Of a stretch of DNA of 64,000 nucleotides, positions 1-64,000 are shown one piece after another. The stretch is from Christensenellaceae bacterium. GTDB taxonomy: Bacteria > Bacillota > Clostridia > Christensenellales > Borkfalkiaceae. A model generated the notes under the pieces. That model was not told where the DNA came from, did no database searches, and was given only the letters and a program-made list of their open reading frames with translations. How positions within the stretch are numbered: the stretch's first letter is position 1; each line of letters opens with the position of its first letter. The stretch covers positions 11,042-75,041 of the forward strand of contig JAZQYW010000015.1 in the NCBI GenBank assembly GCA_045633745.1, read 5' to 3'. The position numbers were made by a program, and so were the translations under genes.

Positions 1-82
1 ATTAAAATAAACCAAAATACAATATATTGTATTAAAAAACAAAATTCTTTAAAATTCCTTGAAAAATTTTGTCGAATAATCT

Positions 83-110
83 TGCAATGGTGCCAATTTT
101 GTGTTATTAT
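83..110 (+). promoter_or_regulatory. putative sigma-A promoter of the purine permease gene
   Basis: TTGCAA (83-88), 16-nt spacer, TGT-TATTAT extended -10 (102-110), upstream of the AGGAGG RBS. Confidence 0.45.
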
Positions 111-143
111 GTTTGCATAATAATAAATTAAGGAGGAACTCTT

Positions 144-1544
144 ATGAGTGACAAATCACAAACTAAGTTCGGCAAAGCGCTCGGACTTAAACCTGACACT
201 AGCATTAAGACGGAAATCATCGCTGGTTTAACCACTTTCTTTGCTATGTGTTACATCATCTTTGTAAACCCTGACTTCCTTTCTGGAAAGAATCCAACAT
301 CACCATTGTTTAATGCGGCTTACATTGGAACAATCATCGCAGCAGTTATTGGTACTTTATTGTATGCATTCCTTGCTAAAAAACCATTTGCACAAGCATC
401 CGGCATGGGCTTAAATGCATTCTTTATGGTAAGCTTTATGTTCGCTGCTGGTGACCCAGCTGCAAACTATGGCGCAGGCTTAGTAATCATCCTTATTTCA
501 GGTTTGATTTTCTTAATCCTTTCTGTAACTGGTTTAAGAAGTTATATTGCTAAATCACTTCCAGACTGCTTAAAGAAGGCTATCCCTGCTGGTATCGGCT
601 TGTTTATCGCTTTCATCGGTTTACAAGGCGCTGGTATCTCTGTTGATGGTGCAACACTCGTTTGCTTACCTGACCTTAGAAACTGGGATGTTGCTGGTCC
701 TGTTCTCGCTGCTATCCTTGGTCTTATCGCTATCGTTATCTTTAACAAAGTTGGCGCTGGCTGGATGAAGAAAGCTTCTATCGTTTTAGGTATTTTGGTT
801 TCAACAGTTCTTTACTATTTGTTCACTTGGACTGTTCCAAGCTTTGAACTTGGTCAAATCGGTCAATCATTCAAAGATTTCGGCGAATATGGTTTCTCTG
901 TATTTAAGCCAGAAAGTTGGAAAGTTGCATTTGATGGCGCGACCTTTGGTTCAATCTTCGCTGTTATTATGCTTATTATAACTTTCTGTTTAGTTGATAT
1001 GTTCGATACAATCGGAACACTTTACGGTACTTGTGCACAAGCAAATATGCTTGATGAAAACGGCGACCCAGAAGACATCGAAAAGTGCATGCTTTGCGAC
1101 TCTATCGCTACTGCTGCTGGTGCTATGGTTGGTGTTTCAACTGTTACAACTTTCGTTGAATCTGCATCAGGCGTTGCTGAAGGTGGTAGAACAGGTTTAA
1201 CAGCTTTAACAACTGCTGCATTGTTTGCAATTTGCTTAGTATTATCACCACTTGCTGGTATTATTCCAGGCGTTGCTACTGCACCTGCTCTTATCTACGT
1301 TGGTTTATTGATGCTCCGTAACTTTAAGGCTGTTGATATGGAAGACTTGTCAAGTGCTGTTCCTGCATTCGTTGCATTAATTATAATGCCTTTGACATAC
1401 TCTATCTCTAACGGTATCGCTCTCGGCGCTATTACTTACGTTCTTATCCAACTCTTAACTGGTAAGTATTCAAAGAAAGATATCGTTGTTACTGTAATCT
1501 CTCTTCTCTTTGTTTTGAGATACGTTTTAGTTCCAGCAATGTAA
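144..1544 (+). CDS. NCS2/AzgA-family purine (adenine/guanine/hypoxanthine) permease
   Basis: 466 aa polytopic membrane protein. N-terminus TEIIAGLTTFFAMCYIIFVNP and overall layout are typical of the PbuG/AzgA family. Confidence 0.85.
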   Translation: MSDKSQTKFGKALGLKPDTSIKTEIIAGLTTFFAMCYIIFVNPDFLSGKNPTSPLFNAAYIGTIIAAVIGTLLYAFLAKKPFAQASGMGLNAFFMVSFMFAAGDPAANYGAGLVIILISGLIFLILSVTGLRSYIAKSLPDCLKKAIPAGIGLFIAFIGLQGAGISVDGATLVCLPDLRNWDVAGPVLAAILGLIAIVIFNKVGAGWMKKASIVLGILVSTVLYYLFTWTVPSFELGQIGQSFKDFGEYGFSVFKPESWKVAFDGATFGSIFAVIMLIITFCLVDMFDTIGTLYGTCAQANMLDENGDPEDIEKCMLCDSIATAAGAMVGVSTVTTFVESASGVAEGGRTGLTALTTAALFAICLVLSPLAGIIPGVATAPALIYVGLLMLRNFKAVDMEDLSSAVPAFVALIIMPLTYSISNGIALGAITYVLIQLLTGKYSKKDIVVTVISLLFVLRYVLVPAM

Positions 1545-1563
1545 TTAAACACAAATTAAACTT

Positions 1564-1596
1564 AAAGCCTTGCGAATTTTCGCAAGGCTTTTTTAT
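1564..1596. terminator. bidirectional rho-independent terminator between convergent genes
   Basis: GCCTTGCG-aatttt-CGCAAGGC stem with A-run upstream and T-run downstream. Confidence 0.7.
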
Positions 1597-1614
1597 TTGT
1601 CTTTTTGTTGTTAA

Positions 1615-2862
1615 TCAATACCCTTTCTTTCTGCCAAGTTCGGTATTATCAGTCTTTCTATCCCTTAAAGTTTTTTCAATATTTGGCTTATCTTCATAGC
1701 GATAGTCTTCGCCATATTTCTTGATATACTTTTCAATAACGTTGTGCGACGCAACTTGTCCTATACTTGAATTAACTTGTCTTTGATACTTAAAGTAATC
1801 GTGATTATCAGGCAAATCATTAATATTGATGGTATCTTCATAATATCCCGTAAGTCTAACACTCTTTATAACGTCACGAATATATTCTTTGTTTGATTTT
1901 AAGGTAATTAAATCAGGGAAATCTGCCCCACCGACAAATAGTTGTTCCCACTCTCTGCCTTCATATTTTTTAAGCATTTCGCTTGCAATTTTAAGGTGCT
2001 TTAATTCTTGTTCAAAATGCTCAAGCCAAATCTTTTTGATTTGTGGGTGGGTTTCCGTTTGATAGCAAGAATAATACAAATAACACTCTGTATATTCGTG
2101 CATAACCCAACCTTCAAACATAGTGCAAGACGGGTCTAATAAAGAACCATAGCCCGTCACGTGTTCTTCTTCAATCATTGCGATTTCCGTGAACAATTTT
2201 CTGCCCAAATCGCTGTGATAAATATTGCCCACGTTCATATAAAAGTTCATTGTTTGTTGTTCGGCAGCAGTGATTATATTTGCGTGCAATCTTGTAATCA
2301 AAGCATCTTGCCACTCGTTGATATACCTTCTAACGTCGTCGTTTGGATACCTATGCTCTGCGATTGTTGGGCGGGCTGGTGTGATTTCTGTATATCCCCC
2401 AACAAGTCTTTCAGCGTGCACCCCTTCTTCCATATCTAAAAGGTTTGCATACCTATAAAGATGGTCAAAGTCTTCTAAAAGGGCAAAATCTAATTGTGCT
2501 TTCACAAAAGGATTTGGCTCTTTTTTTGCCATATCAGCCGTTAAATCAACGGCAAGTTGTTCGTAAGCAATGGTCGTTTCCAAAATGCTTTCATCAATAG
2601 GTTTTAAGGCTGAAATGCGTTTTTGTTGGAATTGTTCTTGTCTTCTCACCCCTGCTAAAACACGACGAACGTCATTGTTTAAGCAATGTCTGTTGAAGTG
2701 GTGCAAAAACCAGTTTGATTCAAACTCCGTTCCGTTCATTAAAATAACCCTTGTTTTCGTGTAAGGGTCGGTTGAGTTTTTGTCATATGGCTTTACTGCC
2801 ACGTTTGACCAACTTGGATAGGTCAGTTTTGTGTCTTTTGGCAATTCTTTAAATGGATTCAT
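1615..2862 (-). CDS. ferritin-like / diiron four-helix-bundle family protein (function unknown)
   Basis: Repeated ExxH-type motifs (DFDH, EEEH, ELKH). Start moved to MNPFKE (ATG 2862), which has AAGGAG about 10 nt upstream. Confidence 0.4.
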   Translation of the reverse strand: MNPFKELPKDTKLTYPSWSNVAVKPYDKNSTDPYTKTRVILMNGTEFESNWFLHHFNRHCLNNDVRRVLAGVRRQEQFQQKRISALKPIDESILETTIAYEQLAVDLTADMAKKEPNPFVKAQLDFALLEDFDHLYRYANLLDMEEGVHAERLVGGYTEITPARPTIAEHRYPNDDVRRYINEWQDALITRLHANIITAAEQQTMNFYMNVGNIYHSDLGRKLFTEIAMIEEEHVTGYGSLLDPSCTMFEGWVMHEYTECYLYYSCYQTETHPQIKKIWLEHFEQELKHLKIASEMLKKYEGREWEQLFVGGADFPDLITLKSNKEYIRDVIKSVRLTGYYEDTININDLPDNHDYFKYQRQVNSSIGQVASHNVIEKYIKKYGEDYRYEDKPNIEKTLRDRKTDNTELGRKKGY

Positions 2863-2918
2863 TTTTCTTTTTCTCCTTTTTTTAAGAAGTTTTGCCAAAC
2901 AAATATTTTTTATACAAA

Positions 2919-2956
2919 ATAAAAAAACCTTTTGTTGCTTTCACAAAAAAGGTTTT
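2919..2956 (-). terminator. rho-independent terminator after the VanZ-like gene
   Basis: AAAACCTTTT...AAAAGGTTTT stem followed by a T-run on the minus strand. Confidence 0.55.
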
Positions 2957-3408
2957 TATTTTTTTATTCGTTTTATTAAATAATGCGTTGCGTAAGACAA
3001 TATAATTGAAATTGAAAAACCCAAAGCGTCAATCATAACGTCGGTTATTGATGCCGTTCTTTTTGAGATGTTTTGCAAACTTTCATCAATTATTGCAACC
3101 ACAAAGCACGAAGTAAATATCCATACAAGATTTTTTATATCAAATCCGTAAATAAGGTTAAACAATATCGTTATTTCCACACCAAGCACAAAGAATTCAA
3201 CAACATGGGCAAATTTTCTAAACAAACCGTGGCTGATTGCACCCTTGCCAAACACTGCGTTTAATAAGTTTGAAAAACTGCTATATACTTGTGCTGAATT
3301 TTGCCTTGATTGCGACGATGGCTTAAGCGAATTTGACCAAATAAACAATATTGTCAAAAAAGTCGTTAGACCAACTGTCGCAATGGCAATTTTTCTTTTT
3401 GTTTGCAT
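2956..3408 (-). CDS. VanZ-like family membrane protein
   Basis: 150 aa, four predicted TM helices, FAHVVEF and DESLQ motifs typical of the VanZ family. Confidence 0.6.
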   Translation of the reverse strand: MQTKRKIAIATVGLTTFLTILFIWSNSLKPSSQSRQNSAQVYSSFSNLLNAVFGKGAISHGLFRKFAHVVEFFVLGVEITILFNLIYGFDIKNLVWIFTSCFVVAIIDESLQNISKRTASITDVMIDALGFSISIILSYATHYLIKRIKK

Positions 3409-3411
3409 AAA

Positions 3412-4908
3412 TTACCTATTATATTTTTTAGTTAGTTTTTTTATATTTGCAAAACTCTTTTTATTTATCTGTGACTTTTCAAACTTAACAGCCCAGTTAT
3501 TATCCTTAACAATACCCGGTTGGTTTATTCTATAATCATCATCAAGACACAAAACGTCTTGCATAGGCAATATAAATAATTTTGATTTGGTTGCAAAACC
3601 AAGTTCAATTATTGCGTTTACAATATCTTTATTATTGCTTATATCTGCCTTAATATTAAACAGTTCCAAACTGTTTTTAACACCGTTTACTAGGTTGTTA
3701 TAATCCCAGTCGTTAAGTTTTCTTATAAGCCCCAAAAGAGTATCGTTATCGTGCGTTCCCGTATAGCAAACAGAGTTTTCAACTATATTTTCTGGCAAGT
3801 ATAAATTGCCCTTATCCCCGTTAAACGCAAAAGATAAAACCTTCATTCCCGGATAACCAACGTGGTTAAGCAAGTCTCTAACGCCATCGTCAATTAAGCC
3901 CAAATCTTCGGCAATAATTTTGTTTTTATCAACTTTAGCGTGGATTGCAGAAAATAGTTCTGTTGACGGAACTTTTACCCACTCACCTTCTCTTGCATTA
4001 GTCTTGCCACTTTCCACTTGATAATATCTATCCAAACCTCTAAAATGGTCTATCCTAACCAAGTCAAAGATTTTTAGTACCCTTTTTATTCTATGCGTCC
4101 ACCACGAAAAATTGTCCTTTTTATGAGTTTCATAATCATAAACTGGATTTCCCCAAAGTTGACCGTCTGCACAAAAATAATCGGGTGGCACACCTGCAAC
4201 CTTTGTCGGTGCAAAATTCTCATCTAACTTAAAAAGCGACTTATTTGTCCAAACGTCAACGCTGTCAAGTGCAACGTAAAGTGGCATATCGCCCATTATC
4301 TTTACGCCCTTGCTGTTGGCATATTTTTTCAAATCCATCCATTGCGATTTTGCAATAAACTGAACGAATTGCCAAAAAAGGACTTGGTCCTTATATGCCT
4401 TTTCAAACTTTTTAAGTGCCTTTCTATCCCTATTTTTAAGGTCAGCATCCCACTCGTAAAAATGTTTTTGACCAGATGCGTATTTTATTGACATAAAAAG
4501 TGCGTAATCGTAACTTTCCTTGCTCTTTACATACTTGTTAAATTCTGGATTTCCTTTATCAAACCTAGAAAAAGCCTTTTTCAAAAGTGGATATCTAACG
4601 GCGTATAATTCACCATAGTCTATATACTGTTTATCAGCAAGCGAAAACTTTAATTCTTCTTTAGTTATTAAGCCTTGTTCTTTTAATAATTCTGGGCTAA
4701 TAAAATAAGGATTAAACGAAGACCCGCAAATAGAAGAATATGGCGAGTTGCCATACCCCGTTTGAACGAGTGGTAAAACTTGCCATACCTTTTGATTAGC
4801 ATCGCTTATTAAATCAATAAACCTATAACTTTCCTTGCCAAAATCACCTATGCCGTATTTACTTGGCAAACTGAATATCGGCATTAAAACTCCGCTTTGT
4901 CTTTCCAT
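3412..4908 (-). CDS. malQ: 4-alpha-glucanotransferase (amylomaltase, GH77)
   Basis: N-terminus RQSGVLMPIFSLPSKYGIGDFG, DHFRG and TGTHDNDT motifs. Confidence 0.9.
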   Translation of the reverse strand: MERQSGVLMPIFSLPSKYGIGDFGKESYRFIDLISDANQKVWQVLPLVQTGYGNSPYSSICGSSFNPYFISPELLKEQGLITKEELKFSLADKQYIDYGELYAVRYPLLKKAFSRFDKGNPEFNKYVKSKESYDYALFMSIKYASGQKHFYEWDADLKNRDRKALKKFEKAYKDQVLFWQFVQFIAKSQWMDLKKYANSKGVKIMGDMPLYVALDSVDVWTNKSLFKLDENFAPTKVAGVPPDYFCADGQLWGNPVYDYETHKKDNFSWWTHRIKRVLKIFDLVRIDHFRGLDRYYQVESGKTNAREGEWVKVPSTELFSAIHAKVDKNKIIAEDLGLIDDGVRDLLNHVGYPGMKVLSFAFNGDKGNLYLPENIVENSVCYTGTHDNDTLLGLIRKLNDWDYNNLVNGVKNSLELFNIKADISNNKDIVNAIIELGFATKSKLFILPMQDVLCLDDDYRINQPGIVKDNNWAVKFEKSQINKKSFANIKKLTKKYNR

Positions 4909-4940
4909 ATTTTATTAATGCAACTGCCCTATCCTTTTAG

Positions 4941-5678
4941 TTAAATAGTAAAACCGCCGTCGCAAGAAATAACTTGCCCCGTGATAAATTTTGAATTTTC
5001 CGTGCCCAAGAAATAAACTAAATCAGCAACTTCTTCTGGCGACCCTATTCTATTTAGTGGCGTTTCATTTGCAAGTTCATCTAAATCTTCTTTAGATAGG
5101 TGTGAATTCATAGGCGTATCTATAACCCCAGGGCAAACGCAGTTGACGTTTATGTTTGATGGACCAACTTCCTTTGCAAGTGCTTTAGTAAAGCCGATTA
5201 AACTTGCCTTGCTTGCCGAATAGCACACTTCCATACTGCTTCCAACAAGCCCCCACATTGATGAGATATTGACTATTTTGCCCGACTTTTTTGATATCAT
5301 ACCCTTAAGAACTTTGTTCGTGATTAAATACGCACTTTTAACGTTGATATCAAAAACATTGTTCCAGTCTTGTTCGGTGGTGTCGGTTATAAGTTTTGTT
5401 AAACTTACGCCAGCATTGTTAACTAAAACGTCTATACTCTTAAAACTTGAAAAGACGTTAGTCATCATATTTTCAATATCTTCGGTTTTTGATAGGTCTG
5501 CTTTTATTGAATAAAAATAATCGCTTTTGCCTTGCAATTTTAATTGCGTGATAAAATCATCAATACTTTGTTGATTACAATTATATTGACCTATAACGAA
5601 ATATCCACTATCAATAAACTTTTGTGAAATCGCCCTGCCTATTCCACCGCTTGCGCCAGTCACTAATGCTACTTTCAA
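4941..5678 (-). CDS. SDR-family oxidoreductase, FabG-like 3-oxoacyl reductase
   Basis: TGASGGIG Rossmann motif, NNAG, YSASK catalytic motif. Confidence 0.8.
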   Translation of the reverse strand: MKVALVTGASGGIGRAISQKFIDSGYFVIGQYNCNQQSIDDFITQLKLQGKSDYFYSIKADLSKTEDIENMMTNVFSSFKSIDVLVNNAGVSLTKLITDTTEQDWNNVFDINVKSAYLITNKVLKGMISKKSGKIVNISSMWGLVGSSMEVCYSASKASLIGFTKALAKEVGPSNINVNCVCPGVIDTPMNSHLSKEDLDELANETPLNRIGSPEEVADLVYFLGTENSKFITGQVISCDGGFTI

Positions 5679-5704
5679 AATATCACCTAAATTACTTTTT
5701 ATTG

Positions 5705-5735
5705 TAAAAAACCCGCAAAAAAATTTTTGCGGGCA
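5705..5735 (-). terminator. rho-independent terminator after efp
   Basis: CCCGCAAAAA/TTTTTGCGGG stem then a T-run on the minus strand. Confidence 0.7.
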
Positions 5736-5765
5736 TTATTTATCGGTTTTAATTACTATATAATC

Positions 5766-6326
5766 TTAACCCTTAACTCTTTCCATGTATTCGCCAGTTC
5801 TTGTGTCAACTCTGATGAGTTCACCTTCTTCAACGAACATAGGAACTTGAAGGCGTGTGCCTGTTTCCAAAACTGCTTCTTTTGTTGCGTTTGTTGCTGT
5901 GTTGCCCTTAACTGATGGGTCTGCTTGTGTGACACGAAGTACAACAAAGTTTTCACATTCAACAGAGAAAGCAACGCCCTTGTATGACCTTACGATAACT
6001 GGGTCGTTTTCTTTAATCCATTTAAGTGCATCTTCAACTTGGTCATAGTTGAGTGGTGTAAGGTTGAATTCTTGGTCCATAAAGTAGTAAAGTTCACCAT
6101 CTGTATATGAATATGTCATATTTCTTGTTTCAATTTGTGCTTCTTGAACTTTTTCGGTTGGGTTCCAAGTTTTTTCCAAAACCTTGCCAGTAACAACGTT
6201 CTTCATTGTCGTTCTAACGAACGCTGCGCCTTTACCAGGTTTAACGTGTTGGAATTCAACGATTGTGTAAATACCACTTTCATATTCGAAAGTAACGCCC
6301 TTTCTAAAATCGCCTGCTGTAATCAT
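5766..6326 (-). CDS. efp: elongation factor P
   Basis: 186 aa, [19 protein letters not shown] motif. Confidence 0.95.
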
Positions 6327-6354
6327 AGTGTTTCTCCTTTTTTATGACTAATTA

Positions 6355-7395
6355 TTATTTTTTTATTATTTTCAACTCTTTACTGTCAGTAAAAAGCCTT
6401 TTTATACCATCTTTTGTAAGTAATACCGTGTCTTCTATCCTTATCCCGAACTTGCCGTCTAAATATACCCCAGGTTCTATTGTGAATAGCATATTTTCTT
6501 TTAACTTATCTTTTCTCTTAAAAGATAAGGTTGGGTATTCGTGAATTTCAAGACCTATGCCGTGCCCCAAAGAGTGTGTAAAATATTTATCCAAACCCTT
6601 TTCTTTAAGGTAATTTCTTGCAAAGCCATCTGCAACGTCGGTTATAGTGCCAACCGTAATGCTTTCTTCTGCCAATTCGTTTGCCTTAAGAACTGCATCA
6701 TAACAATTTATAAATTCTTTATTTGGATTTCCAAAAAACACCGTTCTTGTTATATCAGAGCAATATCCGTTATACCTTGCACCCATATCGATTAGAATAG
6801 GCATATCTTCTTCTAATCTGGTTTCGCCCGTCTTGTGATGTGGAACGGCACCGTTTTTAGAAAATGCAACGATTGTTTCAAACGAAGGTCCTTCGCCACC
6901 AAGTTCTAAAATATAATTTTCAATTATATCTTTTAGTTCAAGTTCGGTCATACCAAGCCTAACTTGTTCTAAACCTTTATCAAGTGCTTTTTGGGCAATT
7001 TCACAAGCCTTAATCGTGTTTTCAATTTCCACTTGCGTTTTAACTGCACGCATTTCTTTTATAATGCTTTCGCAATCTTCAATTTGCACTCCAAACTTTT
7101 TATATTCGTTATATTCTTTAACCGTCACTTTAGAAAAATCTATAAACAACTTTTCCGTGCCGATTTGGATTAAAAAATCCTTAACGTCATCTATACTTGA
7201 ATAAAGTTTAACCTGAACACCAAGTTTATTAAGTTCATCTTTAACCCCGAAAAAATATCTGGCATCAACAAAGAGCGTTTTTTCATCAGCAAGAACCAAA
7301 TATCCTTCGTCAAGAGTAGCGCCCATTATATATTTTGCCGTTATTTCATCAGTTATAAGACAAGCATTTTTGTTAGAAAAAGAATGTTTTTTCAT
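6355..7395 (-). CDS. pepP: M24-family Xaa-Pro aminopeptidase
   Basis: HSLGHGIGLEIHE and EPGVY metal-ligand motifs, plus the classic position upstream of efp. Confidence 0.85.
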   Translation of the reverse strand: MKKHSFSNKNACLITDEITAKYIMGATLDEGYLVLADEKTLFVDARYFFGVKDELNKLGVQVKLYSSIDDVKDFLIQIGTEKLFIDFSKVTVKEYNEYKKFGVQIEDCESIIKEMRAVKTQVEIENTIKACEIAQKALDKGLEQVRLGMTELELKDIIENYILELGGEGPSFETIVAFSKNGAVPHHKTGETRLEEDMPILIDMGARYNGYCSDITRTVFFGNPNKEFINCYDAVLKANELAEESITVGTITDVADGFARNYLKEKGLDKYFTHSLGHGIGLEIHEYPTLSFKRKDKLKENMLFTIEPGVYLDGKFGIRIEDTVLLTKDGIKRLFTDSKELKIIKK

Positions 7396-7452
7396 TTAAC
7401 TATAATATTTTACCAAAATTTTATAAAAAAGTCAATTATAGCGATATATAAT

Positions 7453-8298
7453 TTATCTTTCAAAATATATATTTTGCATCTTTACTGCGTCAACATCTTG
7501 CGTTCCTGCCGATTCACATATAATAAATGGCTCTAAAGCAAGTTTTTTTAACGCACTTGCAAGTGGCTCAAAACAAGGCCCGTAATGAGTGTCTTCAAAG
7601 GTCAAGTGCCTAACTTCGCCCTTTGCCGAATATTCGATTTTTGAAAAGTGGATATGAAAATTTTTCATTCTTTCATAGCCCAAATTATCAAGCATGTAAT
7701 TTAATCTATCTAAATAATCTTGTTCTGTTTTAAGCGAACCGAATTCCCTTGCGTTTATATGCCCAAAGTCAACGGCTGGGGTGTATATTTTGTCAATCTT
7801 GCAAAACTCAACCACTTCTTCAATCGTGCCGATTTGACCAAGTTTACCCATAGTTTCTGGGCAGTAAATAAGGTCATTGAGCCCTTTTTCGTAAACTATA
7901 TCCCTTAAAGTTTCAAGCCTTTTAATTGTCAAAGCAACGGCTTGTTCCCTTTTCATTTTGCCTTGGCTTGCTGGGTGAAAAACAACTCTTTTTCCGCCCA
8001 TAATTTTGACCTTTTCAGCCGATTGCAAAACGTAAGAATAAGACTTAAGGGCATTTTCTTCTTCAGGGTTTGCAAAGTTAATATAATACGGTGCGTGCAC
8101 GCTTATTTCCACACCGTTTTCCTTAAACGCTTTACCTATACTTTCAGCCCTTTCATTAGAAAGGTTTACACCACGCCCAAACGAATATTCAAAACAAGAT
8201 AGCCCCAAGTTTTTAACCCAAACTGCACTCTCTTCACTCTTTGAGTGCCCCGCTTCACTAAAGGCTATTGAATTGCCACTTGGCCCAAATTTAATCAT
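7453..8298 (-). CDS. xylose-isomerase-like TIM-barrel protein, AP endonuclease family 2 (Nfo-like)
   Basis: 281 aa with SVHAPYYINFANP and VFHP motifs resembling endonuclease IV-type proteins. Confidence 0.55.
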   Translation of the reverse strand: MIKFGPSGNSIAFSEAGHSKSEESAVWVKNLGLSCFEYSFGRGVNLSNERAESIGKAFKENGVEISVHAPYYINFANPEEENALKSYSYVLQSAEKVKIMGGKRVVFHPASQGKMKREQAVALTIKRLETLRDIVYEKGLNDLIYCPETMGKLGQIGTIEEVVEFCKIDKIYTPAVDFGHINAREFGSLKTEQDYLDRLNYMLDNLGYERMKNFHIHFSKIEYSAKGEVRHLTFEDTHYGPCFEPLASALKKLALEPFIICESAGTQDVDAVKMQNIYFER

Positions 8299-9184
8299 TG
8301 TTTTCCCCTTTTGTCATTTGAGTATCTTTGTTTAATTGTTCGATTAATTCTTCTGCACTATCAAACTTTTTTATATCACGAATATAATCTAAAAATTGAA
8401 CTTCAATTTCCTTTCCGTATAAATTTCCATCAAAGCCGATTAAGTGTGCTTCAACAAGTTTTTCTTCTAAATTAAAAGTTGGCCTTGCACCGTAGTTGAT
8501 TATGCTTTTATAAGGCTTTTTATCAACTTCAACAACGCCAGAATACACGCCGTTCTTAATAGAAAATTTTTGGTTGTTAAGAATAACGTTCGCCGTTGGA
8601 AAACCTAGTTTTTTGCCAACTTGCCTATCCTTTTTAACCACACCACTAATTGAATAATTTCTGCCTAAAAGTGCGTTTGCTTTTTTTATTTCGCCATTTT
8701 CTAAAAGTTGTTTTATTAAGGTGGTTGAAACCTTTTGTCCGTCAATGGAAAGAGTGTCAACCACTATATGTTTTTGGTTGTTTGCCCTTGCATATTCAGT
8801 CAAATACTCAACGTTGCCCTTGCCAAAGGCACCAAAAGTATAGTCAACCCCACTAACGTAGCCTTTAATATTAAATTTTTGATTAAGGTTGTCCAAGAAA
8901 ACCTTTTTATCAAGTGATAAAAATTCTTTGGTTATAGGTGCAAAATAAATTTCATCTGCACCAAACGCTTTTATTATTTTTTCTCTTTCGGTTGGCAAAT
9001 ATACACTGCTTTCCTTTCTGCCACATAAGACATCTTTAACGTTGCCTAAAAAGGTAAACACAGTCAAAGAGCAACCGTTTGCATCAGCAAACGCTTTTGC
9101 TTGTTTAATCACCCTTTGATGTCCTAAATGCACGCTGTCAAAATAACCCAGCGCAATAACCGTTGGTAAAACTTTATCTAACAT
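8291..9184 (-). CDS. ribF: bifunctional riboflavin kinase / FMN adenylyltransferase
   Basis: GYFDSVHLGHQ nucleotidyltransferase motif, C-terminal PTAN riboflavin kinase motif, synteny after truB. Confidence 0.9.
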   Translation of the reverse strand: MLDKVLPTVIALGYFDSVHLGHQRVIKQAKAFADANGCSLTVFTFLGNVKDVLCGRKESSVYLPTEREKIIKAFGADEIYFAPITKEFLSLDKKVFLDNLNQKFNIKGYVSGVDYTFGAFGKGNVEYLTEYARANNQKHIVVDTLSIDGQKVSTTLIKQLLENGEIKKANALLGRNYSISGVVKKDRQVGKKLGFPTANVILNNQKFSIKNGVYSGVVEVDKKPYKSIINYGARPTFNLEEKLVEAHLIGFDGNLYGKEIEVQFLDYIRDIKKFDSAEELIEQLNKDTQMTKGENND

Positions 9185-10022
9185 AAGAGTTTATCCTTAA
9201 AATACCTTCACTGGCCTTGCCCACACCTATAAATTTACCTTGGTTATAAACCCTATAAGTGCCGTCTTTAAATCCGTAATTTTCAAACACGCCGTCCAAA
9301 ATTTTTTGGGCTTGTTTTTCGGTTAAATCAAGTTTATCAAAACTTACAGCACTGTCTGGTGCAATGATAAAATCATCAACGTTTTCAAGGCTTTTTAACG
9401 CATCGATAGTGATGCCGTTTTCATAATTAAAGATACCACTTTTAACTCTTGAAAGTTTACTCATTGTGCCAAGTGAAGAACACGCAATCGCAATGTCCCT
9501 TGCAAGTGAACGGATATAAGTTCCACCCTTACACTCAATTTTAAACTCAAATTCGTTTTCTGCAATTTGTCCCAAACACTCTAAAGACAAAATGCTAACT
9601 TTTTTGGCTTCAAGTGTAAATTCAACCCCTTGTCTTGCAAGTTGATACCCCCTTTTGCCGTTAATACATTTTGCCGAATATTTTGGTGGCATTTGCTCTA
9701 TTTCGCCAACAAAATTAGTCAAGACTGCGTTAATTTCTTCAAGGGTTGGTATTTTATCCGTCTTTTCTGTCCTTTCGCCAGTTATATCAAGAGTGTCCGT
9801 CGTGTAGCCGAAAATAAACCTTGCAATATAGGTCTTTTCTTTGTCAAGCATATACTGAAAGAGCCTTGACGCTTTGCCTATGCCAACAGGCAACACGCCT
9901 TCAGCCATAGGGTCAAGTGTGCCCATATGCCCACACGGACAATTAAATTTTTTCTTAACAGCCCCAACGGCGTAAGCCGAACTCATACCGCTTGGCTTGA
10001 TTATATTTATAAACCCTGTCAT
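9174..10022 (-). CDS. truB: tRNA pseudouridine(55) synthase
   Basis: GHMGTLDPMAEGVLPV catalytic Asp motif; synteny. Confidence 0.9.
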   Translation of the reverse strand: MTGFINIIKPSGMSSAYAVGAVKKKFNCPCGHMGTLDPMAEGVLPVGIGKASRLFQYMLDKEKTYIARFIFGYTTDTLDITGERTEKTDKIPTLEEINAVLTNFVGEIEQMPPKYSAKCINGKRGYQLARQGVEFTLEAKKVSILSLECLGQIAENEFEFKIECKGGTYIRSLARDIAIACSSLGTMSKLSRVKSGIFNYENGITIDALKSLENVDDFIIAPDSAVSFDKLDLTEKQAQKILDGVFENYGFKDGTYRVYNQGKFIGVGKASEGILRINSYVR

Positions 10023-10023
10023 T

Positions 10024-10977
10024 TTAGTCTATTAAGTAACGGCTTACTGCAAAAGTGATTTTATCAATCACTTCTTCATACTCTCCATTTATTTGGCAAC
10101 CACTTGCAAGAACGTGTCCGCCACCACCAAAAGTGCCTGCAACGGCATTTACGTCTGCACCTTTTGAACGGAAACTAATCTTAAACTTATTAAGTGCAAG
10201 TTCCATAATGCAAGCGCCAACTTCAACCGTGTCAATACCCATAACGAAATCAACAAAACCTTCGGTATCTTCTGGGCGTGCCTTACTTTCTTCTATATCG
10301 GTTAATCTAATGGTTGCAACGGCAAATCTATCATCTAAAAAATACCTTATTTTAGACATTGTTTGTCCAAATAGTTTTGCCCTTTCTTTGCTTTGTTTTG
10401 TAAACATATGATAGTAAACGGTGTTCAAGTCTGCGCCCTTTTCCACCATCTTGCCAGCAGAAAACATTGTGTTGGCACTTACGTTTTTATGCCTGAAATT
10501 GCCCGTATCAGTCATAATTCCCATAACCAAAAGGGTTGCAATTTCCTTGTTGATATCAACGCCCAACTCTTCTATCAACGCCAAAATATTTTCACAGTTG
10601 CTTGAATTATCAAAAACGTAATTAATTTTAGCGTATCTTGTGTTAGAAACGTGGTGGTCGATTAAATAGGTGTTTTTATGTCTTGAAAACGCATCGTAAA
10701 GGTTGCCAAGCCTTGTAGTATCAGCACAGTCAATGGCAACGAAAGCCGAATATTCACCGTCAATTTCTCTTTTAACTTCCTTAACTTCATCTAAAAAGAA
10801 AAATCTCGATGGAACGACGTCATCACAAAAGACCTGTGCCCTAATACCGAGATTTTTTAATGCGCAAGATAGTGCAAGGGCAGAGCCAAGTGTATCGCCG
10901 TCAGGTCTAATATGGCAAAATAATGCCACGCTTTTTTCCTGTTTTAGTTTTGACGATAATTCACTTAAACTAATCAC
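10024..10977 (-). CDS. nrnA: DHH/DHHA1 phosphoesterase (NrnA-like oligoribonuclease/pAp phosphatase)
   Basis: HIRPDGDTLGS, DHH and GGGH motifs. Confidence 0.8.
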   Translation of the reverse strand: MISLSELSSKLKQEKSVALFCHIRPDGDTLGSALALSCALKNLGIRAQVFCDDVVPSRFFFLDEVKEVKREIDGEYSAFVAIDCADTTRLGNLYDAFSRHKNTYLIDHHVSNTRYAKINYVFDNSSNCENILALIEELGVDINKEIATLLVMGIMTDTGNFRHKNVSANTMFSAGKMVEKGADLNTVYYHMFTKQSKERAKLFGQTMSKIRYFLDDRFAVATIRLTDIEESKARPEDTEGFVDFVMGIDTVEVGACIMELALNKFKISFRSKGADVNAVAGTFGGGGHVLASGCQINGEYEEVIDKITFAVSRYLID

Positions 10978-11347
10978 TTTTTTCGCCCTCGTTTATTTTT
11001 TTGAATAATTTATCCATTTTGTCGCCATATTCCATAGAATCATCTAACACAAAGTTAAGTTCTGGAACAGTGCGTGCCCTTATAACCCTTGCAAGTTCAA
11101 AGCGGATTTTTTTAGCATCCGCCTTGATTGCATCAAAAGTTGTTTTAGATTTTTCAGCGTTAGTTGAATATACGCTTACAAACACTTTTGCGTAAGATAG
11201 GTCGTTTGCACAATCTACACGCAAAATAGAAAACATTTCGGTTATAAGTGGATTTTTTAATTTGCGGGAAATTATTTCATAAATTTCCTTTTGCAATTCG
11301 CTGTTTAGCCTATCGCTACGGCTAATTCCACTATTATTTCTTCTCAT
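10970..11347 (-). CDS. rbfA: ribosome-binding factor A
   Basis: 125 aa, position directly after infB, RbfA-like KH fold sequence. Confidence 0.9.
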   Translation of the reverse strand: MRRNNSGISRSDRLNSELQKEIYEIISRKLKNPLITEMFSILRVDCANDLSYAKVFVSVYSTNAEKSKTTFDAIKADAKKIRFELARVIRARTVPELNFVLDDSMEYGDKMDKLFKKINEGEKSD

Positions 11348-13963
11348 CTATTCTTTATTTTCCTCTACTTGATAACTTTCAATAAAGTCGCCGACTTTGA
11401 TATCGTTGAACTTTTCAATACTGATACCACATTCAAAGCCTTGAGCAACTTCTTTAACGTCATCTTTAAATCTCTTTAATTGCAATACGTTGCCTTCACA
11501 AATCATAACGTCATCACGATAAATACGCAACTTGCCGTTTCTAATAATCTTACCTTCAACAACGTATGAACCAGCAACTTGACCAACGCCAGAAATTTTG
11601 AACACTTCTCTAACTTCTGCTTTACCCATATATACTTCCTTAAATTTAGGAGCAAGCATACCTTTAAGTGCTCTTTCAACGTCTTCAATCGCTTCATAGA
11701 TAACTCTATAGAGTTTAATATCAACGCCACTTCTTTCTGCAATTTGTTTTGCGTTTGAATCAGGTCTTACGTTAAAGCCGATAATAATTGCATTTGAAGA
11801 TTCTGCAAGCATAATGTCAGATTCTTTAATTGCACCTGCTGCAGCGTGGATAACGTTAACCTTAACTTCAGCGTTAGAGAGTTTTTCTAATGAACTCTTA
11901 ACCGCTTCAACAGAACCTTGAACGTCTGCTTTAACGATAAGTGGCAATATCTTCATTTCGCCTTCGGCAATCTTGTTAAATACGTCGTCAAGCGTAACCT
12001 TGCTTGATGCCTTAAGCATATTTTCTTTTTCTTTATTTTGTCTTTCTTCAGCAACAAGTTTTGCAAGTTTTTCGTGTTCTACTGCATATAAGATGTCGCC
12101 AGAGTTTGGAACGTCATCTAAACCCATAATAGAAACTGGGGTTGATGGACCTGCACTGTTTACACGGCGACCCTTATCGTCAACCATTGCACGAATTTTA
12201 CCTGTGACTGTGCCAACGATAACGCTGTCTGAAACCTTAAGCGTACCATTTTGAACCAAGATAGTTGCGATAGGACCTTTGCTTTGGTCAAGTTTTGCTT
12301 CGATAACAACACCCTTTGCCTTTCTGTCTGGATTTGCTTTCAAGTCTTTGATTTCAGCAACAAGGTTAATGTTTTCAAGCAAGTTATCAAAACCTTCGCC
12401 AGTCTTTGCAGAAACAGGGCACAAAATAGTATCTCCACCCCATTCTTCAGGCAATAAACCGTGGTCGGTAAGTTGTGTTTTAATTCTTTCAACGTTTGCT
12501 TCTGGTTTATCAATCTTGTTGATTGCAACTATAATAGGAACGTCTGCAGCCTTTGCATGATTGATTGCTTCAATAGTTTGTGGCATAATGCCATCGTCTG
12601 CCGCAACAACCAAAACTGCGATATCGGTTGCTTGTGCACCCCTTGCACGCATTGCAGTAAACGCTGCGTGACCTGGTGTGTCAAGGAAAGTGATGGCTTC
12701 GCCACCAACGGTCACTTGATATGCACCGATATGTTGTGTAATACCACCGGCTTCGCCAGCAGTGACGTTTGTCTTTCTAATTCTATCCAAAATAGAAGTT
12801 TTACCGTGGTCAACGTGACCCATAACGGTAACGACTGGTGGGCGTTTTTTAAGTGTTTCGCCAGCATCAGCCAAATCGTCAAAGCCTTCACTCAACACGT
12901 CTTCTGCAGTCTTGTCTAACTTAAGTTCAAGTTCAACGCCGATGTCATCAGCAATAAATGCGGCAGTATCGAAATCAATAGAATCGTTTATTGTCTTCAT
13001 AATGCCTTCTTTGAATAGCCTTTTTGTGATTTCTGCAGCAGTGATACCGATTTTTTCACTCAATACTTTAAGTGGGATAATTTCAGTGTTGATAACTGCC
13101 TTTTCAATCTTGATAACGTTGATTTCAGACTTTTCTTTAGTCTTTTTAGCAGGACGCATTTTTCTATAACCAGTCTTGTTTTCATCAAAATCATCAATAT
13201 CAACTTGACCTTTGATGAGAGCACGCTTGTTAATAACGCGTTTTTCTTCAAAAGACCTTTCGCCCGTTTGCTTTTTCTTTGCAAAACTGCGTTTATCTTC
13301 CTTTTGGATAATAGGTGGAGCGATAAAGGTGCTTTGTTGCTTTTTAGCAGGTGCACCTTGTCTATCCCCTTTGTTAAAGTCAGGTTTATCTTTACGATTA
13401 AAGTTGTTTTGACCTTGACCTTTTGGCCCGTCTTGACGTGGTTGCCTTTCAAAAGGTGCATTAGGACGGAATTCGTTTCTTTGTGGTCTTGCTCCGTCTG
13501 GCTTTCTGTCTGGTTTTACAGGCTTTTGAATAGGACCTTCACGACGCAAAATAAATGATGGACGTGCAGGTGGAGTGAATTCAGCAGGCTTTTCTTCCTT
13601 AACTTCACTCTTTTCTTCAGGTTGAGAAACTTCTTGTGGTTTTACTTCTTCCTTAACTTCCTTTTTAGGTTGTTCTACAGGTTTTTCTTCCACTTTAACT
13701 TCAGCAACCTTTTCTTCCTTAATTTCTTTAACTTCAGGTTGTTTTGGTTGCTCAATAACTTCTGCTTCTGCCTTTACCTTTTCTTCTTTTTCCTTTCTTA
13801 AAAGTTCAAGATTTTTAAGTTTTTCTTCCAAAGCACTTTTAATGTTTTTAATATCAAGCACGACTTTATTTGAAGATTGAATAAAAGATTCAATCTTGCC
13901 TTCTTTAATAAATTCGTTTACTTGCTTAATGTTTTCATTGCGCATACTACCTTTTTCAGCCAT
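11348..13963 (-). CDS. infB: translation initiation factor IF-2
   Basis: GHVDHGKTS / DTPGH / NKID GTPase motifs; Lys/Glu/Pro-rich N-terminal extension. Confidence 0.95.
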
Positions 13964-13972
13964 TTATTTCTC

Positions 13973-14287
13973 CTAATTTTTCACAATAAAATCGTTTTCT
14001 ATATTCTCTAAAATTGCCTTTGCCAAAGCCTTGTCGGCAACTGCCATTACCTTTGCGTTTTCCCTGTGCGTTATATCTTCAAGGTTTTCTTTAACCGTCA
14101 CAACAAGTGGGCAATGATACTTGTTTGCCACTTTTAAGGCTTCGTTTTGGGTGTTTTCACTAGCCGATTTACAAACGATTAGTAAATTTATGCTCTTTAG
14201 CGTTTGAACGGCGTTCATACCAACACGAAACTTTCTTGCACGAATAGCAAAACCTATAAACGTATTCGCTTTACTCTTGTTCTCCAA
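13973..14287 (-). CDS. ylxQ: L7Ae-family RNA-binding protein YlxQ
   Basis: 104 aa located between ylxR and infB, the conserved nusA-operon position. Confidence 0.75.
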   Translation of the reverse strand: MENKSKANTFIGFAIRARKFRVGMNAVQTLKSINLLIVCKSASENTQNEALKVANKYHCPLVVTVKENLEDITHRENAKVMAVADKALAKAILENIENDFIVKN

Positions 14288-14537
14288 GGAAATCCTCCAT
14301 TATTTTATCGTAAACGTTTTCTTCAACTTGACAAGAAAATGCACGATTTAACAGTTTTTGTTTTTTCAACTTTGCAATGCAAGTTTCGTCATTGCAAACG
14401 TAAGCGCCCCTACCGTTGAGTTTACCCGTCTTGTCCAACTTAATTTCATCGTTAAACTTGACAACTCTTATAAGTTCACGCTTTGGTTTACTTGCCCTAC
14501 AAGCAATGCAAGTGCGCATAGGTATCTTTTTTTCCAT
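14271..14537 (-). CDS. ylxR: YlxR/DUF448 RNA-binding protein
   Basis: PMRTCIACR motif. Start moved to the second ATG (MEKKIP), which follows a GAGGAA RBS and avoids overlap with nusA. Confidence 0.8.
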   Translation of the reverse strand: MEKKIPMRTCIACRASKPKRELIRVVKFNDEIKLDKTGKLNGRGAYVCNDETCIAKLKKQKLLNRAFSCQVEENVYDKIMEDFLGEQE

Positions 14538-14538
14538 A

Positions 14539-15627
14539 TTAGATAGATTCCTCATCTACGTTAATTTCGCCCATATCTTCAAGTTCTTTCATTGCAACAG
14601 ATTCGCTCTTAACGTCAATCTTCCAGCCTGTAAGTTTAACTGCAAGTCTTGCGTTTTGACCACTTCTGCCGATTGCAAGTGAAAGTTTATCATCTGGAAC
14701 GACAGCCATTGCACTTTCATCGCCAGTTTGAATAACCTTGATTACTCTTGCTGGTGACAATGCGCTTGAAATGAATTCAAGTGGGTTTTCGCTCCAAGGA
14801 ATAATATCAATCTTTTCGCCACCAAGTTCAGATACGATAGCGTTAACTCTTGCACCCTTGCTACCAACACAAGCGCCCAAAGCATCAACTGATGGGTCTT
14901 CGCTATAAATAGCAATCTTTGTTCTTTGACCTGGGTCTCTAACAACGCCCTTAACTAAAACAATGCCTTGCTTAATTTCAGGAACTTCATTTTCAAACAA
15001 TCTCTTAACAAGACCGTTTGCAGTTCTTGAAACAACGATTTGAGCAACTCTGCCACTGTTCTTAACTCTCTTAACGTAAACGTTAAGTCTTTGGTTAACT
15101 TCGTATTTTTCACCAGGAACTTGGTCTCTTGGCATCAAAATACCTTCGATTTGACTTCCACCGATTTCAACGTAAACAGTGCCGTCTTCAATTCTACGAA
15201 CGGTGCAAACCATAAGTTCGCCTTCTTTATCTTCAAATTCATTTACGGTCTTTTCGTGTTCAATTTCACGAAGTTTTTGTAAAAGAACTTGTTTTGCCGT
15301 TTGCGCTGCAATTCTGCCAAAGTTCTTTGTTTGAATTTCAGCAGTCACTTGGTCGCCAACCTTATAAGACTTTTTGATTGCCAAAGCATCTTCAAGGCTA
15401 ATTTCCTTTTCGCTGTCAACAACTTCTTCAACTATGTTGCGAATACTATAAACCTTAATAGATTTTTTTTCTGGGTTTACTTTAACTTCAACCATTCCAC
15501 CTTCGGTAGAATTCTTTTTGTATGCAATAGTGAGCGCATTTTCAAGTGCAGAAATAAATTCTTCCTTTAAAATGCCCTTTTGCAATTCTAGTTCGTCAAG
15601 TGCTGCAAAGAAATCTTGATTAATCAT
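14539..15627 (-). CDS. nusA: transcription termination/antitermination factor NusA
   Basis: S1 plus two KH domains (GACVGSKGARV, AIGRSGQNARLA). Confidence 0.95.
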   Translation of the reverse strand: MINQDFFAALDELELQKGILKEEFISALENALTIAYKKNSTEGGMVEVKVNPEKKSIKVYSIRNIVEEVVDSEKEISLEDALAIKKSYKVGDQVTAEIQTKNFGRIAAQTAKQVLLQKLREIEHEKTVNEFEDKEGELMVCTVRRIEDGTVYVEIGGSQIEGILMPRDQVPGEKYEVNQRLNVYVKRVKNSGRVAQIVVSRTANGLVKRLFENEVPEIKQGIVLVKGVVRDPGQRTKIAIYSEDPSVDALGACVGSKGARVNAIVSELGGEKIDIIPWSENPLEFISSALSPARVIKVIQTGDESAMAVVPDDKLSLAIGRSGQNARLAVKLTGWKIDVKSESVAMKELEDMGEINVDEESI

Positions 15628-15751
15628 TTTTTTCTCCTTAAAATATTTATCCTAATTTATATTTTTTCTTTTTAATGTTTTGTTAACTATTTTCTCGGGG
15701 TTTTGAACTGAAAATAGTCGGTTAACTTGATATCAAGCGAAAATGCCCTAT

Positions 15752-16216
15752 TTATTCAAAATCTATATACTCATTAATTTTAACAATGGTCTTTAAATCG
15801 ATTGTAAAGGTGTTTTTTTCGTCAACCTTTAAGGTTATTTGCTTTTTATCATAACTCAATAAAATTCCATCGTAAAATTTCTTACCCTTAATAGACGCAT
15901 ATAGTTTAACTTCCACCCTTTCGCCTATATGTGACAAAAAGTCTTCATCAGTCTTAAATGGTCTATCAATACCCAAACTTGAAACGTTTAGCCTATATGG
16001 CAAACCAAAAGTTGGGTCAAACTCATCAAGTGGGTCGTTGATTGCATTGTGGAAAATTTCACAAGTATCAAGGTCAACCCCGCCGTCCTTATCGATAAAA
16101 ATTGTAAGTTCAGGGTTTTTGCCTTGCTTAAACTCAACTTCCACAGCATTGATGCCGAGTGGGTCGCCGATTTTTTTAGCAAATTCTAAAATTTCTGCGT
16201 TAGATTTTACCTTCAT
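15752..16216 (-). CDS. rimP: ribosome maturation factor RimP
   Basis: 154 aa; conserved position upstream of nusA. Confidence 0.9.
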   Translation of the reverse strand: MKVKSNAEILEFAKKIGDPLGINAVEVEFKQGKNPELTIFIDKDGGVDLDTCEIFHNAINDPLDEFDPTFGLPYRLNVSSLGIDRPFKTDEDFLSHIGERVEVKLYASIKGKKFYDGILLSYDKKQITLKVDEKNTFTIDLKTIVKINEYIDFE

Positions 16217-16323
16217 AATTCTCCTTTATAAAAGAATATGAGAACGGGTTTCCGTTCTCATAAGTCAAGCATCTTATTCAAGTATCATTATTTTAACACA
16301 TTTTTATTACTTTTGCAAGCATT

Positions 16324-17856
16324 TTACAAATTATTTTTAATTTTTAACATTTCAATCATAACTTCTGCAGTGGTGTATGCATCAGGGGTTGCCCTATGAT
16401 GTTGAAACGTTATTCCAAAATGGTCTGCAACAGTGTGTAAATCGTGTTTTCTCAACTTTGGCAAAGTTTGTCTTGCCAAATCTAAAGTGTCCAAAATTTC
16501 ATTTTTAATTTCGTATTCAAGTCCACCGCAAAAACGCCTTAAGAACTTTATATCAAAATCTAAAATGTTGTGTCCAACCAAAACCGACCCTTCGATAAAT
16601 TTCATAAAATCTGGCACAACTGCGTTTATCTTTGGTGCATCTTTAACCATATCTTCGGTGATGCCAGTGATTTTTGAATTTTCTTCGGTTATAGGATAGT
16701 CTGGCTTAATCAAGGTTGAAAACTCTTCGGTCATCTTTCCATCGACTAATTTTACTGCACCGATTTCGGTTATGCCTTGACTCATATAGTCAATGCCGGT
16801 CGTTTCAATATCCAAAACAACAAAAGTCTTTTCAAGAAGTTCCTTTGGCAAAATTTCTTCTGCATCAAAAACGCTTTTAACCTTAACCTTTGTCTTTGCT
16901 GGCGTTGGAAAAATAAGTTTATATTCTCTTGGCGCTTGCTTTTTATACTTTTCCTTCTTAACAAAATTAGTTGGGAAAGTGCAACGGTTTATCTTTTCAA
17001 AGGTAAAAGAACGTCTGCCGTTATATTCACCTATGTTGCCACGTGCGATTATACATTCGCCAACTGTAATTTCCTTAATCTTGTGATAGGTGCTTTTTTT
17101 AGAAAAATACACCCCACTTGTTCTGCCGGTAGTATCGTCAATATTAATAATCAAAAACGGCTTGCCATTTTTAGTTTCCTTTTCCTTAATATCGGTGACC
17201 GTTCCACAAACGGTGACGTCACCATTAGTCGCATCTTCGATATATAGCGCAAGGTCACCCATATTCTCATCATCAATAACAACAACGTCGTTAACCTTTA
17301 TCGTTCTATGCTCTATCTTTTGCAACTCATCTTCAAAAACTTCTTCGTTAAGTAAACTTAAAGTTTCGTCCTTTTCCTTTATTTCCGTTCCACCTGCAAA
17401 ATCCGAACAAAACATCTTTGAAAGATGTGTGTTAAGCCTGTTCAAAGCACCGTTTTTGGTCATATATTCAGCGCCGTCTTGCGTTAATCTTAAAGTGTAT
17501 TTTACAAGATTACCAACAACGTTTGATATTATATCGTTTGGACTTAAAAATATAGAAATCGATGGATAATTATCGTTTAAAAACCTATAAATTTCGGTAT
17601 TTATAAGTTGGTCGTTGCTGACGATTTTTTTAACGCTTATTTGCACAACGGAAAATATAGGCGAAGAAATTTTTTCGGCTTCTTTTAAAATTTTTCTTTG
17701 CAAATCTTCATCAACCACTTGGTCACATATAAAGTTGTAGCGAATAGCGTATTCATTTTTGTCGATTTCAATAGAGTTTAGGCGAATATTTTTAATTCTT
17801 TCGTCTAAAAGTCTTAAATCGGCAATAAATTCCGCATTACTTTTTATTGTGTACAT
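16324..17856 (-). CDS. PolC-like N-terminal domain + OB fold + DnaQ-type 3'-5' exonuclease, with no PHP or polymerase domains
   Basis: OB segment VCGTVTDIKEKETKNGKPFLIINIDD. Exo motifs VVLDIETTG, VGHNILDFD, HHRATPDA. Colinear with PolC residues but only 510 aa. Confidence 0.6.
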   Translation of the reverse strand: MYTIKSNAEFIADLRLLDERIKNIRLNSIEIDKNEYAIRYNFICDQVVDEDLQRKILKEAEKISSPIFSVVQISVKKIVSNDQLINTEIYRFLNDNYPSISIFLSPNDIISNVVGNLVKYTLRLTQDGAEYMTKNGALNRLNTHLSKMFCSDFAGGTEIKEKDETLSLLNEEVFEDELQKIEHRTIKVNDVVVIDDENMGDLALYIEDATNGDVTVCGTVTDIKEKETKNGKPFLIINIDDTTGRTSGVYFSKKSTYHKIKEITVGECIIARGNIGEYNGRRSFTFEKINRCTFPTNFVKKEKYKKQAPREYKLIFPTPAKTKVKVKSVFDAEEILPKELLEKTFVVLDIETTGIDYMSQGITEIGAVKLVDGKMTEEFSTLIKPDYPITEENSKITGITEDMVKDAPKINAVVPDFMKFIEGSVLVGHNILDFDIKFLRRFCGGLEYEIKNEILDTLDLARQTLPKLRKHDLHTVADHFGITFQHHRATPDAYTTAEVMIEMLKIKNNL

Positions 17857-18881
17857 CTATCAATTTCCTTAAAGAATTCCCTTTCAACGTCTTCTTTTTT
17901 AACTCTTTTTAATATTTGCCCTTTGCAGAAAATCACGCAGTCATCTTTAGCCCCAGCAATGCCCAAATCAGCATCTTTTGCTTCGCCCGGTCCGTTAACC
18001 ACACAACCCATAACTGCAATCTTTAACGGCTTTTTAATATTTGCCGTATATTCTTCCACCTTTTTAGCAAAAGCCATACACTCCCACTCGCATCTGCCAC
18101 AAGTTGGGCAAGCGATAATTTTAACATTATCGTATAAGTTCAATGCAGACAAAATCGAACGCCCTGCAATAACTTCTCTTATCGGGTCGGCAGACAAACT
18201 TACCCTAATGGTATCGCCTATGCCGTTTAACAATAACGAACCTATGCCGATTGCGTTTTTTATAGTGCCGTTATATTCTGTGCCAGCCTCTGTTATGCCC
18301 AAATGAAGTGGATAATCAGTTTTTGATGCAACGTATTCATACGCTTTTTTGGCAAGTGCAACGTCTGACGCCTTAACCGAAATAACTATATCTTTAACGC
18401 CATACTTTTCAAGCAAAGCCACGTTTTTAAGTGCACTTTCGCCCAAAGATATTTCGTTTTTGCCGTATTTTGCTAAAAATTCCTTTTCGATGCTACCGGT
18501 GTTTGAACCAACTCTAACGGGAATTTTTGCACTTTTTAACGCATCGGCAACTGCTTTTATATTTTGTTCGCCACCGATATTCCCAGGATTAATACGAATT
18601 TTATCAGCACCACCGTCAATGGCTTTAATTGCCAACTTATAGTCAAAGTGGATATCTGCAACAAGTGGAATATCAACTTTTTCTTTGACCTTCTTAAAAG
18701 ACGATGCATCTAATTCATCAAGCACCGAATAGCGCATTATATCAAGCCCTTCTTCTTTAAGGCGCAAACACTCTTCAACAACCTTATCGACGTTTGATAT
18801 CTTAAAGGTTGACATCGATTGAATTTTAATTCTTTCCCCACCACCGATGGCAAGGTTTCCTATACAAACTTTTTTGCTCAT
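17844..18881 (-). CDS. ispG: 4-hydroxy-3-methylbut-2-enyl diphosphate synthase
   Basis: IACPTCGR and MGCVVNGPGE Fe-S motifs. Confidence 0.95.
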   Translation of the reverse strand: MSKKVCIGNLAIGGGERIKIQSMSTFKISNVDKVVEECLRLKEEGLDIMRYSVLDELDASSFKKVKEKVDIPLVADIHFDYKLAIKAIDGGADKIRINPGNIGGEQNIKAVADALKSAKIPVRVGSNTGSIEKEFLAKYGKNEISLGESALKNVALLEKYGVKDIVISVKASDVALAKKAYEYVASKTDYPLHLGITEAGTEYNGTIKNAIGIGSLLLNGIGDTIRVSLSADPIREVIAGRSILSALNLYDNVKIIACPTCGRCEWECMAFAKKVEEYTANIKKPLKIAVMGCVVNGPGEAKDADLGIAGAKDDCVIFCKGQILKRVKKEDVEREFFKEIDRCTQ

Positions 18882-18916
18882 ATGCGTATTATATCACAAC
18901 TTTTTTTAAATGTAAA

Positions 18917-18955
18917 GAAAAAAAATTAAGGCGTACGATTGTACATACGCCTTAA
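18917..18955 (-). terminator. rho-independent terminator ending the phage-like operon
   Basis: TTAAGGCGTA / TACGCCTTAA 10-bp stem, 10-nt loop, then a T8 run on the minus strand. Confidence 0.7.
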
Positions 18956-18964
18956 CTGGTTTTA

Positions 18965-19861
18965 TTATAATCCTGCGTGCAATTTATAAATATACATTAC
19001 GTTTTGATAATAGTCTTCAAGATAAATTGCAAGTTTGTCTTCAGCAAACATATCACGATAAGCATCTTCAACAGGCAAAGTATCGTAATACCCCCTAACA
19101 CATCTTATAACGTCGGTATAATAACCCATTTCTACAAGTTGGTCTTTTGTAAATTCGCCCGAACTAATATCCAAAAATCTTAAATAAAGGCTTGCTTGAG
19201 TTTCCTTTATCGTATTTCTGTATCTTTGTTCTTTTTCTTCCAAGCCGTTATTATACTTAAACGTTTCCCTAACAAGTTTTTCAAACTCATCTTTTAATTC
19301 GATAATCTTTTTATCGATTTCCATTTGATGAATAACTTCAAAAAAACTTTTTTCATTAGCAACTTGGTCCAAAAGTGCACTTTTCTTTGCGTTTATAGAT
19401 GCAAGTTGGTCGTTCTTTTCTTGAATAATCCTTGCGATTTTATCGTTTAAACTATCTTCAAGCACCACCGTTTTGTCAACTATAATCGACGAATTATAAA
19501 GCCCTGCTTTTACAACCTGATTTTCGACTTTTTTAATGCTTTCGGCATATAAAACCCTGACCTTTTCAATTTCAGTGTCAGCATTTTGTTCCAGTAAAAT
19601 TGCCTTTTGTTCTAGTTCTAAAATCTGTGAATTCAAGTCTTTTTCATAAGTCAAAATTTCACGTTCGTGCTGACTTTTAAGCAAGTTTGTTGCTTTTTCT
19701 ATAAACTCTTCTTCACTTATTTCTTGAACGGGAAGTCTTGGCAATTCTAACTCCACAAGGTTAACTTCTTCATATCCTTCTCTACGCACTCTGTAGTAAT
19801 AAAATAAGTCGTTTAGGATATTATACATTTCTTCTTTTGTTGTAGGTAAATTAAATTCCAT
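18965..19861 (-). CDS. hypothetical coiled-coil protein, last gene of the phage-like operon
   Basis: 298 aa, long heptad-like E/K/Q-rich centre; no motif I recognise. Confidence 0.5.
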   Translation of the reverse strand: MEFNLPTTKEEMYNILNDLFYYYRVRREGYEEVNLVELELPRLPVQEISEEEFIEKATNLLKSQHEREILTYEKDLNSQILELEQKAILLEQNADTEIEKVRVLYAESIKKVENQVVKAGLYNSSIIVDKTVVLEDSLNDKIARIIQEKNDQLASINAKKSALLDQVANEKSFFEVIHQMEIDKKIIELKDEFEKLVRETFKYNNGLEEKEQRYRNTIKETQASLYLRFLDISSGEFTKDQLVEMGYYTDVIRCVRGYYDTLPVEDAYRDMFAEDKLAIYLEDYYQNVMYIYKLHAGL

Positions 19862-19871
19862 AATTTCTCTC

Positions 19872-21107
19872 CTATGCTATATATTTTAATTGCAAATCAC
19901 TGACGTCAGTATTTACGTTTGGTTTATAATCAATTTCAAAGGTAAACTCTTTTGAACGCAAGTTCATTGTCATTTGATTTATGCCTGCTTTTAACTTGTA
20001 AGTTTTACTTCCAAAATCGCCTTTTATCTTAAAGGTTAGACTTTTTGTCACCTTTATCGTTAAGGCAATGAGCGATTTTTTATCATAAGACCCCAAATTA
20101 ATCGCCGTGCTTTTCCAAACTGAACAAGCAAGTGGCGTTGATTTTACGGTATAAATACTATTGTCTGCAGGGGTGAATAATATATTTTTGCACATCAATT
20201 TTCTTTCCCCAACGTTAACCAACATAAAGGTCTTATTTATAACGTCATACCTAAAAACACAATTACTTCCATTTGCAACAACTGGGCAATAATAAACGTC
20301 GCCGTCAGCAGTTGCAAATCCTTCTAAATTTGCAATCTTCTTTGAATAAATATTAGAGATTTCTTTAATTGAAAAGTCTTCATACACATAAAATTTTCCA
20401 TTAGCAACAAAGAATAATTGTTCCCTTATTTTTGCCAAAGTCCCTTTTTCAACAACAAAGTTGTCCGTCTTGATTTTTTCAAGTTTAAACTCCCCGTCAG
20501 TTATGGTTAACTTATAAAATTGTTGTGCGCACACGATAAGCAAATAACTTGAAAAGTCATATATTCCCAAAATTTCGCCGTCGCTATCATCCACACTAAA
20601 ATTACCACAATTATCAAACTTCATAGAGTGTTTTTCAAAATCAAAAGGACTGCTAAAATAAACTGTTTTTCCCTTTGCAACAAAACATCTTAATGCAAAG
20701 GTTTGCAAAACATTTCCGTATGGCAAACTTACGCTATAATCGTTTTTGCCCAAAATTCTGCCACCCGTTTGGTTTATGTGCAAAACTTCGGCTTTGCCTT
20801 CTACGATAACTTCGCACATAATAGGCAAACTTGTGCCATAATAATTTTTTTGAACAAAGTTTTTATTAACTTTTTCATATAAATATCCATCATTACAAGT
20901 CGCATAGATTTTTTTATTTGCTTCGCACATTTTTAATATTTCAAAACCTACCGTTTGCGAATAATTACTGCATATATCTATCGCACTTAATTTTTCGCCA
21001 ACAACCACGCTTTCAGCGTGTTCTGTTATGTTAAGAAAGTCGTTTACCTTAAACGTTTTTACTTGCACCTTTGGTTGTATTAAATAATTTTTACGCATTA
21101 AACCCAA
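19872..21107 (-). CDS. hypothetical beta-rich protein in the phage-like operon
   Basis: 411 aa with repetitive beta-strand-like segments. Start coupled to the upstream stop (TAATG at 21096-21100 if the start is M4). Confidence 0.5.
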   Translation of the reverse strand: MGLMRKNYLIQPKVQVKTFKVNDFLNITEHAESVVVGEKLSAIDICSNYSQTVGFEILKMCEANKKIYATCNDGYLYEKVNKNFVQKNYYGTSLPIMCEVIVEGKAEVLHINQTGGRILGKNDYSVSLPYGNVLQTFALRCFVAKGKTVYFSSPFDFEKHSMKFDNCGNFSVDDSDGEILGIYDFSSYLLIVCAQQFYKLTITDGEFKLEKIKTDNFVVEKGTLAKIREQLFFVANGKFYVYEDFSIKEISNIYSKKIANLEGFATADGDVYYCPVVANGSNCVFRYDVINKTFMLVNVGERKLMCKNILFTPADNSIYTVKSTPLACSVWKSTAINLGSYDKKSLIALTIKVTKSLTFKIKGDFGSKTYKLKAGINQMTMNLRSKEFTFEIDYKPNVNTDVSDLQLKYIA

Positions 21108-21655
21108 CTCCTTGCTCTAATCTTTTTGTTTTTTGGCAAACAAATTTCTGCAATGGCATCAACGTATCTTTTATGGTGCATAACAGCCTGTTCAAAAAGA
21201 CTTTGTGTAATACAATATTCAGCCACAACTCCATAAGCAAGTGTTGTTGCTGAAATATCTTTTTCCGAATAACCAACGTTATCTTCTAAACCATAATTTT
21301 TAGGTAAATATAAAAATTCAACAGTGCACTTTGTAATTTGTGCATTTACGTAATGGTTATCAACTGTAAAATCAATCGGATTTCCGTTAATATCGTAAAC
21401 TGCAACAATCTTAACAATTTTGTCGTTTAATTGATTTAAAGGTTGTCTGCCGTTAACAAAAGTCACGGTTGACTTTGACACCAAAGGTAAATAAGTGCTT
21501 GCAAGTTCTTCCACAACAAGCGTGCAAAGATTTGTCAACAAGTTAACCGTTTCTAACGTATCAACGCCTGTATTTTCCTTTCCGTCAAGATAGTTAATAA
21601 CGTCGCTTCTTCCTAAAATTAAGGCTGAATTTCTAACTATATCTTTAATTTTCAT
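21098..21655 (-). CDS. hypothetical protein; positional candidate for head completion / head-tail adaptor
   Basis: 185 aa immediately after the capsid gene; assignment is by gene order only. Confidence 0.4.
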   Translation of the reverse strand: MKIKDIVRNSALILGRSDVINYLDGKENTGVDTLETVNLLTNLCTLVVEELASTYLPLVSKSTVTFVNGRQPLNQLNDKIVKIVAVYDINGNPIDFTVDNHYVNAQITKCTVEFLYLPKNYGLEDNVGYSEKDISATTLAYGVVAEYCITQSLFEQAVMHHKRYVDAIAEICLPKNKKIRARSWV

Positions 21656-21670
21656 AAAAATCTCCTTTTT

Positions 21671-21702
21671 ATAAAAATTGCCGAGTCAAAAGGACTCGGC
21701 AA
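21671..21702 (-). terminator. intra-operon hairpin (partial terminator/attenuator) after the capsid gene
   Basis: TTGCCGAGTC / GACTCGGCAA 10-bp stem followed by TTTTTAT on the minus strand. Confidence 0.5.
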
Positions 21703-21719
21703 TTCGTATTATGATTTTT

Positions 21720-22892
21720 TTACGCTTCAGTAATTCCTGTAAGAACGCCTTGTCCGTTAGGACGTGCACAAATAAGGTCTGCGTATTTAACCAAAGTAGC
21801 CGTATAAACTGGCTTACCTGGAACTTGCTTTAACACTTTGCCATCGTCATCAGCAAGCCATTGCCAATCGCAAAGTTGATGAAGTGTAAAGTCATCAGTA
21901 TTAAGCATATACATAGTTCCTGCTGGGCAGAATCTATCTGCAACGATAGGAATACCATTATAACTAATAGCCCTAAAGCCACCGTTAAGTTCCATGTTGT
22001 CGATAACACGCTTATTTGTTGCAAAGAGTTGTTGCAACGCTCTTCTAACGCCCCAAGAACATACCATAAAGTTTACGCCCTTGCCACTGTTTTCTTCGAT
22101 TGTGTCAAGTGCTGTTTGGATAGCGATTTCACTGATTTCGCCAACGTTTTCTTTTTTGTAAGAGTTCATCCAAGGGTTTTCAGATTTTGCCAAGCCATAG
22201 ATAGATGGGTTGTTAAAGAGTGCGTCAAGACCAGTAATTTCGTTGCCGAAAGAGCCTTGAACTGTCACCATTGTTCCAGTTGCAAATTCTGTGTCAGAAA
22301 TAGTGCCACCTGAAACTACGATTGAGTTTGAAGCCTTGTCAATTTGTGTGATTTTTCTTTCAGCAAGACCTGAAATGATATTGCCACTTGCATCACGGAC
22401 GTCGATAATCATACCTTCAATAAGGTTTTTGGTTGAATCAACGACAATCTTATTTGATTTAACCTTAACTGCGCCAGCAAGTTTTCCTGTGCCGTTGCCG
22501 AAAAGCATTCTGCCAAAGTTGAAACTGCTTGCTCTAACAAGACCTTCCATTTCAGAATTCAAAAGGCTTACGAAAGCACCTGCATTATTTTCAGATGCTC
22601 TGATTGCCTTGTCTGAAATTTCGATAACGCCATAAAGGTTTTTAAGAGTGGTCACAAATTGCTTGTAGTTGTTGCCTGCAGATGCTGGCAAAGAACCATC
22701 TTCTGTACCAGCACCGATACCACCGTTAATGCCGTATGTAGCAAGTTTTCTAACTTCCTTACCCCAAACGTCGTTGGTACTCTTTTTGATTGCCGCTAAA
22801 AGTGGGTTTACGTTGTTGTCTAATTGATGACTGATTGCATCAAGGTATATTGATTTTAATGCACTGTCTGCATTTGTTAAATTAACTGCCAT
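21720..22892 (-). CDS. phage major capsid protein (HK97-fold type)
   Basis: 390 aa. Position after the scaffold gene, with N-terminal and central segments (LKSIYLD..., ISDKAIRAS) resembling phage major capsid families. Confidence 0.7.
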   Translation of the reverse strand: MAVNLTNADSALKSIYLDAISHQLDNNVNPLLAAIKKSTNDVWGKEVRKLATYGINGGIGAGTEDGSLPASAGNNYKQFVTTLKNLYGVIEISDKAIRASENNAGAFVSLLNSEMEGLVRASSFNFGRMLFGNGTGKLAGAVKVKSNKIVVDSTKNLIEGMIIDVRDASGNIISGLAERKITQIDKASNSIVVSGGTISDTEFATGTMVTVQGSFGNEITGLDALFNNPSIYGLAKSENPWMNSYKKENVGEISEIAIQTALDTIEENSGKGVNFMVCSWGVRRALQQLFATNKRVIDNMELNGGFRAISYNGIPIVADRFCPAGTMYMLNTDDFTLHQLCDWQWLADDDGKVLKQVPGKPVYTATLVKYADLICARPNGQGVLTGITEA

Positions 22893-22905
22893 AATTTCTC
22901 CTTAA

Positions 22906-23364
22906 TTAATGTTTGTTTAATAAATTTTTTGCGAGATTGCCCGCTTCTTCAATAGTTTTTGGTCGATTAACCGGTGTTTTCACGCTAACCCCAGCCCCGT
23001 CCATAATAATTGCGCTTGGCTTTTTACCAAGCACGTCAAGTAAATAGTCTTTAAGGATTTTTTCTTTGTCCATAAAGGTTGTATCTGCTTGAGTTGTGGT
23101 TGCACTTTGATTTTCTGCTGGTGGAACTGCCGTTTTATCACCTGCATCCAACTTGCCTTCTAATTCCTTTATTTTCTGACAGCGTTTGGTAAATTCAGAC
23201 TGTAAAGAATTATAAGCGTTTAAGAGTGCACTCACGTCTTTAAATTTTCCTAATGAGACTGCCCCTTTCTCTCCGCCTTCATCCATTTCCGCCTCTGCGG
23301 GTTGCGTTAAAAGTGTAGTTTGTTCATTTTTAATTTCTTCCATAAATTTTTTCTCCATTTTCAT
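22906..23364 (-). CDS. phage scaffolding-like protein
   Basis: 152 aa, acidic/helical, LLNAYNSLQSEFTKR motif, located between the portal and capsid genes. Confidence 0.55.
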   Translation of the reverse strand: MKMEKKFMEEIKNEQTTLLTQPAEAEMDEGGEKGAVSLGKFKDVSALLNAYNSLQSEFTKRCQKIKELEGKLDAGDKTAVPPAENQSATTTQADTTFMDKEKILKDYLLDVLGKKPSAIIMDGAGVSVKTPVNRPKTIEEAGNLAKNLLNKH

Positions 23365-25198
23365 TATTTAACTTATCTTTGTGTTCTCTTATGTGATTAT
23401 AAAATCTTTGCTTTTGTTCATCGTTAAGCGAAGAAAATTCGCTTAAGACGTATCTGGTGTGTTCATCAACGTGGATAGCGTGCTCATCAATTTCATCAAC
23501 CGAAACAACTTTTTTTCTTAAGCCATCGTTTTCTTGTTGTGCTTTTTCTTCTTGAAGTCTTGCAAGCCCCTTTTGATAGTCAAGTTCTTTATAACCTAAC
23601 AAAGACAACACCTTTTCCTTTATTGACGGACGGAGTTTTCCGTCTTCATCAGTTAAAAGTCCACTCTCATACAACTTGAAAATCATATCTTTCTTTTGTC
23701 TGTTTGTGTATAAAAGTTCGTTTTCGTTTTCAAGGTACACGTCGTCGGAATTCACAGCGTTTTTATCAAGATAAAGAATTTTGGTCTTGTTATATTCGTC
23801 TTGCACGTTGATAGCCCTAACCCCAGCAGAAAACTGGTAATAAAGCCTTATCATCAACTTTGATATTTCAACGTAGCAATTCCTAATGCACTCTGCACTT
23901 CGCATAAGCCTTGCGTTGTCTTGCTCAACCAAAATTTCAAGAGCCGTACCACTTGACAACGATGCGTTTGAAGAACTTGACGTGACGTTGCTTACCCCAC
24001 TTATGATAACGAATTCATCAAGCAACTTCTCTTCTTCTTCATTAAAGTCGCTTGGCATATTCATATTAGACATAATTTCAGGGGCTTTAGAGCCTTGTCT
24101 ATACACGATAACTTTACCAGGGGACAAACCTTCTTCTACAAGGTCATCAACGTCCATAGAACCGTCTTCAACAGTCATAACGCCCATTGAAAGTCTGTTC
24201 AAGAATTCGTGTTTTCTATTCTTAACGGCATTGAATGCCCTTTGCACTGGGATTAACCTTTCGATTATGCTACAACCGAAGAAACTGCCCGCTTGTTCAA
24301 GTGAAACCTGCTTAACAAACGGATAACCCCTTTTGCCGTTTTCACCATTTTGGTATGGCAAATCACCAAGGTATAAAAGTTTGTTTCCAGCAACGGTTAT
24401 AAGTCTTCCTAAAGGATATTTTTTTGTTGGTTTCTCATATCTTTCGATAACGATAACGGCATTGTCAAGGGTATTTTGTTTGCTAGATGAAAATGCAGCA
24501 GTCTTTTGCAAACTTTGCACGTCAATGCTTTGTCCACTCAAAGTTATTCCGTAAACTTCTTTAACGGCATCAACGCTCATAACTCTTGCGTGTATAATGC
24601 TTGCGCAATCTTCAATGTTTTCAACCGTCAATGAATCTGGGAAAATTTCAAAAGGTGAAACGGATAAAACGGATACTTCCCCTTCATAAACGTCTTGATT
24701 ATCCACAACGCCTATCTTATTCCCACCTTTGTTATCCCACAAAACCTTGTAAAAGCCCGTTCCACAAGTTTCGCTCCACACGGTTGTCTTTTTAACAATT
24801 TCGTGTAATTTTGTCTTTTTGAACGCACTTTCCAAAAGTTTATCGGCAAGCGAAGCCGATGCCACGTCCTTATCATCATCTGTTCTTGGTCTAACCGAAA
24901 CGCTTGGCTCTATGCAAGCAAACTTTGCAATTCTTGTGTCAACTGCAGGGGCAATGTGGTTATACACCCCTTTTCTTTGCCAGAAAAAAGTGTTGCTTTC
25001 TTCTAGAATTTCGCCCTGTGCGCTTAAGTCGCAATATTGATTTCCGTTTAGAAAATTTATGTTTAATTCCCATTGTCTTTCATAAGTTATCCTGTTTTCT
25101 TGTCTTTTCTTAAAGTCAGAGTACACTTCGGAGATTAATTCTTCAATATACTTCTCCCTTTCTCTTTCTTTTTCAAGTGTTTTAATGCTTTTTCTCAA
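23330..25198 (-). CDS. phage portal protein
   Basis: 622 aa; position after the terminase; size and sequence character typical of portal proteins. Confidence 0.75.
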   Translation of the reverse strand: MRKSIKTLEKEREREKYIEELISEVYSDFKKRQENRITYERQWELNINFLNGNQYCDLSAQGEILEESNTFFWQRKGVYNHIAPAVDTRIAKFACIEPSVSVRPRTDDDKDVASASLADKLLESAFKKTKLHEIVKKTTVWSETCGTGFYKVLWDNKGGNKIGVVDNQDVYEGEVSVLSVSPFEIFPDSLTVENIEDCASIIHARVMSVDAVKEVYGITLSGQSIDVQSLQKTAAFSSSKQNTLDNAVIVIERYEKPTKKYPLGRLITVAGNKLLYLGDLPYQNGENGKRGYPFVKQVSLEQAGSFFGCSIIERLIPVQRAFNAVKNRKHEFLNRLSMGVMTVEDGSMDVDDLVEEGLSPGKVIVYRQGSKAPEIMSNMNMPSDFNEEEEKLLDEFVIISGVSNVTSSSSNASLSSGTALEILVEQDNARLMRSAECIRNCYVEISKLMIRLYYQFSAGVRAINVQDEYNKTKILYLDKNAVNSDDVYLENENELLYTNRQKKDMIFKLYESGLLTDEDGKLRPSIKEKVLSLLGYKELDYQKGLARLQEEKAQQENDGLRKKVVSVDEIDEHAIHVDEHTRYVLSEFSSLNDEQKQRFYNHIREHKDKLNNENGEKIYGRN

Positions 25199-25209
25199 AA
25201 TTTTTCTCC

Positions 25210-25509
25210 TTAATCATTTTGAATTTGTTTTAACAGATAGAGCAAACGAATTTTTTCTTCGTATAGTTCTTCATCTGTCATTTGACTTGTGTCTTTTTGA
25301 TTTTCATCAAGCAAAATTTTAAGAGCGGTCATATCGGGTGGAACTGATTTTGTGGTAATCTTTTTCTTGCTCAACTTAACTTGTCCGTCAGCATCGCTAG
25401 AATACTCTTCAATAACTTCTTTAACGTCGTACCCCAGAGCCTTTTTGATTAACGCTTCTTTCAAATCTTGCTTTAAATCGACTTTTTGTTTTTTACTTTT
25501 TCCTTTCAT
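25210..25509 (-). CDS. small charged protein, possibly terminase small-subunit-like
   Basis: 99 aa; the KKKITTKSVPPDMTALKILL segment resembles small terminase/DNA-binding phage proteins; overlaps the TerL stop. Confidence 0.35.
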   Translation of the reverse strand: MKGKSKKQKVDLKQDLKEALIKKALGYDVKEVIEEYSSDADGQVKLSKKKITTKSVPPDMTALKILLDENQKDTSQMTDEELYEEKIRLLYLLKQIQND

Positions 25510-26926
25510 TCATAATTTTTCTGATTAACCTTTCCTTATCCTTTTGAATTTGTGTCTTTTGCACTTTTGGGGGCAGATTTTCAGGCTTTGTCATTAGATA
25601 ATAGCGAAGTTCATCAAGTGCGTGGTCATCAACTTTTTTAGGGTTTTCCCCTTCGCTCCACCTATAAGTTTTCAACTCTCTTATAAGGTTAGTACAACAC
25701 GGAAAAATATATAATTTTGCTAACCCGTCGTTGACTTTTAGGTATTGCTTTACCCTTTGAATACCACTAAACATATCCTTGTTTACTTTTGGAGATGCAA
25801 CTATGCCAAAATCAAAAAACAGTTCGGTGACACTCTTTGAAGATGCAAGCGTTTTTTGGTTTGCAGCACTGTCTATAAGCGTGTGATATCTGCCTTGACT
25901 ATCGCACTTCCAACCCAAACTTTTGCTTATTTCCTTTATCCTATTTGAGTGATAAGAAATATCTTTGCCCGCTTCAAAATGCTCTGCAACAACAAAAACG
26001 TTTCCGTCGTAATCAACTGCATACCAGTGGGCTGAAAGTGGGTTGTTTAGACCGGGGTCTATTGAAATAGTATCTTGCCACTCTTTTGGGATATGGATAG
26101 GCTCTTTTAGAACGTGAATATTCTCATCAAACTCTGGATAAACAAGCCCCACACTTGCCTTAAATCGACCATATCTTCTGCTTTCAAGTTGGTCGAAAGA
26201 AAGAGTTTTTGTAAGGGCTTCAACTTCCCCCTTATCAAGATAAGGATTATCAGCCCACTCCATAAATTCGCACCAAACTTCAGGATTATTTTCGGTGTTA
26301 AGGTAAATTTTATCGTGTATAAAGGTCAAGCCTTTTAAGGGCGTCATCGTGCCGAAAATTTCCCCCTTTTTATCCAGCACACGCATACGGCACTCATCAT
26401 AGATATCTTCTGGTGGTTCTTCATCAAACCACACGAAATCAAGCGAACTGCCTTGGAACTTTTCTCTGCCTTGGTCACAAGACTTAAAGCCGATAACCGA
26501 TATGCCACCAAACACGTTTTTAATGCGAATTTGGTCGATAACGCCGTATTTAAGACTTTCTTTCTTGCCACTTAACATTGAAACGTCTTCTATCCACGAA
26601 GGGTTTATATAAGACAAAACTTTGCTTTGAGCAACGTCCCTTTGCACTTGTTGGGAAAGCGAAACCACCCACCCGAAAACATTTTTTCTGTTTTCTCTAA
26701 AAGGGTGAATTCCCCTTGCCATATACACCGATTCAACTGCACCACACTCTGTTTTGCCACTCCTGTTTCCCCCGAATACCCATCTGTTCTTTTTTTGGCA
26801 CTTGTGAAAGGCAAGTTGCTTAAGGTGTACTATTTCCCCCGTGTTATATTTTGCCAGTTTGTCTTCGCCCTTTCGGCGTTTTTCTTCAAGTTCAATCTCC
26901 CTTATTCTGTTAATAATATCTTGCAT
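25493..26926 (-). CDS. phage terminase large subunit
   Basis: Walker A GGNRSGKTE, Walker B LDFVWFDEE, C-terminal nuclease-like domain. Confidence 0.85.
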   Translation of the reverse strand: MQDIINRIREIELEEKRRKGEDKLAKYNTGEIVHLKQLAFHKCQKKNRWVFGGNRSGKTECGAVESVYMARGIHPFRENRKNVFGWVVSLSQQVQRDVAQSKVLSYINPSWIEDVSMLSGKKESLKYGVIDQIRIKNVFGGISVIGFKSCDQGREKFQGSSLDFVWFDEEPPEDIYDECRMRVLDKKGEIFGTMTPLKGLTFIHDKIYLNTENNPEVWCEFMEWADNPYLDKGEVEALTKTLSFDQLESRRYGRFKASVGLVYPEFDENIHVLKEPIHIPKEWQDTISIDPGLNNPLSAHWYAVDYDGNVFVVAEHFEAGKDISYHSNRIKEISKSLGWKCDSQGRYHTLIDSAANQKTLASSKSVTELFFDFGIVASPKVNKDMFSGIQRVKQYLKVNDGLAKLYIFPCCTNLIRELKTYRWSEGENPKKVDDHALDELRYYLMTKPENLPPKVQKTQIQKDKERLIRKIMNERKK

Positions 26927-26954
26927 AAATCCCCCAAAATCACCGACTGCGCTT

Positions 26955-26982
26955 ATATTAGCAAAGTTTTTTCATTTGTAAA
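26955..26982 (-). promoter_or_regulatory. putative sigma-A promoter of the phage-like operon
   Basis: Minus strand TTTACA - 16 nt - TAATAT, then a GGGGGA RBS before the TerL ATG. Lies just downstream of the parC terminator. Confidence 0.4.
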
Positions 26983-27019
26983 TAGGGTTATGACACTGCT
27001 TTGAAAAAATTTTAAAAAA

Positions 27020-27050
27020 TGAAAAAAGCGACCGATTTTGGTCGCTTTTT
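27020..27050 (-). terminator. rho-independent terminator after the topoisomerase A-subunit gene
   Basis: GCGACC-aaaat-CGGTCGC stem with a T-run on the minus strand. Confidence 0.7.
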
Positions 27051-27075
27051 ATACATTTATATATGTTTTTACGTA

Positions 27076-29502
27076 TTATTCAGTAAATATCTTGAACACT
27101 TTTTCAGGTGCACGTTTTTTGTTTTCGTTCTTCAAGGTCTTGCCCTTTGTTGTTCTGTTTTCAATGCCTATATCTTCAGTGTTAACAACAAATGCCACGC
27201 CAAAAGTATCAACAACACCAACGTCAAACGGTGCTTTTACACAAGATGCAAAAACAACTTCGCCATCTTTTCCAAGTTCAACTATCTTGATGCCCTTTCT
27301 ATACCTTGCAAGTGGTTCGATTTCGCTGGTTATAACCCTTTTATAAAAACCTGTGTTTGTGACGATAAAGAATTCGCCTTCTTCATCAACTTGTGAAGTG
27401 AACACTATTTCATCGCCCTTGTTTAAGTTCAATCCCTTAACACCACCAGCAACTCTGCCTTGAACTGGGATATCATCTTTCAATGCATTTAAAGACATAC
27501 CCTTTTTAGTAATGTATGCAATCGTGGTATCAGGCAAGTCTTGTTCAACACCCACAAGCATATCGCCGTCTTTTAGTTTGATTGCTTGATAGTAAGGTTT
27601 TACCAAGTTATATTCAGCCCACTCTGTCTTTTTAATCAAGCCGTCTTTGGTAAAGAACAACAAGTGTCCTTGTGGAAGAGCATTTTCATCAACGGCAAAG
27701 AAAGCAACAGGATATTCGTTTCTTTGTGCTTCTTTGCAAACTGCGTTGAATTTATGTCCTTTATCTCTATAACGGCACTCTGGTGCAACTTCCATATCGA
27801 TTTTACAGCAGTTGCCAAGGTTTGTAAAGGCAAGCAAGGTTTGGTCACTTCTTGCTTTTGTCTTAAATACGATAAAGTCATCTGCAGAAGTATTTTCCTT
27901 AACCGTTTTATCACTCATCTTAAAGTTCTTTTCGGTCATTTTCTTGAAAGACTTGCCGTGTGTAAAGGCAACGATAAAGTCATCAACTTGTTTTAATTCC
28001 TTTTCCACACTTTGAATATCCAACTCTTTACCGCCCATAATGATATTACTTCTACGGTCATCGCCATACTTTTTCTTAATGGCGTTGAGTTCGGCTTTAA
28101 CAACGTGCATTTGCTTAGCCTTGCTTGCGATAATTTCTTCAAGTTCTTTGATTTTCTTCTTTAATTCAGCAAGTTCTTCTTCAAGTTTATAAACTTCAAG
28201 TTTGGTAAGGCGTGCAAGTCTTAAATCAAGAATTGCGCCTGCTTGTTGGTCTGATAAAGAAAATCTTTCACGGAGTTTTGCCCTAGCATCAGTGGTGTTT
28301 TCAGCACCTTTGATAATCTTTATAACTTCATCAATATTCTTAACTGCAACGATAAGTCCTTCTAAAATATGCGCCCTTTCCTTTGCCCTTTCGTGTTCAA
28401 ACTTACAGCGTCTTAAAATAACTTCTCTTTGATAGTTAACGTAATATTTGATAATATCCAAAAGTCCTAATTGACAAGGCTTTCCGTCAGCAATGGCAAC
28501 CATATTGATACCAAAACTAACTTCTAGGTCGGTGTTCTTGTATAAATATGCCAAAATTGCCTTTGCATCGGCATCTTTTTTAAGTTTAACAAGCGCACGC
28601 ATACCGTTTCTGTCAGACTCATCAACAACGTCTGCAATGCCAGATAAAAATTCCTTTCTTTCTTCTTTCATATCAGCAATCTTTTTCAAAAGATTTGCCT
28701 TGTTTACTTGATAAGGAAGTTCGGAAATAACCAAGTTTTGCTTATCCCCAGTATCCTTTTCAATATTGACACGTGCTTTAATTTTAATCTTGCCACGGCC
28801 TGTCTTATAGGCTTCTTCAAGTTCTTCGCCAGCAACAATATAACCACCTGTTGGGAAGTCTGGCGCTTTAATATAGCCCATCATATCCTTTAAGGAAATT
28901 TTTGGGTTATCAATATAAGCAATCGTTCCGTTTATAACTTCAACAAGGTTATGTGGTGGGATATTCGTTGCAAGACCAACTGCGATACCCGTTGCCCCGT
29001 TAACCAAAAGGTTTGGATATCTTCCCGGTAAAGTATCTGGCTCTTCTTGTGTATCGTCAAAGTTAAGGCTAAACTTAACAGTGTCCTTATCAATATCCCT
29101 TAAAAGTTCTAAAGCAAGTTCTTCTAATCTTGCTTCGGTATATCTATAAGCAGCAGCAGAGTCGCCGTCGATAGTACCAAAGTTGCCTTGTCCGTCAATG
29201 AGTGGCATACGCATATTAAAGTCTTGCGCCAAGTGAACTATCGCACCATAAACCGAACTGTCGCCGTGTGGGTGATATTTACCCAAAACTTCACCGACGA
29301 TTTTAGCACACTTTTTGTGTGGCTTATCGAAAGTTAAACCCATTTCATACATAGCGTAAAGAATACGCCTTTGAACAGGTTTTAGTCCGTCTTCAACTCT
29401 TGGCAAAGCACGGTCTAAAATAACGTTTTCCGCATACGGAATCATAGAATTTTTCAAAACTTCATCAAGTGATGAAAAAATTATTCCCTTTTGGTTTTCC
29501 AT
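27076..29502 (-). CDS. type IIA topoisomerase subunit A (ParC/GyrA family; topo IV-like)
   Basis: [12 protein letters not shown] and [10 protein letters not shown] motifs. I did not see a GyrA-box in the C-terminal domain; not near dnaA/recF. Confidence 0.85.
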
Positions 29503-29516
29503 TTTGCTTTGCCCCC

Positions 29517-31469
29517 TTAATCACGTTTAATTTTTGCGAATTTATCTTCTTTATTAAAGTTTGCGTGTTCAAAGATATATTTCTTTCTTTCAGCAACTTC
29601 ATCGCCCATCAACACTGTTATCATCTTGTCTGCTTCGGCAGCGTCTTCAATGGTCACTTGCATAAGTGAACGTGTTTCTGGATTTAAGGTTGTTTCCCAA
29701 AGTTGTGAAGGGTTCATTTCACCAAGCCCTTTATATCTTTGAATTGCATAACCACGCCCAACTTTTGCTATCTTTTCTTGCAATTCTTTGTCGTCAAAAG
29801 CATATTCTTCAACCTTGCCCTTATGCACCTTATAAAGTGGTGGCATACCAACGTAAACGTGCCCTTCTTGGATAAGTTCACGCATATATCTAAAGAAGAA
29901 AGTTAAAAGAATTGCCCTGATGTGCGCACCGTCTTGGTCGGCATCGGAAAGAATAATAACCTTGTGATATTTAAGGCTTTCCAAATCAAATTCCGAACCT
30001 ATACCAGTGCCAAGTGCACTTATTATCGTCCTAATTTCTTCGTTTTGCAAAATTTGGTCAAGTTTTTTCTTTTCAACGTTAAGTGGTTTACCACGAAGTG
30101 GTAAAATCGCTTGATATTGACGCATACGTGCTTGTTTTGCACTGCCACCAGCAGAATCCCCTTCAACTATAAATAGTTCGTTGAGTTCGGCTTTTCTTCC
30201 AGAACAAGCCGAAAGTTTGCCTACAAGATTTTGTGATTCAATGCTCTTTGATGCCCTTGCAATTTCCTTTGCTTTTTTAGCAGCAAGTCTAACCTTTGCA
30301 GCGCCCAAAGCCTTGTTGATAATGGTATCGAAAACTTTGCCAAGTTTTTTATTCTTCATCAAAAGTTCAAGTTCATTTACGGTCACGCTTTCAACGGCTG
30401 GTCTTGCTTCAGGGTTGCCAAGTTTGGTTTTGGTTTGACCTTCAAACTGAACGTTTTGCATTTTAATTGAGATAATTGCCGTTAAACCTTCTTTAAAGTC
30501 ATCGCCAAGCAAGTTATCGTCTTTTTCTTTTAAGATGTTTCTTTCCCTAGCATAATCGTTTAAGGAACGTGTTAAACCAGACCTAAATCCAGTTTCGTGC
30601 ATACCACCTTCGCCCGTTGGGATATTGTTTACGTAAGAGTAAACACTGTCCGTATAAGCATCGGTATGTTGAATTGCAATTTCAACGTAAATATTATCTT
30701 TAGTTGCAGAAAAAGAAAGTGGCTCACTATAAAGTGAAGACTTGCCTTCGTTCAAATATTTAACAAAGTCGGTAATACCACCTTCATATTTATAAGTGCG
30801 TGAAAAATCGGTTTTTTCATCATAGAACTTTATTTCAAGTCCCTTGTTCAAAAAGGCAAGTTCTTTTAATCTTTTAAGGATAGTTTCAACTGAAAATTCA
30901 GTCGTTTCAAAAACCCTTTTATCAGGCAAGAACCTAATGAACGAACCACGCTTTTTGGTCTTTTCCTTTGTATTTTTAAGTGGTGCTTTTGGCACGCCAG
31001 ACTTAACCTTTCCAGTTTCCTTATCAAGATAACTGTGGAAGTCCATTTTATAAATGGTATCCTTATAAACTTCAACTGTAAGCCACTCTGAAAGTGCGTT
31101 TGTGACAGATGCACCAACGCCGTGTAGTCCACCTGAATAACTATAGTTATCAGCATCGAACTTACCACCAGCGTGAAGTTGTGTAAACACGACTTCTACA
31201 CCAGAAACGCCTGCTTTTGAGTGGATATCGGTTGGAATACCACGTCCATTATCTTCAACAGACGCACTTCCATCGCTATACAACTTAACTTCAATCTTGT
31301 TTGCAAAGCCGTTTGCCGCTTCGTCCACGGCGTTATCAACGATTTCCCATAAAATATGATGCAAACCCTTAACGCCCGTCGTACCGATATACATACCAGG
31401 GCGAAGTCTTACCGCATCAAGACCTTCAAGGATTTTTATATCTTCTGCCTTATAACTTGTTTTTGCCAT
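29517..31469 (-). CDS. type IIA topoisomerase subunit B (ParE/GyrB family)
   Basis: GHKL ATPase motifs ([14 protein letters not shown]), Toprim EGDSAGG, PLRGK. Confidence 0.85.
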
Positions 31470-31569
31470 CTTATTTTCTCCGCATACTCTGCCATTATTT
31501 ATAATATTGTACTATATATTGTGTTTTTTTTCAAGTCCTAAACGCAATTTTTTGCTTTTTATTCAATAA

Positions 31570-31612
31570 AAAAGTCACATGCTCTTTTTATAAAGAGTTT
31601 GTGACTTTTTTC
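31570..31612 (-). terminator. rho-independent terminator after the methyltransferase gene
   Basis: AGTCACA...TGTGACT stem with a T-run on the minus strand. Confidence 0.55.
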
Positions 31613-31618
31613 TTAATT

Positions 31619-32542
31619 TTAATCGTTTTTTGTTGGGCGAGAATTTCTTTCATAGAAAATGCCATTGTCATAGCCTTGAATACTCTTATCCGTTTCGGCA
31701 TCTAAAAGTCTTTTTTCGCCCCACGCACAGTAAAGTGGGTTTTGTTCGATATTGATAAAATTTCTGTCAAGTTTTTTTGCAACCACACCAGTCGTGCCAC
31801 TGCCAGCAAAGATATCCACCACAGTATCGCCCTTGTTTGAACTTGCAAGAATAAGTTTTGCAATGAGTTTTTCTGGTTTTTGGGTTGGGTGTGCCGTGTT
31901 TTCAGCCATTGACCAGTAAGGCACGGCTATATCGTCCCAAAAATTTGATGGACAAGTAAGCCTATAATTGCCGTCTTCAGTTTGTTGCCAGTCTTTTGGC
32001 TTGCCGTTTTCTTTATAAGGCGCAAGCACCTTTTTCCTTTGCTTAACTGCATCAAGATTAAAGGTATAATTGTCGCTGACCGTTGCAAAGAAGATATCTT
32101 CCATAGAATTCTTCCAGTTGGTTTTAGCGCCCCTGCCCTTTTCTCTTTGCCAAGTAATTCTATTCCTTAAAACAAAATTTTCATCTAACACCACGCCGAT
32201 AGTAAGCGCACTTCTCCAGTCACAGCAAACGTAAATGCTTGCCGTGTCTTTTAGTTTAGGCTTAACGGCGTCTATCCATTTTTGAGTATATTCGGCATAT
32301 TCGCTTAAACTTTGCTTTTTGAATCCGTTCCCGTGAAAATTCTTGTCAAGATTATATGGTGGGTCAACGATTAAAAGGTCAATGCTTTTTTCTTGCATTT
32401 TTTCTAACGCACAAAAAGTATCGCCCAAAATGGTGCAGTTGACCTTTTTACCGTCATAATCACTTGTTTTTATAACTTTTTCTAGGTATTTTTCACCTTG
32501 TTCAAGTGTAAAATCTATTGTCTTGTTTCTTTCTGATTTCAT
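31619..32542 (-). CDS. beta-class DNA methyltransferase (N6-adenine or N4-cytosine)
   Basis: Motif IV IVDPPYN near the N-terminus and motif I FAGSGTTG near the C-terminus (order IV then I = beta class). Confidence 0.85.
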   Translation of the reverse strand: MKSERNKTIDFTLEQGEKYLEKVIKTSDYDGKKVNCTILGDTFCALEKMQEKSIDLLIVDPPYNLDKNFHGNGFKKQSLSEYAEYTQKWIDAVKPKLKDTASIYVCCDWRSALTIGVVLDENFVLRNRITWQREKGRGAKTNWKNSMEDIFFATVSDNYTFNLDAVKQRKKVLAPYKENGKPKDWQQTEDGNYRLTCPSNFWDDIAVPYWSMAENTAHPTQKPEKLIAKLILASSNKGDTVVDIFAGSGTTGVVAKKLDRNFINIEQNPLYCAWGEKRLLDAETDKSIQGYDNGIFYERNSRPTKND

Positions 32543-32544
32543 AA

Positions 32545-33984
32545 TTATTTTTTATAAATTTTTATCCACGCATCAAGTTTTTTGCTTAAATCTTTGTTGT
32601 CTTTGGTCTTTTTTAACATATCAAGCAAACTGTCGGTTGCATCGTCCCTTTCAGATAAGATTTGGCGAAGTTTATAAACAGTGTCAAGTTCACTTTCCGT
32701 AAGCAAAAGTTCTTCCCTTCTTGTGCCAGACTTATAAAGGTCTATCGCAGGGAAAATTCTCTTTTCGCTGAGTTCTCTTGACAAGTGAATTTCCATATTG
32801 CCAGTGCCTTTAAACTCTTCGTAAATAACGTCGTCCATACGGCTTCCCGTTTCAATTAAAGCAGTTGACAAAATAGTTAAACTGCCACCACTTTCAATGT
32901 TTCTTGCAGACCCGAAAAAGCGCTTTGGACCTTGCATAGCAACTGGGTCAAGCCCACCGGATAAAATCTTGCCTGAACTTTCAATGGTGCTGTTATAAGC
33001 ACGAGCAAGTCTTGTTATTGAATCCATCAAAATAACCACGTCTTGACCAACTTCAACAAGTCTTTTTGCACGATTTATAACTAATTCTGCAGCCCTGATA
33101 TGATGTTCTGCACATTCATCAAAGGTAGAGAAAACAACTTCTCCGTTAATGCATCTTTTAATATCGGTCACTTCTTCTGGACGTTCGTCAATAAGTAAAA
33201 CTATAAGTTTAACGTCTTTATGATTTTTTTCGATTGATTGAGCAATGAGTTTTAAGAGCGTTGTTTTACCAGTTTTTGGTGGTGCAACGATTAAACCCCT
33301 TTGACCTTTTCCTAAAGGCGAAAACAAGTCAATACAACGAATTGAAAGGTTGTTTTCATCATCTCTTTCAAGTTTTAGCCTTTCGGTTGGATAATATGGT
33401 GTAAGGTCATCAAAGTTGTTGCGTTTTAAGAATAATGCTGGGTCTAAATCGTTTATCAAAATAACGTCTTGAAGTGCAGCGGAATCTTTTTCACGAACAA
33501 ATTTTGCCTTTGCCCTAACCTTGTCGCCACGGCGAAGGTTAAACTTTCTTATGTTTTGCATAGACACGAAAACGTCATCACTAGAATTTTCGTAATTATT
33601 AGTACGCAAAAAGCCATAGTTTGAAGAAACTTGCTCCAACACACCTTCCATTATAAAGGTATTATAATCATCAATGGCTTCCACGTCACTAAAACTTGTA
33701 TTCCCTTCATAAGACGGTGCGTTATAAGGCTCATATTCGCTCTTTTTTTCTTTAACGTAAAATTCAGAAAGATCCATTTTTTTAGGTGGCGCACCGATTT
33801 TGGTTGGCACAACAGGTTCTAACCTGTTATCTTGAATTGCGATAATATCATTTACAAGTTTGTCTTTCTTTAATGAAGTAGGCGTTTTAACACCGATTTC
33901 TCTGCCTATTTCTCTTAAGACGTATAAATTCATTTGGTCTAATTGTTCTTTTGTAAATTTAATAAATTCTGCCATTTTATTCAC
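32545..33984 (-). CDS. rho: transcription termination factor Rho
   Basis: Walker A PPKTGKTT; Rho RNA-binding and ATPase layout; 479 aa. Confidence 0.95.
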
Positions 33985-35179
33985 CTATTTTTTTCTTAAT
34001 ATTTTTTGCGCATAATATTCCACTTATGAAAGCAAAAGTAAGGTTATAACCACCACAATCGCCGTCAACGTTAAGCATTTCGCCAACGATATAAAGGTTT
34101 TCCACCAACTTGCTTTGATAATTGCCGTCAATCTTATCCGTCTTGATACCGCCCCTTGTAACTTGAGCATAAGCAAAATCAAGCGAGCCTAAAACTGATA
34201 ACTTAAAATTCTTTATACCGTAAGCGATATCAGTTGCACTTAAACTCTTTGCATTTTTTATAATGATTTGACCGACCTTTTTATTAAGCACGCCACAAAG
34301 TAAATCTTCTTTAGTCACGTAAGGAATTTGTAAACGATTTTCCACAATTTTTTCAGTTTGACCAAAGGTTAAGTTTGGCAAAAACTCCACTATTAAATAG
34401 GCGTTCTTTTTGCCTATCACACTTGCAGACAAACTGAAAATAGTTGAGCCAGACACCCCAAAATCAGTAAACAATAAATCGCCTTCAGCCGTCATAACAG
34501 GTCTGGAATCAACAAAAGCAGTCACCCTTGCCGTTTCCTTAATACCCTTAAGCCCTTTAAGTAAAGCCGTATCGGTTTTTAATTGAACAAGCGATGGATA
34601 AAGTTCTGTCTTTTTATGCCCAAAGTTTTCTGCCAAAGCGTAAGACGTGCCGTCCGTTCCAAACTGTTTGCCAGCACTACCACCCGTTGCAAGCACAACG
34701 TTTTTAGCACTGAACTTTTCAGAGCCGACGCAAACTTCAAACTCTCCGTTATTTTTAGTAATTTTGCTAACCCTTTTACCAGTTAAAACGGTGCAGTTCA
34801 TATAACTTAAATATGCCCTTATGCTATCAAGCACAGAACTTGCTTGCTTTGAAAGTGGATAAATTTTTCCGTCCTTTCCAGCACAAACGAAAACGCCTAT
34901 TTCTTCTAAATAACGCTTTAAGTTAACCTGTTTTGCACTAGAAACGAATTGTTCGATAAAAGCCTTGTCCCCGTGATAGAACTCTGCCCCGAACTTTTCG
35001 TTCATAAGATTGCCTTGTCCATTGCCGGTTGCAACAAGTTTTTTACCCACCCTGTCGTTTCGCTCTAAAATTAGAATTTCGTTGCCCTTCAACGCATTGT
35101 TGCCCTTTAGAAGTTCAACGGCTGTCAAAAGCCCTGATGCGCCCCCGCCAACGATTATAGTGTTATATTTTTTTTGCAA
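33977..35179 (-). CDS. HI0933/BaiN-family FAD-dependent oxidoreductase
   Basis: GGGASGL dinucleotide motif; family-typical C-terminus DGDCGGYNL. Confidence 0.8.
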   Translation of the reverse strand: MQKKYNTIIVGGGASGLLTAVELLKGNNALKGNEILILERNDRVGKKLVATGNGQGNLMNEKFGAEFYHGDKAFIEQFVSSAKQVNLKRYLEEIGVFVCAGKDGKIYPLSKQASSVLDSIRAYLSYMNCTVLTGKRVSKITKNNGEFEVCVGSEKFSAKNVVLATGGSAGKQFGTDGTSYALAENFGHKKTELYPSLVQLKTDTALLKGLKGIKETARVTAFVDSRPVMTAEGDLLFTDFGVSGSTIFSLSASVIGKKNAYLIVEFLPNLTFGQTEKIVENRLQIPYVTKEDLLCGVLNKKVGQIIIKNAKSLSATDIAYGIKNFKLSVLGSLDFAYAQVTRGGIKTDKIDGNYQSKLVENLYIVGEMLNVDGDCGGYNLTFAFISGILCAKNIKKKIGE

Positions 35180-35337
35180 AATTTTTCTCCTTGCAATTTT
35201 TTGTTAATTTTGGAAATTTTGTCAAATGACTTAAAAAAATGGATACTAGAGTTATGCGTTTTATCGCACAACCCTAATATTAAAAAATATGTACTTAAAT
35301 TAAAAATTATTTGAATTAAAAGAATTTAATAAAAAAA

Positions 35338-35982
35338 TTAGAAAATCAAAGAAAGAATTTCTTTTGGATTATTAACGAAAGTGGTTGCACCCACTTCTTG
35401 AAGTTGGTCTTTATCTCTATATCCCCACAAAACGCTGATATTTTTTATACCCGCATTTATAGAAGTTAATACGTCGGTTTCGCCGTCGCCAACAAAAAAA
35501 GCGTTTTGTTTTTCAACGTTTAGTTTTTCTAGGATATTTAAAGTTGCCGTTTTATCAGGCTTACACTTAACACTACTGCTTTGCCCCACAACCATATCGA
35601 AGTTAAATGAAGAAAGATATTTTTGATAAACTTCATCAGTTGTCTTTTGTGGTTTGTTGGTTAAGATTGCAAGTTTATATCCCCTTTCCTTTAAGGTTAA
35701 AAGCAATTCCTTAACCCCATCGAAAAGCCTTGTTTTTGGGCTACCCGAACTGGTATAACTTTCATTATAAAAAGCCAACCTTTCATCTAATTCTTGTTCG
35801 GTGATATCCCCAAAACTTCTCTTAATTAAGTTTCTTGCACCGTTGCCTATAAACTGTCTTATTTCATCAGCATTGCGAAGTGGCGCATTAAACTTTCCTA
35901 AAGTAATATTAACGTGCTCTAATATATCTGGAAGAGAGTGAATAATCGTGCCGTCAAGGTCAAAAATAACAGCCTTATTCAT
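35338..35982 (-). CDS. HAD-family hydrolase (phosphoglycolate phosphatase-like)
   Basis: DLDGT motif I, TNK, GDGETD motif. Confidence 0.8.
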   Translation of the reverse strand: MNKAVIFDLDGTIIHSLPDILEHVNITLGKFNAPLRNADEIRQFIGNGARNLIKRSFGDITEQELDERLAFYNESYTSSGSPKTRLFDGVKELLLTLKERGYKLAILTNKPQKTTDEVYQKYLSSFNFDMVVGQSSSVKCKPDKTATLNILEKLNVEKQNAFFVGDGETDVLTSINAGIKNISVLWGYRDKDQLQEVGATTFVNNPKEILSLIF

Positions 35983-37664
35983 TACATTTCCTCAACTGTT
36001 TCAATACCTAATAATGTGAGTGCGTTAGTAAGTGTTATCTTAACTGCCTTTGTAATTGCCAAACGGAAGTTTTTAAGATTTTCATCTTCAATAGCAATCT
36101 TGCAGTCCATATAGAACTTGTTAAACGCTGTTGCAAGGTCAAGTGCATATCTTGTGACAAAAGATGGTTCATATTTATCAGCAGATGCCTTAACAACGTC
36201 CTTAAACCTTCCAAGTTCAGCGATAACGCCATATTCACTTGCGTTCATTTGGATATTAGAATATTTTGCAGGTTCGCCACACTTTGCCAAAACACTATTG
36301 CATCTTGCAATGGTATATTGAACGTAAGGGCAAGTTTCCCCTTCAAAACTCAACACTCTATCGTAACTAAAGGTTATGTCCTTAATCTTGTTGTTGCAGA
36401 GTGCACCGAAAATAACTGCACCCGTGCCGACTGCCTTGGCAATCTTTTCTTTATCTTTAAGAGTTGGGTTCTTTTCTTCAATAACGCTATAAGCCTTTTC
36501 GATAGTCTTATTTATAACGTCTTCAAGTAGCACCACTTTACCAGCACGTGTGCTCATTGCACCGCTTTCCAAACTTACCATACCGTAAGCAACGTGCACC
36601 ATATCTTTTGCCCAGTCCTTGCCCATAAGTTCAAGAACTTTAAAGAATTGTTTGAAGTGCAAGTTTTGTTGATATGCAACCACGTATAAACACTTTTCAA
36701 AATCATAAGTGTTCTTTCTATAAACGGCGGCGGCAATATCCCTTGTTGCATATAAGGTCGAACCATCTGACTTTAAGATAAGGCAAGGTGGCATATTATA
36801 TTCTTCAAGGTCAACGATAGACGCACCATCTGAAATCTTTATAAGATTTTTTTCTCTTAATTCATCAACGACAGGCGCCATTTTATCGTTATAAAAACTT
36901 TCGCCAGCATAACTGTCAAATTCAACGTTCAAAAGTTTATAAATCTTATCAACTTCTTCTAAAGTGATTTTCTTAAAGAGTTCAAAGAGTTTATTGCTGT
37001 CTTTATCGCCGTCTTCAATCAACTTAAAATAATGTCTTGCTTCATCGTCCATTTCTGGGTGAATTTTGGCTTCATCGTGATATTTAACGTAAATTCTTGT
37101 AAGTTCTTTTAATCTATCTTTTTCAACTTGTTCAATAGAACTCCATTTTTTAAAAGCAACTATAAGTTTGCCGAACTGCGTTCCGTAATCGCCAAGGTGA
37201 TTTATACCCACCACCTTATATCCCAAAAACCTAAAAATCTTGCAGAGTGCACTGCCGATAACGGTGGTGCTTAAATGCCCGATATGAAAAGGTTTTGCAA
37301 TGTTAATTGAAGAATAGTCAATACAAATGGTCTTGCCGTTGCCGATAGTATCAGCACCGTAATTTTCATTTTTTTCTAAAATTTCATCAAGCAATGCGTT
37401 TGCATAGTTTTGCCTGTTTATCTTAAAATTAAGATAACCGTTAACAGCAGTGCAATCGCTAATATATTCGTCTAAAACGAATTCTTGAGCAAGCGTTTGT
37501 GCAATCAACACTGGTGGACGGCGCATAATTTTAGAGAGTTTAAAACAAGGCAACGCAAAGTCACCCATATCATTATTTGGTGGCGTTTCGATAAACGAAT
37601 ATAATTCTTCAGCCGAAATGCCTTCAATATTAAGTTTTTCCGCAATAATTTTCTTATAATCCAT
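35982..37664 (-). CDS. argS: arginine--tRNA ligase
   Basis: HIGH-type PFHIGH motif; class I layout. Start moved to MDYKKI (ATG 37664), which follows a GGAG RBS. Confidence 0.95.
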   Translation of the reverse strand: MDYKKIIAEKLNIEGISAEELYSFIETPPNNDMGDFALPCFKLSKIMRRPPVLIAQTLAQEFVLDEYISDCTAVNGYLNFKINRQNYANALLDEILEKNENYGADTIGNGKTICIDYSSINIAKPFHIGHLSTTVIGSALCKIFRFLGYKVVGINHLGDYGTQFGKLIVAFKKWSSIEQVEKDRLKELTRIYVKYHDEAKIHPEMDDEARHYFKLIEDGDKDSNKLFELFKKITLEEVDKIYKLLNVEFDSYAGESFYNDKMAPVVDELREKNLIKISDGASIVDLEEYNMPPCLILKSDGSTLYATRDIAAAVYRKNTYDFEKCLYVVAYQQNLHFKQFFKVLELMGKDWAKDMVHVAYGMVSLESGAMSTRAGKVVLLEDVINKTIEKAYSVIEEKNPTLKDKEKIAKAVGTGAVIFGALCNNKIKDITFSYDRVLSFEGETCPYVQYTIARCNSVLAKCGEPAKYSNIQMNASEYGVIAELGRFKDVVKASADKYEPSFVTRYALDLATAFNKFYMDCKIAIEDENLKNFRLAITKAVKITLTNALTLLGIETVEEM

Positions 37665-37724
37665 AATATACTCCGTAAGCGTTTTAATAATAACATATAA
37701 TTTGTAAAAATGCAACTTAAAAAC

Positions 37725-37753
37725 TTGAAATTTTATTTAATTTGGATTATAAT
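37725..37753 (+). promoter_or_regulatory. putative sigma-A promoter of ychF
   Basis: TTGAAA - 17 nt - TATAAT. Confidence 0.55.
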
Positions 37754-37787
37754 TGTAAGGTCAATAAAAGTTAAACGGAGATAAAAT

Positions 37788-38885
37788 ATGAAATTAGGTG
37801 TCGTTGGACTTCCAAACGTAGGCAAATCAACACTATTTAACGCAATAACCCACGCGGGCGCAGAATGCGCTAACTACCCTTTCTGCACCATTGAACCAAA
37901 CGTTGGTATCGTTGCCGTGCCAGATGAAAGGCTTGACGTTTTGGGCAAACTTTATAATACTAAAAAAATAACCCCAGCAGTTGTTGAATTCGTAGACATT
38001 GCAGGGCTTGTTAAGGGTGCAAGCAAGGGCGAAGGTCTTGGAAACAAGTTCCTTGCAAATATTCGTGAAACAGATGCTATCGTTCACGTTGTAAGATGTT
38101 TTGAAGATTCAAACATTACCCACGTTGACGATAAAATCGACCCATTAAGAGATATTGAAACTATCAACCTTGAACTTATCTTTGCCGATACCGATAGCGT
38201 TAAGAAAAAACTTGACAAGGCTATCAGTATGACAAAAACTGGCGATAAAAAATATAAAATCGAAGCCGAATTCTTGCAAAAACTTTATACTCACCTTGAA
38301 GAATTAAAACCAGCACGAACTCTTGCTATGAACGATGAAGAAAAAGAATACTTAAAATCACTTTTCTTAATCACTGCAAAACCTGTTATCTATACAGCAA
38401 ACATCGGCGAAATGGATATGGGCAAAGATGAAAGCTCTCTCCCACTTGTTCAAAAGGTTATCGATTTTGCAAAACAAGAAAATGCCGAATATATGGTTAT
38501 TTGTGCAAAAACTGAAGAAGAACTTTCTATGCTTGAAGAAGACGAACAAAAAATGTTCCTTGAAGAATTAGGCTTAACCGAAAGTGGTCTTGATAGACTT
38601 GTTAAAACTTCTTATAGACTTTTGGGGTTAATCAGTTATTTGACTGCTGGCGAAAAGGAAGTTAGGGCTTGGACTATTGAAAAAGGCACAAAAGCACCTC
38701 AAGCCGCAGGCAAAATCCACACCGACTTTGAAAAGGGCTTTATTAGAGCGGAAATCGTTGACTATTCAGTGCTTGTTGAATTAGGCTCATTTAACGCCGC
38801 TAAAGAAAAAGGCAAAGTTCGTTCAGAAGGTAAAGAATACGTTATGCAAGACAGCGACGTTGTTTTGTTTAGATTTAACGTTTAA
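37788..38885 (+). CDS. ychF: redox-regulated ATPase YchF
   Basis: [10 protein letters not shown]-loop; 365 aa; TGS C-terminal domain. Confidence 0.95.
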
Positions 38886-38901
38886 TATTAAAATAAATAC
38901 T

Positions 38902-38930
38902 AAAAGCCACCAAATTTGGTGGCTTTTTTT
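38902..38930. terminator. bidirectional terminator between ychF and hpt
   Basis: AAGCCACCA-aattt-GGTGGCTT stem flanked by A- and T-runs. Confidence 0.75.
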
Positions 38931-38952
38931 AATTATCGGCTGTTGTTTAATA

Positions 38953-39510
38953 TTAAATATCTTGTCTAAATTCTGCAATGTATGGCAAGTTTCTGTATTT
39001 TTCCCCACAGTCTAGTCCATAACCTATTACAAAGTAATCAGGAATATCAAACAAAACTATATCTGCATTAAATTCAACAACTCTTCTTTCCTTTTTATCA
39101 AGAAGGGTGACAACTCTTAATGAAAGTGGGTTTCTATCCTTAAGCATTTTGTGAATATATTTCAAAGTTCTTCCAGTATCGATAATGTCTTCAACGATAA
39201 TAACGTGATATTTGCTTATATCTTGTTCAATATCCATAATGATATTAACTTTACCCGTTGATTCTGTTCCGTTAAAATAACTTTGAGCGCACATAAACGC
39301 AACTTCACAAGGTACGGTTATTGCCCTGCAAATATCTGCCATAAAAACGAAAGAACCTTTCAATATGCTAACCAACAAAATCGGCCTGCCGTCATAAGAC
39401 TCATCAATAATTTTACCCACTTCAGCAATTTTTTGTTTAATTTGTTCAGCCGAAATAAGTGTTCTGCCAATTCTTTTATCATATTCTTGTTGTTCTAAAA
39501 CCTTTGCCAT
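38953..39510 (-). CDS. hpt: hypoxanthine phosphoribosyltransferase
   Basis: PRPP motif VIIVEDIIDTGRT. Start moved to MAKVLE (ATG 39510), which has an AAGGAAAA RBS. Confidence 0.9.
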   Translation of the reverse strand: MAKVLEQQEYDKRIGRTLISAEQIKQKIAEVGKIIDESYDGRPILLVSILKGSFVFMADICRAITVPCEVAFMCAQSYFNGTESTGKVNIIMDIEQDISKYHVIIVEDIIDTGRTLKYIHKMLKDRNPLSLRVVTLLDKKERRVVEFNADIVLFDIPDYFVIGYGLDCGEKYRNLPYIAEFRQDI

Positions 39511-39574
39511 ATTCTTTTTCCTTTTGTAAATTTGTTTTATTATATCATACTTTTTTTGTTTTTTCAATAATTAG

Positions 39575-39603
39575 TTGCAAAAAAACGACAGAAATACTAT
39601 AAT
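39575..39603 (+). promoter_or_regulatory. putative sigma-A promoter of copA
   Basis: TTGCAA - 17 nt - TATAAT. Confidence 0.6.
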
Positions 39604-39642
39604 ATTTTTATAAATAAAAAGGTAAGAAAAGGAGAATTTGCG

Positions 39643-42129
39643 ATGGTGCAATATAACGTGACTGGAATGAGTTGTTCGGCTTGTAGTAGCAGTGTGGAAA
39701 AAGCCGTTTCTAAAGTAGATGGCGTGACCACCTGTTCAGTCAACCTATTAACAAACTCTATGTCGGTTGAAGGAACAGCATCATCTCAAGATATTATAAA
39801 CGCAGTTAAGAAAGCAGGCTATGGTGCAACCCTTAAAAGCGATATAAACTTGCTAAAGGACACGCAAACACCCAAACTAAAAAAGCGACTTCTTTTATCC
39901 CTTGGCTTTTTAATCGCATTGATGTATATGTCAATGGGATATAATATGTGGGCTTTCCCCTTACCTAAACTCTTAACCAAAAATCCAATATCAATAGCAA
40001 TAATTCAATTTGTGTTAACTATCGTGGTTATGGTTATTAACCGAAAGTTCTTTATAAACGGTTTTAAGAGTTTATTACACCGCTCACCTAATATGGATAC
40101 GCTTGTTGCACTCGGCTCTTTTTCTGGTTTTCTTTACAGCAGTGTAACGCTATTCAAAATGTTTTTCCTTTTAGAAAACACCCTTGCCGTTAACAGCCTT
40201 TTGCACAACCTTTATTTTGATTCTTCAGCAATGATATTGACGCTAATTACTCTTGGCAAATTACTTGAGTCTAAATCAAAGGGTAAAACGACCAACGCAC
40301 TTAAAAAACTAATGAACCTTGCCCCACAAACGGCAACCGTTATTCGTGATGGAAATGAAATTATTGTTCCAGTTGAACAAGTAAAATTAGGCGACGTTTT
40401 TTTGGTTAAACCGGGCGAAAGTATCCCCGTTGACGGAATAGTTTTAGAAGGGAATAGTGCAGTTAATCAATCTTCACTTACTGGCGAAAGTATCCCTGTT
40501 GACAAAGTGGTTGGTGACATTGTTTCTTCAGCGACAATAAATCAATCGGGCTTATTAAAATGCAAGGCTATAAGAGTTGGCGAAAACACCACCCTATCCC
40601 AAATTATCCGTATGGTAAGCGACGCATCTTCAACCAAAGCACCGATTGCAAAGATTGCTGATAAAGTTTCTGGATTTTTTGTTCCAACAGTAATTATCAT
40701 TGCACTAATCACACTTTCGGTATGGTTAATAATAGGACAAAGTTTGGGATATTCGCTTTCTAGGGCGATATCCGTTTTGGTAATAAGTTGCCCTTGTGCT
40801 TTAGGACTTGCAACCCCCGTTGCAATAATGGTTGGCACGGGTTTAAGTGCAAAAAAAGGGATATTGTTCAAAACTGCAATTTCGCTTGAAAACACTGGCA
40901 AAACCGATATCGTAGTTTTAGATAAAACTGGAACTATTACTAAAGGCGAACCTGTTGTGACCGACGTTTTGGCGTATGAAATTAACCAAACTGATTTAAT
41001 ATCTTATGCTTACGCATTAGAAAAAAATAGCGAACATCCACTTTCAAAAGCCGTTGTAATAAAGGCACAAGAAATGGCACTTGACCTTAAAGCCGTGACC
41101 GATTTTAAAGCAGTTGCTGGAAATGGCTTAATCGCAAGTTTAGATAACAAAATCATTGCTGGTGGAAACGCAAATTTTATTTCTAAATACACCAAAATTC
41201 CTGACAGCGTAAAAGAACAAGCCGAAAATTTATCTTCGCAAGGTAAAACACCTTTATACTTTAGTTATGACAACAAGTTTTTAGGTGTTATTTGCGTTGC
41301 AGACGTTGTAAAAGAAGACAGCAAACAAGCCATTGATGAACTTAAAAATATGGGCATAAACGTTATTATGCTGACTGGCGATAATCAAAAAACGGCAGAT
41401 GCAATCGGCACTCAAGTGGGCGTTGACAAAGTCATTGCTGGGGTGATGCCACAAAATAAAATGCAAGTGGTTAATGGGTTAAAACAATATGGCAAAGTTG
41501 CAATGGTTGGCGACGGAATTAACGATGCCCCTGCCCTAACAAGTGCAGATATAGGCATTGCAATAGGTGCAGGAACGGATATCGCCATTGATTCAGCCGA
41601 TATAGTTTTAATGAAAAACAGCCTTTTGGACGTTGCAACAAGCATTAGATTGAGCAAAAATACACTCAAAGTTATTCACCAAAATTTGTTTTGGGCTTTC
41701 TTTTATAACACGATAGGAATTCCTATCGCATCGGGCGTTTTCGCATTGCTTGGGCTACTTTTAAACCCTATGATAGGTGCTCTTGCAATGAGTTTATCAA
41801 GCGTTTTCGTTGTCACAAATGCTTTAAGATTAAATTTAATCAGCACTGCCCCAAACAAAAAAATTAAAGATAAAAAAATAAAAATAGATAATATAGATTT
41901 AACTATAAAAAAGGAGAATAAAGTTATGGAAAAAACCTTAAAAATTGAAGGAATGATGTGTATGCATTGTTCTGGCAGAGTTAAAAAGGTGCTTGAAAGC
42001 CTTGCAGAAGTTGATAGCGCAGTAGTTAGCCACGAAACAGGCACGGCTATTATCACTCTCAATAAAGAAGTTGACTTATCGGTTCTTGTTAGCGTTATCG
42101 AAAACGAAGGATATAAGGTTATCGGCTAA
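39643..42129 (+). CDS. copA: copper-translocating P1B-type ATPase with N-terminal and in-frame C-terminal HMA domains
   Basis: GMSCSACS HMA domain, CPC TM motif, DKTGT phosphorylation site, GDGINDAP, and a C-terminal GMMCMHCSGRV HMA domain. Confidence 0.9.
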   Translation: MVQYNVTGMSCSACSSSVEKAVSKVDGVTTCSVNLLTNSMSVEGTASSQDIINAVKKAGYGATLKSDINLLKDTQTPKLKKRLLLSLGFLIALMYMSMGYNMWAFPLPKLLTKNPISIAIIQFVLTIVVMVINRKFFINGFKSLLHRSPNMDTLVALGSFSGFLYSSVTLFKMFFLLENTLAVNSLLHNLYFDSSAMILTLITLGKLLESKSKGKTTNALKKLMNLAPQTATVIRDGNEIIVPVEQVKLGDVFLVKPGESIPVDGIVLEGNSAVNQSSLTGESIPVDKVVGDIVSSATINQSGLLKCKAIRVGENTTLSQIIRMVSDASSTKAPIAKIADKVSGFFVPTVIIIALITLSVWLIIGQSLGYSLSRAISVLVISCPCALGLATPVAIMVGTGLSAKKGILFKTAISLENTGKTDIVVLDKTGTITKGEPVVTDVLAYEINQTDLISYAYALEKNSEHPLSKAVVIKAQEMALDLKAVTDFKAVAGNGLIASLDNKIIAGGNANFISKYTKIPDSVKEQAENLSSQGKTPLYFSYDNKFLGVICVADVVKEDSKQAIDELKNMGINVIMLTGDNQKTADAIGTQVGVDKVIAGVMPQNKMQVVNGLKQYGKVAMVGDGINDAPALTSADIGIAIGAGTDIAIDSADIVLMKNSLLDVATSIRLSKNTLKVIHQNLFWAFFYNTIGIPIASGVFALLGLLLNPMIGALAMSLSSVFVVTNALRLNLISTAPNKKIKDKKIKIDNIDLTIKKENKVMEKTLKIEGMMCMHCSGRVKKVLESLAEVDSAVVSHETGTAIITLNKEVDLSVLVSVIENEGYKVIG

Positions 42130-42154
42130 AACTTTATCCCCCCCAAAAAAAAGA

Positions 42155-42185
42155 AAAAGACAGGTTTTTTACCTGTCTTTTTTTG
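42155..42185 (+). terminator. rho-independent terminator after copA
   Basis: AGACAGGT-tttttt-ACCTGTCT stem plus a T-run. Confidence 0.75.
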
Positions 42186-42235
42186 TTTAACTTTAAAAAT
42201 ATTTTCTTGAATTGCCATTTAAACTTTATATAGGA

Positions 42236-42600
42236 AATGAATTAGAAACAAGTGTGGGTAGGCTCGCTTACTCTCTTTAAGAGTGAAGATGCGAACAGGT
42301 CAAGGCTCGCTATATACCACATAAAACTTATTTCTGTAAGAAATGAGTTAGAAGCAAGCAAGACAAGGCTCGTGCAAACGTTTACTCTCTTTAAGAGTGA
42401 AGATGCGAACAGGTCAAGGCTCGCTATATGCCACATAAAACTTATTTCTGTAAGAAATGAGTTAGAAGCAAGCAAGACAAAGCTCGTGCAAACGTTTACT
42501 CTCTTTAAGAGTGAAGATGCGAACAGGTCAAGGCTCGCTATATGCCACATAAAACTTATTTCTGTAAGAAATGAGTTAGAAGCAAGCAAGACAAGGCTCG
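42236..42600. repeat. tandem repeat, 114-bp unit x3 plus a shortened (106-bp) first copy
   Basis: TTACTCTC... recurs at 42268/42382/42496 and GTTAGAAG... at 42347/42461/42575 (period exactly 114); units are near-identical. Confidence 0.9.
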
Positions 42601-42619
42601 ACAAATCAAAGGACTAGAT

Positions 42620-42634
42620 TGACCTTTTGGGTCA
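42620..42634. promoter_or_regulatory. palindrome TGACC-N5-GGTCA (candidate HTH operator), copy 1
   Basis: TGACCTTTTGGGTCA preceded by AGAT; related copies at 45053 and 45137. Confidence 0.3.
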
Positions 42635-42657
42635 TTTAGGTCTTTGATGCGGTCAGT

Positions 42658-42683
42658 AAACGCAGTATTGCGACGCTTATAAC
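42658..42683. repeat. 26-bp direct repeat, copy 1 (overlaps the stop codon of the 755-aa gene)
   Basis: AAACGCAGTATTGCGACGCTTATAAC versus 45174-45199 AAACGCAGTATTGCGACGTTTATAAC (25/26). Confidence 0.9.
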
Positions 42684-44944
42684 TTATTTCTTTGGATTTT
42701 GCCACTTATAGTCTTTGGCAACTCATCACGGAAAACAACGACTCTTGGATATTTATAAGGAGCGGTGTGGTCCTTAACGTATTTTTGAATTTCTTTCTTC
42801 AATTCTTCAGTACCGACAGTACCTTTAGTTAAAACGATACTTGCTTTAACAACTTGGCCACGAACTTCATCTGGAACGGCTGAAACACCACATTCTAATA
42901 CGTATGGAAGTTCCATTATTACACTTTCGATTTCAAAAGGTCCGATACGATAGCCAGAAGGCTTAATAACGTCATCAACTCTGCCAACGTACCAAAAATA
43001 ACCGTCTTCGTCACGCCAAGCAGTATCGCCAGTGTGATATAAACCATCGTGCCAAGCATCATTTGTCTTTTCGGTATCACGATAATATTCTCTAAACAAG
43101 CCACAAGGCACTTCTTTATCGGTATGGATAACGATTTCGCCAACTTCACCAGCAGGAACGCTGTTGCCGTCTGCGTCAACAACGTCAACGTCGTATTGTG
43201 GGTTTGCTTTACCCATAGCGCCGATTTTTGGCGACGTGCCATAAAGGTTTGCAATAGCAAGCGTGGTTTCAGTTTGCCCAAAGCCTTCCATTATTTCAAG
43301 ACCAGTCGCTTCTTTGAACTTATTAAACACTTCTGGGTTTAATGCTTCGCCAGCAGTTGTCATATGGTGAATTGAAGATAAGTCGTATTTAGAAAGGTCG
43401 CCACGAATTAACATACGGAGCATTGTTGGTGGAGCACAGAAGGTTGTGATACTATATTTAGCAAACATAGGCAACAAATCGTTTTCATCAAACCTATCAA
43501 AGTCGTAAACGAAAACAGCACCTTCACAGAGCCATTGTCCGTAAAGTTTACCCCAAAGTGATTTCCCCCAACCCGTGTCGCTTATGGTTAAGTGCAAACC
43601 GTCACGTTCACAACAATGCCAATATTTAGCAGTAACAAAGTGTCCTAAAGCGTAAGTGTGCTTATGTGCAGCCATTTTTGGATTACCAGTCGTACCTGAC
43701 GTAAAGAACATAAGGGCTGTTTCATCGCCACAAGAACAATTTTCAGGGCGGTCAAACTTGCCAGAGAACAACGCATATTCTTTATCAAAATCGTGCCAGC
43801 CGTCTTTTGCGCCCCCTACCATAATAAGTTTTTCAACTTGTGGACATTTTTTGGCAGCACTTTCAGCATATTGATAAGTATCTCCGTCTGCAGTGCAAAC
43901 GATTGCTTTTACGCCAGCAGAATTATATCTATACTCAAAGTCGTGTTCTTTAAGTTGGTTTGTCGCAGGGATTGCAACTGCACCGAGTTTATGGAGTGCA
44001 ACCATACAGAACCAAAATTGATAGTGACGTTTAAGAACTAACATAACCTTATCGCCACGCTTAATTCCCAAAGACGTGAAATAGTTTGCAACTTGGTTAG
44101 ATGCACGTTTTATGTCCTTAAAGGTAAACCTTCTTTCAAACTTGTTTTTATCAAGGTGGAGCATTGCAAGTTTTTCAGGATATTTATCAGCGATGCCATC
44201 AACAATATCAAAGCCAAAGTTAAAGGTTTCGGTGTTCTTAAATTTAATTGACTCAAGTCTGCCATCTGCATCTTCTTTGGTTTCAACAAACTTTTCACAA
44301 ACAAGTTTTTCGCTTGTTTTAGCATTCATAACACTCTTTCTAACAACAGTTTCAGCCGAATTATCCCCAGACATAACAACTGCAACGAAGGTGCAATCTT
44401 TTCCATCAACGGCAATCATTCCGTGTGGCAAAGATGAGTTATAATAAATGCTGTCGCCTTCAGACAAAACTTCAACGTGGTCGCCAACTTGAATTTTAAG
44501 TTTGCCACTTAAAATAAGGTCAAATTCTTGACCGCTGTGTGTGGTTAAGTGGATAGGCTTGTCTTGTTGACTTTTTGAATATTCGTAAGTTACGTAATAA
44601 GGTTCTGCAAGTTTATCTTTGAATTTAGGCGCAAGATTAGAAATATCAATGCCATCTTCTTTGGCAGTTTCTCTACCTTGCCCTTTTCTTGTAACGGTAT
44701 AAGTTGATAATTTTGCTGACCTACCTTCCAAAAGGTCTGTCATATCAACGCCAAACGCCAACGCACATTTATGAATAAATGAGAAAGGAATATCTTCTTT
44801 TCCACTTTCATAAGCAAGATATTGCTTTTCTGTTACGTTTGTTTTTTCAGTCATTTCTTGTACGGAGAAACCAATAATTTCACGCAACTCCTTAATTCTT
44901 GTTGCTACTTCCGACAACTGATTTAAAGTGTTGTTTGTGTTCAT
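42677..44944 (-). CDS. fusion protein: XRE-family HTH + cupin + AMP-forming acyl-CoA synthetase (ANL superfamily)
   Basis: N-terminal HTH (IGFSVQEMTEKTNVTEKQYLAYESG), cupin (GDSIYYNSSLPHG), then ANL motifs FFTSGTTGNPK, GFGQTET, YHTGD, GRVDDVIKPSGYRIGPFEIE, PKTISGKIQR. AAGGAGG RBS lies 9 nt before the ATG. Confidence 0.8.
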   Translation of the reverse strand: MNTNNTLNQLSEVATRIKELREIIGFSVQEMTEKTNVTEKQYLAYESGKEDIPFSFIHKCALAFGVDMTDLLEGRSAKLSTYTVTRKGQGRETAKEDGIDISNLAPKFKDKLAEPYYVTYEYSKSQQDKPIHLTTHSGQEFDLILSGKLKIQVGDHVEVLSEGDSIYYNSSLPHGMIAVDGKDCTFVAVVMSGDNSAETVVRKSVMNAKTSEKLVCEKFVETKEDADGRLESIKFKNTETFNFGFDIVDGIADKYPEKLAMLHLDKNKFERRFTFKDIKRASNQVANYFTSLGIKRGDKVMLVLKRHYQFWFCMVALHKLGAVAIPATNQLKEHDFEYRYNSAGVKAIVCTADGDTYQYAESAAKKCPQVEKLIMVGGAKDGWHDFDKEYALFSGKFDRPENCSCGDETALMFFTSGTTGNPKMAAHKHTYALGHFVTAKYWHCCERDGLHLTISDTGWGKSLWGKLYGQWLCEGAVFVYDFDRFDENDLLPMFAKYSITTFCAPPTMLRMLIRGDLSKYDLSSIHHMTTAGEALNPEVFNKFKEATGLEIMEGFGQTETTLAIANLYGTSPKIGAMGKANPQYDVDVVDADGNSVPAGEVGEIVIHTDKEVPCGLFREYYRDTEKTNDAWHDGLYHTGDTAWRDEDGYFWYVGRVDDVIKPSGYRIGPFEIESVIMELPYVLECGVSAVPDEVRGQVVKASIVLTKGTVGTEELKKEIQKYVKDHTAPYKYPRVVVFRDELPKTISGKIQRNKL

Positions 44945-45052
44945 GGTTACATACCTCCTTGAAAATTTTTTAATTTATATATTTTTGTTTCTAAATATTT
45001 TTTAAGACAAAGATGCAAGTTAGGCTAGGCTCGACTAGACAAAGGACAAGAT

Positions 45053-45067
45053 TGACCTTTTTGGTCA
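45053..45067. promoter_or_regulatory. palindrome TGACC-N5-GGTCA (candidate operator), copy 2
   Basis: TGACCTTTTTGGTCA, perfect inverted repeat. Confidence 0.3.
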
Positions 45068-45136
45068 TTGAAATCAATATGTTTTTGTTTGTTAGAAACA
45101 AGCAAGACAAGGCTCGCAAAGCGTTTTGGGTGAGAT

Positions 45137-45151
45137 TAACCTTTTTGGTTA
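45137..45151. promoter_or_regulatory. palindrome TAACC-N5-GGTTA (candidate operator), copy 3
   Basis: TAACCTTTTTGGTTA, perfect inverted repeat, same flank AGAT. Confidence 0.3.
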
Positions 45152-45173
45152 TCGAAGTCAAAACGCAAAGCAG

Positions 45174-45199
45174 AAACGCAGTATTGCGACGTTTATAAC
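45174..45199. repeat. 26-bp direct repeat, copy 2 (immediately after the T-box terminator)
   Basis: 25/26 identity with 42658-42683, same orientation. Confidence 0.9.
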
Positions 45200-45200
45200 A

Positions 45201-45480
45201 AACAAAAACCCGTCTCAAAGCCCTTTTACTTTGAGACGGGTATTATTACTATACTCGCGGTACCACTCAAATTGTAGTTAAAACTACCACCTTCAGAGTC
45301 TGTCAACTCCTATACACTGACGTAGCAAACACGGAAAACCCTACTTGAAAAATCTTTTGGATTTTCGGCTCGGAAGTGATAAGATTTCTATTAGTTTTTG
45401 CTGGGATTTCACCGTCCCCAACTCTCTATGAAAAACGTGTTATAGAACCCGTCTTCGTCACAGCCTTTAACTATTAAGTT
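45201..45480 (-). promoter_or_regulatory. T-box riboswitch (tRNA-sensing leader), specifier probably AUC (Ile)
   Basis: Minus strand elements in order. Stem I has K-turn halves GUGACGAAG / CUUCCGAGCC, an AGAGAG bulge and a GGUGAAA distal loop. Then Stem III GTAGT-ttta-ACTAC and the T-box sequence AAUUUGAGUGGUACCGCGAG (45254-45273). The terminator is ACCCGTCTCAAAG/CTTTGAGACGGGT + T5 (45201-45241), and its 5' arm can pair with the T-box as an antiterminator. Confidence 0.85.
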
Positions 45481-45486
45481 AAACAA

Positions 45487-45515
45487 AGTTTAACATTTTA
45501 AAAAACCTTTGTCAA
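45487..45515 (-). promoter_or_regulatory. putative sigma-A promoter driving the T-box leader
   Basis: Minus strand TTGACA (45510-45515) - 17 nt - TAAACT (45487-45492). Confidence 0.55.
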
Positions 45516-45540
45516 GTATTTTAATATTTTTTTTACATTT

Positions 45541-46338
45541 TTACTTTAAAATCTTTTTTATAACCCAAAATTGAAACCTTTTTGGCATTAAATTTAAGAG
45601 CAATAATAGTGGATTTCTGTTTATTTTATACGCAAATTTTGGGCGTTTTTTTGTCAATATCTTTAAGGTCTTTTTCGCTATCTTTTGAGGAGCAATTTTT
45701 CTCGCTTCAACCCTATCTACTATATTCTTAAAACGCTTTGCATTGCAAGAATATAACTTGGTGTTATTGCAAAACCTATCGAGTGCAGTCGTTGAAACGC
45801 TTATCATACCCGTATCCACAGCACCTGCACGCAAAACCGAAACGGAAATATCCAAAAGTTGCAATTCCATACGTAGCGAATAAGCATATTTATCAAGCGC
45901 ACTTTTTGTCACTGCATATAATCCAGTAAAAGGCAAAGGGTCAAGTGGTGCAAGTTCACTTGTCGTGATTAAAATTTTTGAGCCTTTTTGTAGAAGTGGC
46001 AAAAAGGTCTTATTCACAACAAAAGCGCCGTAAAAATTGCATTTTAATATCTTTTCAAAGTCAGCACAAGATATTTCAACCATTGAATCAAGCATATAAA
46101 TGCCTGCAAAATGCACAATCGCATAGAGTGAGCCTGTTATTTCTTTTGCCTTGTTAAAGGCAGTAATAACGCTTTCTTCATCAGTTATATCAACTTGTAT
46201 AGGAAAAACGTTTTCACGGCTTGCTTTAACCGTTTTATCTACAGCGATAACCGAATATCCACAATCAATCAATTTATTAACGACCTTTTCGCCCATTCCG
46301 CCGAAAGCACCAGTCACTAAAACAAATTTTCTTTCCAT
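45541..46338 (-). CDS. SDR-family oxidoreductase
   Basis: VTGAFGGMG Rossmann motif and YAVTK catalytic motif. Confidence 0.75.
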   Translation of the reverse strand: MERKFVLVTGAFGGMGEKVVNKLIDCGYSVIAVDKTVKASRENVFPIQVDITDEESVITAFNKAKEITGSLYAIVHFAGIYMLDSMVEISCADFEKILKCNFYGAFVVNKTFLPLLQKGSKILITTSELAPLDPLPFTGLYAVTKSALDKYAYSLRMELQLLDISVSVLRAGAVDTGMISVSTTALDRFCNNTKLYSCNAKRFKNIVDRVEARKIAPQKIAKKTLKILTKKRPKFAYKINRNPLLLLLNLMPKRFQFWVIKKILK

Positions 46339-46420
46339 AATCTTGTTTAACTTTTAATACAAACCTATAATATAGTTAAAACCAAGTAAATACAACAATG
46401 TAATACTTGTCAGTTTTTTA

Positions 46421-47455
46421 TCAAATATACCCAGCGTCCATTGCAAGACGTTTTTGTTCTTTTCCATCTTCGCCGTAGAAGAAGGAGTGAATTATTTCAG
46501 AAATATCGTGCCTTGAAGTAGGCGATTCGCTGTTTGACATAATTATCCAGTCAAAGTCATCTTGTAAAACTTGGGCGTGGTATAACCTAAAGCCGACGTG
46601 ACCACCCGTGTGCGAAACACAGAATTTGCCGTGCCAGTCGGATAAATAGCACCCCATACCCATATCACTTAAAGGAGAACCAGTTAGAATTTCCTTCCAA
46701 GACTCTTCACTAACCAAAAGTTTATTTTTTATGGCTTTGTTTAAGCAATAAACGTCGTCAATAGTACCTATAACGTCGCCACCACCAAACATCCAATTCA
46801 AACTTTTGCCAACAGCCTTAAATTCTCCATCAATAACAGCGTGCCCCATTACCCTGTTTTCAACGAATAATCCCACCTCATCAACGAGTGCAGTTTTCAT
46901 ACCCAAAGGCTCAAAAACTTCTTCCTTCATATAATCTTTAAAGGCTTTTCCAGAAAGGGTTTCTATAATTAAAGCACAAATTGAAAAGTTTACGTTGCTA
47001 TATCTAAAGCCCTTTTTAGGCTCAAAATATTGTGGGTATTCGCTTATTAAACTTAAGTGTTCTCTAATTTTGTCAGGTGTGCCCGGTGCATATTTTTCGG
47101 CAAACGACTTTTCAAATAAAAAATCAGGGATACCACTTTCGTGACGCAACAAGTTTTCTATCGTAATATTTTTATTCAATTTTTTCGCTTCTGGCACGTA
47201 TTTTGAAGGGTGGTCTGAAAGTTTAAGCAAGCCCTTGTCTTTCAATTTCATAATGCCGAGCGTGCACAATGGCTTTGTCATTGAATAAAAAGTAAAAACA
47301 GAGTCGTTCGTGAACGGAATTTTCTTTTCATTATCAGCATAGCCAACTGGTTTTTCATACACGATTTTATCTTTTATGGTCACACGCACCACGCAAGTAA
47401 CGTGCTTTTCTGCACAATATTGTTCAATTTTTTTATCAAGCAAGGCTATATCCAT
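46421..47455 (-). CDS. serine hydrolase, beta-lactamase (class C/PBP4-like) family
   Basis: SMTK active-site motif (FYSMTKPL); 344 aa. Confidence 0.8.
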   Translation of the reverse strand: MDIALLDKKIEQYCAEKHVTCVVRVTIKDKIVYEKPVGYADNEKKIPFTNDSVFTFYSMTKPLCTLGIMKLKDKGLLKLSDHPSKYVPEAKKLNKNITIENLLRHESGIPDFLFEKSFAEKYAPGTPDKIREHLSLISEYPQYFEPKKGFRYSNVNFSICALIIETLSGKAFKDYMKEEVFEPLGMKTALVDEVGLFVENRVMGHAVIDGEFKAVGKSLNWMFGGGDVIGTIDDVYCLNKAIKNKLLVSEESWKEILTGSPLSDMGMGCYLSDWHGKFCVSHTGGHVGFRLYHAQVLQDDFDWIIMSNSESPTSRHDISEIIHSFFYGEDGKEQKRLAMDAGYI

Positions 47456-47530
47456 AATAACTCTCCTTTTAGCACAATTCTATTATACTAAAGCAAATAA
47501 AATAATGCAATAAAAAACAACGTTTTAATA

Positions 47531-47567
47531 AAAAAACAAGTGCGCCGAAGACTATTCTTCAGCGCAC
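47531..47567 (-). terminator. rho-independent terminator after the DegV gene
   Basis: GTGCGCTGAAG...CTTCGGCGCAC stem then a T-run on the minus strand. Confidence 0.7.
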
Positions 47568-47576
47568 AAAATCTTT

Positions 47577-48470
47577 TTATGCATTTGCCGTGTTTGGTTT
47601 TTCTGCACCTACAAAGTATATAGCAAGTGTTTTTGGACCACAAGATGCACCCATAATAGGATTTAAGTCACTAACCATAACGTTTGCATTTGGAATAAGC
47701 TCTAAAAGATAGCCCTTAACCTTTTCAGCATCTTCTGGACAGTCAGCGTGTGAAACGAAGATATCACCCACAGCTTCGCCAGTGTATTTTTCCTTGGTCA
47801 TTTCAGCCAAACGACGCAAAGAATTGTTTCTGCCCTTTGCCTTTTCGATAGAAACGTTTTCGCCGTTAGTATCAGAAACGATAATAGGCTTTACACTGAG
47901 CATAGTTCCAAACAAGGCTTTGCTTGCAGAAATTCTGCCTGCTCTCTTTAAGTATTTTAATTCATCAACCGTACCTAGTTGGTTTACGTTCATTTTAACA
48001 TCTTCAATAGCCTGTGCTGTTTCTTGAATTGTTTTGCCTTGTTCACGAAGTGCACTTGCATATATGCAAAGTAAACCCAAGCCCTTTCCACAGTTTAATG
48101 AATCCACACAAACGATTTCAGCATCAGGATAAGTTTGCATTAACTCATCACGTGCAACCGTACTTGCTTTTACTGACGCAGAAAGTCCAGATGAACAAGA
48201 TATAGATAAAATATCATAACCTTCTTTTAAGTATTCTTCAAAGCGTTCTTGATAATTAAACGCAGGAATTTGCGAAGTAAAAATTCTGGTGTTTGCACGA
48301 AGAATATCATAGAATTCTTTTACTGAAAGTTCCTTCCAGTCAACGTCGGCATAAATTTCTTTATCGTTATATGAAAGATACATAGGAATATATTCAACGC
48401 CGTATTTCTCACGCATATCTTGTGTCAATTCACAACAAGAATCACTTACAATTACAAATTTTTTACTCAT
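47577..48470 (-). CDS. DegV-family fatty-acid-binding protein
   Basis: 297 aa; N-terminus KFVIVSDSCCELT and DegV-typical layout. Confidence 0.85.
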   Translation of the reverse strand: MSKKFVIVSDSCCELTQDMREKYGVEYIPMYLSYNDKEIYADVDWKELSVKEFYDILRANTRIFTSQIPAFNYQERFEEYLKEGYDILSISCSSGLSASVKASTVARDELMQTYPDAEIVCVDSLNCGKGLGLLCIYASALREQGKTIQETAQAIEDVKMNVNQLGTVDELKYLKRAGRISASKALFGTMLSVKPIIVSDTNGENVSIEKAKGRNNSLRRLAEMTKEKYTGEAVGDIFVSHADCPEDAEKVKGYLLELIPNANVMVSDLNPIMGASCGPKTLAIYFVGAEKPNTANA

Positions 48471-48629
48471 TTTCTATTTCCTCTTTAGTAATATTTATAT
48501 TTAAAGTAAACAACTTGTTAATATTATATCATTTAATTTTTAACAAAACAACATTAAATATATATTAACTTTTAATGTTTTTTTATTATCATAACAAACT
48601 TTTTTAGCAAATTTAAAGTTTAATCATTT

Positions 48630-49406
48630 TTATTTGAACATATTTATGAAAATAAGAACTATGCCTAGTGACGTCAAGATAATACCTGTTGCACGGTTCA
48701 ATTTCTTTTCTGATATTTTGTTTGCTATACGTGCACCGATACGTGCCCAAATTAGCGTAAACACAACGCATAGCAATAAAATTGTTAAGTCTGGAAAACC
48801 TGCAATAGTAAAATGCGATACTGCGCCCGTCAATGCCGTAAACATCATAACGAAAACGCTTGTGCCCACAGCCGTTTTAAGTTCATATTTTAAGATGCTT
48901 GTAAAGGCGAAAAGCATAAGCAAGCCACCTCCTGCCCCGATAAACCCACAGATAAAACCTATGACAGCACCAAAAAGAATAGATTGTGTTATTCGTTTAT
49001 GCTTTGAAACTTCACACATAGTTGTTTTTGCGACTTTTACTGGACAGATTATAAATCTTAAGCCCAAAACAGCCATCATAACGATAGAAACGTTGCCAGC
49101 AGTCTTGCTTGGCACAAAACTTGCAACATAACTTCCAACTGTTGTGAAAAGAAGAACAAAAATCAAGATAATAAGTCCGTTTTTAACGTCAATATTTCCA
49201 TTTTTTCTATAAATATAAGCAGAAACTGCACTTGCCAAAATATCAGAAGCAAGTGCAACTCCGACAGCAGTATATGCGTCAATATTCAAAAACGTTATTA
49301 GCATAGGTGCAATAACAGCGGCAGCACTTAAACCAGCAAAACCAGTTCCTAACCCTGCGCCAGTACCTGCTAAAAAACAGATTAAAATCTTAATAAAAGT
49401 GTCCAT
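48630..49406 (-). CDS. TauE/SafE-family sulfite/anion exporter
   Basis: 258 aa, about eight TM helices, Gly-rich repeated halves. Confidence 0.75.
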   Translation of the reverse strand: MDTFIKILICFLAGTGAGLGTGFAGLSAAAVIAPMLITFLNIDAYTAVGVALASDILASAVSAYIYRKNGNIDVKNGLIILIFVLLFTTVGSYVASFVPSKTAGNVSIVMMAVLGLRFIICPVKVAKTTMCEVSKHKRITQSILFGAVIGFICGFIGAGGGLLMLFAFTSILKYELKTAVGTSVFVMMFTALTGAVSHFTIAGFPDLTILLLCVVFTLIWARIGARIANKISEKKLNRATGIILTSLGIVLIFINMFK

Positions 49407-49426
49407 TTAATTGTAAAATAACTTTT

Positions 49427-50815
49427 TTATTTTGCTTTTTTGCGTTTAAATATTTTAGAACGGAATAATATCACGTTTAATGCAATAAAATATACCGTTA
49501 AAATCAGCATCGTTATGTAAATTTCTTTTGGTGCAAGCGTTGCAAGGAACATCATAGGCAACCCGAAAACGATTGCTGGCAAGTTTTGATAAATCAAGTT
49601 GTTTGATGCGTGTGAAGTAAAGTATGGGTCGATTTCTCTCAAGAGAACGATACCTGAACTTGCTGTTCCAGTAAGCATACCATACATAACCATAAATTGT
49701 TCTTCAGTGTAATTTGGGAACAATTTTTTAGCAACCAAACGGTTATATGCATAAGTAATAACAGCGCCAACAACACCCAAAATCAAAAGAATTCCCAAGT
49801 AATCAGTTATAACGTCTAATCTAATAGCAGCAATTCCCGCAACAATCATAAGGTCAAACAAGAAGTTTGAAACGTTTGATAAAAGGTTATTGTCAGTATA
49901 TTCTTTTTTAACGATATTTTTCTTTTTAAGTAAGCCAAGTATTCCCTTAACTAATATTGCAGATAAAACACCGATAAGGAAGTTAAAGCCATACACCAAA
50001 GATTTCATTGATGGAAGTAAATTCCCTAGCAAAACCATAATGGCATAAGTTAACAAATAAGTTATGGCAATAAACGCCATTTGAACGGTTAATTTACCCA
50101 AACTGCCGTCTTTTTCATCATCATCGCCAAGGACAACTTGATTTTGTGCCTTTGCAGTTGCAAGGTTATTAAAAAGTTTTGGATTTTTCCTTTTAATAAG
50201 ATGTAAATGTATTACCCCACCGATACTTGCTGACAAAAAGCCAAACGCAGCAATGGTTAATCCGAAACTCTTTCCACCAACAAAGTCAAAATCTGATTCG
50301 TAAATATTACCATAGTTTAAAGCTTGACCCGTACCTTGACCATAACCAAACGCAAGCAACACGCCAGATGCAGAGAAAAAGCCCTCAATAACTTTTGCCG
50401 CAATAATGGTTATAACCATACCGATAACTGCTTGCAACAAATAGGTTGAAACGGTTGTTAAGCCAGTGTTAAAAATTTCGCCACTTCTTTGCTTGTTCAT
50501 TTTATCGCCCGTTTTCTTTAGGGTTGATGCAATAAATCCAAGTGCAAGTGTGTGGTATGCAATAATTTCAAGCGATGCATAGCCGTTAGCACCAAAAAAT
50601 GCCAAATCAAAAAAGGCTTTATCAGTAATCCAGTTATATATGGTTGAAACAAGCAACAATATTATACCTGCTAAAACTGAAGTCGGTATTAAAGATTTTT
50701 GAAAAAACTTTATACTCTTTTTCAAGGTGTTTGCAATTAGCAAAATACCTAATAACACGGCTAATAAATTTAATGCGCCCCAAACGCTATAATCCCAAAA
50801 ATTTTCCATTTGCAT
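49427..50815 (-). CDS. sodium/glutamate symporter (GltS/ESS)-like membrane transporter
   Basis: 462 aa polytopic protein; N-terminal region resembles the GltS family. Confidence 0.5.
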   Translation of the reverse strand: MQMENFWDYSVWGALNLLAVLLGILLIANTLKKSIKFFQKSLIPTSVLAGIILLLVSTIYNWITDKAFFDLAFFGANGYASLEIIAYHTLALGFIASTLKKTGDKMNKQRSGEIFNTGLTTVSTYLLQAVIGMVITIIAAKVIEGFFSASGVLLAFGYGQGTGQALNYGNIYESDFDFVGGKSFGLTIAAFGFLSASIGGVIHLHLIKRKNPKLFNNLATAKAQNQVVLGDDDEKDGSLGKLTVQMAFIAITYLLTYAIMVLLGNLLPSMKSLVYGFNFLIGVLSAILVKGILGLLKKKNIVKKEYTDNNLLSNVSNFLFDLMIVAGIAAIRLDVITDYLGILLILGVVGAVITYAYNRLVAKKLFPNYTEEQFMVMYGMLTGTASSGIVLLREIDPYFTSHASNNLIYQNLPAIVFGLPMMFLATLAPKEIYITMLILTVYFIALNVILFRSKIFKRKKAK

Positions 50816-52016
50816 TTCCTTCTTCTATATTTTTGTAATGATAGTACAAGTGTACGTATTTCAAAGCGTTAAAACGCTTATTGCCTTTAATTTGATATAC
50901 TTTATTGTTTCTATCGCAGTAAATATTCAATTTATTTCTTCCTAAAACAGTGACTGCACTAACGTCGCTAAACGGTAAAACCAACTGAAATTTATTCTTT
51001 GAAAATTCAAATCGATTGCTGTATGCAAACATAGAAAGTTCTTTCTTAATTTTTTGTTTCTTCTTATACAAAATAACGTTAGAAAGCAAAATTTCCTTGT
51101 CAGCATAAATAGGCGTGTTTTCAAAAGGCGATATGTCTAAATTGCAAATAAATTCGCTTTGATAATCATACCAGTCGCCTATATGCTCAAACGGAAAATC
51201 AAATCCCACGCCTTGTAGACGCTTATTAGCAGTATATTTAATTTCCCTATTACACTTTTTACATTTTATAACGTCGTTTTTACTTTCAAACTCTGCTATT
51301 CCACAATAAGGACAAACGTACATAGCACGTTCTAGATATTCAGCAGATTTTTTGTGGAAAAATTCGGCGTCTTCAACGTTTTCGTTTACGCATATTTCCT
51401 TTTTAATTATTTCGTAAAGTTCATCAACAGAATAACTATTAACTTCTTCAGGTTCAATAACACGTGAAACGTATGCACGCATCTTTCCCTTACGTACAGC
51501 GTCACTCCAACGTGGGTGCACGCCATAACCACCTTCAAGTCTCATAAAAGCAATAGGCAATTTTAACATACGTGCAAGTTTAGCAATAGAAGGGCTTATG
51601 TATTCGGTTTTACCACTATACGTTCTGTTCCCTTCTGGGAAAATTGCGATTGAGCCACCTTCTTTAACAACACGTAAACAGTTCATAATAGCACTTGCAT
51701 CGTGCGTTTGTTTTTTAATAGGTATAGGCGCAATAAAATATCTCAACAACTTTGACAAAAAACCCATTGAGAAAATATCTTCTGATGCAATGCAATAAAC
51801 CGAACCCTTAAATGCCATATCAACAAAGAATTGGTCAAACCCCGTTTGGTGATTCATTAAAATAAGGTATGGACGTTTTTCTTGGTCCTTAAATCGTTCT
51901 ATTGACAAGCCATACTTTCTTCTTGTGTATGCACCCAAAAAAGGATACACTAATCTTTTGATTATTTTATGGCGTGTTTTTATCCATTTTTTTCTTTTAT
52001 TGTTTTTAGTTTTCAT
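50787..52016 (-). CDS. PlsC-domain lysophospholipid acyltransferase with C-terminal zinc-ribbon extension
   Basis: NHQTGFD (HX4D) and FPEGNR motifs; CPYCG...CKKC zinc-ribbon-like cysteines. Confidence 0.7.
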   Translation of the reverse strand: MKTKNNKRKKWIKTRHKIIKRLVYPFLGAYTRRKYGLSIERFKDQEKRPYLILMNHQTGFDQFFVDMAFKGSVYCIASEDIFSMGFLSKLLRYFIAPIPIKKQTHDASAIMNCLRVVKEGGSIAIFPEGNRTYSGKTEYISPSIAKLARMLKLPIAFMRLEGGYGVHPRWSDAVRKGKMRAYVSRVIEPEEVNSYSVDELYEIIKKEICVNENVEDAEFFHKKSAEYLERAMYVCPYCGIAEFESKNDVIKCKKCNREIKYTANKRLQGVGFDFPFEHIGDWYDYQSEFICNLDISPFENTPIYADKEILLSNVILYKKKQKIKKELSMFAYSNRFEFSKNKFQLVLPFSDVSAVTVLGRNKLNIYCDRNNKVYQIKGNKRFNALKYVHLYYHYKNIEEGNANGKFLGL

Positions 52017-52291
52017 AAAATTCCTTTTGTAATAAAAATATACTTTTATATTTTTAACAAAGCCAATAATATATTTAACAAATAAATGTTAAGCCCATAT
52101 TAATTCTAACCTTTTTACAACTTATTAACCATTGTAAATTCTATTTTTAAGAACTGTAATTATTATATCATTATTTTGATGATTTTGCAACAATTTTTTT
52201 ACAAGAATAGAAAGTTGATAGTAATCGCCTACAAAAATCATTTTTATATACAAAAAAACTACGACAAACTCCGTTCGTGATAGGTTGTTTT

Positions 52292-52309
52292 TGGCGCAAC
52301 GTAAGGGAT
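52292..52309 (-). repeat. exact 18-nt copy of the 3' end (T-stem 3' arm + acceptor + CCA) of the adjacent tRNA-Arg
   Basis: TGGCGCAACGTAAGGGAT is identical to 52510-52527. Confidence 0.9.
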
Positions 52310-52507
52310 ACATCTCCGTTTCACTACGATGCCCTTGCCTATCAAGAAAGCTCATCGTATGACGGGCGCTTCTCTCGAGCCTCCCGCAAAACAGTCCACT
52401 GGACTGTTTTTTCGCCTAATGGCGAACACGCAAACTTTCGTTTGCTCGCTCCTAATTCGAATCCCTTACGAGCAACAAAAAAAGATAGGCAAAAACCTAT
52501 CTTTTTT
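52300..52507. ncRNA. GC-rich hairpin-dense block Y (candidate structured RNA, strand unresolved)
   Basis: Closing helix CGTAAGGGAT (52300-52309) / ATCCCTTACG (52461-52470). Internal perfect hairpins TACGATG/CATCGTA, ACAGTCC/GGACTGT, TTCGCC/GGCGAA, GCAAAC/GTTTGC. Ends at the bidirectional terminator GATAGG-caaaaa-CCTATC (52484-52501). Confidence 0.4.
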
Positions 52508-52509
52508 GT

Positions 52510-52586
<77 letters not shown>

Positions 52587-52610
52587 TTGTTCATTTTTAT
52601 TAAATTATTT

Positions 52611-52706
52611 TCTGCTCAGTTGGATGGAGCGGAGCAGACGCTCTGTGCCCGAAGCATAGCGTAGGAAATACGATTGACGGGCTTTCTTGCCATAGCCCGC
52701 AGTTTA
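52611..52706. ncRNA. GC-rich hairpin-dense block X (candidate structured RNA, strand unresolved)
   Basis: Three hairpins, given as minus-strand sequence: CGGGCT/AGCCCG, ACGCT(..TGC-TTCGG-GCA..)AGCGT, CTGCTC/GAGCAG. GC content is far above the surrounding AT-rich spacers. Confidence 0.35.
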
Positions 52707-52724
52707 CAGCTGAGCTAACGATGC
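52707..52724 (-). repeat. exact 18-nt copy of the 5' end (acceptor 5' arm + D-stem/loop start) of the adjacent tRNA-Arg
   Basis: CAGCTGAGCTAACGATGC is identical to 52569-52586. Confidence 0.9.
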
Positions 52725-52734
52725 ATTATTTATT

Positions 52735-52788
52735 GTAAAGACTGCCGTTTTGTTTCGACAGCCTTTACATTTTATAATAATTTTTTTT
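52735..52788 (+). terminator. 13-bp hairpin followed by a U-rich tract on the plus strand (also downstream of alaS on the minus strand)
   Basis: GTAAAGACTGCCG-ttttgttt-CGACAGCCTTTAC then ATTTTATAATAATTTTTTTT. A minus-strand TTGACA-17-TAAAAT promoter-like pair (52769-52797) overlaps it. Confidence 0.45.
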
Positions 52789-52811
52789 AAATGTCAAACA
52801 TTTTAAGCAAA

Positions 52812-54638
52812 CTATTTTAAGATTGCCTTAATTCTTCTTACACCACTTGAAGAACTTTCTTCTTTCTTGATGATAAATTGACCTAAATCACCAGTATTTT
52901 TAGCGTGTGGTCCACCACAAATTTGCTTGTCAACACCTTCGATTGTGTAAATTGAAACAATTTGGTCATCACTTTCAGCGTTGAATACGCCGTATGCACC
53001 TTGTTTAACAGCATCGCTATAAGCAAGTTCTGTTCTTACAACGTCAATTTTCTTTGCGATAACGTCGTTGACAAAGTCTTGCAATTCTTTGATTTCTTCA
53101 TCGGTCATCTTATGGTCTAAATTAAAGTCGAAACGCAATCTTTCTTCAGTAATGTTAGAGCCCTTTTGTTCTGTGCCAGTACCGAACATTTTGCGAAGAC
53201 CAGCAAGCATAATGTGTGTTGCAGTGTGATAATTTGTTGTAATTTCAGTTTGTTCGGTTAAACCACCTTTAGCAGACTGTGCTTGAGCCTTTGAAAGTTC
53301 TTGGTGAGCCTTAAACGCTTCGTTAAAGCCTTGTTCATCAACAGTCAAGCCCCTTTCGTTTGCAAGTTCGATAGTGAGTTCTAATGGATAACCGAAAGTA
53401 TCGTAAAGCCTAAATGCTTGCTTACCTGAAATTTGTGTTTCTTCCACGTAATTAGCATCTTTTTGCTTCATAAATTCGTTCTTTCTTTGCATACCCATAA
53501 CGCACTTGTCAAATTCTTTCATACCAGCAGTAAGGGTTGCTTCAAACTTTTTGATTTCCTTATTGAATTCGTCTAAAATATAATCTTCTTTTTCAACTAA
53601 AAGTGGATATGCTTCATCATAAACCTTTTCAATGAAAACTTTAGCAACGTCACACATAGCAGTTGATGGAATACCAAGGTTTTTAGTGTATCTAATAGCA
53701 CGGCGAAGAAGTCTTCTTAAAACGTATCCAGCACCAGTATTTGATGGAGTGATACCTTTAATATCGCCGATTAACATAACTGCAGTTCTTGTATGGTCTG
53801 CAATAATACGCATAGCCTTTGTATATTCGTCATTTTCGCCATACTTTTTGCCAGATGCTTGTTCCAAACTTGCAATAGCGCCAGCAAAAAGGTCTGTTTT
53901 ATAGCCATCATCTAAACCATTTAAGAACAACAAAAGTCTGTCCAAACCAAAACCTGTATCAACGTTTTTATTTTCAAGTTCAGCGTATTTTCCGCCTTCT
54001 AACTTTTTATATTGCATATAAACGTCGTTGCCGATTTCAACGTATCTTCCGCAATCGCAGTTAACGTCACACTTATCGCAACAAGGATTGTCGTGGCGTG
54101 GATAGAACCACTCGTTATCAGGACCACAAGGTGTTCCAACTGTGCCTTCTAATTCCCACCAGTTGTTTGACTTATCAAGATAGAAAATATTTTCTTCTTT
54201 AATGCCAAGTTCTTTTAAGTAGCCAGCCGTTTCATCATCTCTTTTAACAGCATCATTACCTTCAAAAACAGTAGAGCAAATCTTATCTTTATCAAAACCA
54301 AAGACTTCGGTCAAAAGTTCAAAAGACCAAGCGGTTTTTTCCTTTTTAAAGTAATCGCCCAAACTCCAGTTTCCCATCATTTCAAAGAAAGTGAAGTGCG
54401 TTGCATCGCCAACAGAATCGATATCAACCGTTCTAACGCAACCTTGCACGTTGCAAAGTCTTGTGCCTGCTGGGTGTTTTTTGCCAAGTAAATATGGCAT
54501 AAGTGGTTGCATACCTGCAACGTTAAACATAACGCCAGTCGTACCATCGCCGATTAATGAAACAGCGCCGATATTTGTGTGACCTTTGCTTTCGTAAAAT
54601 TTAATCCATTTTTCTCTTAATTCTTTAGAAGTAATCAT
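52812..54638 (-). CDS. alaS: alanine--tRNA ligase, short form (catalytic + tRNA-recognition + editing domains, no C-Ala domain)
   Basis: FFEMMGNWSLGDYFK class II motif; editing-site HTATHIM and CGGPH motifs; only 608 aa. Confidence 0.8.
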   Translation of the reverse strand: MITSKELREKWIKFYESKGHTNIGAVSLIGDGTTGVMFNVAGMQPLMPYLLGKKHPAGTRLCNVQGCVRTVDIDSVGDATHFTFFEMMGNWSLGDYFKKEKTAWSFELLTEVFGFDKDKICSTVFEGNDAVKRDDETAGYLKELGIKEENIFYLDKSNNWWELEGTVGTPCGPDNEWFYPRHDNPCCDKCDVNCDCGRYVEIGNDVYMQYKKLEGGKYAELENKNVDTGFGLDRLLLFLNGLDDGYKTDLFAGAIASLEQASGKKYGENDEYTKAMRIIADHTRTAVMLIGDIKGITPSNTGAGYVLRRLLRRAIRYTKNLGIPSTAMCDVAKVFIEKVYDEAYPLLVEKEDYILDEFNKEIKKFEATLTAGMKEFDKCVMGMQRKNEFMKQKDANYVEETQISGKQAFRLYDTFGYPLELTIELANERGLTVDEQGFNEAFKAHQELSKAQAQSAKGGLTEQTEITTNYHTATHIMLAGLRKMFGTGTEQKGSNITEERLRFDFNLDHKMTDEEIKELQDFVNDVIAKKIDVVRTELAYSDAVKQGAYGVFNAESDDQIVSIYTIEGVDKQICGGPHAKNTGDLGQFIIKKEESSSSGVRRIKAILK

Positions 54639-54656
54639 AATTTCAGTCCCTTTATT

Positions 54657-56048
54657 TTACTTTTTTTCAAGTGAATATCCGTCTTTGCTATCCTTAACAA
54701 CGTATCCCAAAGTTGCAATTTCATCTCTTAACTTATCAGAAAGTGCCCAGTCTTTATTTTGTCTTGCCAAAACTCTTTGTTCTGCAAGAGCAACAACTTC
54801 TGCTGGAATATCGCTATTTTGGTTTTGTTCATATTCTTTAATAAACGCATCTACGTCACTTGTAAACAAGCCGATTAAAGAATAAGTATTTATAATTTGA
54901 TTTACGTCTGCAACAGCAGTGCTATCGCCCTTATTAACCTTTGTTCTAACACTCTTAAACAAACCGAAAAGGTTGCTTATTGCAAGTGCAGTGTTAAAGT
55001 CATCGTCCATCGCCTTATTAAATAAATCATCGATTTCCTTGTTTTCGCCTGCAAAATCGCCGAACTTATCTTTTACACTCTTGATGATTTTATAAAAATC
55101 ATAAAGGTGACTTTGAGCATCTGGGAAAAGGTTGTCTGTGACGTTTATATCCCCACGATAGTTAGTTTGCAAAAGTGCAAACTTAATGGTTTCATCGCTA
55201 TATTTATCAAGTAAATCTTTCAAAAACAAACTGTTGCCGAGTGATTTGCTCATTTTTTGACCGTTAACTTTAATCAAGCCGTTATGAATCCAAAAAGATG
55301 CAAATTGCTTGCCAGTCAATGCTTCAGTTTGTGCAATTTCGTTTTCGTGGTGTGGGAAAATCAAGTCCCTGCCACCACCGTGGATATCAATTTGTTCGCC
55401 AAAAGCCTTTTTGTTCATTGTTGAACATTCGATGTGCCAACCTGGTCTGCCTTCGCCCCAAGGAGAAGCCCAACTTGGTTCGCCAGCCTTTGCAGATTTC
55501 CAAAGTGCAAAGTCCAAAGGATTTTTCTTCATTTCATCGTTTTCCACTCTAACGCCGTTCATTGCGTCTTCAAGATTTCTGTGTGACAATTTGCCGTAAG
55601 ATGGGAAACTTTCAACCGAGAAATATACGTCGCCCTTATCGGTTGGATAAGCGTGACCTTTATCAATAAGCGTTTGAACAAAGGCAATGATTTCATCAAT
55701 GCTTTGGGTTGCTTTAAGCCACAAGTTTGGTTCATCAACCTTTAATCTTGCCATTTGTTCATCAATATTTTTAATCATTTGTTCAGCATAAACGTCTGCA
55801 GGAATACCTGTTTCGTTAGATTTAGCGATAATCTTATCGTCAACGTCTGTATAGTTTCTTGCATAAGTGACGTCATAGCCTTTCTTTTCCAAATATTTTC
55901 TAATGATATCGTAAATAAGCGCTTGGTAAGCGTGACCTATGTGTGCTTCGCCAGAAACGGTGATGCCACAAGCATACATTTTAACCTTGCCTTCTTCAAG
56001 TGGTATAAAATCTTGTTTTCTTCCCGTCAAGGTATTATAAATTTTCAT
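54657..56048 (-). CDS. cysS: cysteine--tRNA ligase
   Basis: HIGH (EAHIGHAY) and KMSKS motifs. Confidence 0.95.
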   Translation of the reverse strand: MKIYNTLTGRKQDFIPLEEGKVKMYACGITVSGEAHIGHAYQALIYDIIRKYLEKKGYDVTYARNYTDVDDKIIAKSNETGIPADVYAEQMIKNIDEQMARLKVDEPNLWLKATQSIDEIIAFVQTLIDKGHAYPTDKGDVYFSVESFPSYGKLSHRNLEDAMNGVRVENDEMKKNPLDFALWKSAKAGEPSWASPWGEGRPGWHIECSTMNKKAFGEQIDIHGGGRDLIFPHHENEIAQTEALTGKQFASFWIHNGLIKVNGQKMSKSLGNSLFLKDLLDKYSDETIKFALLQTNYRGDINVTDNLFPDAQSHLYDFYKIIKSVKDKFGDFAGENKEIDDLFNKAMDDDFNTALAISNLFGLFKSVRTKVNKGDSTAVADVNQIINTYSLIGLFTSDVDAFIKEYEQNQNSDIPAEVVALAEQRVLARQNKDWALSDKLRDEIATLGYVVKDSKDGYSLEKK

Positions 56049-56050
56049 AA

Positions 56051-56692
56051 TTAATTATCCTTTTTTTCTAATTCTTCTATTTTTTGCTCAAGAGAGAACA
56101 ACTTTTCACGCAAGTGACAAATTTCTTCGTGCAATGGGTCTCTCTTTTCTTGTTCTAAATCGTTAACTTTTTCGCCGTTAATTCTAACAACGATACCCGG
56201 AACGCCAACCACTGTTGCATATGGTGGCACTTCCTTAAGAACGACAGCACCTGCACCGATTTTAGCATATTCGCCAACTGTAAAACCGCCCAAAACCTTT
56301 GCACCAGCACTTATCATTGCACCCTTTTTGATAGTTGGGTGACGTTTTCCCACTTGTTTACCAGTACCACCCAAAGTGACACCTTGGTAAATAACAACGC
56401 CTTCTTCAATTTCAGCCGTTTCGCCTATAACAACGCCTGTACCGTGGTCGATAAACACCCCGCCTGCAATCTTTGCGGCTGGGTGAATTTCAATACCCGT
56501 AAGCCACTTTGCAAACTGACTTGTCATACGTGCAAGCAATCTCAATCTTATTTTATACAAAAAGTGAGCGTATCTGTGCCAAGCCAAAGCCTTGACGCCA
56601 GAATACGTTAACCATATTTCAAACTTACTGCGTGCAGCAGGGTCGTTTTTCTTTGCCGCATTTATATCGGCACGTAAATTCTTAAAAAACAT
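56051..56692 (-). CDS. cysE: serine O-acetyltransferase
   Basis: Hexapeptide-repeat left-handed beta-helix; GIEIHPAAKIG and RHPTI motifs; upstream of cysS. Confidence 0.9.
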   Translation of the reverse strand: MFFKNLRADINAAKKNDPAARSKFEIWLTYSGVKALAWHRYAHFLYKIRLRLLARMTSQFAKWLTGIEIHPAAKIAGGVFIDHGTGVVIGETAEIEEGVVIYQGVTLGGTGKQVGKRHPTIKKGAMISAGAKVLGGFTVGEYAKIGAGAVVLKEVPPYATVVGVPGIVVRINGEKVNDLEQEKRDPLHEEICHLREKLFSLEQKIEELEKKDN

Positions 56693-56729
56693 AAATACCT
56701 ATAAACAACTTGCGTTGTAATCAGTCAAA

Positions 56730-57488
56730 TTAATATACTTTAACACCTAATTCTTCAATATTTTGCTTAAGTTCTTTAGAGAAATGACTATCAACAACCA
56801 TACAGTCGATATCGTGAAGTCTTGCAAAAGTATAAGGTGTTTTTTTGTTTACTTTAGAACTATCGATAAGCAAAAGAACGTTATCAGCCTTTTCGATAAC
56901 CTTTCTTTTAACTTCTGCTTCTGCTTGATTTCCACAAGTAAAGCCACCGATATCCTTTAGAAAACCAGTTGCAGTCATAACGGCAGTTTGAATATTAACC
57001 TTGTCGATAAAATCCAAACAAGTTTGACCAACAGTGATAAAGTTATTTTTCTTTAAGTCCCCACCTAAAAGAGAAACGGTTGGTTTATCCTTTCTTAAGA
57101 TGGTTTCTGCAATAACCATAGCGTTTGTCAAAACGTAAAAATTATCGTCTGGCAAAGCCCTTGCAAAGTAAGTTGTGGTTGAGCCACCGTCAATAAAGAT
57201 ACAACTTTTCTTTTGAACAAGTTTAACAGCCTTTTCAGCGATTTCCACCTTTTCGGTAGTATTAAAATTTATACGCTTTGCAAAGTCTGCTTCCTTTGTT
57301 CTAATAACACTGTCAACAGAGATTGCGCCACCGGGAATTTTAAGGACTTCATTTGCTTCTTCAAGTCTAGATAGGTCTCTCCTTAAGGTCATACTTGAAA
57401 CGTTTGGGAAAGCACATTCTAATTCGTGCAAAGTGACTTTGCCGTTTTTATCGATAAATTCTTTTAAATTAAATAGTCTGTCTTTCAT
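56730..57488 (-). CDS. DeoR/GlpR-family transcriptional regulator
   Basis: N-terminal HTH (SSMTLRRDLSRLEE) plus a DeoR C-terminal sensor domain. Confidence 0.85.
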   Translation of the reverse strand: MKDRLFNLKEFIDKNGKVTLHELECAFPNVSSMTLRRDLSRLEEANEVLKIPGGAISVDSVIRTKEADFAKRINFNTTEKVEIAEKAVKLVQKKSCIFIDGGSTTTYFARALPDDNFYVLTNAMVIAETILRKDKPTVSLLGGDLKKNNFITVGQTCLDFIDKVNIQTAVMTATGFLKDIGGFTCGNQAEAEVKRKVIEKADNVLLLIDSSKVNKKTPYTFARLHDIDCMVVDSHFSKELKQNIEELGVKVY

Positions 57489-57713
57489 AGTCTCTCCTTT
57501 ATGTACAGTCTATTTTACACCAAACGCAAGATATTTGCAAGAAATAAAGATAAAAAATAACAAATTTTTTATAAAAAATAACAGTCCAAACTTATTTTTT
57601 TATAAATTATGTAAATGTTTAACAAAATCATTGATTTTCTTAAAAAATAAATATATAATAAATAAGTAATGACACACTTTATGTGTTTACAGATTGAATA
57701 TCCGGAGAGAATT

Positions 57714-58994
57714 ATGTTAGATTTAAGAAGAATTCAAGAAAACAAAGAAAAAGTTGCTGAACTTTTGTCAAGAAAAGGCTTTACTGCTGACTTCGACACA
57801 GTTTTGGCTCTTGATAAAGAACGCAGAGCAATTATCGGCGAAGTTGAACAATACAAGGCACAAAAGAACAAAGTTTCTGCGCAAATCCCTGCACTTAAAA
57901 AACAAGGTCTTCCTGTTGACGATATCTTTGCCCAAATGCGTACGCTTGGCGAAAAGATTGCAGAATGCGATGCAAAAGCAAAGGATTTAGAAGAACAAGT
58001 TTTCGACCTTCTTTCACGCATGCCAAATATCCCTGATGAAGACTTGCTTGCTGGCGAAAAGGAAAACAATCAAGTTGTAAAAGTTGTTGGCGAAAAACCA
58101 ACCTTCTCTTTCCCTATGCAAAACCACGTTGACCTTTGTACAAAGTTAGGCATTATTGACTATACAAGGGGAACAAAACTTTCTGGCGGTGGCTACTGGT
58201 TATATCGTGGTGACGGTGCAAGACTTGAATGGGCACTTTTGAACTTCTTTATCAGCGAACACTTAAAGGACGGTTATGAATTTATCCTTCCACCACACCA
58301 ACTTGGTTATAACTGTGGTTTTGGTGCAGGTCAATTCCCTAAATTTGCCGATGAAGTTTACTGGCTTGACGTTGATGAAGACAGAAAGAAAAATCGCTTT
58401 ATGTTGCCAACTGCTGAAACAGCACTTGTTAATCTTTATGCTGGCGAAATCATCGATGAAAGCAAACTACCTATGAAATTCTTTGCATATACTCCTTGCT
58501 ATCGTAAAGAAGCAGGTTCTTACCGTGCTGAAGAAAGGGGTATGATTAGGGGTCACCAATTTAACAAAGTTGAAATGGTGCAATACGCTCACCCAGAACA
58601 CTCTATGGAAGCGTTCAACGAATTAGTTGACAAGGCTGCAAGTCTTATTGAAAAGTTGGGCTTACACTTCAGAGTAAGCAAACTTGCTGCTGGCGACTGT
58701 TCTGCTTCAATGGCAAGAACTTACGATATTGAAGTTTGGATTCCAAGTATGGGTATCTATAAGGAAGTTTCTTCAGTTTCTAACGCAAACGATTATCAAG
58801 CAAGAAGAAACAACACCAAGTTCCGTGATAGCAAAACTGGTAAGCCAGCATTCTTACACACCTTAAACGGTTCTGGCCTTGCAACAAGCAGAGTTTTCCC
58901 TGCTCTTATCGAACAATATCAAAATGCTGATGGTTCAATCACTGTTCCAGAAGTATTAGTTCCATTTATGGGTGGACAAACTATTATTAAATAA
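57714..58994 (+). CDS. serS: serine--tRNA ligase
   Basis: N-terminal coiled coil MLDLRRIQEN and class II core. Start moved to ATG 57714, which has a GGAGAGA RBS. Confidence 0.95.
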   Translation: MLDLRRIQENKEKVAELLSRKGFTADFDTVLALDKERRAIIGEVEQYKAQKNKVSAQIPALKKQGLPVDDIFAQMRTLGEKIAECDAKAKDLEEQVFDLLSRMPNIPDEDLLAGEKENNQVVKVVGEKPTFSFPMQNHVDLCTKLGIIDYTRGTKLSGGGYWLYRGDGARLEWALLNFFISEHLKDGYEFILPPHQLGYNCGFGAGQFPKFADEVYWLDVDEDRKKNRFMLPTAETALVNLYAGEIIDESKLPMKFFAYTPCYRKEAGSYRAEERGMIRGHQFNKVEMVQYAHPEHSMEAFNELVDKAASLIEKLGLHFRVSKLAAGDCSASMARTYDIEVWIPSMGIYKEVSSVSNANDYQARRNNTKFRDSKTGKPAFLHTLNGSGLATSRVFPALIEQYQNADGSITVPEVLVPFMGGQTIIK

Positions 58995-59009
58995 TAAATC
59001 AAACATAGA

Positions 59010-59038
59010 AAAAAGGTTGCAAAATGCAACCTTTTTTA
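59010..59038 (+). terminator. rho-independent terminator after serS
   Basis: AGGTTGCA-aaa-TGCAACCT stem plus a T-run. Confidence 0.75.
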
Positions 59039-59094
59039 TTTTTTCTTTAAACTGATAATTTTCAAATTTATCGTATAACACAAACTTTTTAAAT

Positions 59095-59120
59095 ACAAAA
59101 AAGCAGTTTAACAAACTGCC
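59095..59120 (-). terminator. rho-independent terminator after sigG
   Basis: GCAGTTT-gtt-AAACTGC stem then T6 on the minus strand. Confidence 0.6.
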
Positions 59121-59130
59121 CTTTTTATTT

Positions 59131-59904
59131 CTATACTCGTATCCTGCTTTTAATCTCACTCAAAGCATTTTTTTCTAAACGGCTTACTTGTGCTTGTGAA
59201 ATTCCTATTTCTTCGCTGATTTCCGTTTGAGTTTTGCCTTCGTAATATCTCAAATAAATAATCTTCTTTTCCCTATCGGCAAGGCGCACCATAGCGTTTT
59301 CTATGGCAACTTTTTCCGTCCAGTTTTCATCAGTAGATTTTTGGTCGCCGATTTGGTCAACCAAAAGCAATTCATCTCCGTTTTTATTATACACGGGGTC
59401 GTAAAGCGAAACGGTATCGCTTATAGCATCAAGTGCATAAACCACTTCGGAAAGTGCAACGTTCATTTGGTTTGCAACACTCTCTAAACTAGCGTCTTTA
59501 TCTTCCTTTTCAAGTTCGCCTCTTGTCTTTAACACTTGATAAGCCGTGTCACGAATAGACCGTGAAACTCGCATAGAATTTCCGTCACGAAGCAATCTTT
59601 TAATTTCACCGATAATCATAGGCACAGCGTAAGTGGAAAACTTTACCCCCACCGACAAATCGAAGTTATCAATGGCTTTTATAAGCCCTATACAACCTGC
59701 TTGAAAAACGTCGTCACTACTTTTGTTTTTTGTCCAAAACCGTTTTATTATCGATAAAACAAGTCGCATATTCGCAACTATAAATTCTTCCCTTGCATTT
59801 TCATCACCAGACTTTGCTTTTTTAAGCAAGTCAAAAGTTTCTTTTTCAGTTAGTTTTGGTAAAGTTGCAGTGTTAACACCGCATATAACAACTTTATTGC
59901 TCAT
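59131..59904 (-). CDS. sigG: sporulation sigma factor SigG (SigF/G group)
   Basis: VICGVNTATLPKL N-terminus, GCIGLIKAIDNFD, KFSTYAVPMIIGEIKR and VSRSIRD motifs closely match SigG. Confidence 0.8.
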   Translation of the reverse strand: MSNKVVICGVNTATLPKLTEKETFDLLKKAKSGDENAREEFIVANMRLVLSIIKRFWTKNKSSDDVFQAGCIGLIKAIDNFDLSVGVKFSTYAVPMIIGEIKRLLRDGNSMRVSRSIRDTAYQVLKTRGELEKEDKDASLESVANQMNVALSEVVYALDAISDTVSLYDPVYNKNGDELLLVDQIGDQKSTDENWTEKVAIENAMVRLADREKKIIYLRYYEGKTQTEISEEIGISQAQVSRLEKNALSEIKSRIRV

Positions 59905-60029
59905 AATTTCCCCCTATGTACGAAAAAAAGGGCTTGTTTGTTAATTATAAGCAATAAAAAATTTTTTATACAAAAACAAAAAAGACAAGCGTTTATTAAA
60001 ACAAAATCACTTGTCTTTTGATTTAAATT

Positions 60030-61466
60030 TTATTCAGCAACAACTTGTTGTTCTTGTTCCATTTTTTCTTCATCAATCTTACGCTGTAATTTTTTAGCCG
60101 TTGGGATTAAGAAAGATAATACCATTATGATTGAAAGCACCCAACCGATAGGCCAAACAGTATAAAGGAATGTCAAGTTCTTAAATAGTGGATAAACAAA
60201 CCAAACCCAAGGGAACCTTATTCCACACATAAATATCATAGTTGCAATCATAGGAATCATAGGCTTACCCATACCCTTAAGTGCTGCACCAAGTATTTCG
60301 TTTATACCACAGATAAAATAAGTGCTTGAAACTAACATCATCTTTTGTTGAGAAAATCTTATAACTTCTGGATTAGAACTCATTATAGATGAAAGTTGAG
60401 CAGAGAAGATTGCCGAAAGAGCCCCCAAGCCACCACCGAAAATAATTGTTATAAACATACCTTTACAAATTGCTTCTTTTGCACGTTTCATATTTTTTGC
60501 ACCAACGTTTTGACTTACGTATGGCATAACTGCAAGTGATGGGCCAACTGCGATTTGATATAATATTCCATCAAATTGATTTGCAATTGACACGCCTGTA
60601 GATGCATTTGCTCTAGTTATTTCATCTGCACCATAAGTATTAACTGCACCTGCAATTACAAGGTTTGCAACTGAATAAAGTGCTTGTTGTAAACCTGTTG
60701 GAATACCTATTCTTAACATTTCTTTTAGTTGTTCTCCATAGATTCTAAACTTCTTGAAGTTGATTTTGAGAACACCGCCATCACGAATTAAAACCACAAC
60801 GCACAACGTTGCAATTACAATCCAAGAAATTATGGTTGCTAATGCAACACCAACAACTTCCATTTTAAATACTGCAACGAAAAGAAAAGTTAAAACAACT
60901 TTAATTATACCACCGATTGTCAAATAGACCATAGGCCTTCTTGAGTCGCCCGATGACCTTAAAATTGCTGCACAGAAATTGTAAAGCATCAAGATAGGCA
61001 CACCCAAGAAGTACATTCTAAAATACAATACTGCTTTATCAAAGAATTTTGTAGGGCAATTTACAAGGCTTAAGAAAAATTCTGCAAAAACAACACCTAT
61101 CACAAGTAAAGTTAACCCACTCATAACCGAAAAGATTATAGCAGTCGACACGGTCTTTTCAATACCATCTTTATCGCCTTTACCTATATACCTTGCTATA
61201 ACTACGTTTGCACCGGCGGCGACACCAACAACTAACCCTGTTATAAAAGAAAAAAGCGTACCACTCGCACCTACTGCACCAACAGAATACCCACCATCTG
61301 TATCGTACATCTTCAATATAGTCATATCGATTATATTAAAGAGTGATTGCAATACGTTCATTATAATTATAGGTATTGCAATGGTCATTAGCCCTTTCAT
61401 AATAGAGCCTGAAAGCATATTAACTTCTTTCTTGTTGCCTAACTTTAGGCTTTTTGTTGCTTGCAT
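60030..61466 (-). CDS. MATE-family efflux transporter
   Basis: 478 aa, 12 TM helices, two-fold MatE repeat. Confidence 0.85.
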   Translation of the reverse strand: MQATKSLKLGNKKEVNMLSGSIMKGLMTIAIPIIIMNVLQSLFNIIDMTILKMYDTDGGYSVGAVGASGTLFSFITGLVVGVAAGANVVIARYIGKGDKDGIEKTVSTAIIFSVMSGLTLLVIGVVFAEFFLSLVNCPTKFFDKAVLYFRMYFLGVPILMLYNFCAAILRSSGDSRRPMVYLTIGGIIKVVLTFLFVAVFKMEVVGVALATIISWIVIATLCVVVLIRDGGVLKINFKKFRIYGEQLKEMLRIGIPTGLQQALYSVANLVIAGAVNTYGADEITRANASTGVSIANQFDGILYQIAVGPSLAVMPYVSQNVGAKNMKRAKEAICKGMFITIIFGGGLGALSAIFSAQLSSIMSSNPEVIRFSQQKMMLVSSTYFICGINEILGAALKGMGKPMIPMIATMIFMCGIRFPWVWFVYPLFKNLTFLYTVWPIGWVLSIIMVLSFLIPTAKKLQRKIDEEKMEQEQQVVAE

Positions 61467-61591
61467 TTTGCTAACTCCTTATTGTTATCTAAATCATTAT
61501 ATCATTATGCACTAAAAAAAGTTAGCCATTATAATAAAATAAGTTGCACAAAAGATAGATTTTGGGTATAATACACATAAGGAGTTAAATT

Positions 61592-62335
61592 ATGAAATAC
61601 GCAGTTTCTTCAGGCTCATATAGTAAGGAAAGATACAATATAAACGTGCACAAGGACTATGAGATTATTTATTATTCTTGTGGAAAAGGAAAGTTAAACA
61701 TTGAAGATAAATTTTTCAACGTGGAAAAAGGAAATATCGTCGTTGTTCCACCGAACACAAAGCACGGCTCAATTTCTTTTGATGGTTTAGCCTATCTTTC
61801 TATTGTTGGAAACGTTGATGGGCTTATCCATTTAGAAAACCCAGCAATTTTTAAGGACAACGAAAAGGGCGATGGTTTTGCTTTGTTGCAAATAATCTTT
61901 GCCAACCGTTTTGGCGACCAAGAATTTTTTCACTCATTATGCCTTGCTTTTATACATTTGGTATTAAAAAACGTTAAAATAACCACCCCTATTGAAAAAA
62001 CTGTAAACACTATCAAAAGTCAAATAACGGCAAATTTGCACGACAGCAATCTTAACGTCACTCATATATTAAACGACAGTGGCTATGCCGAAGATTATAT
62101 AAGGGCACACTTTAGAAAAATCGTTGGAAAAACGCCTGTTGAATTTTTAACCGAACTTCGCATTAAAGATGCAATAAGTTTAATCAACATATACCAAAAT
62201 TCTATGTCCTTAATGGACATTGCAATAAGTTGTGGTTTTGACGATTATATATACTTTTCAAGAAAGTTTAAGCAAGTGGTGGGCGTTTCCCCACAAGCCT
62301 ATAAAAAATCGCTTTTGATAAATAACAAAAAATAA
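61592..62335 (+). CDS. AraC-family transcriptional regulator (cupin N-domain + HTH)
   Basis: C-terminal double HTH (ISCGFDDYIYFSRKFKQVVGVSPQAY). Confidence 0.8.
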   Translation: MKYAVSSGSYSKERYNINVHKDYEIIYYSCGKGKLNIEDKFFNVEKGNIVVVPPNTKHGSISFDGLAYLSIVGNVDGLIHLENPAIFKDNEKGDGFALLQIIFANRFGDQEFFHSLCLAFIHLVLKNVKITTPIEKTVNTIKSQITANLHDSNLNVTHILNDSGYAEDYIRAHFRKIVGKTPVEFLTELRIKDAISLINIYQNSMSLMDIAISCGFDDYIYFSRKFKQVVGVSPQAYKKSLLINNKK

Positions 62336-62344
62336 AAAAAACAA

Positions 62345-62376
62345 AAAGCCCGACTGCTTAAGTCGGGCTTTTTTTA
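62345..62376. terminator. bidirectional terminator between the araC-like gene and pdxK
   Basis: AGCCCGACT-gctta-AGTCGGGCT stem flanked by A- and T-runs. Confidence 0.75.
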
Positions 62377-62385
62377 TTCATAATT

Positions 62386-63216
62386 TTATTTCAAATCTTT
62401 AATTAATTCAGCAAGCACTGGTTCAAACTTTGCACCATACCAGTGATTTTTTTCTTCAGCCGTTGCCTTAATACATTTAACAACGTAATCGCCAGCAACC
62501 TTTGCACTTTCGTATGCACTCATTCCGTTAAACATTGCGCCAACGAAAGCAGATGCATAAATATCACCCGTGCCGTGACAACTGTTAGGAAGTTTTTTAT
62601 GTTGATAATAACTTTCTTCACCATTTTCAACAACAACGATACCCGTTGTATCGCTTGAATAAGAAACGCCAGTTAAAATAATGTTCTTACAACCTATATC
62701 TTTTAAGCCCTTAACAAGCCTATCAATATAAGACTTATCGTAAGTTTCCTTATATTCAATACCAGATAAAAAGCACGCTTCAGTTATGTTTGGCAAAACA
62801 TAGTCGGCAGATTGACAAAGCCTTCTAATAGCATCAACGTAAACGTCATCAAATCCATAATATAATTTGCCGTTATCAGCCATTGCTGGGTCAACAAAGA
62901 ACTTTCCATCTTCAACTAAATTTGATTTTGCAATATCCAAAACGTAATCAATTTGATTGCTACTTCCAAGATATCCAGTATAAATACCGTCAAAAGTAAT
63001 ACCTTCTTTAACCCAGTGTTCCCTTATCTTTGGCATATCAAGGCACAAATCTCTAAAGGTAAAACCAGTAAATCCAGCAGTATGAGTTGATAAAATTGCA
63101 GATGGCAATATAGCCGTTTCAAGTCCACAAGCAGATAAAATAGGCAAAGCAACTGTCATTGAACATTGCCCAACACACGAAATATCTTGAATAGTTAAAA
63201 TTCTTTTATAATCCAT
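62386..63216 (-). CDS. pdxK: pyridoxal/pyridoxamine kinase
   Basis: ILTIQDISCVGQCS N-terminus; ribokinase-fold GTGD motif. Confidence 0.85.
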   Translation of the reverse strand: MDYKRILTIQDISCVGQCSMTVALPILSACGLETAILPSAILSTHTAGFTGFTFRDLCLDMPKIREHWVKEGITFDGIYTGYLGSSNQIDYVLDIAKSNLVEDGKFFVDPAMADNGKLYYGFDDVYVDAIRRLCQSADYVLPNITEACFLSGIEYKETYDKSYIDRLVKGLKDIGCKNIILTGVSYSSDTTGIVVVENGEESYYQHKKLPNSCHGTGDIYASAFVGAMFNGMSAYESAKVAGDYVVKCIKATAEEKNHWYGAKFEPVLAELIKDLK

Positions 63217-63302
63217 TTTTTGTCAATCTCCTAATTGTTTTCATACATTATAACACTAAATTGACAATATGTAAATAGTCAGTTTTGATATTTTTTATAA
63301 GG

Positions 63303-64000
63303 TCAGTTACTTTTTCTTCTTAGCCTTCTAACTCTATTTATGTGGCGTTCAAACTCGCCGTTTTCCAAAAGGTATTGAATAACGTATTGTTCAAAAGACG
63401 GCACGGTGCAAGAATAAAAACCAAGTCTTTTATCAAACTCATCGATTAATTTTTTAGGCAAAACCATATATCCAACTCTCATTGCGGGCGAAATGGTCTT
63501 TGAAAAGGTGTTCACATAAATCACGTTGTCGCAATCGGTTAATGAAAATAGAGTTTCTTCGTTCTTTTTTGAAATGGTTAGTTCCGAATCATAATTATCT
63601 TCAACGATATATCCATTTCTCAACTTCGCCCATTGCAAATACTCTTGTCTTTTGCTTGCGTTTGCGGTTATCAAACTTGGATAACTATTATAAGGCGTTG
63701 TATGTAACACTTGAGCATTTGAGCAGTTTAGCTGTTGAGTTTTTATTCCGTTTGCCCCTAAATCTAATCGCTCTAATTTTATTTGGTTAGCGAGATATAC
63801 CTTTTCAATTTTGCTATAAGAAGGATTTTCTATGGCGTAAATCTTATCTTCGCCCAAAAGTTGAATAATAAGAGAATAAAGGTATTCCGCCCCAGCACCA
63901 ACCACTATTTGCTCTGGTGTGGCGTTTATGTCAACGCTTCTTTTTAAGTATGAACTTATGGCTTTTCTAAAACTATTTAAGCCCTTGTGATGACTTTTGT
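63303..64000 (-). CDS. MocR/PdxR-like aminotransferase-domain protein, N-terminus beyond the window edge (partial)
   Basis: Fold-type I aminotransferase C-terminal half (NTFSKTISPAMRVGY with PLP lysine). Adjacent to pdxK. The frame appears open to the window end. Confidence 0.6.
   Translation of the reverse strand, partial: KSHHKGLNSFRKAISSYLKRSVDINATPEQIVVGAGAEYLYSLIIQLLGEDKIYAIENPSYSKIEKVYLANQIKLERLDLGANGIKTQQLNCSNAQVLHTTPYNSYPSLITANASKRQEYLQWAKLRNGYIVEDNYDSELTISKKNEETLFSLTDCDNVIYVNTFSKTISPAMRVGYMVLPKKLIDEFDKRLGFYSCTVPSFEQYVIQYLLENGEFERHINRVRRLRRKSN

Follow-up and report, generated by a model that had tools for sequence, protein, structure and literature searches.

Why should eight phage morphogenesis genes lie between two housekeeping genes, one for a type IIA topoisomerase and the other ispG, in a Christensenellaceae genome? 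In the window, the stretch of 64,000 nt analysed here, the ORF listing returns eight intact minus-strand ORFs at 18965-26926, tightly packed and partly overlapping exactly as a sequence-only reading had described them. The ORFs are separated by gaps of 10-13 nt or overlap by 10-35 nt, except that 64 nt separate the 185-aa gene from that for the capsid, and the whole block spans 7.96 kb. The order is TerL, a 99-aa TerS-like protein, portal, scaffold-like protein, capsid, adaptor-like protein, nozzle and a DUF7934 protein (Table 1). A profile search confirmed ispG; the neighbour on the other side, previously called parC, is indeed a topoisomerase A subunit, but scores under the curated cut-offs of both the GyrA and the ParC models.

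Table 1. Coordinates of the block genes and of the sites at and inside the block (window positions)
Feature	Position	Strand	Basis
TerL, large terminase, 477 aa	25493-26926	-	PF03237 5.7e-11; phrog_2 6.6e-30
TerS-like protein, 99 aa	25210-25509	-	phrog_309 'terminase small subunit'
Portal, P22/SU10 type, 622 aa, TTG start	23330-25198	-	PF16510 P22_portal 1.4e-15; PF23899 1.7e-8; phrog_156 2.8e-36
Scaffold-like protein, 152 aa	22906-23364	-	position between portal and capsid genes
Major capsid protein, podovirus HK97-fold family, 390 aa	21720-22892	-	NF033394 capsid_maj_Podo 3.6e-82; phrog_14242 1.9e-65
Head-to-tail adaptor-like protein, 185 aa	21098-21655	-	weak: phrog_2377 5e-4, position
Tail nozzle/head-closure protein, P22 gp10 type, 411 aa, TTG start	19872-21107	-	AF2 + Foldseek
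DUF7934 protein, 298 aa	18965-19861	-	PF25588 1.5e-11; AF2 model
TGTCATAA box, just upstream of -35	26988-26995	-	recurs before TerL in other loci
Sigma-70-type promoter-like site, TTTACA-N16-TAATAT, TG extension	26955-26982	-	sequence
GC-rich hairpin + T-run directly 3' of capsid gene	21671-21709	-	inverted repeat + relatives
Intrinsic terminator ending module, 14-bp stem + T-run	18924-18957	-	sequence
Terminator-like hairpin after topoisomerase gene	27050-27023	-	sequence
ispG promoter, just past module terminator	18916-18888	-	sequence

The block encodes a head and a closed neck

Profile and structure searches of the block proteins recovered phage head and neck families and folds, and the earlier identification of TerL, portal and major capsid was confirmed by profile matches. 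TerL keeps its catalytic motifs (Walker A GGNRSGKTE, Walker B VWFDEE and the Asp motifs of the nuclease domain), as expected of a packaging ATPase and nuclease; in 61 species, 43% of its positions are at least 95% conserved and there are no internal stops. Among the best 120 capsid homologues, identity ranges from 67 to 100% and length from 387 to 392 aa. The 99-aa protein, whose ORF shares 17 nt with the end of TerL, is TerS-like in that 39 of 40 orthologues match phrog_309 (best 3.6e-8), the match covering the central part of the profile only (positions 191-248 of 319); no DNA-binding domain was detected in it. Profile searches gave no family match for the 152-aa protein (~145 aa from the start annotated in relatives), the gene for which is conserved in all loci. 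Because this gene lies between those for portal and capsid, as in P22 and Microbacterium phage Shocker, its product is presumed to be scaffold-like.

The sequence-only reading had taken the block to be head-only, which does not hold. An AF2 model of the 411-aa protein (pLDDT 79) was matched by Foldseek to 9nwi_Y (8.2e-15) and to P22 gp10 (8eap_D, 1.8e-12). The nozzles of Pa223, P22 (gp10), Sf6 (gp8) and SU10 all fell between 8e-15 and 1e-10, further matches were to VP1, Pan3, GP4 and T7 gp12, and a profile search pointed to beta-propellers. As modelled, the protein is structurally a tail nozzle or head-closure protein of the P22 gp10 type. The 185-aa protein matches adaptor families alone, namely phrog_2377 in 4 of 34 orthologues and phrog_442 in one orthologue; a PDB profile search and hhalign gave no match. 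Its gene, between those for capsid and nozzle, is placed like P22 gene 4, and the protein may tentatively be called head-to-tail adaptor-like. The modelled DUF7934 protein (pLDDT 85) consists of long helical hairpins (helices 50-119, 125-168 and 170-233), with weak structural matches to an uncharacterised podovirus protein (1.9e-4) and to 'internal virion proteins', and with E values of 0.1-0.3 against small helical chains of the T7 tail complex. Its gene sits at the position of P22 gene 26, which makes the protein a candidate tail plug or needle, or else an internal (ejection) protein. Since the 411-aa protein is a gp10-type nozzle, the block parallels the P22 series 2-1-8-5-4-10-26, that is, a head with its head-completion neck, and thus encodes a head and a closed neck or tail hub.

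Beyond the block, profile scans covered nearly all other window ORFs of at least 100 aa. No phage family turned up among these: wherever Pfam or NCBIfam returned a match, the gene was an ordinary cellular one, and the 462-aa ORF at 49427-50815 had no match at all. In the 64-kb window these scans revealed no gene for an integrase or repressor, for replication or lysis, or for fibres; the one tRNA of the window lies at 52510-52586, and direct repeats at the block borders are no better than chance-like matches of 24 nt at 79%. The window scans therefore bear out the earlier statement that integrase, replication and lysis genes, att-like repeats and a border tRNA are missing.

The block has its own putative control elements

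Both the promoter-like element placed by the sequence-only reading after the topoisomerase terminator and the strong terminator placed right before ispG are present (Table 1). Since, in total, such consensus sites are no more numerous in the region than chance would give, only strong and well-placed promoter and terminator sites were counted. Many loci with a differing upstream gene have an extended -10 (TGnTAnAAT) equally far from the TerL start. The TGTCATAA box, the sole further copy of which within the window is intragenic, forms with the -35 an imperfect inverted repeat, TGTCA-N9-T(G/T)ACA. TGTCATA occurs in 16 of 63 TerL-upstream regions (0.33 expected), and GTCAT[AG][AT], invariably placed 57-78 nt ahead of the TerL ATG, in 19 of the 63; the box is a candidate site for a host regulator. 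An equivalent of the post-capsid hairpin is present in ~48 of 66 loci with differing stem sequences, the stems covarying, and this hairpin is likely to be a partial terminator or attenuator that divides the head genes from the neck genes.

The block descends with its host under purifying selection

The same eight genes recur in Christensenellaceae MAGs, drawn from up to 387 species-level genomes. Essentially all of the 80 loci listed, which are mostly labelled Christensenellaceae and, as for every comparison genome, come from MAGs, share the architecture ~477/99/620/145/390/186/414/298 aa, with one locus per assembly. Of the 60 evaluable loci, 41 have ispG directly after the block, mostly 58-270 nt downstream, and these extend to ispG identities as low as ~64%; the upstream neighbour varies, parC being found in 8 of 50, and the block is absent from all 55 outgroup ispG loci. 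Identities of 60-95% exclude the MAG loci being one recently spread sequence.

TerL and portal distance matrices follow those of the flanking housekeeping genes (Mantel r=0.84, p=0.001) more closely than ispG follows nusA (0.74), and TerL divergence (0.235) is below the housekeeping mean (0.289); the capsid protein tracks host divergence poorly (r=0.42). Relative to the closest relative, dN/dS is 0.035 for TerL, 0.051 for portal, 0.092 for capsid, 0.11 for the TerS-like protein, 0.14 for DUF7934, 0.21 for adaptor, 0.23 for scaffold and 0.32 for nozzle, against 0.013-0.077 for flanking genes, values that are approximate because dS is near saturation even in the closest pair. Codon usage (RSCU r=0.95) and the tetranucleotide signature resemble those of the host. 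In nearly all of the dozens of species compared (housekeeping identity 64-96%), none of the eight ORFs is disrupted. These comparisons indicate a domesticated block under purifying selection, neither remnant nor satellite, that is vertically inherited and kept intact in the dozens of species examined and possibly across several hundred. Of the tests suggested in the sequence-only reading, synteny, dN/dS and the profile and structure searches each spoke for a domesticated module.

A GTA-like element as the preferred explanation

Among the options that the sequence-only reading had offered for this domesticated, vertically inherited block, a GTA-like particle fits best. I consider it probable, though well short of certain, that a podovirus-derived morphogenesis and packaging module was captured by an ancestor of the Christensenellaceae lineage and kept by the host as a GTA-like element; the gene content, which is just what a podovirus head needs to be stable and filled with DNA, counts in its favour. 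Transcription would start at the host-type promoter with its conserved upstream box, and the first five genes would supply TerL, the truncated TerS-like protein, portal, scaffold and capsid protein, while the post-capsid hairpin, judging from its conservation and the P22 parallel, would lower read-through into the three neck genes. By homology, the portal would be the base for procapsid assembly. TerL and its TerS-like partner would then, by analogy with RcGTA and FpGTA, package any cellular DNA at hand by a headful mechanism, after which the counterparts of the P22 gp4/gp10/gp26 'head completion' set (the nozzle placed by structure, the adaptor and DUF7934 protein presumptively) would seal the portal channel and retain the DNA. 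The module would in this way produce particles with a random host-DNA cargo and mediate its transfer. As lysis and receptor-binding functions are not in the block, they are either absent or encoded elsewhere, the arrangement seen in FpGTA (operon II) and in RcGTA (dispersed loci).

GTA-type packaging of 4-6 kb DNA was reported in 2026 in two Christensenellaceae genera, the genes not being identified (PMC12946183). The packaged chromosomal fragments measured ~4.1 kb in HGM11616 and ~6.3 kb in QANA01 (PMC12946183), shorter than the block. The module is the best candidate for this activity; were its head to hold ~40 kb, the description 'too small to carry itself' would fail. The earlier view that no such system is described in Clostridia is contradicted by that report and by FpGTA of Faecalibacterium, although the searchable literature yielded neither this gene cluster nor this locus.

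A domesticated particle selected for something other than gene transfer is a less probable alternative. It could be an anti-phage decoy, in which host terminase and capsids hijack or starve an infecting podophage or borrow its fibres, or serve regulated eDNA release or DNA storage and export under stress. The signs of domestication and selection speak for this reading too, and PBSX, a GTA-like element that packages DNA with no transfer, provides a precedent (PMC12946183). Scans of block and window found no lysis, receptor-binding or ejection genes, which counts against the GTA-like reading and, for the first two, in favour of this one. Within the block the nozzle gene evolves fastest (53% aa identity in a comparison that gives 96% for ispG), and nozzle and adaptor show dN of 0.24-0.35 against 0.02-0.03 for the flanks, as expected with fast-evolving partners such as phage fibres; this distal-tail pattern equally fits co-evolution with recipient surfaces or partners. 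Against this alternative, the block has no linked defence-type genes, and the family's GTA-type packaging was seen in healthy-donor stool with no infecting helper evident (PMC12946183).

That the block belongs to an ordinary mobile element, a split prophage or PICI-like satellite with its integrase, regulatory, tail-fibre and lysis genes at other sites, is very unlikely. In relatives with ~55% capsid identity the head block is accompanied by further tail genes (796-aa phrog_5302 tail protein) and by a sigma-like regulator (L091), one close relative (L186) has a divergent XRE-type HTH gene upstream of TerL, and virus-prediction pipelines class the block as viral (IMG/VR). A mobile element would be expected to show patchy, multi-site distribution and phylogenetic incongruence; against this stand the ispG-adjacent position, the lack of integrase, att repeats and border tRNA in the window, the single locus per assembly among those listed, the co-divergence with the host and the host-like composition. 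Capsid-forming PICIs and satellites do resemble the module in having their own capsid, portal, terminase and connector genes and an incomplete tail. They are mobile, with integrase, att sites, replication and helper-sensing regulation, none of which is seen in the window, and the proposal of a satellite that borrows tails is abandoned on these grounds. Least credible is an inert prophage remnant yet to decay: most phage functions are missing and the nozzle gene is split into two ORFs in two loci (L029, L050), but the idea, against which intact ORFs had already been held, is effectively refuted by synteny and selection, with dN/dS of 0.03-0.3, TerL active-site motifs kept, and promoter box and covarying hairpin conserved.

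Comparison with known systems

FpGTA, a podovirus-type GTA-like element proven by EM and proteomics (PMC12946183), forms tail-less-looking 40-nm particles carrying ~8.5 kb of host DNA (PMC12946183, Nat Commun 2026). Like the GTA-like module proposed here, it is a chromosomal operon of a gut Clostridia lineage, without integrase or replication genes; it is near-ubiquitous in its host clade, as the module probably is too. Each encodes a TerS-like protein, TerL, portal and capsid, with a small protein between the last two, then an adaptor, a nozzle resembling P22 gp10 (best PDB entry 8eap in both cases) and, after it, a helical or charged protein. They differ in host family and locus, in size (8 genes in 8.0 kb versus 10 in 10.5 kb), in the TerS-like gene (after TerL in the module, before it in FpGTA), in the Prp-like protein, which the module lacks, and in the second (fibre/lysis) operon, identified in FpGTA only. 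The FpGTA capsid is of the 'N4-gp56 family' (NCBI), for which the NF033394 capsid of the module gave no match in the profile search. Judging by the descriptions, the two are apparently not orthologous and were probably domesticated independently.

The RcGTA-type GTAs of Alphaproteobacteria, which are viriforms, are head-and-packaging clusters that share with the module long vertical inheritance, purifying selection and host-like composition. Their small terminase is without a DNA-binding domain, and none was detected in the TerS-like protein of the module. Their lysis, fibre and regulator genes are dispersed elsewhere in the genome, and the regulators CtrA and GafA are known. They are unrelated in sequence and siphovirus-like (tail tube and tape measure; 17 genes in ~15 kb), in contrast to the podovirus-type neck of the module.

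The P22 late operon has the order of the module even to the annotated stem-loop after the coat gene (2-1-8-5-stem-loop-4-10-26), and the two share a P22-type portal and a gp10-fold nozzle. Sequence-level similarity was not found for adaptor, nozzle or needle, TerS lies on the opposite side of TerL, and the module lacks the tailspike, the ejection proteins gp7, gp20 and gp16 and all non-structural phage functions of P22. Among cultured phages, the capsid proteins nearest to that of the module (26-29% identity) come from Microbacterium phage Shocker and from Arthrobacter phages Jasmine and Adat, all of them complete phages with genomes of 45 kb and hosts among the Actinobacteria. Their gene order, in which the terminase is followed by small ORF(s), portal, an ORF of scaffold size and capsid, is also that of the module.

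An eight-gene block with its own borders

The sequence-only reading had described eight minus-strand ORFs forming a phage morphogenesis unit between parC and ispG, and the ORF listing returned them exactly as described. The promoter-like element and the two terminators described with the unit are likewise present, at the positions tabulated below. Profile searches place ispG, a DnaQ/PolC-like exonuclease gene, rimP, nusA and infB downstream of the block, and a type IIA topoisomerase pair, a DNA methyltransferase gene and rho upstream. The parC label survived in part: the neighbouring pair does encode a type IIA topoisomerase, but its parC/parE identity is ambiguous, GyrA and GyrB models scoring slightly better. 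Curated cut-offs were missed by the A subunit and by the equivalog models for GyrB and ParE, so that gyrase and topoisomerase IV could not be told apart; the only models that exceeded theirs were broader ones, for 'DNA gyrase subunit B' and for the topoisomerase subfamily. On the other side, the 510-aa exonuclease gene product has an OB fold in addition to a 3'-5' exonuclease domain of the DnaQ/PolC type, and falls short of a full PolC. Its gene overlaps the end of ispG by 13 nt and is syntenic with ispG across the lineage.

Positions of the block, its non-coding elements and its nearest neighbours
Feature	Position	Strand	Remark
Eight ORFs, TerL to DUF7934 protein	18965-26926	-	
Terminator hairpin	27050-27023		strong, upstream border of block
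TGTCATA(A) box	26988-26995	-	lies 5-6 nt ahead of the TerL -35
Promoter-like site with extended -10	26982-26955		head of block
Post-capsid hairpin and T-run	21671-21709	-	seen in relatives too
Terminator hairpin	18957-18924		strong, downstream border of block
Topoisomerase pair	27076-31469	-	
510-aa exonuclease protein	16324-17856	-	

A profile scan that took in almost every other ORF of 100 aa or more in the 64-kb window gave no match to a phage family, and those with a family match are ordinary cellular genes. No integrase, replication, lysogeny-control or repressor gene and no holin or endolysin was found within the window, and no tailspike or fibre, receptor-binding protein, ejection protein or lysis cassette was recognised there. 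A repeat search found no att-like repeats at the borders of the block, and the sole tRNA gene of the window lies 25 kb away. These scans confirm the absences on which the sequence-only reading had relied.

The block is best described as a head plus closed neck

The genes follow one another in the order TerL, TerS-like protein, portal, scaffold, capsid, hairpin, adaptor, nozzle and helical protein. TerL (PF03237, phrog_2), a portal of the P22/SU10 type (PF16510, PF23899, phrog_156) and a podovirus major capsid protein (NF033394, 3.6e-82; phrog_14242, 1.9e-65) were identified by profile searches, which also assigned the last gene to the DUF7934 family. TerL keeps its Walker A, Walker B and nuclease motifs, and none of its HSPs contains an internal stop. 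The 99-aa protein encoded next matches the small-terminase family phrog_309 in 39 of 40 orthologues; the alignment covers the central segment of the profile only (positions 191-248 of 319), and no DNA-binding domain was detected in this protein. The 152-aa protein has no family match in profile searches and is called a putative scaffold from its position alone. Adaptor families are the only matches of the 185-aa protein in these searches, and they are weak.

The 411-aa protein was modelled from 11 homologues (pLDDT 79). The best structural matches of the model are podovirus tail nozzles, namely those of Pa223 (8.2e-15) and P22 (gp10, 8eap_D, 1.8e-12), and it also matches the nozzles of VP1, Pan3, Sf6 (gp8), GP4, SU10 and T7 (gp12). 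Ordinary beta-propellers, which the sequence profile matches as well, rank under the nozzles. The model of the 298-aa DUF7934 protein consists of three very long helices, with weak matches to an uncharacterised podovirus protein, to 'internal virion proteins' and to small helical chains of the T7 tail complex. A PDB profile search with the alignments of the adaptor-like and DUF7934 proteins returned nothing significant. Comparison by hhalign of the adaptor, nozzle and DUF7934 profiles with P22 gp4, gp10 and gp26 gave a probability of 0.2, also for the nozzle with its clear fold match, which makes this comparison of sequences uninformative. The adaptor, scaffold and plug assignments, which follow mainly from gene order, are putative.

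The order of the block mirrors that of the P22 late operon, 2-1-8-5-stem-loop-4-10-26, and the P22 record carries an annotated stem-loop at the place equivalent to the post-capsid hairpin. The nearest cultured phage has its head genes in the same order as well; capsid identity to cultured phages is only 26-29%. P22 gp4, gp10 and gp26 complete the head, closing the portal so that the DNA is retained. The term 'head-only', under which the block had first been described, is therefore not quite apt, given the nozzle fold of the 411-aa protein and the P22-like order of the head-completion genes. Because the block mirrors an operon whose last three products close the portal, 'head plus closed neck' describes it best. 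By comparison with a P22/SU10-like podovirus prophage, it is devoid of tailspike or fibres, ejection proteins, lysis cassette, integrase, repressor and att sites: what it contains is structural and packaging genes, all non-structural phage functions being missing. Encapsulin and tailocin readings were both rejected: a TerL and a portal under selection imply DNA packaging, and sheath and tube genes are absent.

Vertical inheritance under purifying selection

Pairwise distances computed for TerL and for the portal follow those of the housekeeping genes on either side (Mantel r=0.84, p=0.001, 34 genomes), a correlation that exceeds the one found among the housekeeping genes themselves, and TerL diverges more slowly than the flanks. 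The correlation of capsid distances with host divergence is well below this value (Mantel r=0.42).

Selection was assessed against the closest sequenced relative, L186, for which dS is about 0.3-1.2, a high value even for this closest pair; more distant pairs are saturated. The dN/dS values obtained were 0.035 for TerL, 0.051 for the portal, 0.092 for the capsid, 0.11 for the TerS-like protein, 0.14 for the DUF7934 protein, 0.21 for the adaptor, 0.23 for the scaffold and 0.32 for the nozzle, as compared with 0.013-0.077 for flanking genes. Purifying selection, for which dN/dS had been proposed as a check, thus extends over all the block genes (0.035-0.32), and this range, together with a TerL free of internal stops, bears out the argument from intact ORFs against prophage decay. 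Codon usage and tetranucleotide composition of the block are host-like. Taken together, synteny, co-divergence, dN/dS, the intact TerL motifs and the host-like composition establish the block as a domesticated, vertically inherited element, and I hold its domestication and selection with high confidence. That it is an inert remnant is the least probable reading of all, in view of the selection and the intact TerL motifs.

The genes of the block do not evolve alike. Capsid and scaffold genes have an unusually low dS (0.3-0.9), and capsid divergence is fast among close relatives, a pattern for which surface diversification, recombination or codon-usage selection are possible explanations. Among them, those of the neck stand out by their much faster evolution: identity to the closest relative is 53% for the nozzle and 65% for the adaptor-like protein, as compared with 95-96% for ispG, TerL and the topoisomerase. 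Their fast evolution suggests that the neck proteins interact with partners that vary, be it the surfaces of recipients or fibres encoded separately.

Distribution of the block among relatives

Homologues of the capsid protein number in the thousands; the 120 best are 67-100% identical and of nearly equal length, and clustering at 50% yields 360 clusters (E<=1e-30). In a collection holding one genome per species, 416 pattern matches led to 387 stretches that encode a capsid relative. The counts of block loci given here rest on the best 80 of these 387. Nearly all of the 80 are metagenome-assembled genomes (MAGs) from the guts of humans and ruminants that bear the label Christensenellaceae, Christensenella or Clostridia; the comparison genomes are all MAGs. 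The whole eight-gene architecture recurs across these best 80 of 387 loci, with nearly constant gene sizes.

Synteny with both neighbours had been suggested as a test, and the two sides gave different answers. Among the best 80 of 387, 60 loci could be evaluated for ispG. In 41 of them it follows the capsid gene at a distance of no more than 5.5 kb, usually 58-270 nt past the last gene of the block, and these ispG-linked loci contain the eight genes and no additional ones. The topoisomerase gene is found upstream in 8 of 50 loci, the closest relatives only. In more distant members, where capsid identity falls to about 60%, the block is surrounded by different cellular genes and accompanied by one to three additional ORFs of unknown function. 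The additional ORFs downstream of the block in the distant loci L052, L059, L060, L064, L078 and L080 are mostly without a Pfam or PHROG match; those that do match are DUF7934 copies in L060 and L080 and otherwise cellular genes. A metagenome scan with ispG returned mostly distant loci (about 50% ispG identity), and the block was absent from all 55 of these outgroup loci.

Some relatives depart from the standard arrangement. In L186, two additional genes lie between the topoisomerase gene and TerL (4905-5803 of L186), where the window has a gap of 150 nt; one, on the opposite strand, encodes an XRE-type HTH protein of 66 aa, the other a bPH_2 protein of 192 aa. The HTH protein is possibly a local regulator, possibly an unrelated insertion. 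The nozzle gene is in two ORFs in L029 (11785-13036) and L050 (5266-6508), which reflects either a frameshift or pseudogene or an assembly error. A relative with about 55% capsid identity, L091, has a sigma-like regulator upstream of TerL (1526-2188) and, behind a nozzle gene that is itself larger, genes for two further proteins, a tail protein of 796 aa (phrog_5302) and one of 683 aa (11968-16419). L091 looks like a fuller, phage-like state from which the block was reduced.

Conserved non-coding elements

Past the capsid stop codon, about 48 of 66 loci (L001-L080) have a GC-rich hairpin and a T-run, the stem sequences differing from one locus to another. The neck genes are probably expressed less than the head genes as a result. 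The extended -10, the -35 and the TGTCATA(A) box are common to many lineages, even where the upstream gene is different. The TGTCATA box occurs in 16 of 63 TerL-upstream regions, against 0.33 expected, in every case 57-78 nt before the TerL start, and forms with the -35 an imperfect inverted repeat, TGTCA-N9-TGACA. Readings of this box as a Spo0A box or in terms of a sporulation sigma factor were not adopted: it agrees with TGTCGAA at 5 of 7 positions only, and its fit to -10 elements of the CATA type is inconsistent.

A candidate for DNA packaging in the Christensenellaceae

Almost all well-characterised GTAs come from Alphaproteobacteria. They are recognised by resident structural and packaging genes devoid of integration, replication and lysogeny control, and by long vertical inheritance under purifying selection; the block displays both. 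Within the human gut microbiota, Christensenellaceae belong to the members that are most heritable and most associated with health. Long-read sequencing of capsid-protected stool DNA revealed GTA-type packaging mainly in Ruminococcaceae and Oscillospiraceae, with 3 of 25 events in Christensenellaceae, peaking at 4.07 kb in HGM11616 (the main peak) and 6.3 kb in QANA01; the gene cluster behind these Christensenellaceae events was not identified (PMC12946183). Further hallmarks of GTAs are a cargo of quasi-random host DNA instead of their own genome, a head too small for the DNA that encodes the particle, host-regulated production with lytic release, and delivery of the DNA to recipients. The block is 7.96 kb long, and the 4.1 and 6.3 kb peaks belong to related genera.

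Gene content, a TerS-like protein with no detectable DNA-binding domain and the packaging data at the family level together make it fairly probable that the block acts as a GTA and gives rise to particles filled with host DNA. The main rival, in which the domesticated particle is selected for some other role such as defence, interference or DNA release, is rather unlikely. Far less probable is a split prophage or a satellite, the latter an option left by the sequence-only reading. Capsid-forming PICIs and other satellites are distinguished by an integrase, att sites, replication or primase genes, a helper-responsive regulator and mobility; the block has none of these, its position is fixed and it co-diverges with the host.

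The first podovirus-type GTA-like element, FpGTA, was described in Faecalibacterium in 2026 (PMC12946183). In its 10.5-kb operon, the terminase subunits TerS and TerL and the portal are encoded together with a Prp-like protein, a capsid of the 'N4-gp56 family', an adaptor, a nozzle for which PDB 8eap was the match, and a TolA-like protein. Fibre, receptor-binding and lysis genes lie in a separate operon of 5.5 kb, and the 40 nm particles contain about 8.5 kb of host DNA (PMC12946183). The overall working outline is alike, and the nozzle of the block hits the same PDB entry (8eap_D, 1.8e-12); the assignment of the adaptor in the block is weak. By contrast, the FpGTA capsid belongs to the N4-gp56 family (NCBI name, RCH50849.1) and that of the block to NF033394, the two being compared by family names, and no N4-gp56 model matched the block capsid at E<=0.1. 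In FpGTA, TerS precedes TerL, whereas the TerS-like gene of the block lies on the other side, after TerL; profile searches found no Prp-like match in the block; and the host family is different. On account of these four differences, I file the block outside FpGTA, from which family names set it apart, and within the broader class of GTA-like domesticated phage particles. No other description of this cluster was found in the literature searched.

A more tentative reading takes the block, as an independently domesticated, family-wide, minimal podovirus-type GTA, for the genetic source of the GTA-type packaging of 4-6 kb DNA observed in gut Christensenellaceae. If so, no such element recognised so far in Bacillota would be as widespread or as old. 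Its conserved promoter box would be under host control, and its nozzle, which evolves fast, would decide which cells receive DNA. The block, found in up to several hundred species, offers a concrete, testable genetic candidate for the unexplained packaging of this family. It represents a second, apparently independent podophage domestication in gut Clostridia, and an apparent minimal gene set for a DNA-retaining capsid (8 genes, 8 kb).

The block also has a bearing on virome catalogues. IMG/VR contains 20 related contigs, most of which are the same chromosomal block on short contigs. Among these 'viral' contigs (L083-L102, 4.5-16 kb), some have topoisomerase or rho/methyltransferase flanks. 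A chromosomal block is therefore counted there as a virus, which inflates virome and prophage counts.

Follow-up and report, generated by a model that had tools for sequence, protein, structure and literature searches.

Why should a tRNA-sensing leader RNA stand in front of a gene for an acyl-CoA synthetase? The question is raised by a stretch of 64,000 nucleotides from a Christensenellaceae bacterium, hereafter the window, in which a T-box leader on the minus strand is followed by a gene that joins helix-turn-helix and cupin domains to an acyl-CoA synthetase. The ileS and ilv/leu T-box leaders of Firmicutes have the same full architecture, including the UGGU bulge, the terminator that competes with the antiterminator and the specifier AUC, whereas the target here is not an aminoacyl-tRNA synthetase, a transporter or a gene of classical biosynthesis. 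A sequence-only reading of the locus had described the gene as an untypical T-box target, and this is borne out by the searchable literature and the T-box surveys, in which no paper was found that links a T-box to acyl-CoA synthetases or to 2-oxoacid:ferredoxin oxidoreductases.

It is confirmed that the leader is a genuine, canonical transcription-attenuating T-box. The Rfam covariance model RF00230 matches the window at 45470..45229 on the minus strand with a score of 98.4 bits that exceeds the gathering score of 93 (E 1.9e-20), and the alignment spans model positions 1-219 untruncated. This match is the sole T-box in the 64 kb. Its parts, together with the promoter, are the following.

45487..45515, minus strand: sigma-70-type promoter, with the -35 element TTGACA (45515..45510), a 17-nt spacer bearing a TG extension, and the -10 element TAAACT (45492..45487)
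45229..45470, minus strand: T-box leader RNA (RF00230), full length, from the covariance-model score
45368..45464, minus strand: Stem I, with the K-turn UGUGAC/CGA, basal helix GAAG/CUUC, specifier loop, AG bulge and distal loop, from the covariance-model alignment
45378..45380, minus strand: specifier codon AUC (Ile), with A45377 between it and the basal helix CUUC, from the covariance-model alignment
45254..45273, minus strand: T-box sequence AAUUUGAGUGGUACCGCGAG, antiterminator, from the sequence and the covariance-model alignment
45198..45241, minus strand: intrinsic terminator, with a 14-bp stem (45241..45208) and a U-rich tail (45207..45198)

The promoter, with 10/12 matches, is the top scorer on the minus strand across 40-47 kb, and TTGACA/-10 promoters of an equivalent kind are found upstream of nearly all related T-boxes. 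The K-turn halves of the leader read UGUGAC GAAG and CUUC CGA GC, while AGAGA in the AG bulge and GGUGAAA in the distal loop correspond to AGAGA and GGUGaaA in the model consensus; in T-boxes, these two motifs constitute the docking site for the tRNA elbow. Stems II, IIA/B and III can all be aligned to the model as well. The UGGU bulge lies within AAUUUGAGUGGUACCGCGAG at 45262-45265 (minus strand), and its predicted partner is a tRNA 3' end NCCA with the discriminator A. The terminator stem consists of 14 pairs, 7 of them G-C, and is followed by UUUUGUUUGU. Its 5' arm, CCCGUCUCAAAG, is common to the antiterminator, and the two structures compete; the terminator hairpin also appears in the MFE fold. 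The sequence-only reading had recommended the RF00230 scan and had described a complete T-box with a TTGACA-17-TAAACT promoter, K-turn, AG bulge, GGUGAAA loop, Stem III, 20-nt T-box and UGGU bulge, each of which could be aligned or located. Its terminator with a shared 5' arm also stands, and only the length of the stem changes, from the 13 bp claimed to the 14 bp measured.

Judged from the alignment, the leader is specific for tRNA-Ile (specifier AUC, anticodon GAU). The covariance model aligns AUC to its 'uuc a' positions, at the same coordinates at which the codon had been proposed, and it does so in place of UCA or UUA, which had been named beforehand as the outcomes that would overturn the assignment. 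With the specifiers of the relatives assigned by alignment columns, AUC occupies the same column in 69/69 orthologous full-length leaders, the flanking loop bases being variable, and paralogous leaders have GUA or GUC in that column. Since a shift by one base would turn these paralogous specifiers into the stop codons UAG or UAA, the frame of the specifier is fixed. Counting against the assignment, the base after AUC is C and not the usual purine in 20 of the 69 Ile-class leaders. Nevertheless, the alternative specifiers UCA, UUA and UAU are ruled out by the covariance model, the 69 orthologous leaders and the paralog stop codons taken together.

Is the pairing of this leader with this gene peculiar to one genome? 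A full-length homolog of the fusion (63-94% identity) is present in 79 species-representative loci, in which T-boxes were found with nhmmer and aligned with MAFFT to give 122 full leaders. A full T-box lies immediately upstream of the orthologous synthetase in 69 of these loci, and three more loci are broken by a contig end. Moreover, 53 loci hold a second paralog with a Val-type T-box of its own, such that the 122 leaders comprise 69 with AUC, a single one in each locus and upstream of the ortholog, and, before the second paralog, 47 with GUA and 6 with GUC. A subset of the related leaders, when compared with Rfam, aligned in the same columns with 65-91 bits over model positions 1-219. The downstream proteins form two UPGMA clusters, 70 of the Ile class (the window's protein included) and 41 of the Val class, with zero nearest-neighbour specifier mismatches, and in more distant clusters of fusions (57% and 44% identity) the leaders again carry AUC or GUC. 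No Leu, Phe or other specifier was seen before fusion homologs among the 122 leaders and three more distant loci, nor was a T-box found at E <= 0.001 in six loci before a third AMP-binding paralog, which is fused to a TIM barrel. Control of the synthetase gene by the T-box, as claimed from the window, thus draws support from the adjacency in 69 of 79 loci and from a terminator that mostly lies 16-80 nt from the start codon in the relatives.

The gene itself, its domains and its surroundings in the window are listed below.

42677..44944, minus strand: gene for the 755-aa HTH-cupin-acyl-CoA-synthetase fusion (HTH_19, Cupin_2, AMP-binding and AMP-binding_C)
44954..44960, minus strand: ribosome-binding site AAGGAGG, 9 nt before the ATG, from the sequence
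44723-44899, minus strand: HTH_19, aa 16-74 (Pfam, 39.4 bits against a cut-off of 30.2)
44378-44551, minus strand: Cupin_2, aa 132-189 (Pfam, 43.6 bits against a cut-off of 27.2)
42698-44191, minus strand: AMP-binding and AMP-binding_C acyl-CoA synthetase, aa 252-749, by domain match
43565..43567, minus strand: codon of Gly460 in the segment DTGW-G-K, flanked by the equivalents of Trp254 and Lys256 in the MacsMa pocket
42152..42184: bidirectional terminator hairpin separating the synthetase gene from the convergently oriented gene of the copper P-type ATPase, from a hairpin scan
39643-42129, plus strand: copper P-type ATPase gene, convergent with the synthetase gene

The next gene after the leader is indeed the acyl-CoA synthetase fusion that had been claimed, with its start at 44944 and with AMP-binding domains matched. 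Both N-terminal domains pass the Pfam gathering scores, as an XRE-family HTH and a cupin, and a search by sequence with the N-terminal 231 residues found no solved relative. The closest solved structure is 3ETC, the MacsMa enzyme of Methanosarcina acetivorans, which matches aa 228-753 of the fusion with 635 bits, a similarity that extends over both adenylation domains. The equivalents of its pocket residues, W442, W459, K461, W464, C503 and G556, are invariant in the 111 family members of both classes; these six are reportedly the pocket residues given by Meng et al. 2010, and Trp259 alone among them is confirmed. MacsMa shares these residues with the fusion but is archaeal and lacks the HTH-cupin module, and no T-box control of it is known. 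Its preferred substrate is 2-methylbutyrate (PMC10455477). The top NCBIfam model for the fusion is MbcS (NF047394), at 442.8 bits, and because this is far under the equivalog cut-off of 850, the identity of the substrate is not established by it. MbcS of Staphylococcus aureus is, like the fusion, an AMP-forming ligase, and it is selective for 2-methylbutyrate and isobutyrate (PMC10026030); it differs in feeding fatty-acid priming and in having no DNA-binding module, and T-box control of it is unreported. Overall, the fusion belongs to the MacsMa/MbcS type of AMP-forming short/medium-chain acyl-CoA synthetases, and 2-methylbutyrate is its most likely substrate. Position 460, next to the pocket, is Gly in 69 of the 70 Ile-class enzymes and Ala in all 41 of the Val class. 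This separation of the two classes is suggestive of a single-residue substrate switch, for which position 460 would be the candidate.

The operons of the relatives indicate the pathway that such an enzyme could serve. In one of them (L014), the Ile T-box and the synthetase are followed by a CbiA/ParA-like P-loop gene, by genes for the delta, alpha, beta and gamma subunits of a 2-oxoacid:ferredoxin oxidoreductase (a 2x[4Fe-4S] ferredoxin-like delta, POR_N+PFOR_II alpha, TPP_enzyme_C beta and POR gamma) and by Aminotran_4, a class IV (branched-chain) aminotransferase. In another (L024), the order is a LeuA-like gene, the Ile T-box with ACS1, the Val T-box with ACS2, and Aminotran_4. Within the 4-kb flanks of the related loci, the P-loop gene occurs in 35, the oxidoreductase alpha gene in 24 and the aminotransferase gene in 13. 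The search for oxidoreductase genes that had been proposed as a check was therefore successful in the operons of the relatives and negative within the window, where no oxidoreductase, aminotransferase or P-loop gene was found and the synthetase is solitary. The labelling work on a reductive carboxylation route from branched acids is reportedly that of Allison, Robinson and colleagues in the 1960s. This route of rumen anaerobes and methanogens, which is cited for Methanobrevibacter (PMC2812497), needs exactly the set seen in the relatives, namely a CoA ligase, a 2-oxoacid:ferredoxin oxidoreductase and a branched-chain aminotransferase. That the target supplies the amino acid named by the specifier is thus indicated by genomic context, through the match between specifier and clade and through the relatives' operons. 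The proposed rationale, isoleucine by way of 2-methylbutyrate, is favoured by the L014 operon, the substrate preference of MacsMa and MbcS as the top NCBIfam model.

Taken together, we consider it likely that a tRNA-Ile T-box drives a MacsMa/MbcS-type synthetase for the scavenging of 2-methylbutyrate into isoleucine. Transcription would start at the TTGACA/TAAACT promoter. With charged tRNA-Ile, the 14-bp terminator would form and transcription would end near 45200. Uncharged tRNA-Ile would pair through its anticodon with the AUC of Stem I and through its free ACCA end with the UGGU bulge, stabilising the antiterminator, and we infer that RNA polymerase then crosses an inserted repeat of ~260 nt into the gene at 44944-42677. 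The synthetase would activate 2-methylbutyrate to 2-methylbutyryl-CoA, which a 2-oxoacid:ferredoxin oxidoreductase would reductively carboxylate to 2-oxo-3-methylvalerate, and transamination would yield isoleucine. We propose this direction of the pathway, as we do the substrate and the tRNA-dependent read-through. The switch would turn on the scavenging of branched short-chain acids when isoleucine is scarce, and a sister system in related genomes, which pairs a Val specifier with a paralogous enzyme, would convert isobutyrate into valine.

The inserted repeat merits a closer description. The distance from the terminator stem to the start codon is 263 nt in the window, in keeping with the roughly 250 nt first estimated, and the gap of ~260 nt is a lineage-specific insertion of a repeat. 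The copies of the element are as follows.

45091..45198, minus strand: repeat element copy 1, between the terminator and the gene, with arms 45209..45191 and 45099..45081 that are 95% complementary
45008..45077, minus strand: repeat element copy 2, partial, by repeat comparison
42575..42682, minus strand: repeat element copy 3, which begins inside the gene's Leu-stop codons TTATAA, by repeat comparison
42268..42600, minus strand: array of 2.9 tandem copies of a 114-bp unit (98% identity), by repeat comparison

The array unit has the 3' third of the element in common with it. The Rfam scan found no known RNA families in the spacer or the repeats, and a c-di-GMP-I match within the coding sequence, which at 27 bits stays below 35 (E 0.02), was taken as chance. 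The element was also considered as an integron attC site and rejected, its GTT...AAC ends standing in the wrong order relative to RYYYAAC...GTTRRRY. Likewise, the spacer palindromes with TTGAYT-17-YAATCT were rejected as operators or as a second promoter, being part of a repeat that also occurs behind genes and reaching at most 8/12.

As the 263-nt gap holds a folding repeat, the coupling of T-box and gene is inferred with less certainty in the window than in the relatives. The repeat might block read-through or have a start site of its own, which would leave the leader an orphan and the synthetase independent of tRNA-Ile. The length of the gap points this way, as do its contents: a strong and long hairpin fold (z -3.7), a weak terminator-like hairpin (45117..45102, minus strand) and two TTGAYT-17-YAATCT units around palindromes. 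In relatives, moreover, the same element is located at gene 3' ends and might terminate transcripts there. However, the weak hairpin has only 5 pairs and is the only one of its kind in the spacer, the two units score at most 8/12 as promoters, and no promoter-like site is found in the spacer at the scan threshold of 9/12. An intact leader that passes the Rfam gathering threshold is retained, a strong ribosome-binding site precedes the gene, and three relatives (L048, L003 and L010) keep the same insertion alongside an intact leader and gene, which argues that the arrangement is tolerated and functional. We regard such uncoupling as quite improbable. An unlikely alternative keeps the T-box exactly as described and assigns the enzyme to lipids: the synthetase would supply branched acyl-CoA primers for anteiso/iso membrane fatty acids, since scarce isoleucine would make catabolic 2-methylbutyryl-CoA scarce and external 2-methylbutyrate would be activated in its stead. 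MbcS, the top model, has a documented role in priming branched-chain fatty acids (PMC10026030), the synthetase of the window is without a neighbouring oxidoreductase or aminotransferase gene, and genes for DegV, of a fatty-acid-binding family, and for an acyltransferase lie a few kb upstream. Yet the score falls short of the MbcS equivalog cut-off, both the oxidoreductase and the branched-chain aminotransferase of the relatives' operons are needless for fatty acid priming, and having an Ile switch on one paralog and a Val switch on another suits the supply of amino acids better than that of lipids.

The N-terminal module invites a further question, as the fusion could act chiefly as a transcription factor. 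In this 'trigger enzyme' reading, the T-box would determine how much of a regulator is made, the HTH-cupin part would govern other genes on information from the adenylating domain, and acid activation would be secondary. HTH_19 and Cupin_2 are above their cut-offs, 11 of the 12 residues that discriminate Ile from Val enzymes fall in the N-terminal 214, which suggests class-specific selection there, and the fusion is kept down to 44% identity. Against this, every residue of the acyl pocket and of the adenylation core is invariant, and the C-terminal domain shows 86-87% identity both inside each class and between the Ile and Val classes, so the enzyme is clearly maintained. Further, no conserved operator was seen by eye near the promoters in 120 aligned promoter regions, and an N-terminal part with no solved sequence relative lends no direct support to DNA binding. 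A role mainly in regulation is very unlikely, and it is compatible with the scavenging of isoleucine. It is possible, if rather doubtful, that the fusion is a two-input device in which a BirA-like trigger enzyme is layered on the riboswitch, the T-box reporting demand as uncharged tRNA-Ile or tRNA-Val and the HTH-cupin part reporting supply, which may be sensed as the branched acid, the acyl-adenylate or the amino acid. BirA is a biotin ligase and repressor, and PuuR is an XRE-cupin regulator. The former is likewise an adenylate-forming enzyme with an N-terminal helix-turn-helix, with domains that are not homologous to those of the fusion, and by likeness to the latter the cupin of the fusion is probably a small-molecule sensor. 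The HTH-cupin part may exert feedback on the oxidoreductase and aminotransferase genes or on transcription of its own gene. In loci with tandem paralogs, the oxidoreductase and aminotransferase genes stand behind the Val T-box, which counts against the main reading in that their induction by isoleucine starvation alone is hard to explain; a two-input device, if true, would account for such induction.

It has been known for some sixty years that rumen and gut anaerobes make isoleucine and valine from 2-methylbutyrate and isobutyrate. For Clostridia, our search turned up no paper in which the genes of this branched-acid route, those of the activating enzymes included, or their regulation are described. 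The T-box described here is canonical, and its target, though logical, had not been described before; related gut bacteria point to a conserved route by which branched short-chain acids are scavenged to make isoleucine and valine. The specifier codons serve as built-in labels, AUC marking one clade of synthetases and GUA/GUC its sister clade, each of which is accompanied by a 2-oxoacid:ferredoxin oxidoreductase and a branched-chain aminotransferase, and they provide a concrete, testable set of pathway genes in 79 or more species of uncultured Clostridia from gut and rumen. The T-box regulon is thereby extended to the scavenging of acids, which is of relevance to the feeding of branched-chain volatile fatty acids to ruminants and to cross-feeding in gut communities.

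As an RNA, the T-box leader on the minus strand of the window (45200-45515) is complete and is an ordinary member of RF00230, with all of the family's testable defining features present. The Rfam covariance model scan, proposed as a check alongside the sequence-only reading, matches 45470..45229 (-) over 219 of 219 model positions with 98.4 bits (E 1.9e-20) against a gathering score of 93 bits, and this is the single T-box that RF00230 finds in the 64-kb window. The model alignment resolves a basal helix (GAAG/CUUC), a K-turn (UGUGAC / CGA), an AG bulge (AGAGA), a distal loop (GGUGAAA), Stems II, IIA/B and III, and a UGGU bulge within the T-box sequence AAUUUGAGUGGUACCGCGAG. Together with the promoter and terminator scan, it locates each part where that reading had placed it, and the next gene is indeed the acyl-CoA synthetase fusion claimed there, 263 nt rather than about 250 nt beyond the terminator. 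The features of the window are as follows.

45515..45487, minus strand: promoter TTGACA-17-TAAACT with TG extension (consensus scan, 10/12 matches, the strand's best)
45241..45208, minus strand: terminator of 14 bp, then UUUUGUUUGU (scan)
45198..45091: repeat copy 1, full
45077..45008: repeat copy 2, partial
44944..42677, minus strand: fusion ORF of 755 residues, next on the strand after the leader, with a strong AAGGAGG ribosome-binding site; domains HTH_19 (residues 16-74), Cupin_2 (132-189), AMP-binding (252-621) and AMP-binding_C (671-749)
42682..42575: repeat copy 3, beginning within the gene's Leu-stop codons
42268-42600: tandem array of 114 bp, 2.9 copies, after repeat copy 3
52510-52586: tRNA-Arg(ACG) gene

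The specifier, AUC (45380..45378, followed by A), falls on the model's 'uuc a' columns and abuts the basal helix. Because the loop offers further candidate triplets, the assignment was checked by comparison. Across 122 related leaders aligned with MAFFT, the block NNN-N-CUUCCGAGC stands in perfect register, with free variation 5' of a triplet that reads AUC in 69, GUA in 47 and GUC in 6; where a subset was aligned with Rfam, the columns agreed. Moving the frame of the GUA/GUC leaders by one base would yield UAG or UAA, which fixes their frame, and since they have the basal helix and K-turn of the window leader, the same frame holds there. Model column and loop alignment thus both uphold the proposed Ile specifier. 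T-boxes usually conserve a purine just 3' of the specifier; that base is C in 20 of the 69 Ile-class leaders (e.g. L018, L030, L077).

Among NCBIfam models, the fusion scores highest with that of the acyl-CoA synthetase MbcS, reaching 442.8 bits; this is under the equivalog cut-off of 850 bits, so the protein is a relative and not a member. The solved structure that matches it best is that of MacsMa from Methanosarcina acetivorans (3ETC; 635 bits, fusion residues 228-753), and no solved relative of the N-terminal part was found by sequence. MacsMa prefers 2-methylbutyrate (PMC10455477), and the acids for which MbcS is selective are 2-methylbutyrate and isobutyrate (PMC10026030). A weak c-di-GMP-I-like match within the HTH/linker coding region (44660-44751, minus strand; 27 bits, where the gathering score is 35; E 0.02) is probably due to chance.

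The fusion is common, with more than 8000 homologs; the closest, which share 95% identity, come from Clostridia MAGs of gut and rumen. When one genome was scanned for each species, full-length homologs (63-94% identity) turned up at 79 loci. These are MAG sequences with 4-kb flanks that carry labels such as Christensenellaceae, Acutalibacteraceae and Oscillospiraceae, and most derive from the gut of ruminants and humans. With the window leader as nhmmer query, a T-box lies directly upstream of the ortholog at 69 of them; the leader is cut by a contig end at three, the upstream sequence is too short at four, L076 carries a Val-class gene in place of the Ile-class ortholog, and no leader was found in L052 and L067. 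From the end of the leader to the start codon it is 16-80 nt at most loci. Moreover, 53 of the 79 carry a second HTH-cupin-synthetase paralog (ACS2), absent from the window, that has a separate promoter and a separate Val (GUA/GUC) T-box, and in all 47 loci with both units the Val unit lies directly behind the Ile unit (e.g. L016 6312-8909, L065 6302-8891), with no terminator seen between the Ile synthetase (ACS1) and the Val promoter. The 111 downstream proteins form two clusters matching the specifier exactly (70 Ile, including the window protein, and 41 Val), with zero nearest-neighbour mismatches and identities of 72-73% inside each class and 62% across. Searching the whole library at the 50% cluster level added two full-length fusion clusters. 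One, at 57% identity, has an AUC and then a GUC leader; in the other, at 44%, two fusions in tandem and a class I/II aminotransferase come after an AUC leader. No specifier beyond AUC, GUA and GUC occurs among the related leaders, these clusters included.

Residues W442, W459, K461, W464, C503 and G556, which we take to correspond to the pocket residues of MacsMa in a list reportedly due to Meng and colleagues in 2010, are invariant across both classes. Twelve positions discriminate the classes cleanly, and the sole one in the enzyme part is residue 460, between W459 and K461 (Gly in 69/70 Ile-class, Ala in 41/41 Val-class proteins). It is attractive to infer that the extra methyl of A460 in the pocket wall would suit an acid one carbon shorter. 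One MacsMa pocket residue, Trp259, is confirmed (PMC10455477). The other 11 all map to the HTH, linker and cupin part (residues 10-214, about 44303-44917, minus strand), which suggests that the N-terminal module has a sensing or DNA-binding role particular to each class.

The neighbouring genes of relatives place the synthetase in a putative pathway. In L014, a complete operon headed by an Ile leader encodes the synthetase, a CbiA/ParA-like P-loop protein, a small 2x[4Fe-4S] protein, POR_N+PFOR_II (alpha), TPP_enzyme_C (beta), POR (gamma) and a class IV aminotransferase; L076 has the same gene set behind a Val leader. By its predicted functions, this set is that of the enzymes needed to make a branched-chain amino acid from a branched short-chain acid through reductive carboxylation, a route long known through labelling work on rumen organisms. 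It is also cited for Methanobrevibacter (PMC2812497). Within the 4-kb flanks, whose length makes the counts lower bounds, the P-loop gene occurs at 35 loci, the oxidoreductase alpha subunit at 24 and the aminotransferase at 13. The proposed search for 2-oxoacid:ferredoxin oxidoreductase genes succeeded in the relatives and not in the window, whose 64 kb hold no oxidoreductase or aminotransferase gene. The conserved P-loop gene (~220 aa) always stands between the synthetase and oxidoreductase genes (L014 6275-6937 and 34 other loci). In tandem Ile-Val loci, the oxidoreductase and aminotransferase genes sit behind the Val leader, and L024 has a LeuA-like gene and a TIM-barrel-AMP-binding fusion, then the Ile and Val units, then a class IV aminotransferase.

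That fusion, 816 aa long, joins a xylose-isomerase-like TIM barrel (AP_endonuc_2) to an AMP-binding enzyme; it lies upstream of the Ile unit at many loci (L024 1200-3650, L004 275-2731 and about 25 more) and shares only ~26% identity with the window enzyme. Its neighbours are often a LeuA-like gene on the upstream side and an Amidohydro_2 gene (L004 2745-3593) on the downstream side, and the search for a T-box before any of the three gave none (for the fusion, six loci, E <= 0.001). The window itself has three aminoacyl-tRNA synthetase genes, ArgS, AlaS-like (unusually short, 608 aa) and CysS (35982-37715, 52812-54638, 54657-56048), none with a T-box at the Rfam gathering threshold.

To judge from close relatives, the 263-nt gap is foreign to the native leader: terminator and ribosome-binding site are 20-40 nt apart in L005, L007, L008 and L011-L014, and the spacer carries an insertion in the window, L048, L003 and L010. 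The insert is a repeat of ~108 nt, TTATAARCGKCGCAATACTGCGTTT ... ACCAAAAAGGT ... CGAGCCTTGTCTTGCTTGYTTCTAAY, which brackets the synthetase gene with 1.6 copies in the 5' spacer and a copy at the stop codon, then the tandem array. In relatives (L003, L004, L006, L007, L008, L010, L013, L048, L049) it always begins at the TTATAA Leu-stop of ACS1/ACS2 or just past the T-box terminator, and it is confined to relatives whose protein is >=87% identical. The element has internal hairpins and flanks that pair with each other over 19 nt (95% complementary), the spacer RNA folds well (z = -3.7) and no Rfam family matches; this lineage-specific repeat may be a MITE/REP-like element or a 3'-UTR RNA. The stretch from terminator to start codon holds differing, unrelated insertions by species in this clade (L009 3557-3863, L049 3820-3977, L006 3930-4001) and appears to be an insertion hot spot.

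Overall, an Ile-specific transcriptional T-box probably induces a 2-methylbutyrate-activating CoA ligase that feeds isoleucine synthesis. Uncharged tRNA-Ile would switch on the synthetase, which would activate 2-methylbutyrate for reductive carboxylation and transamination to isoleucine. The product might instead prime anteiso fatty acids, as that of MbcS does, but the operons with oxidoreductase and aminotransferase genes weaken this idea and make it unlikely. Slightly less likely still is that the insertion has uncoupled the leader in the window genome, given that the leader is intact and three relatives retain the window's layout. Further, no promoter-like site in the spacer reaches the scan threshold, and the one terminator-like hairpin there is weak (5 bp); transcription of the window gene is therefore taken to start at the T-box promoter and to read through. 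There is also a slim chance that the fusion protein is chiefly a regulator, which would be compatible with induction of a ligase for isoleucine supply.

What appears to be new is the target gene. Neither the full-text literature that was searched nor the supplements of a T-box regulon survey gave anything on T-boxes tied to acyl-CoA synthetases or 2-oxoacid:ferredoxin oxidoreductases, in keeping with the claim of an atypical target, and an uncommented database entry is possible. The logic, inducing the supply of the starved amino acid, is standard for T-boxes. The finding names genes for a classical, genetically uncharted pathway, and provides a paralog pair labelled by its specifiers and a regulator-enzyme fusion.
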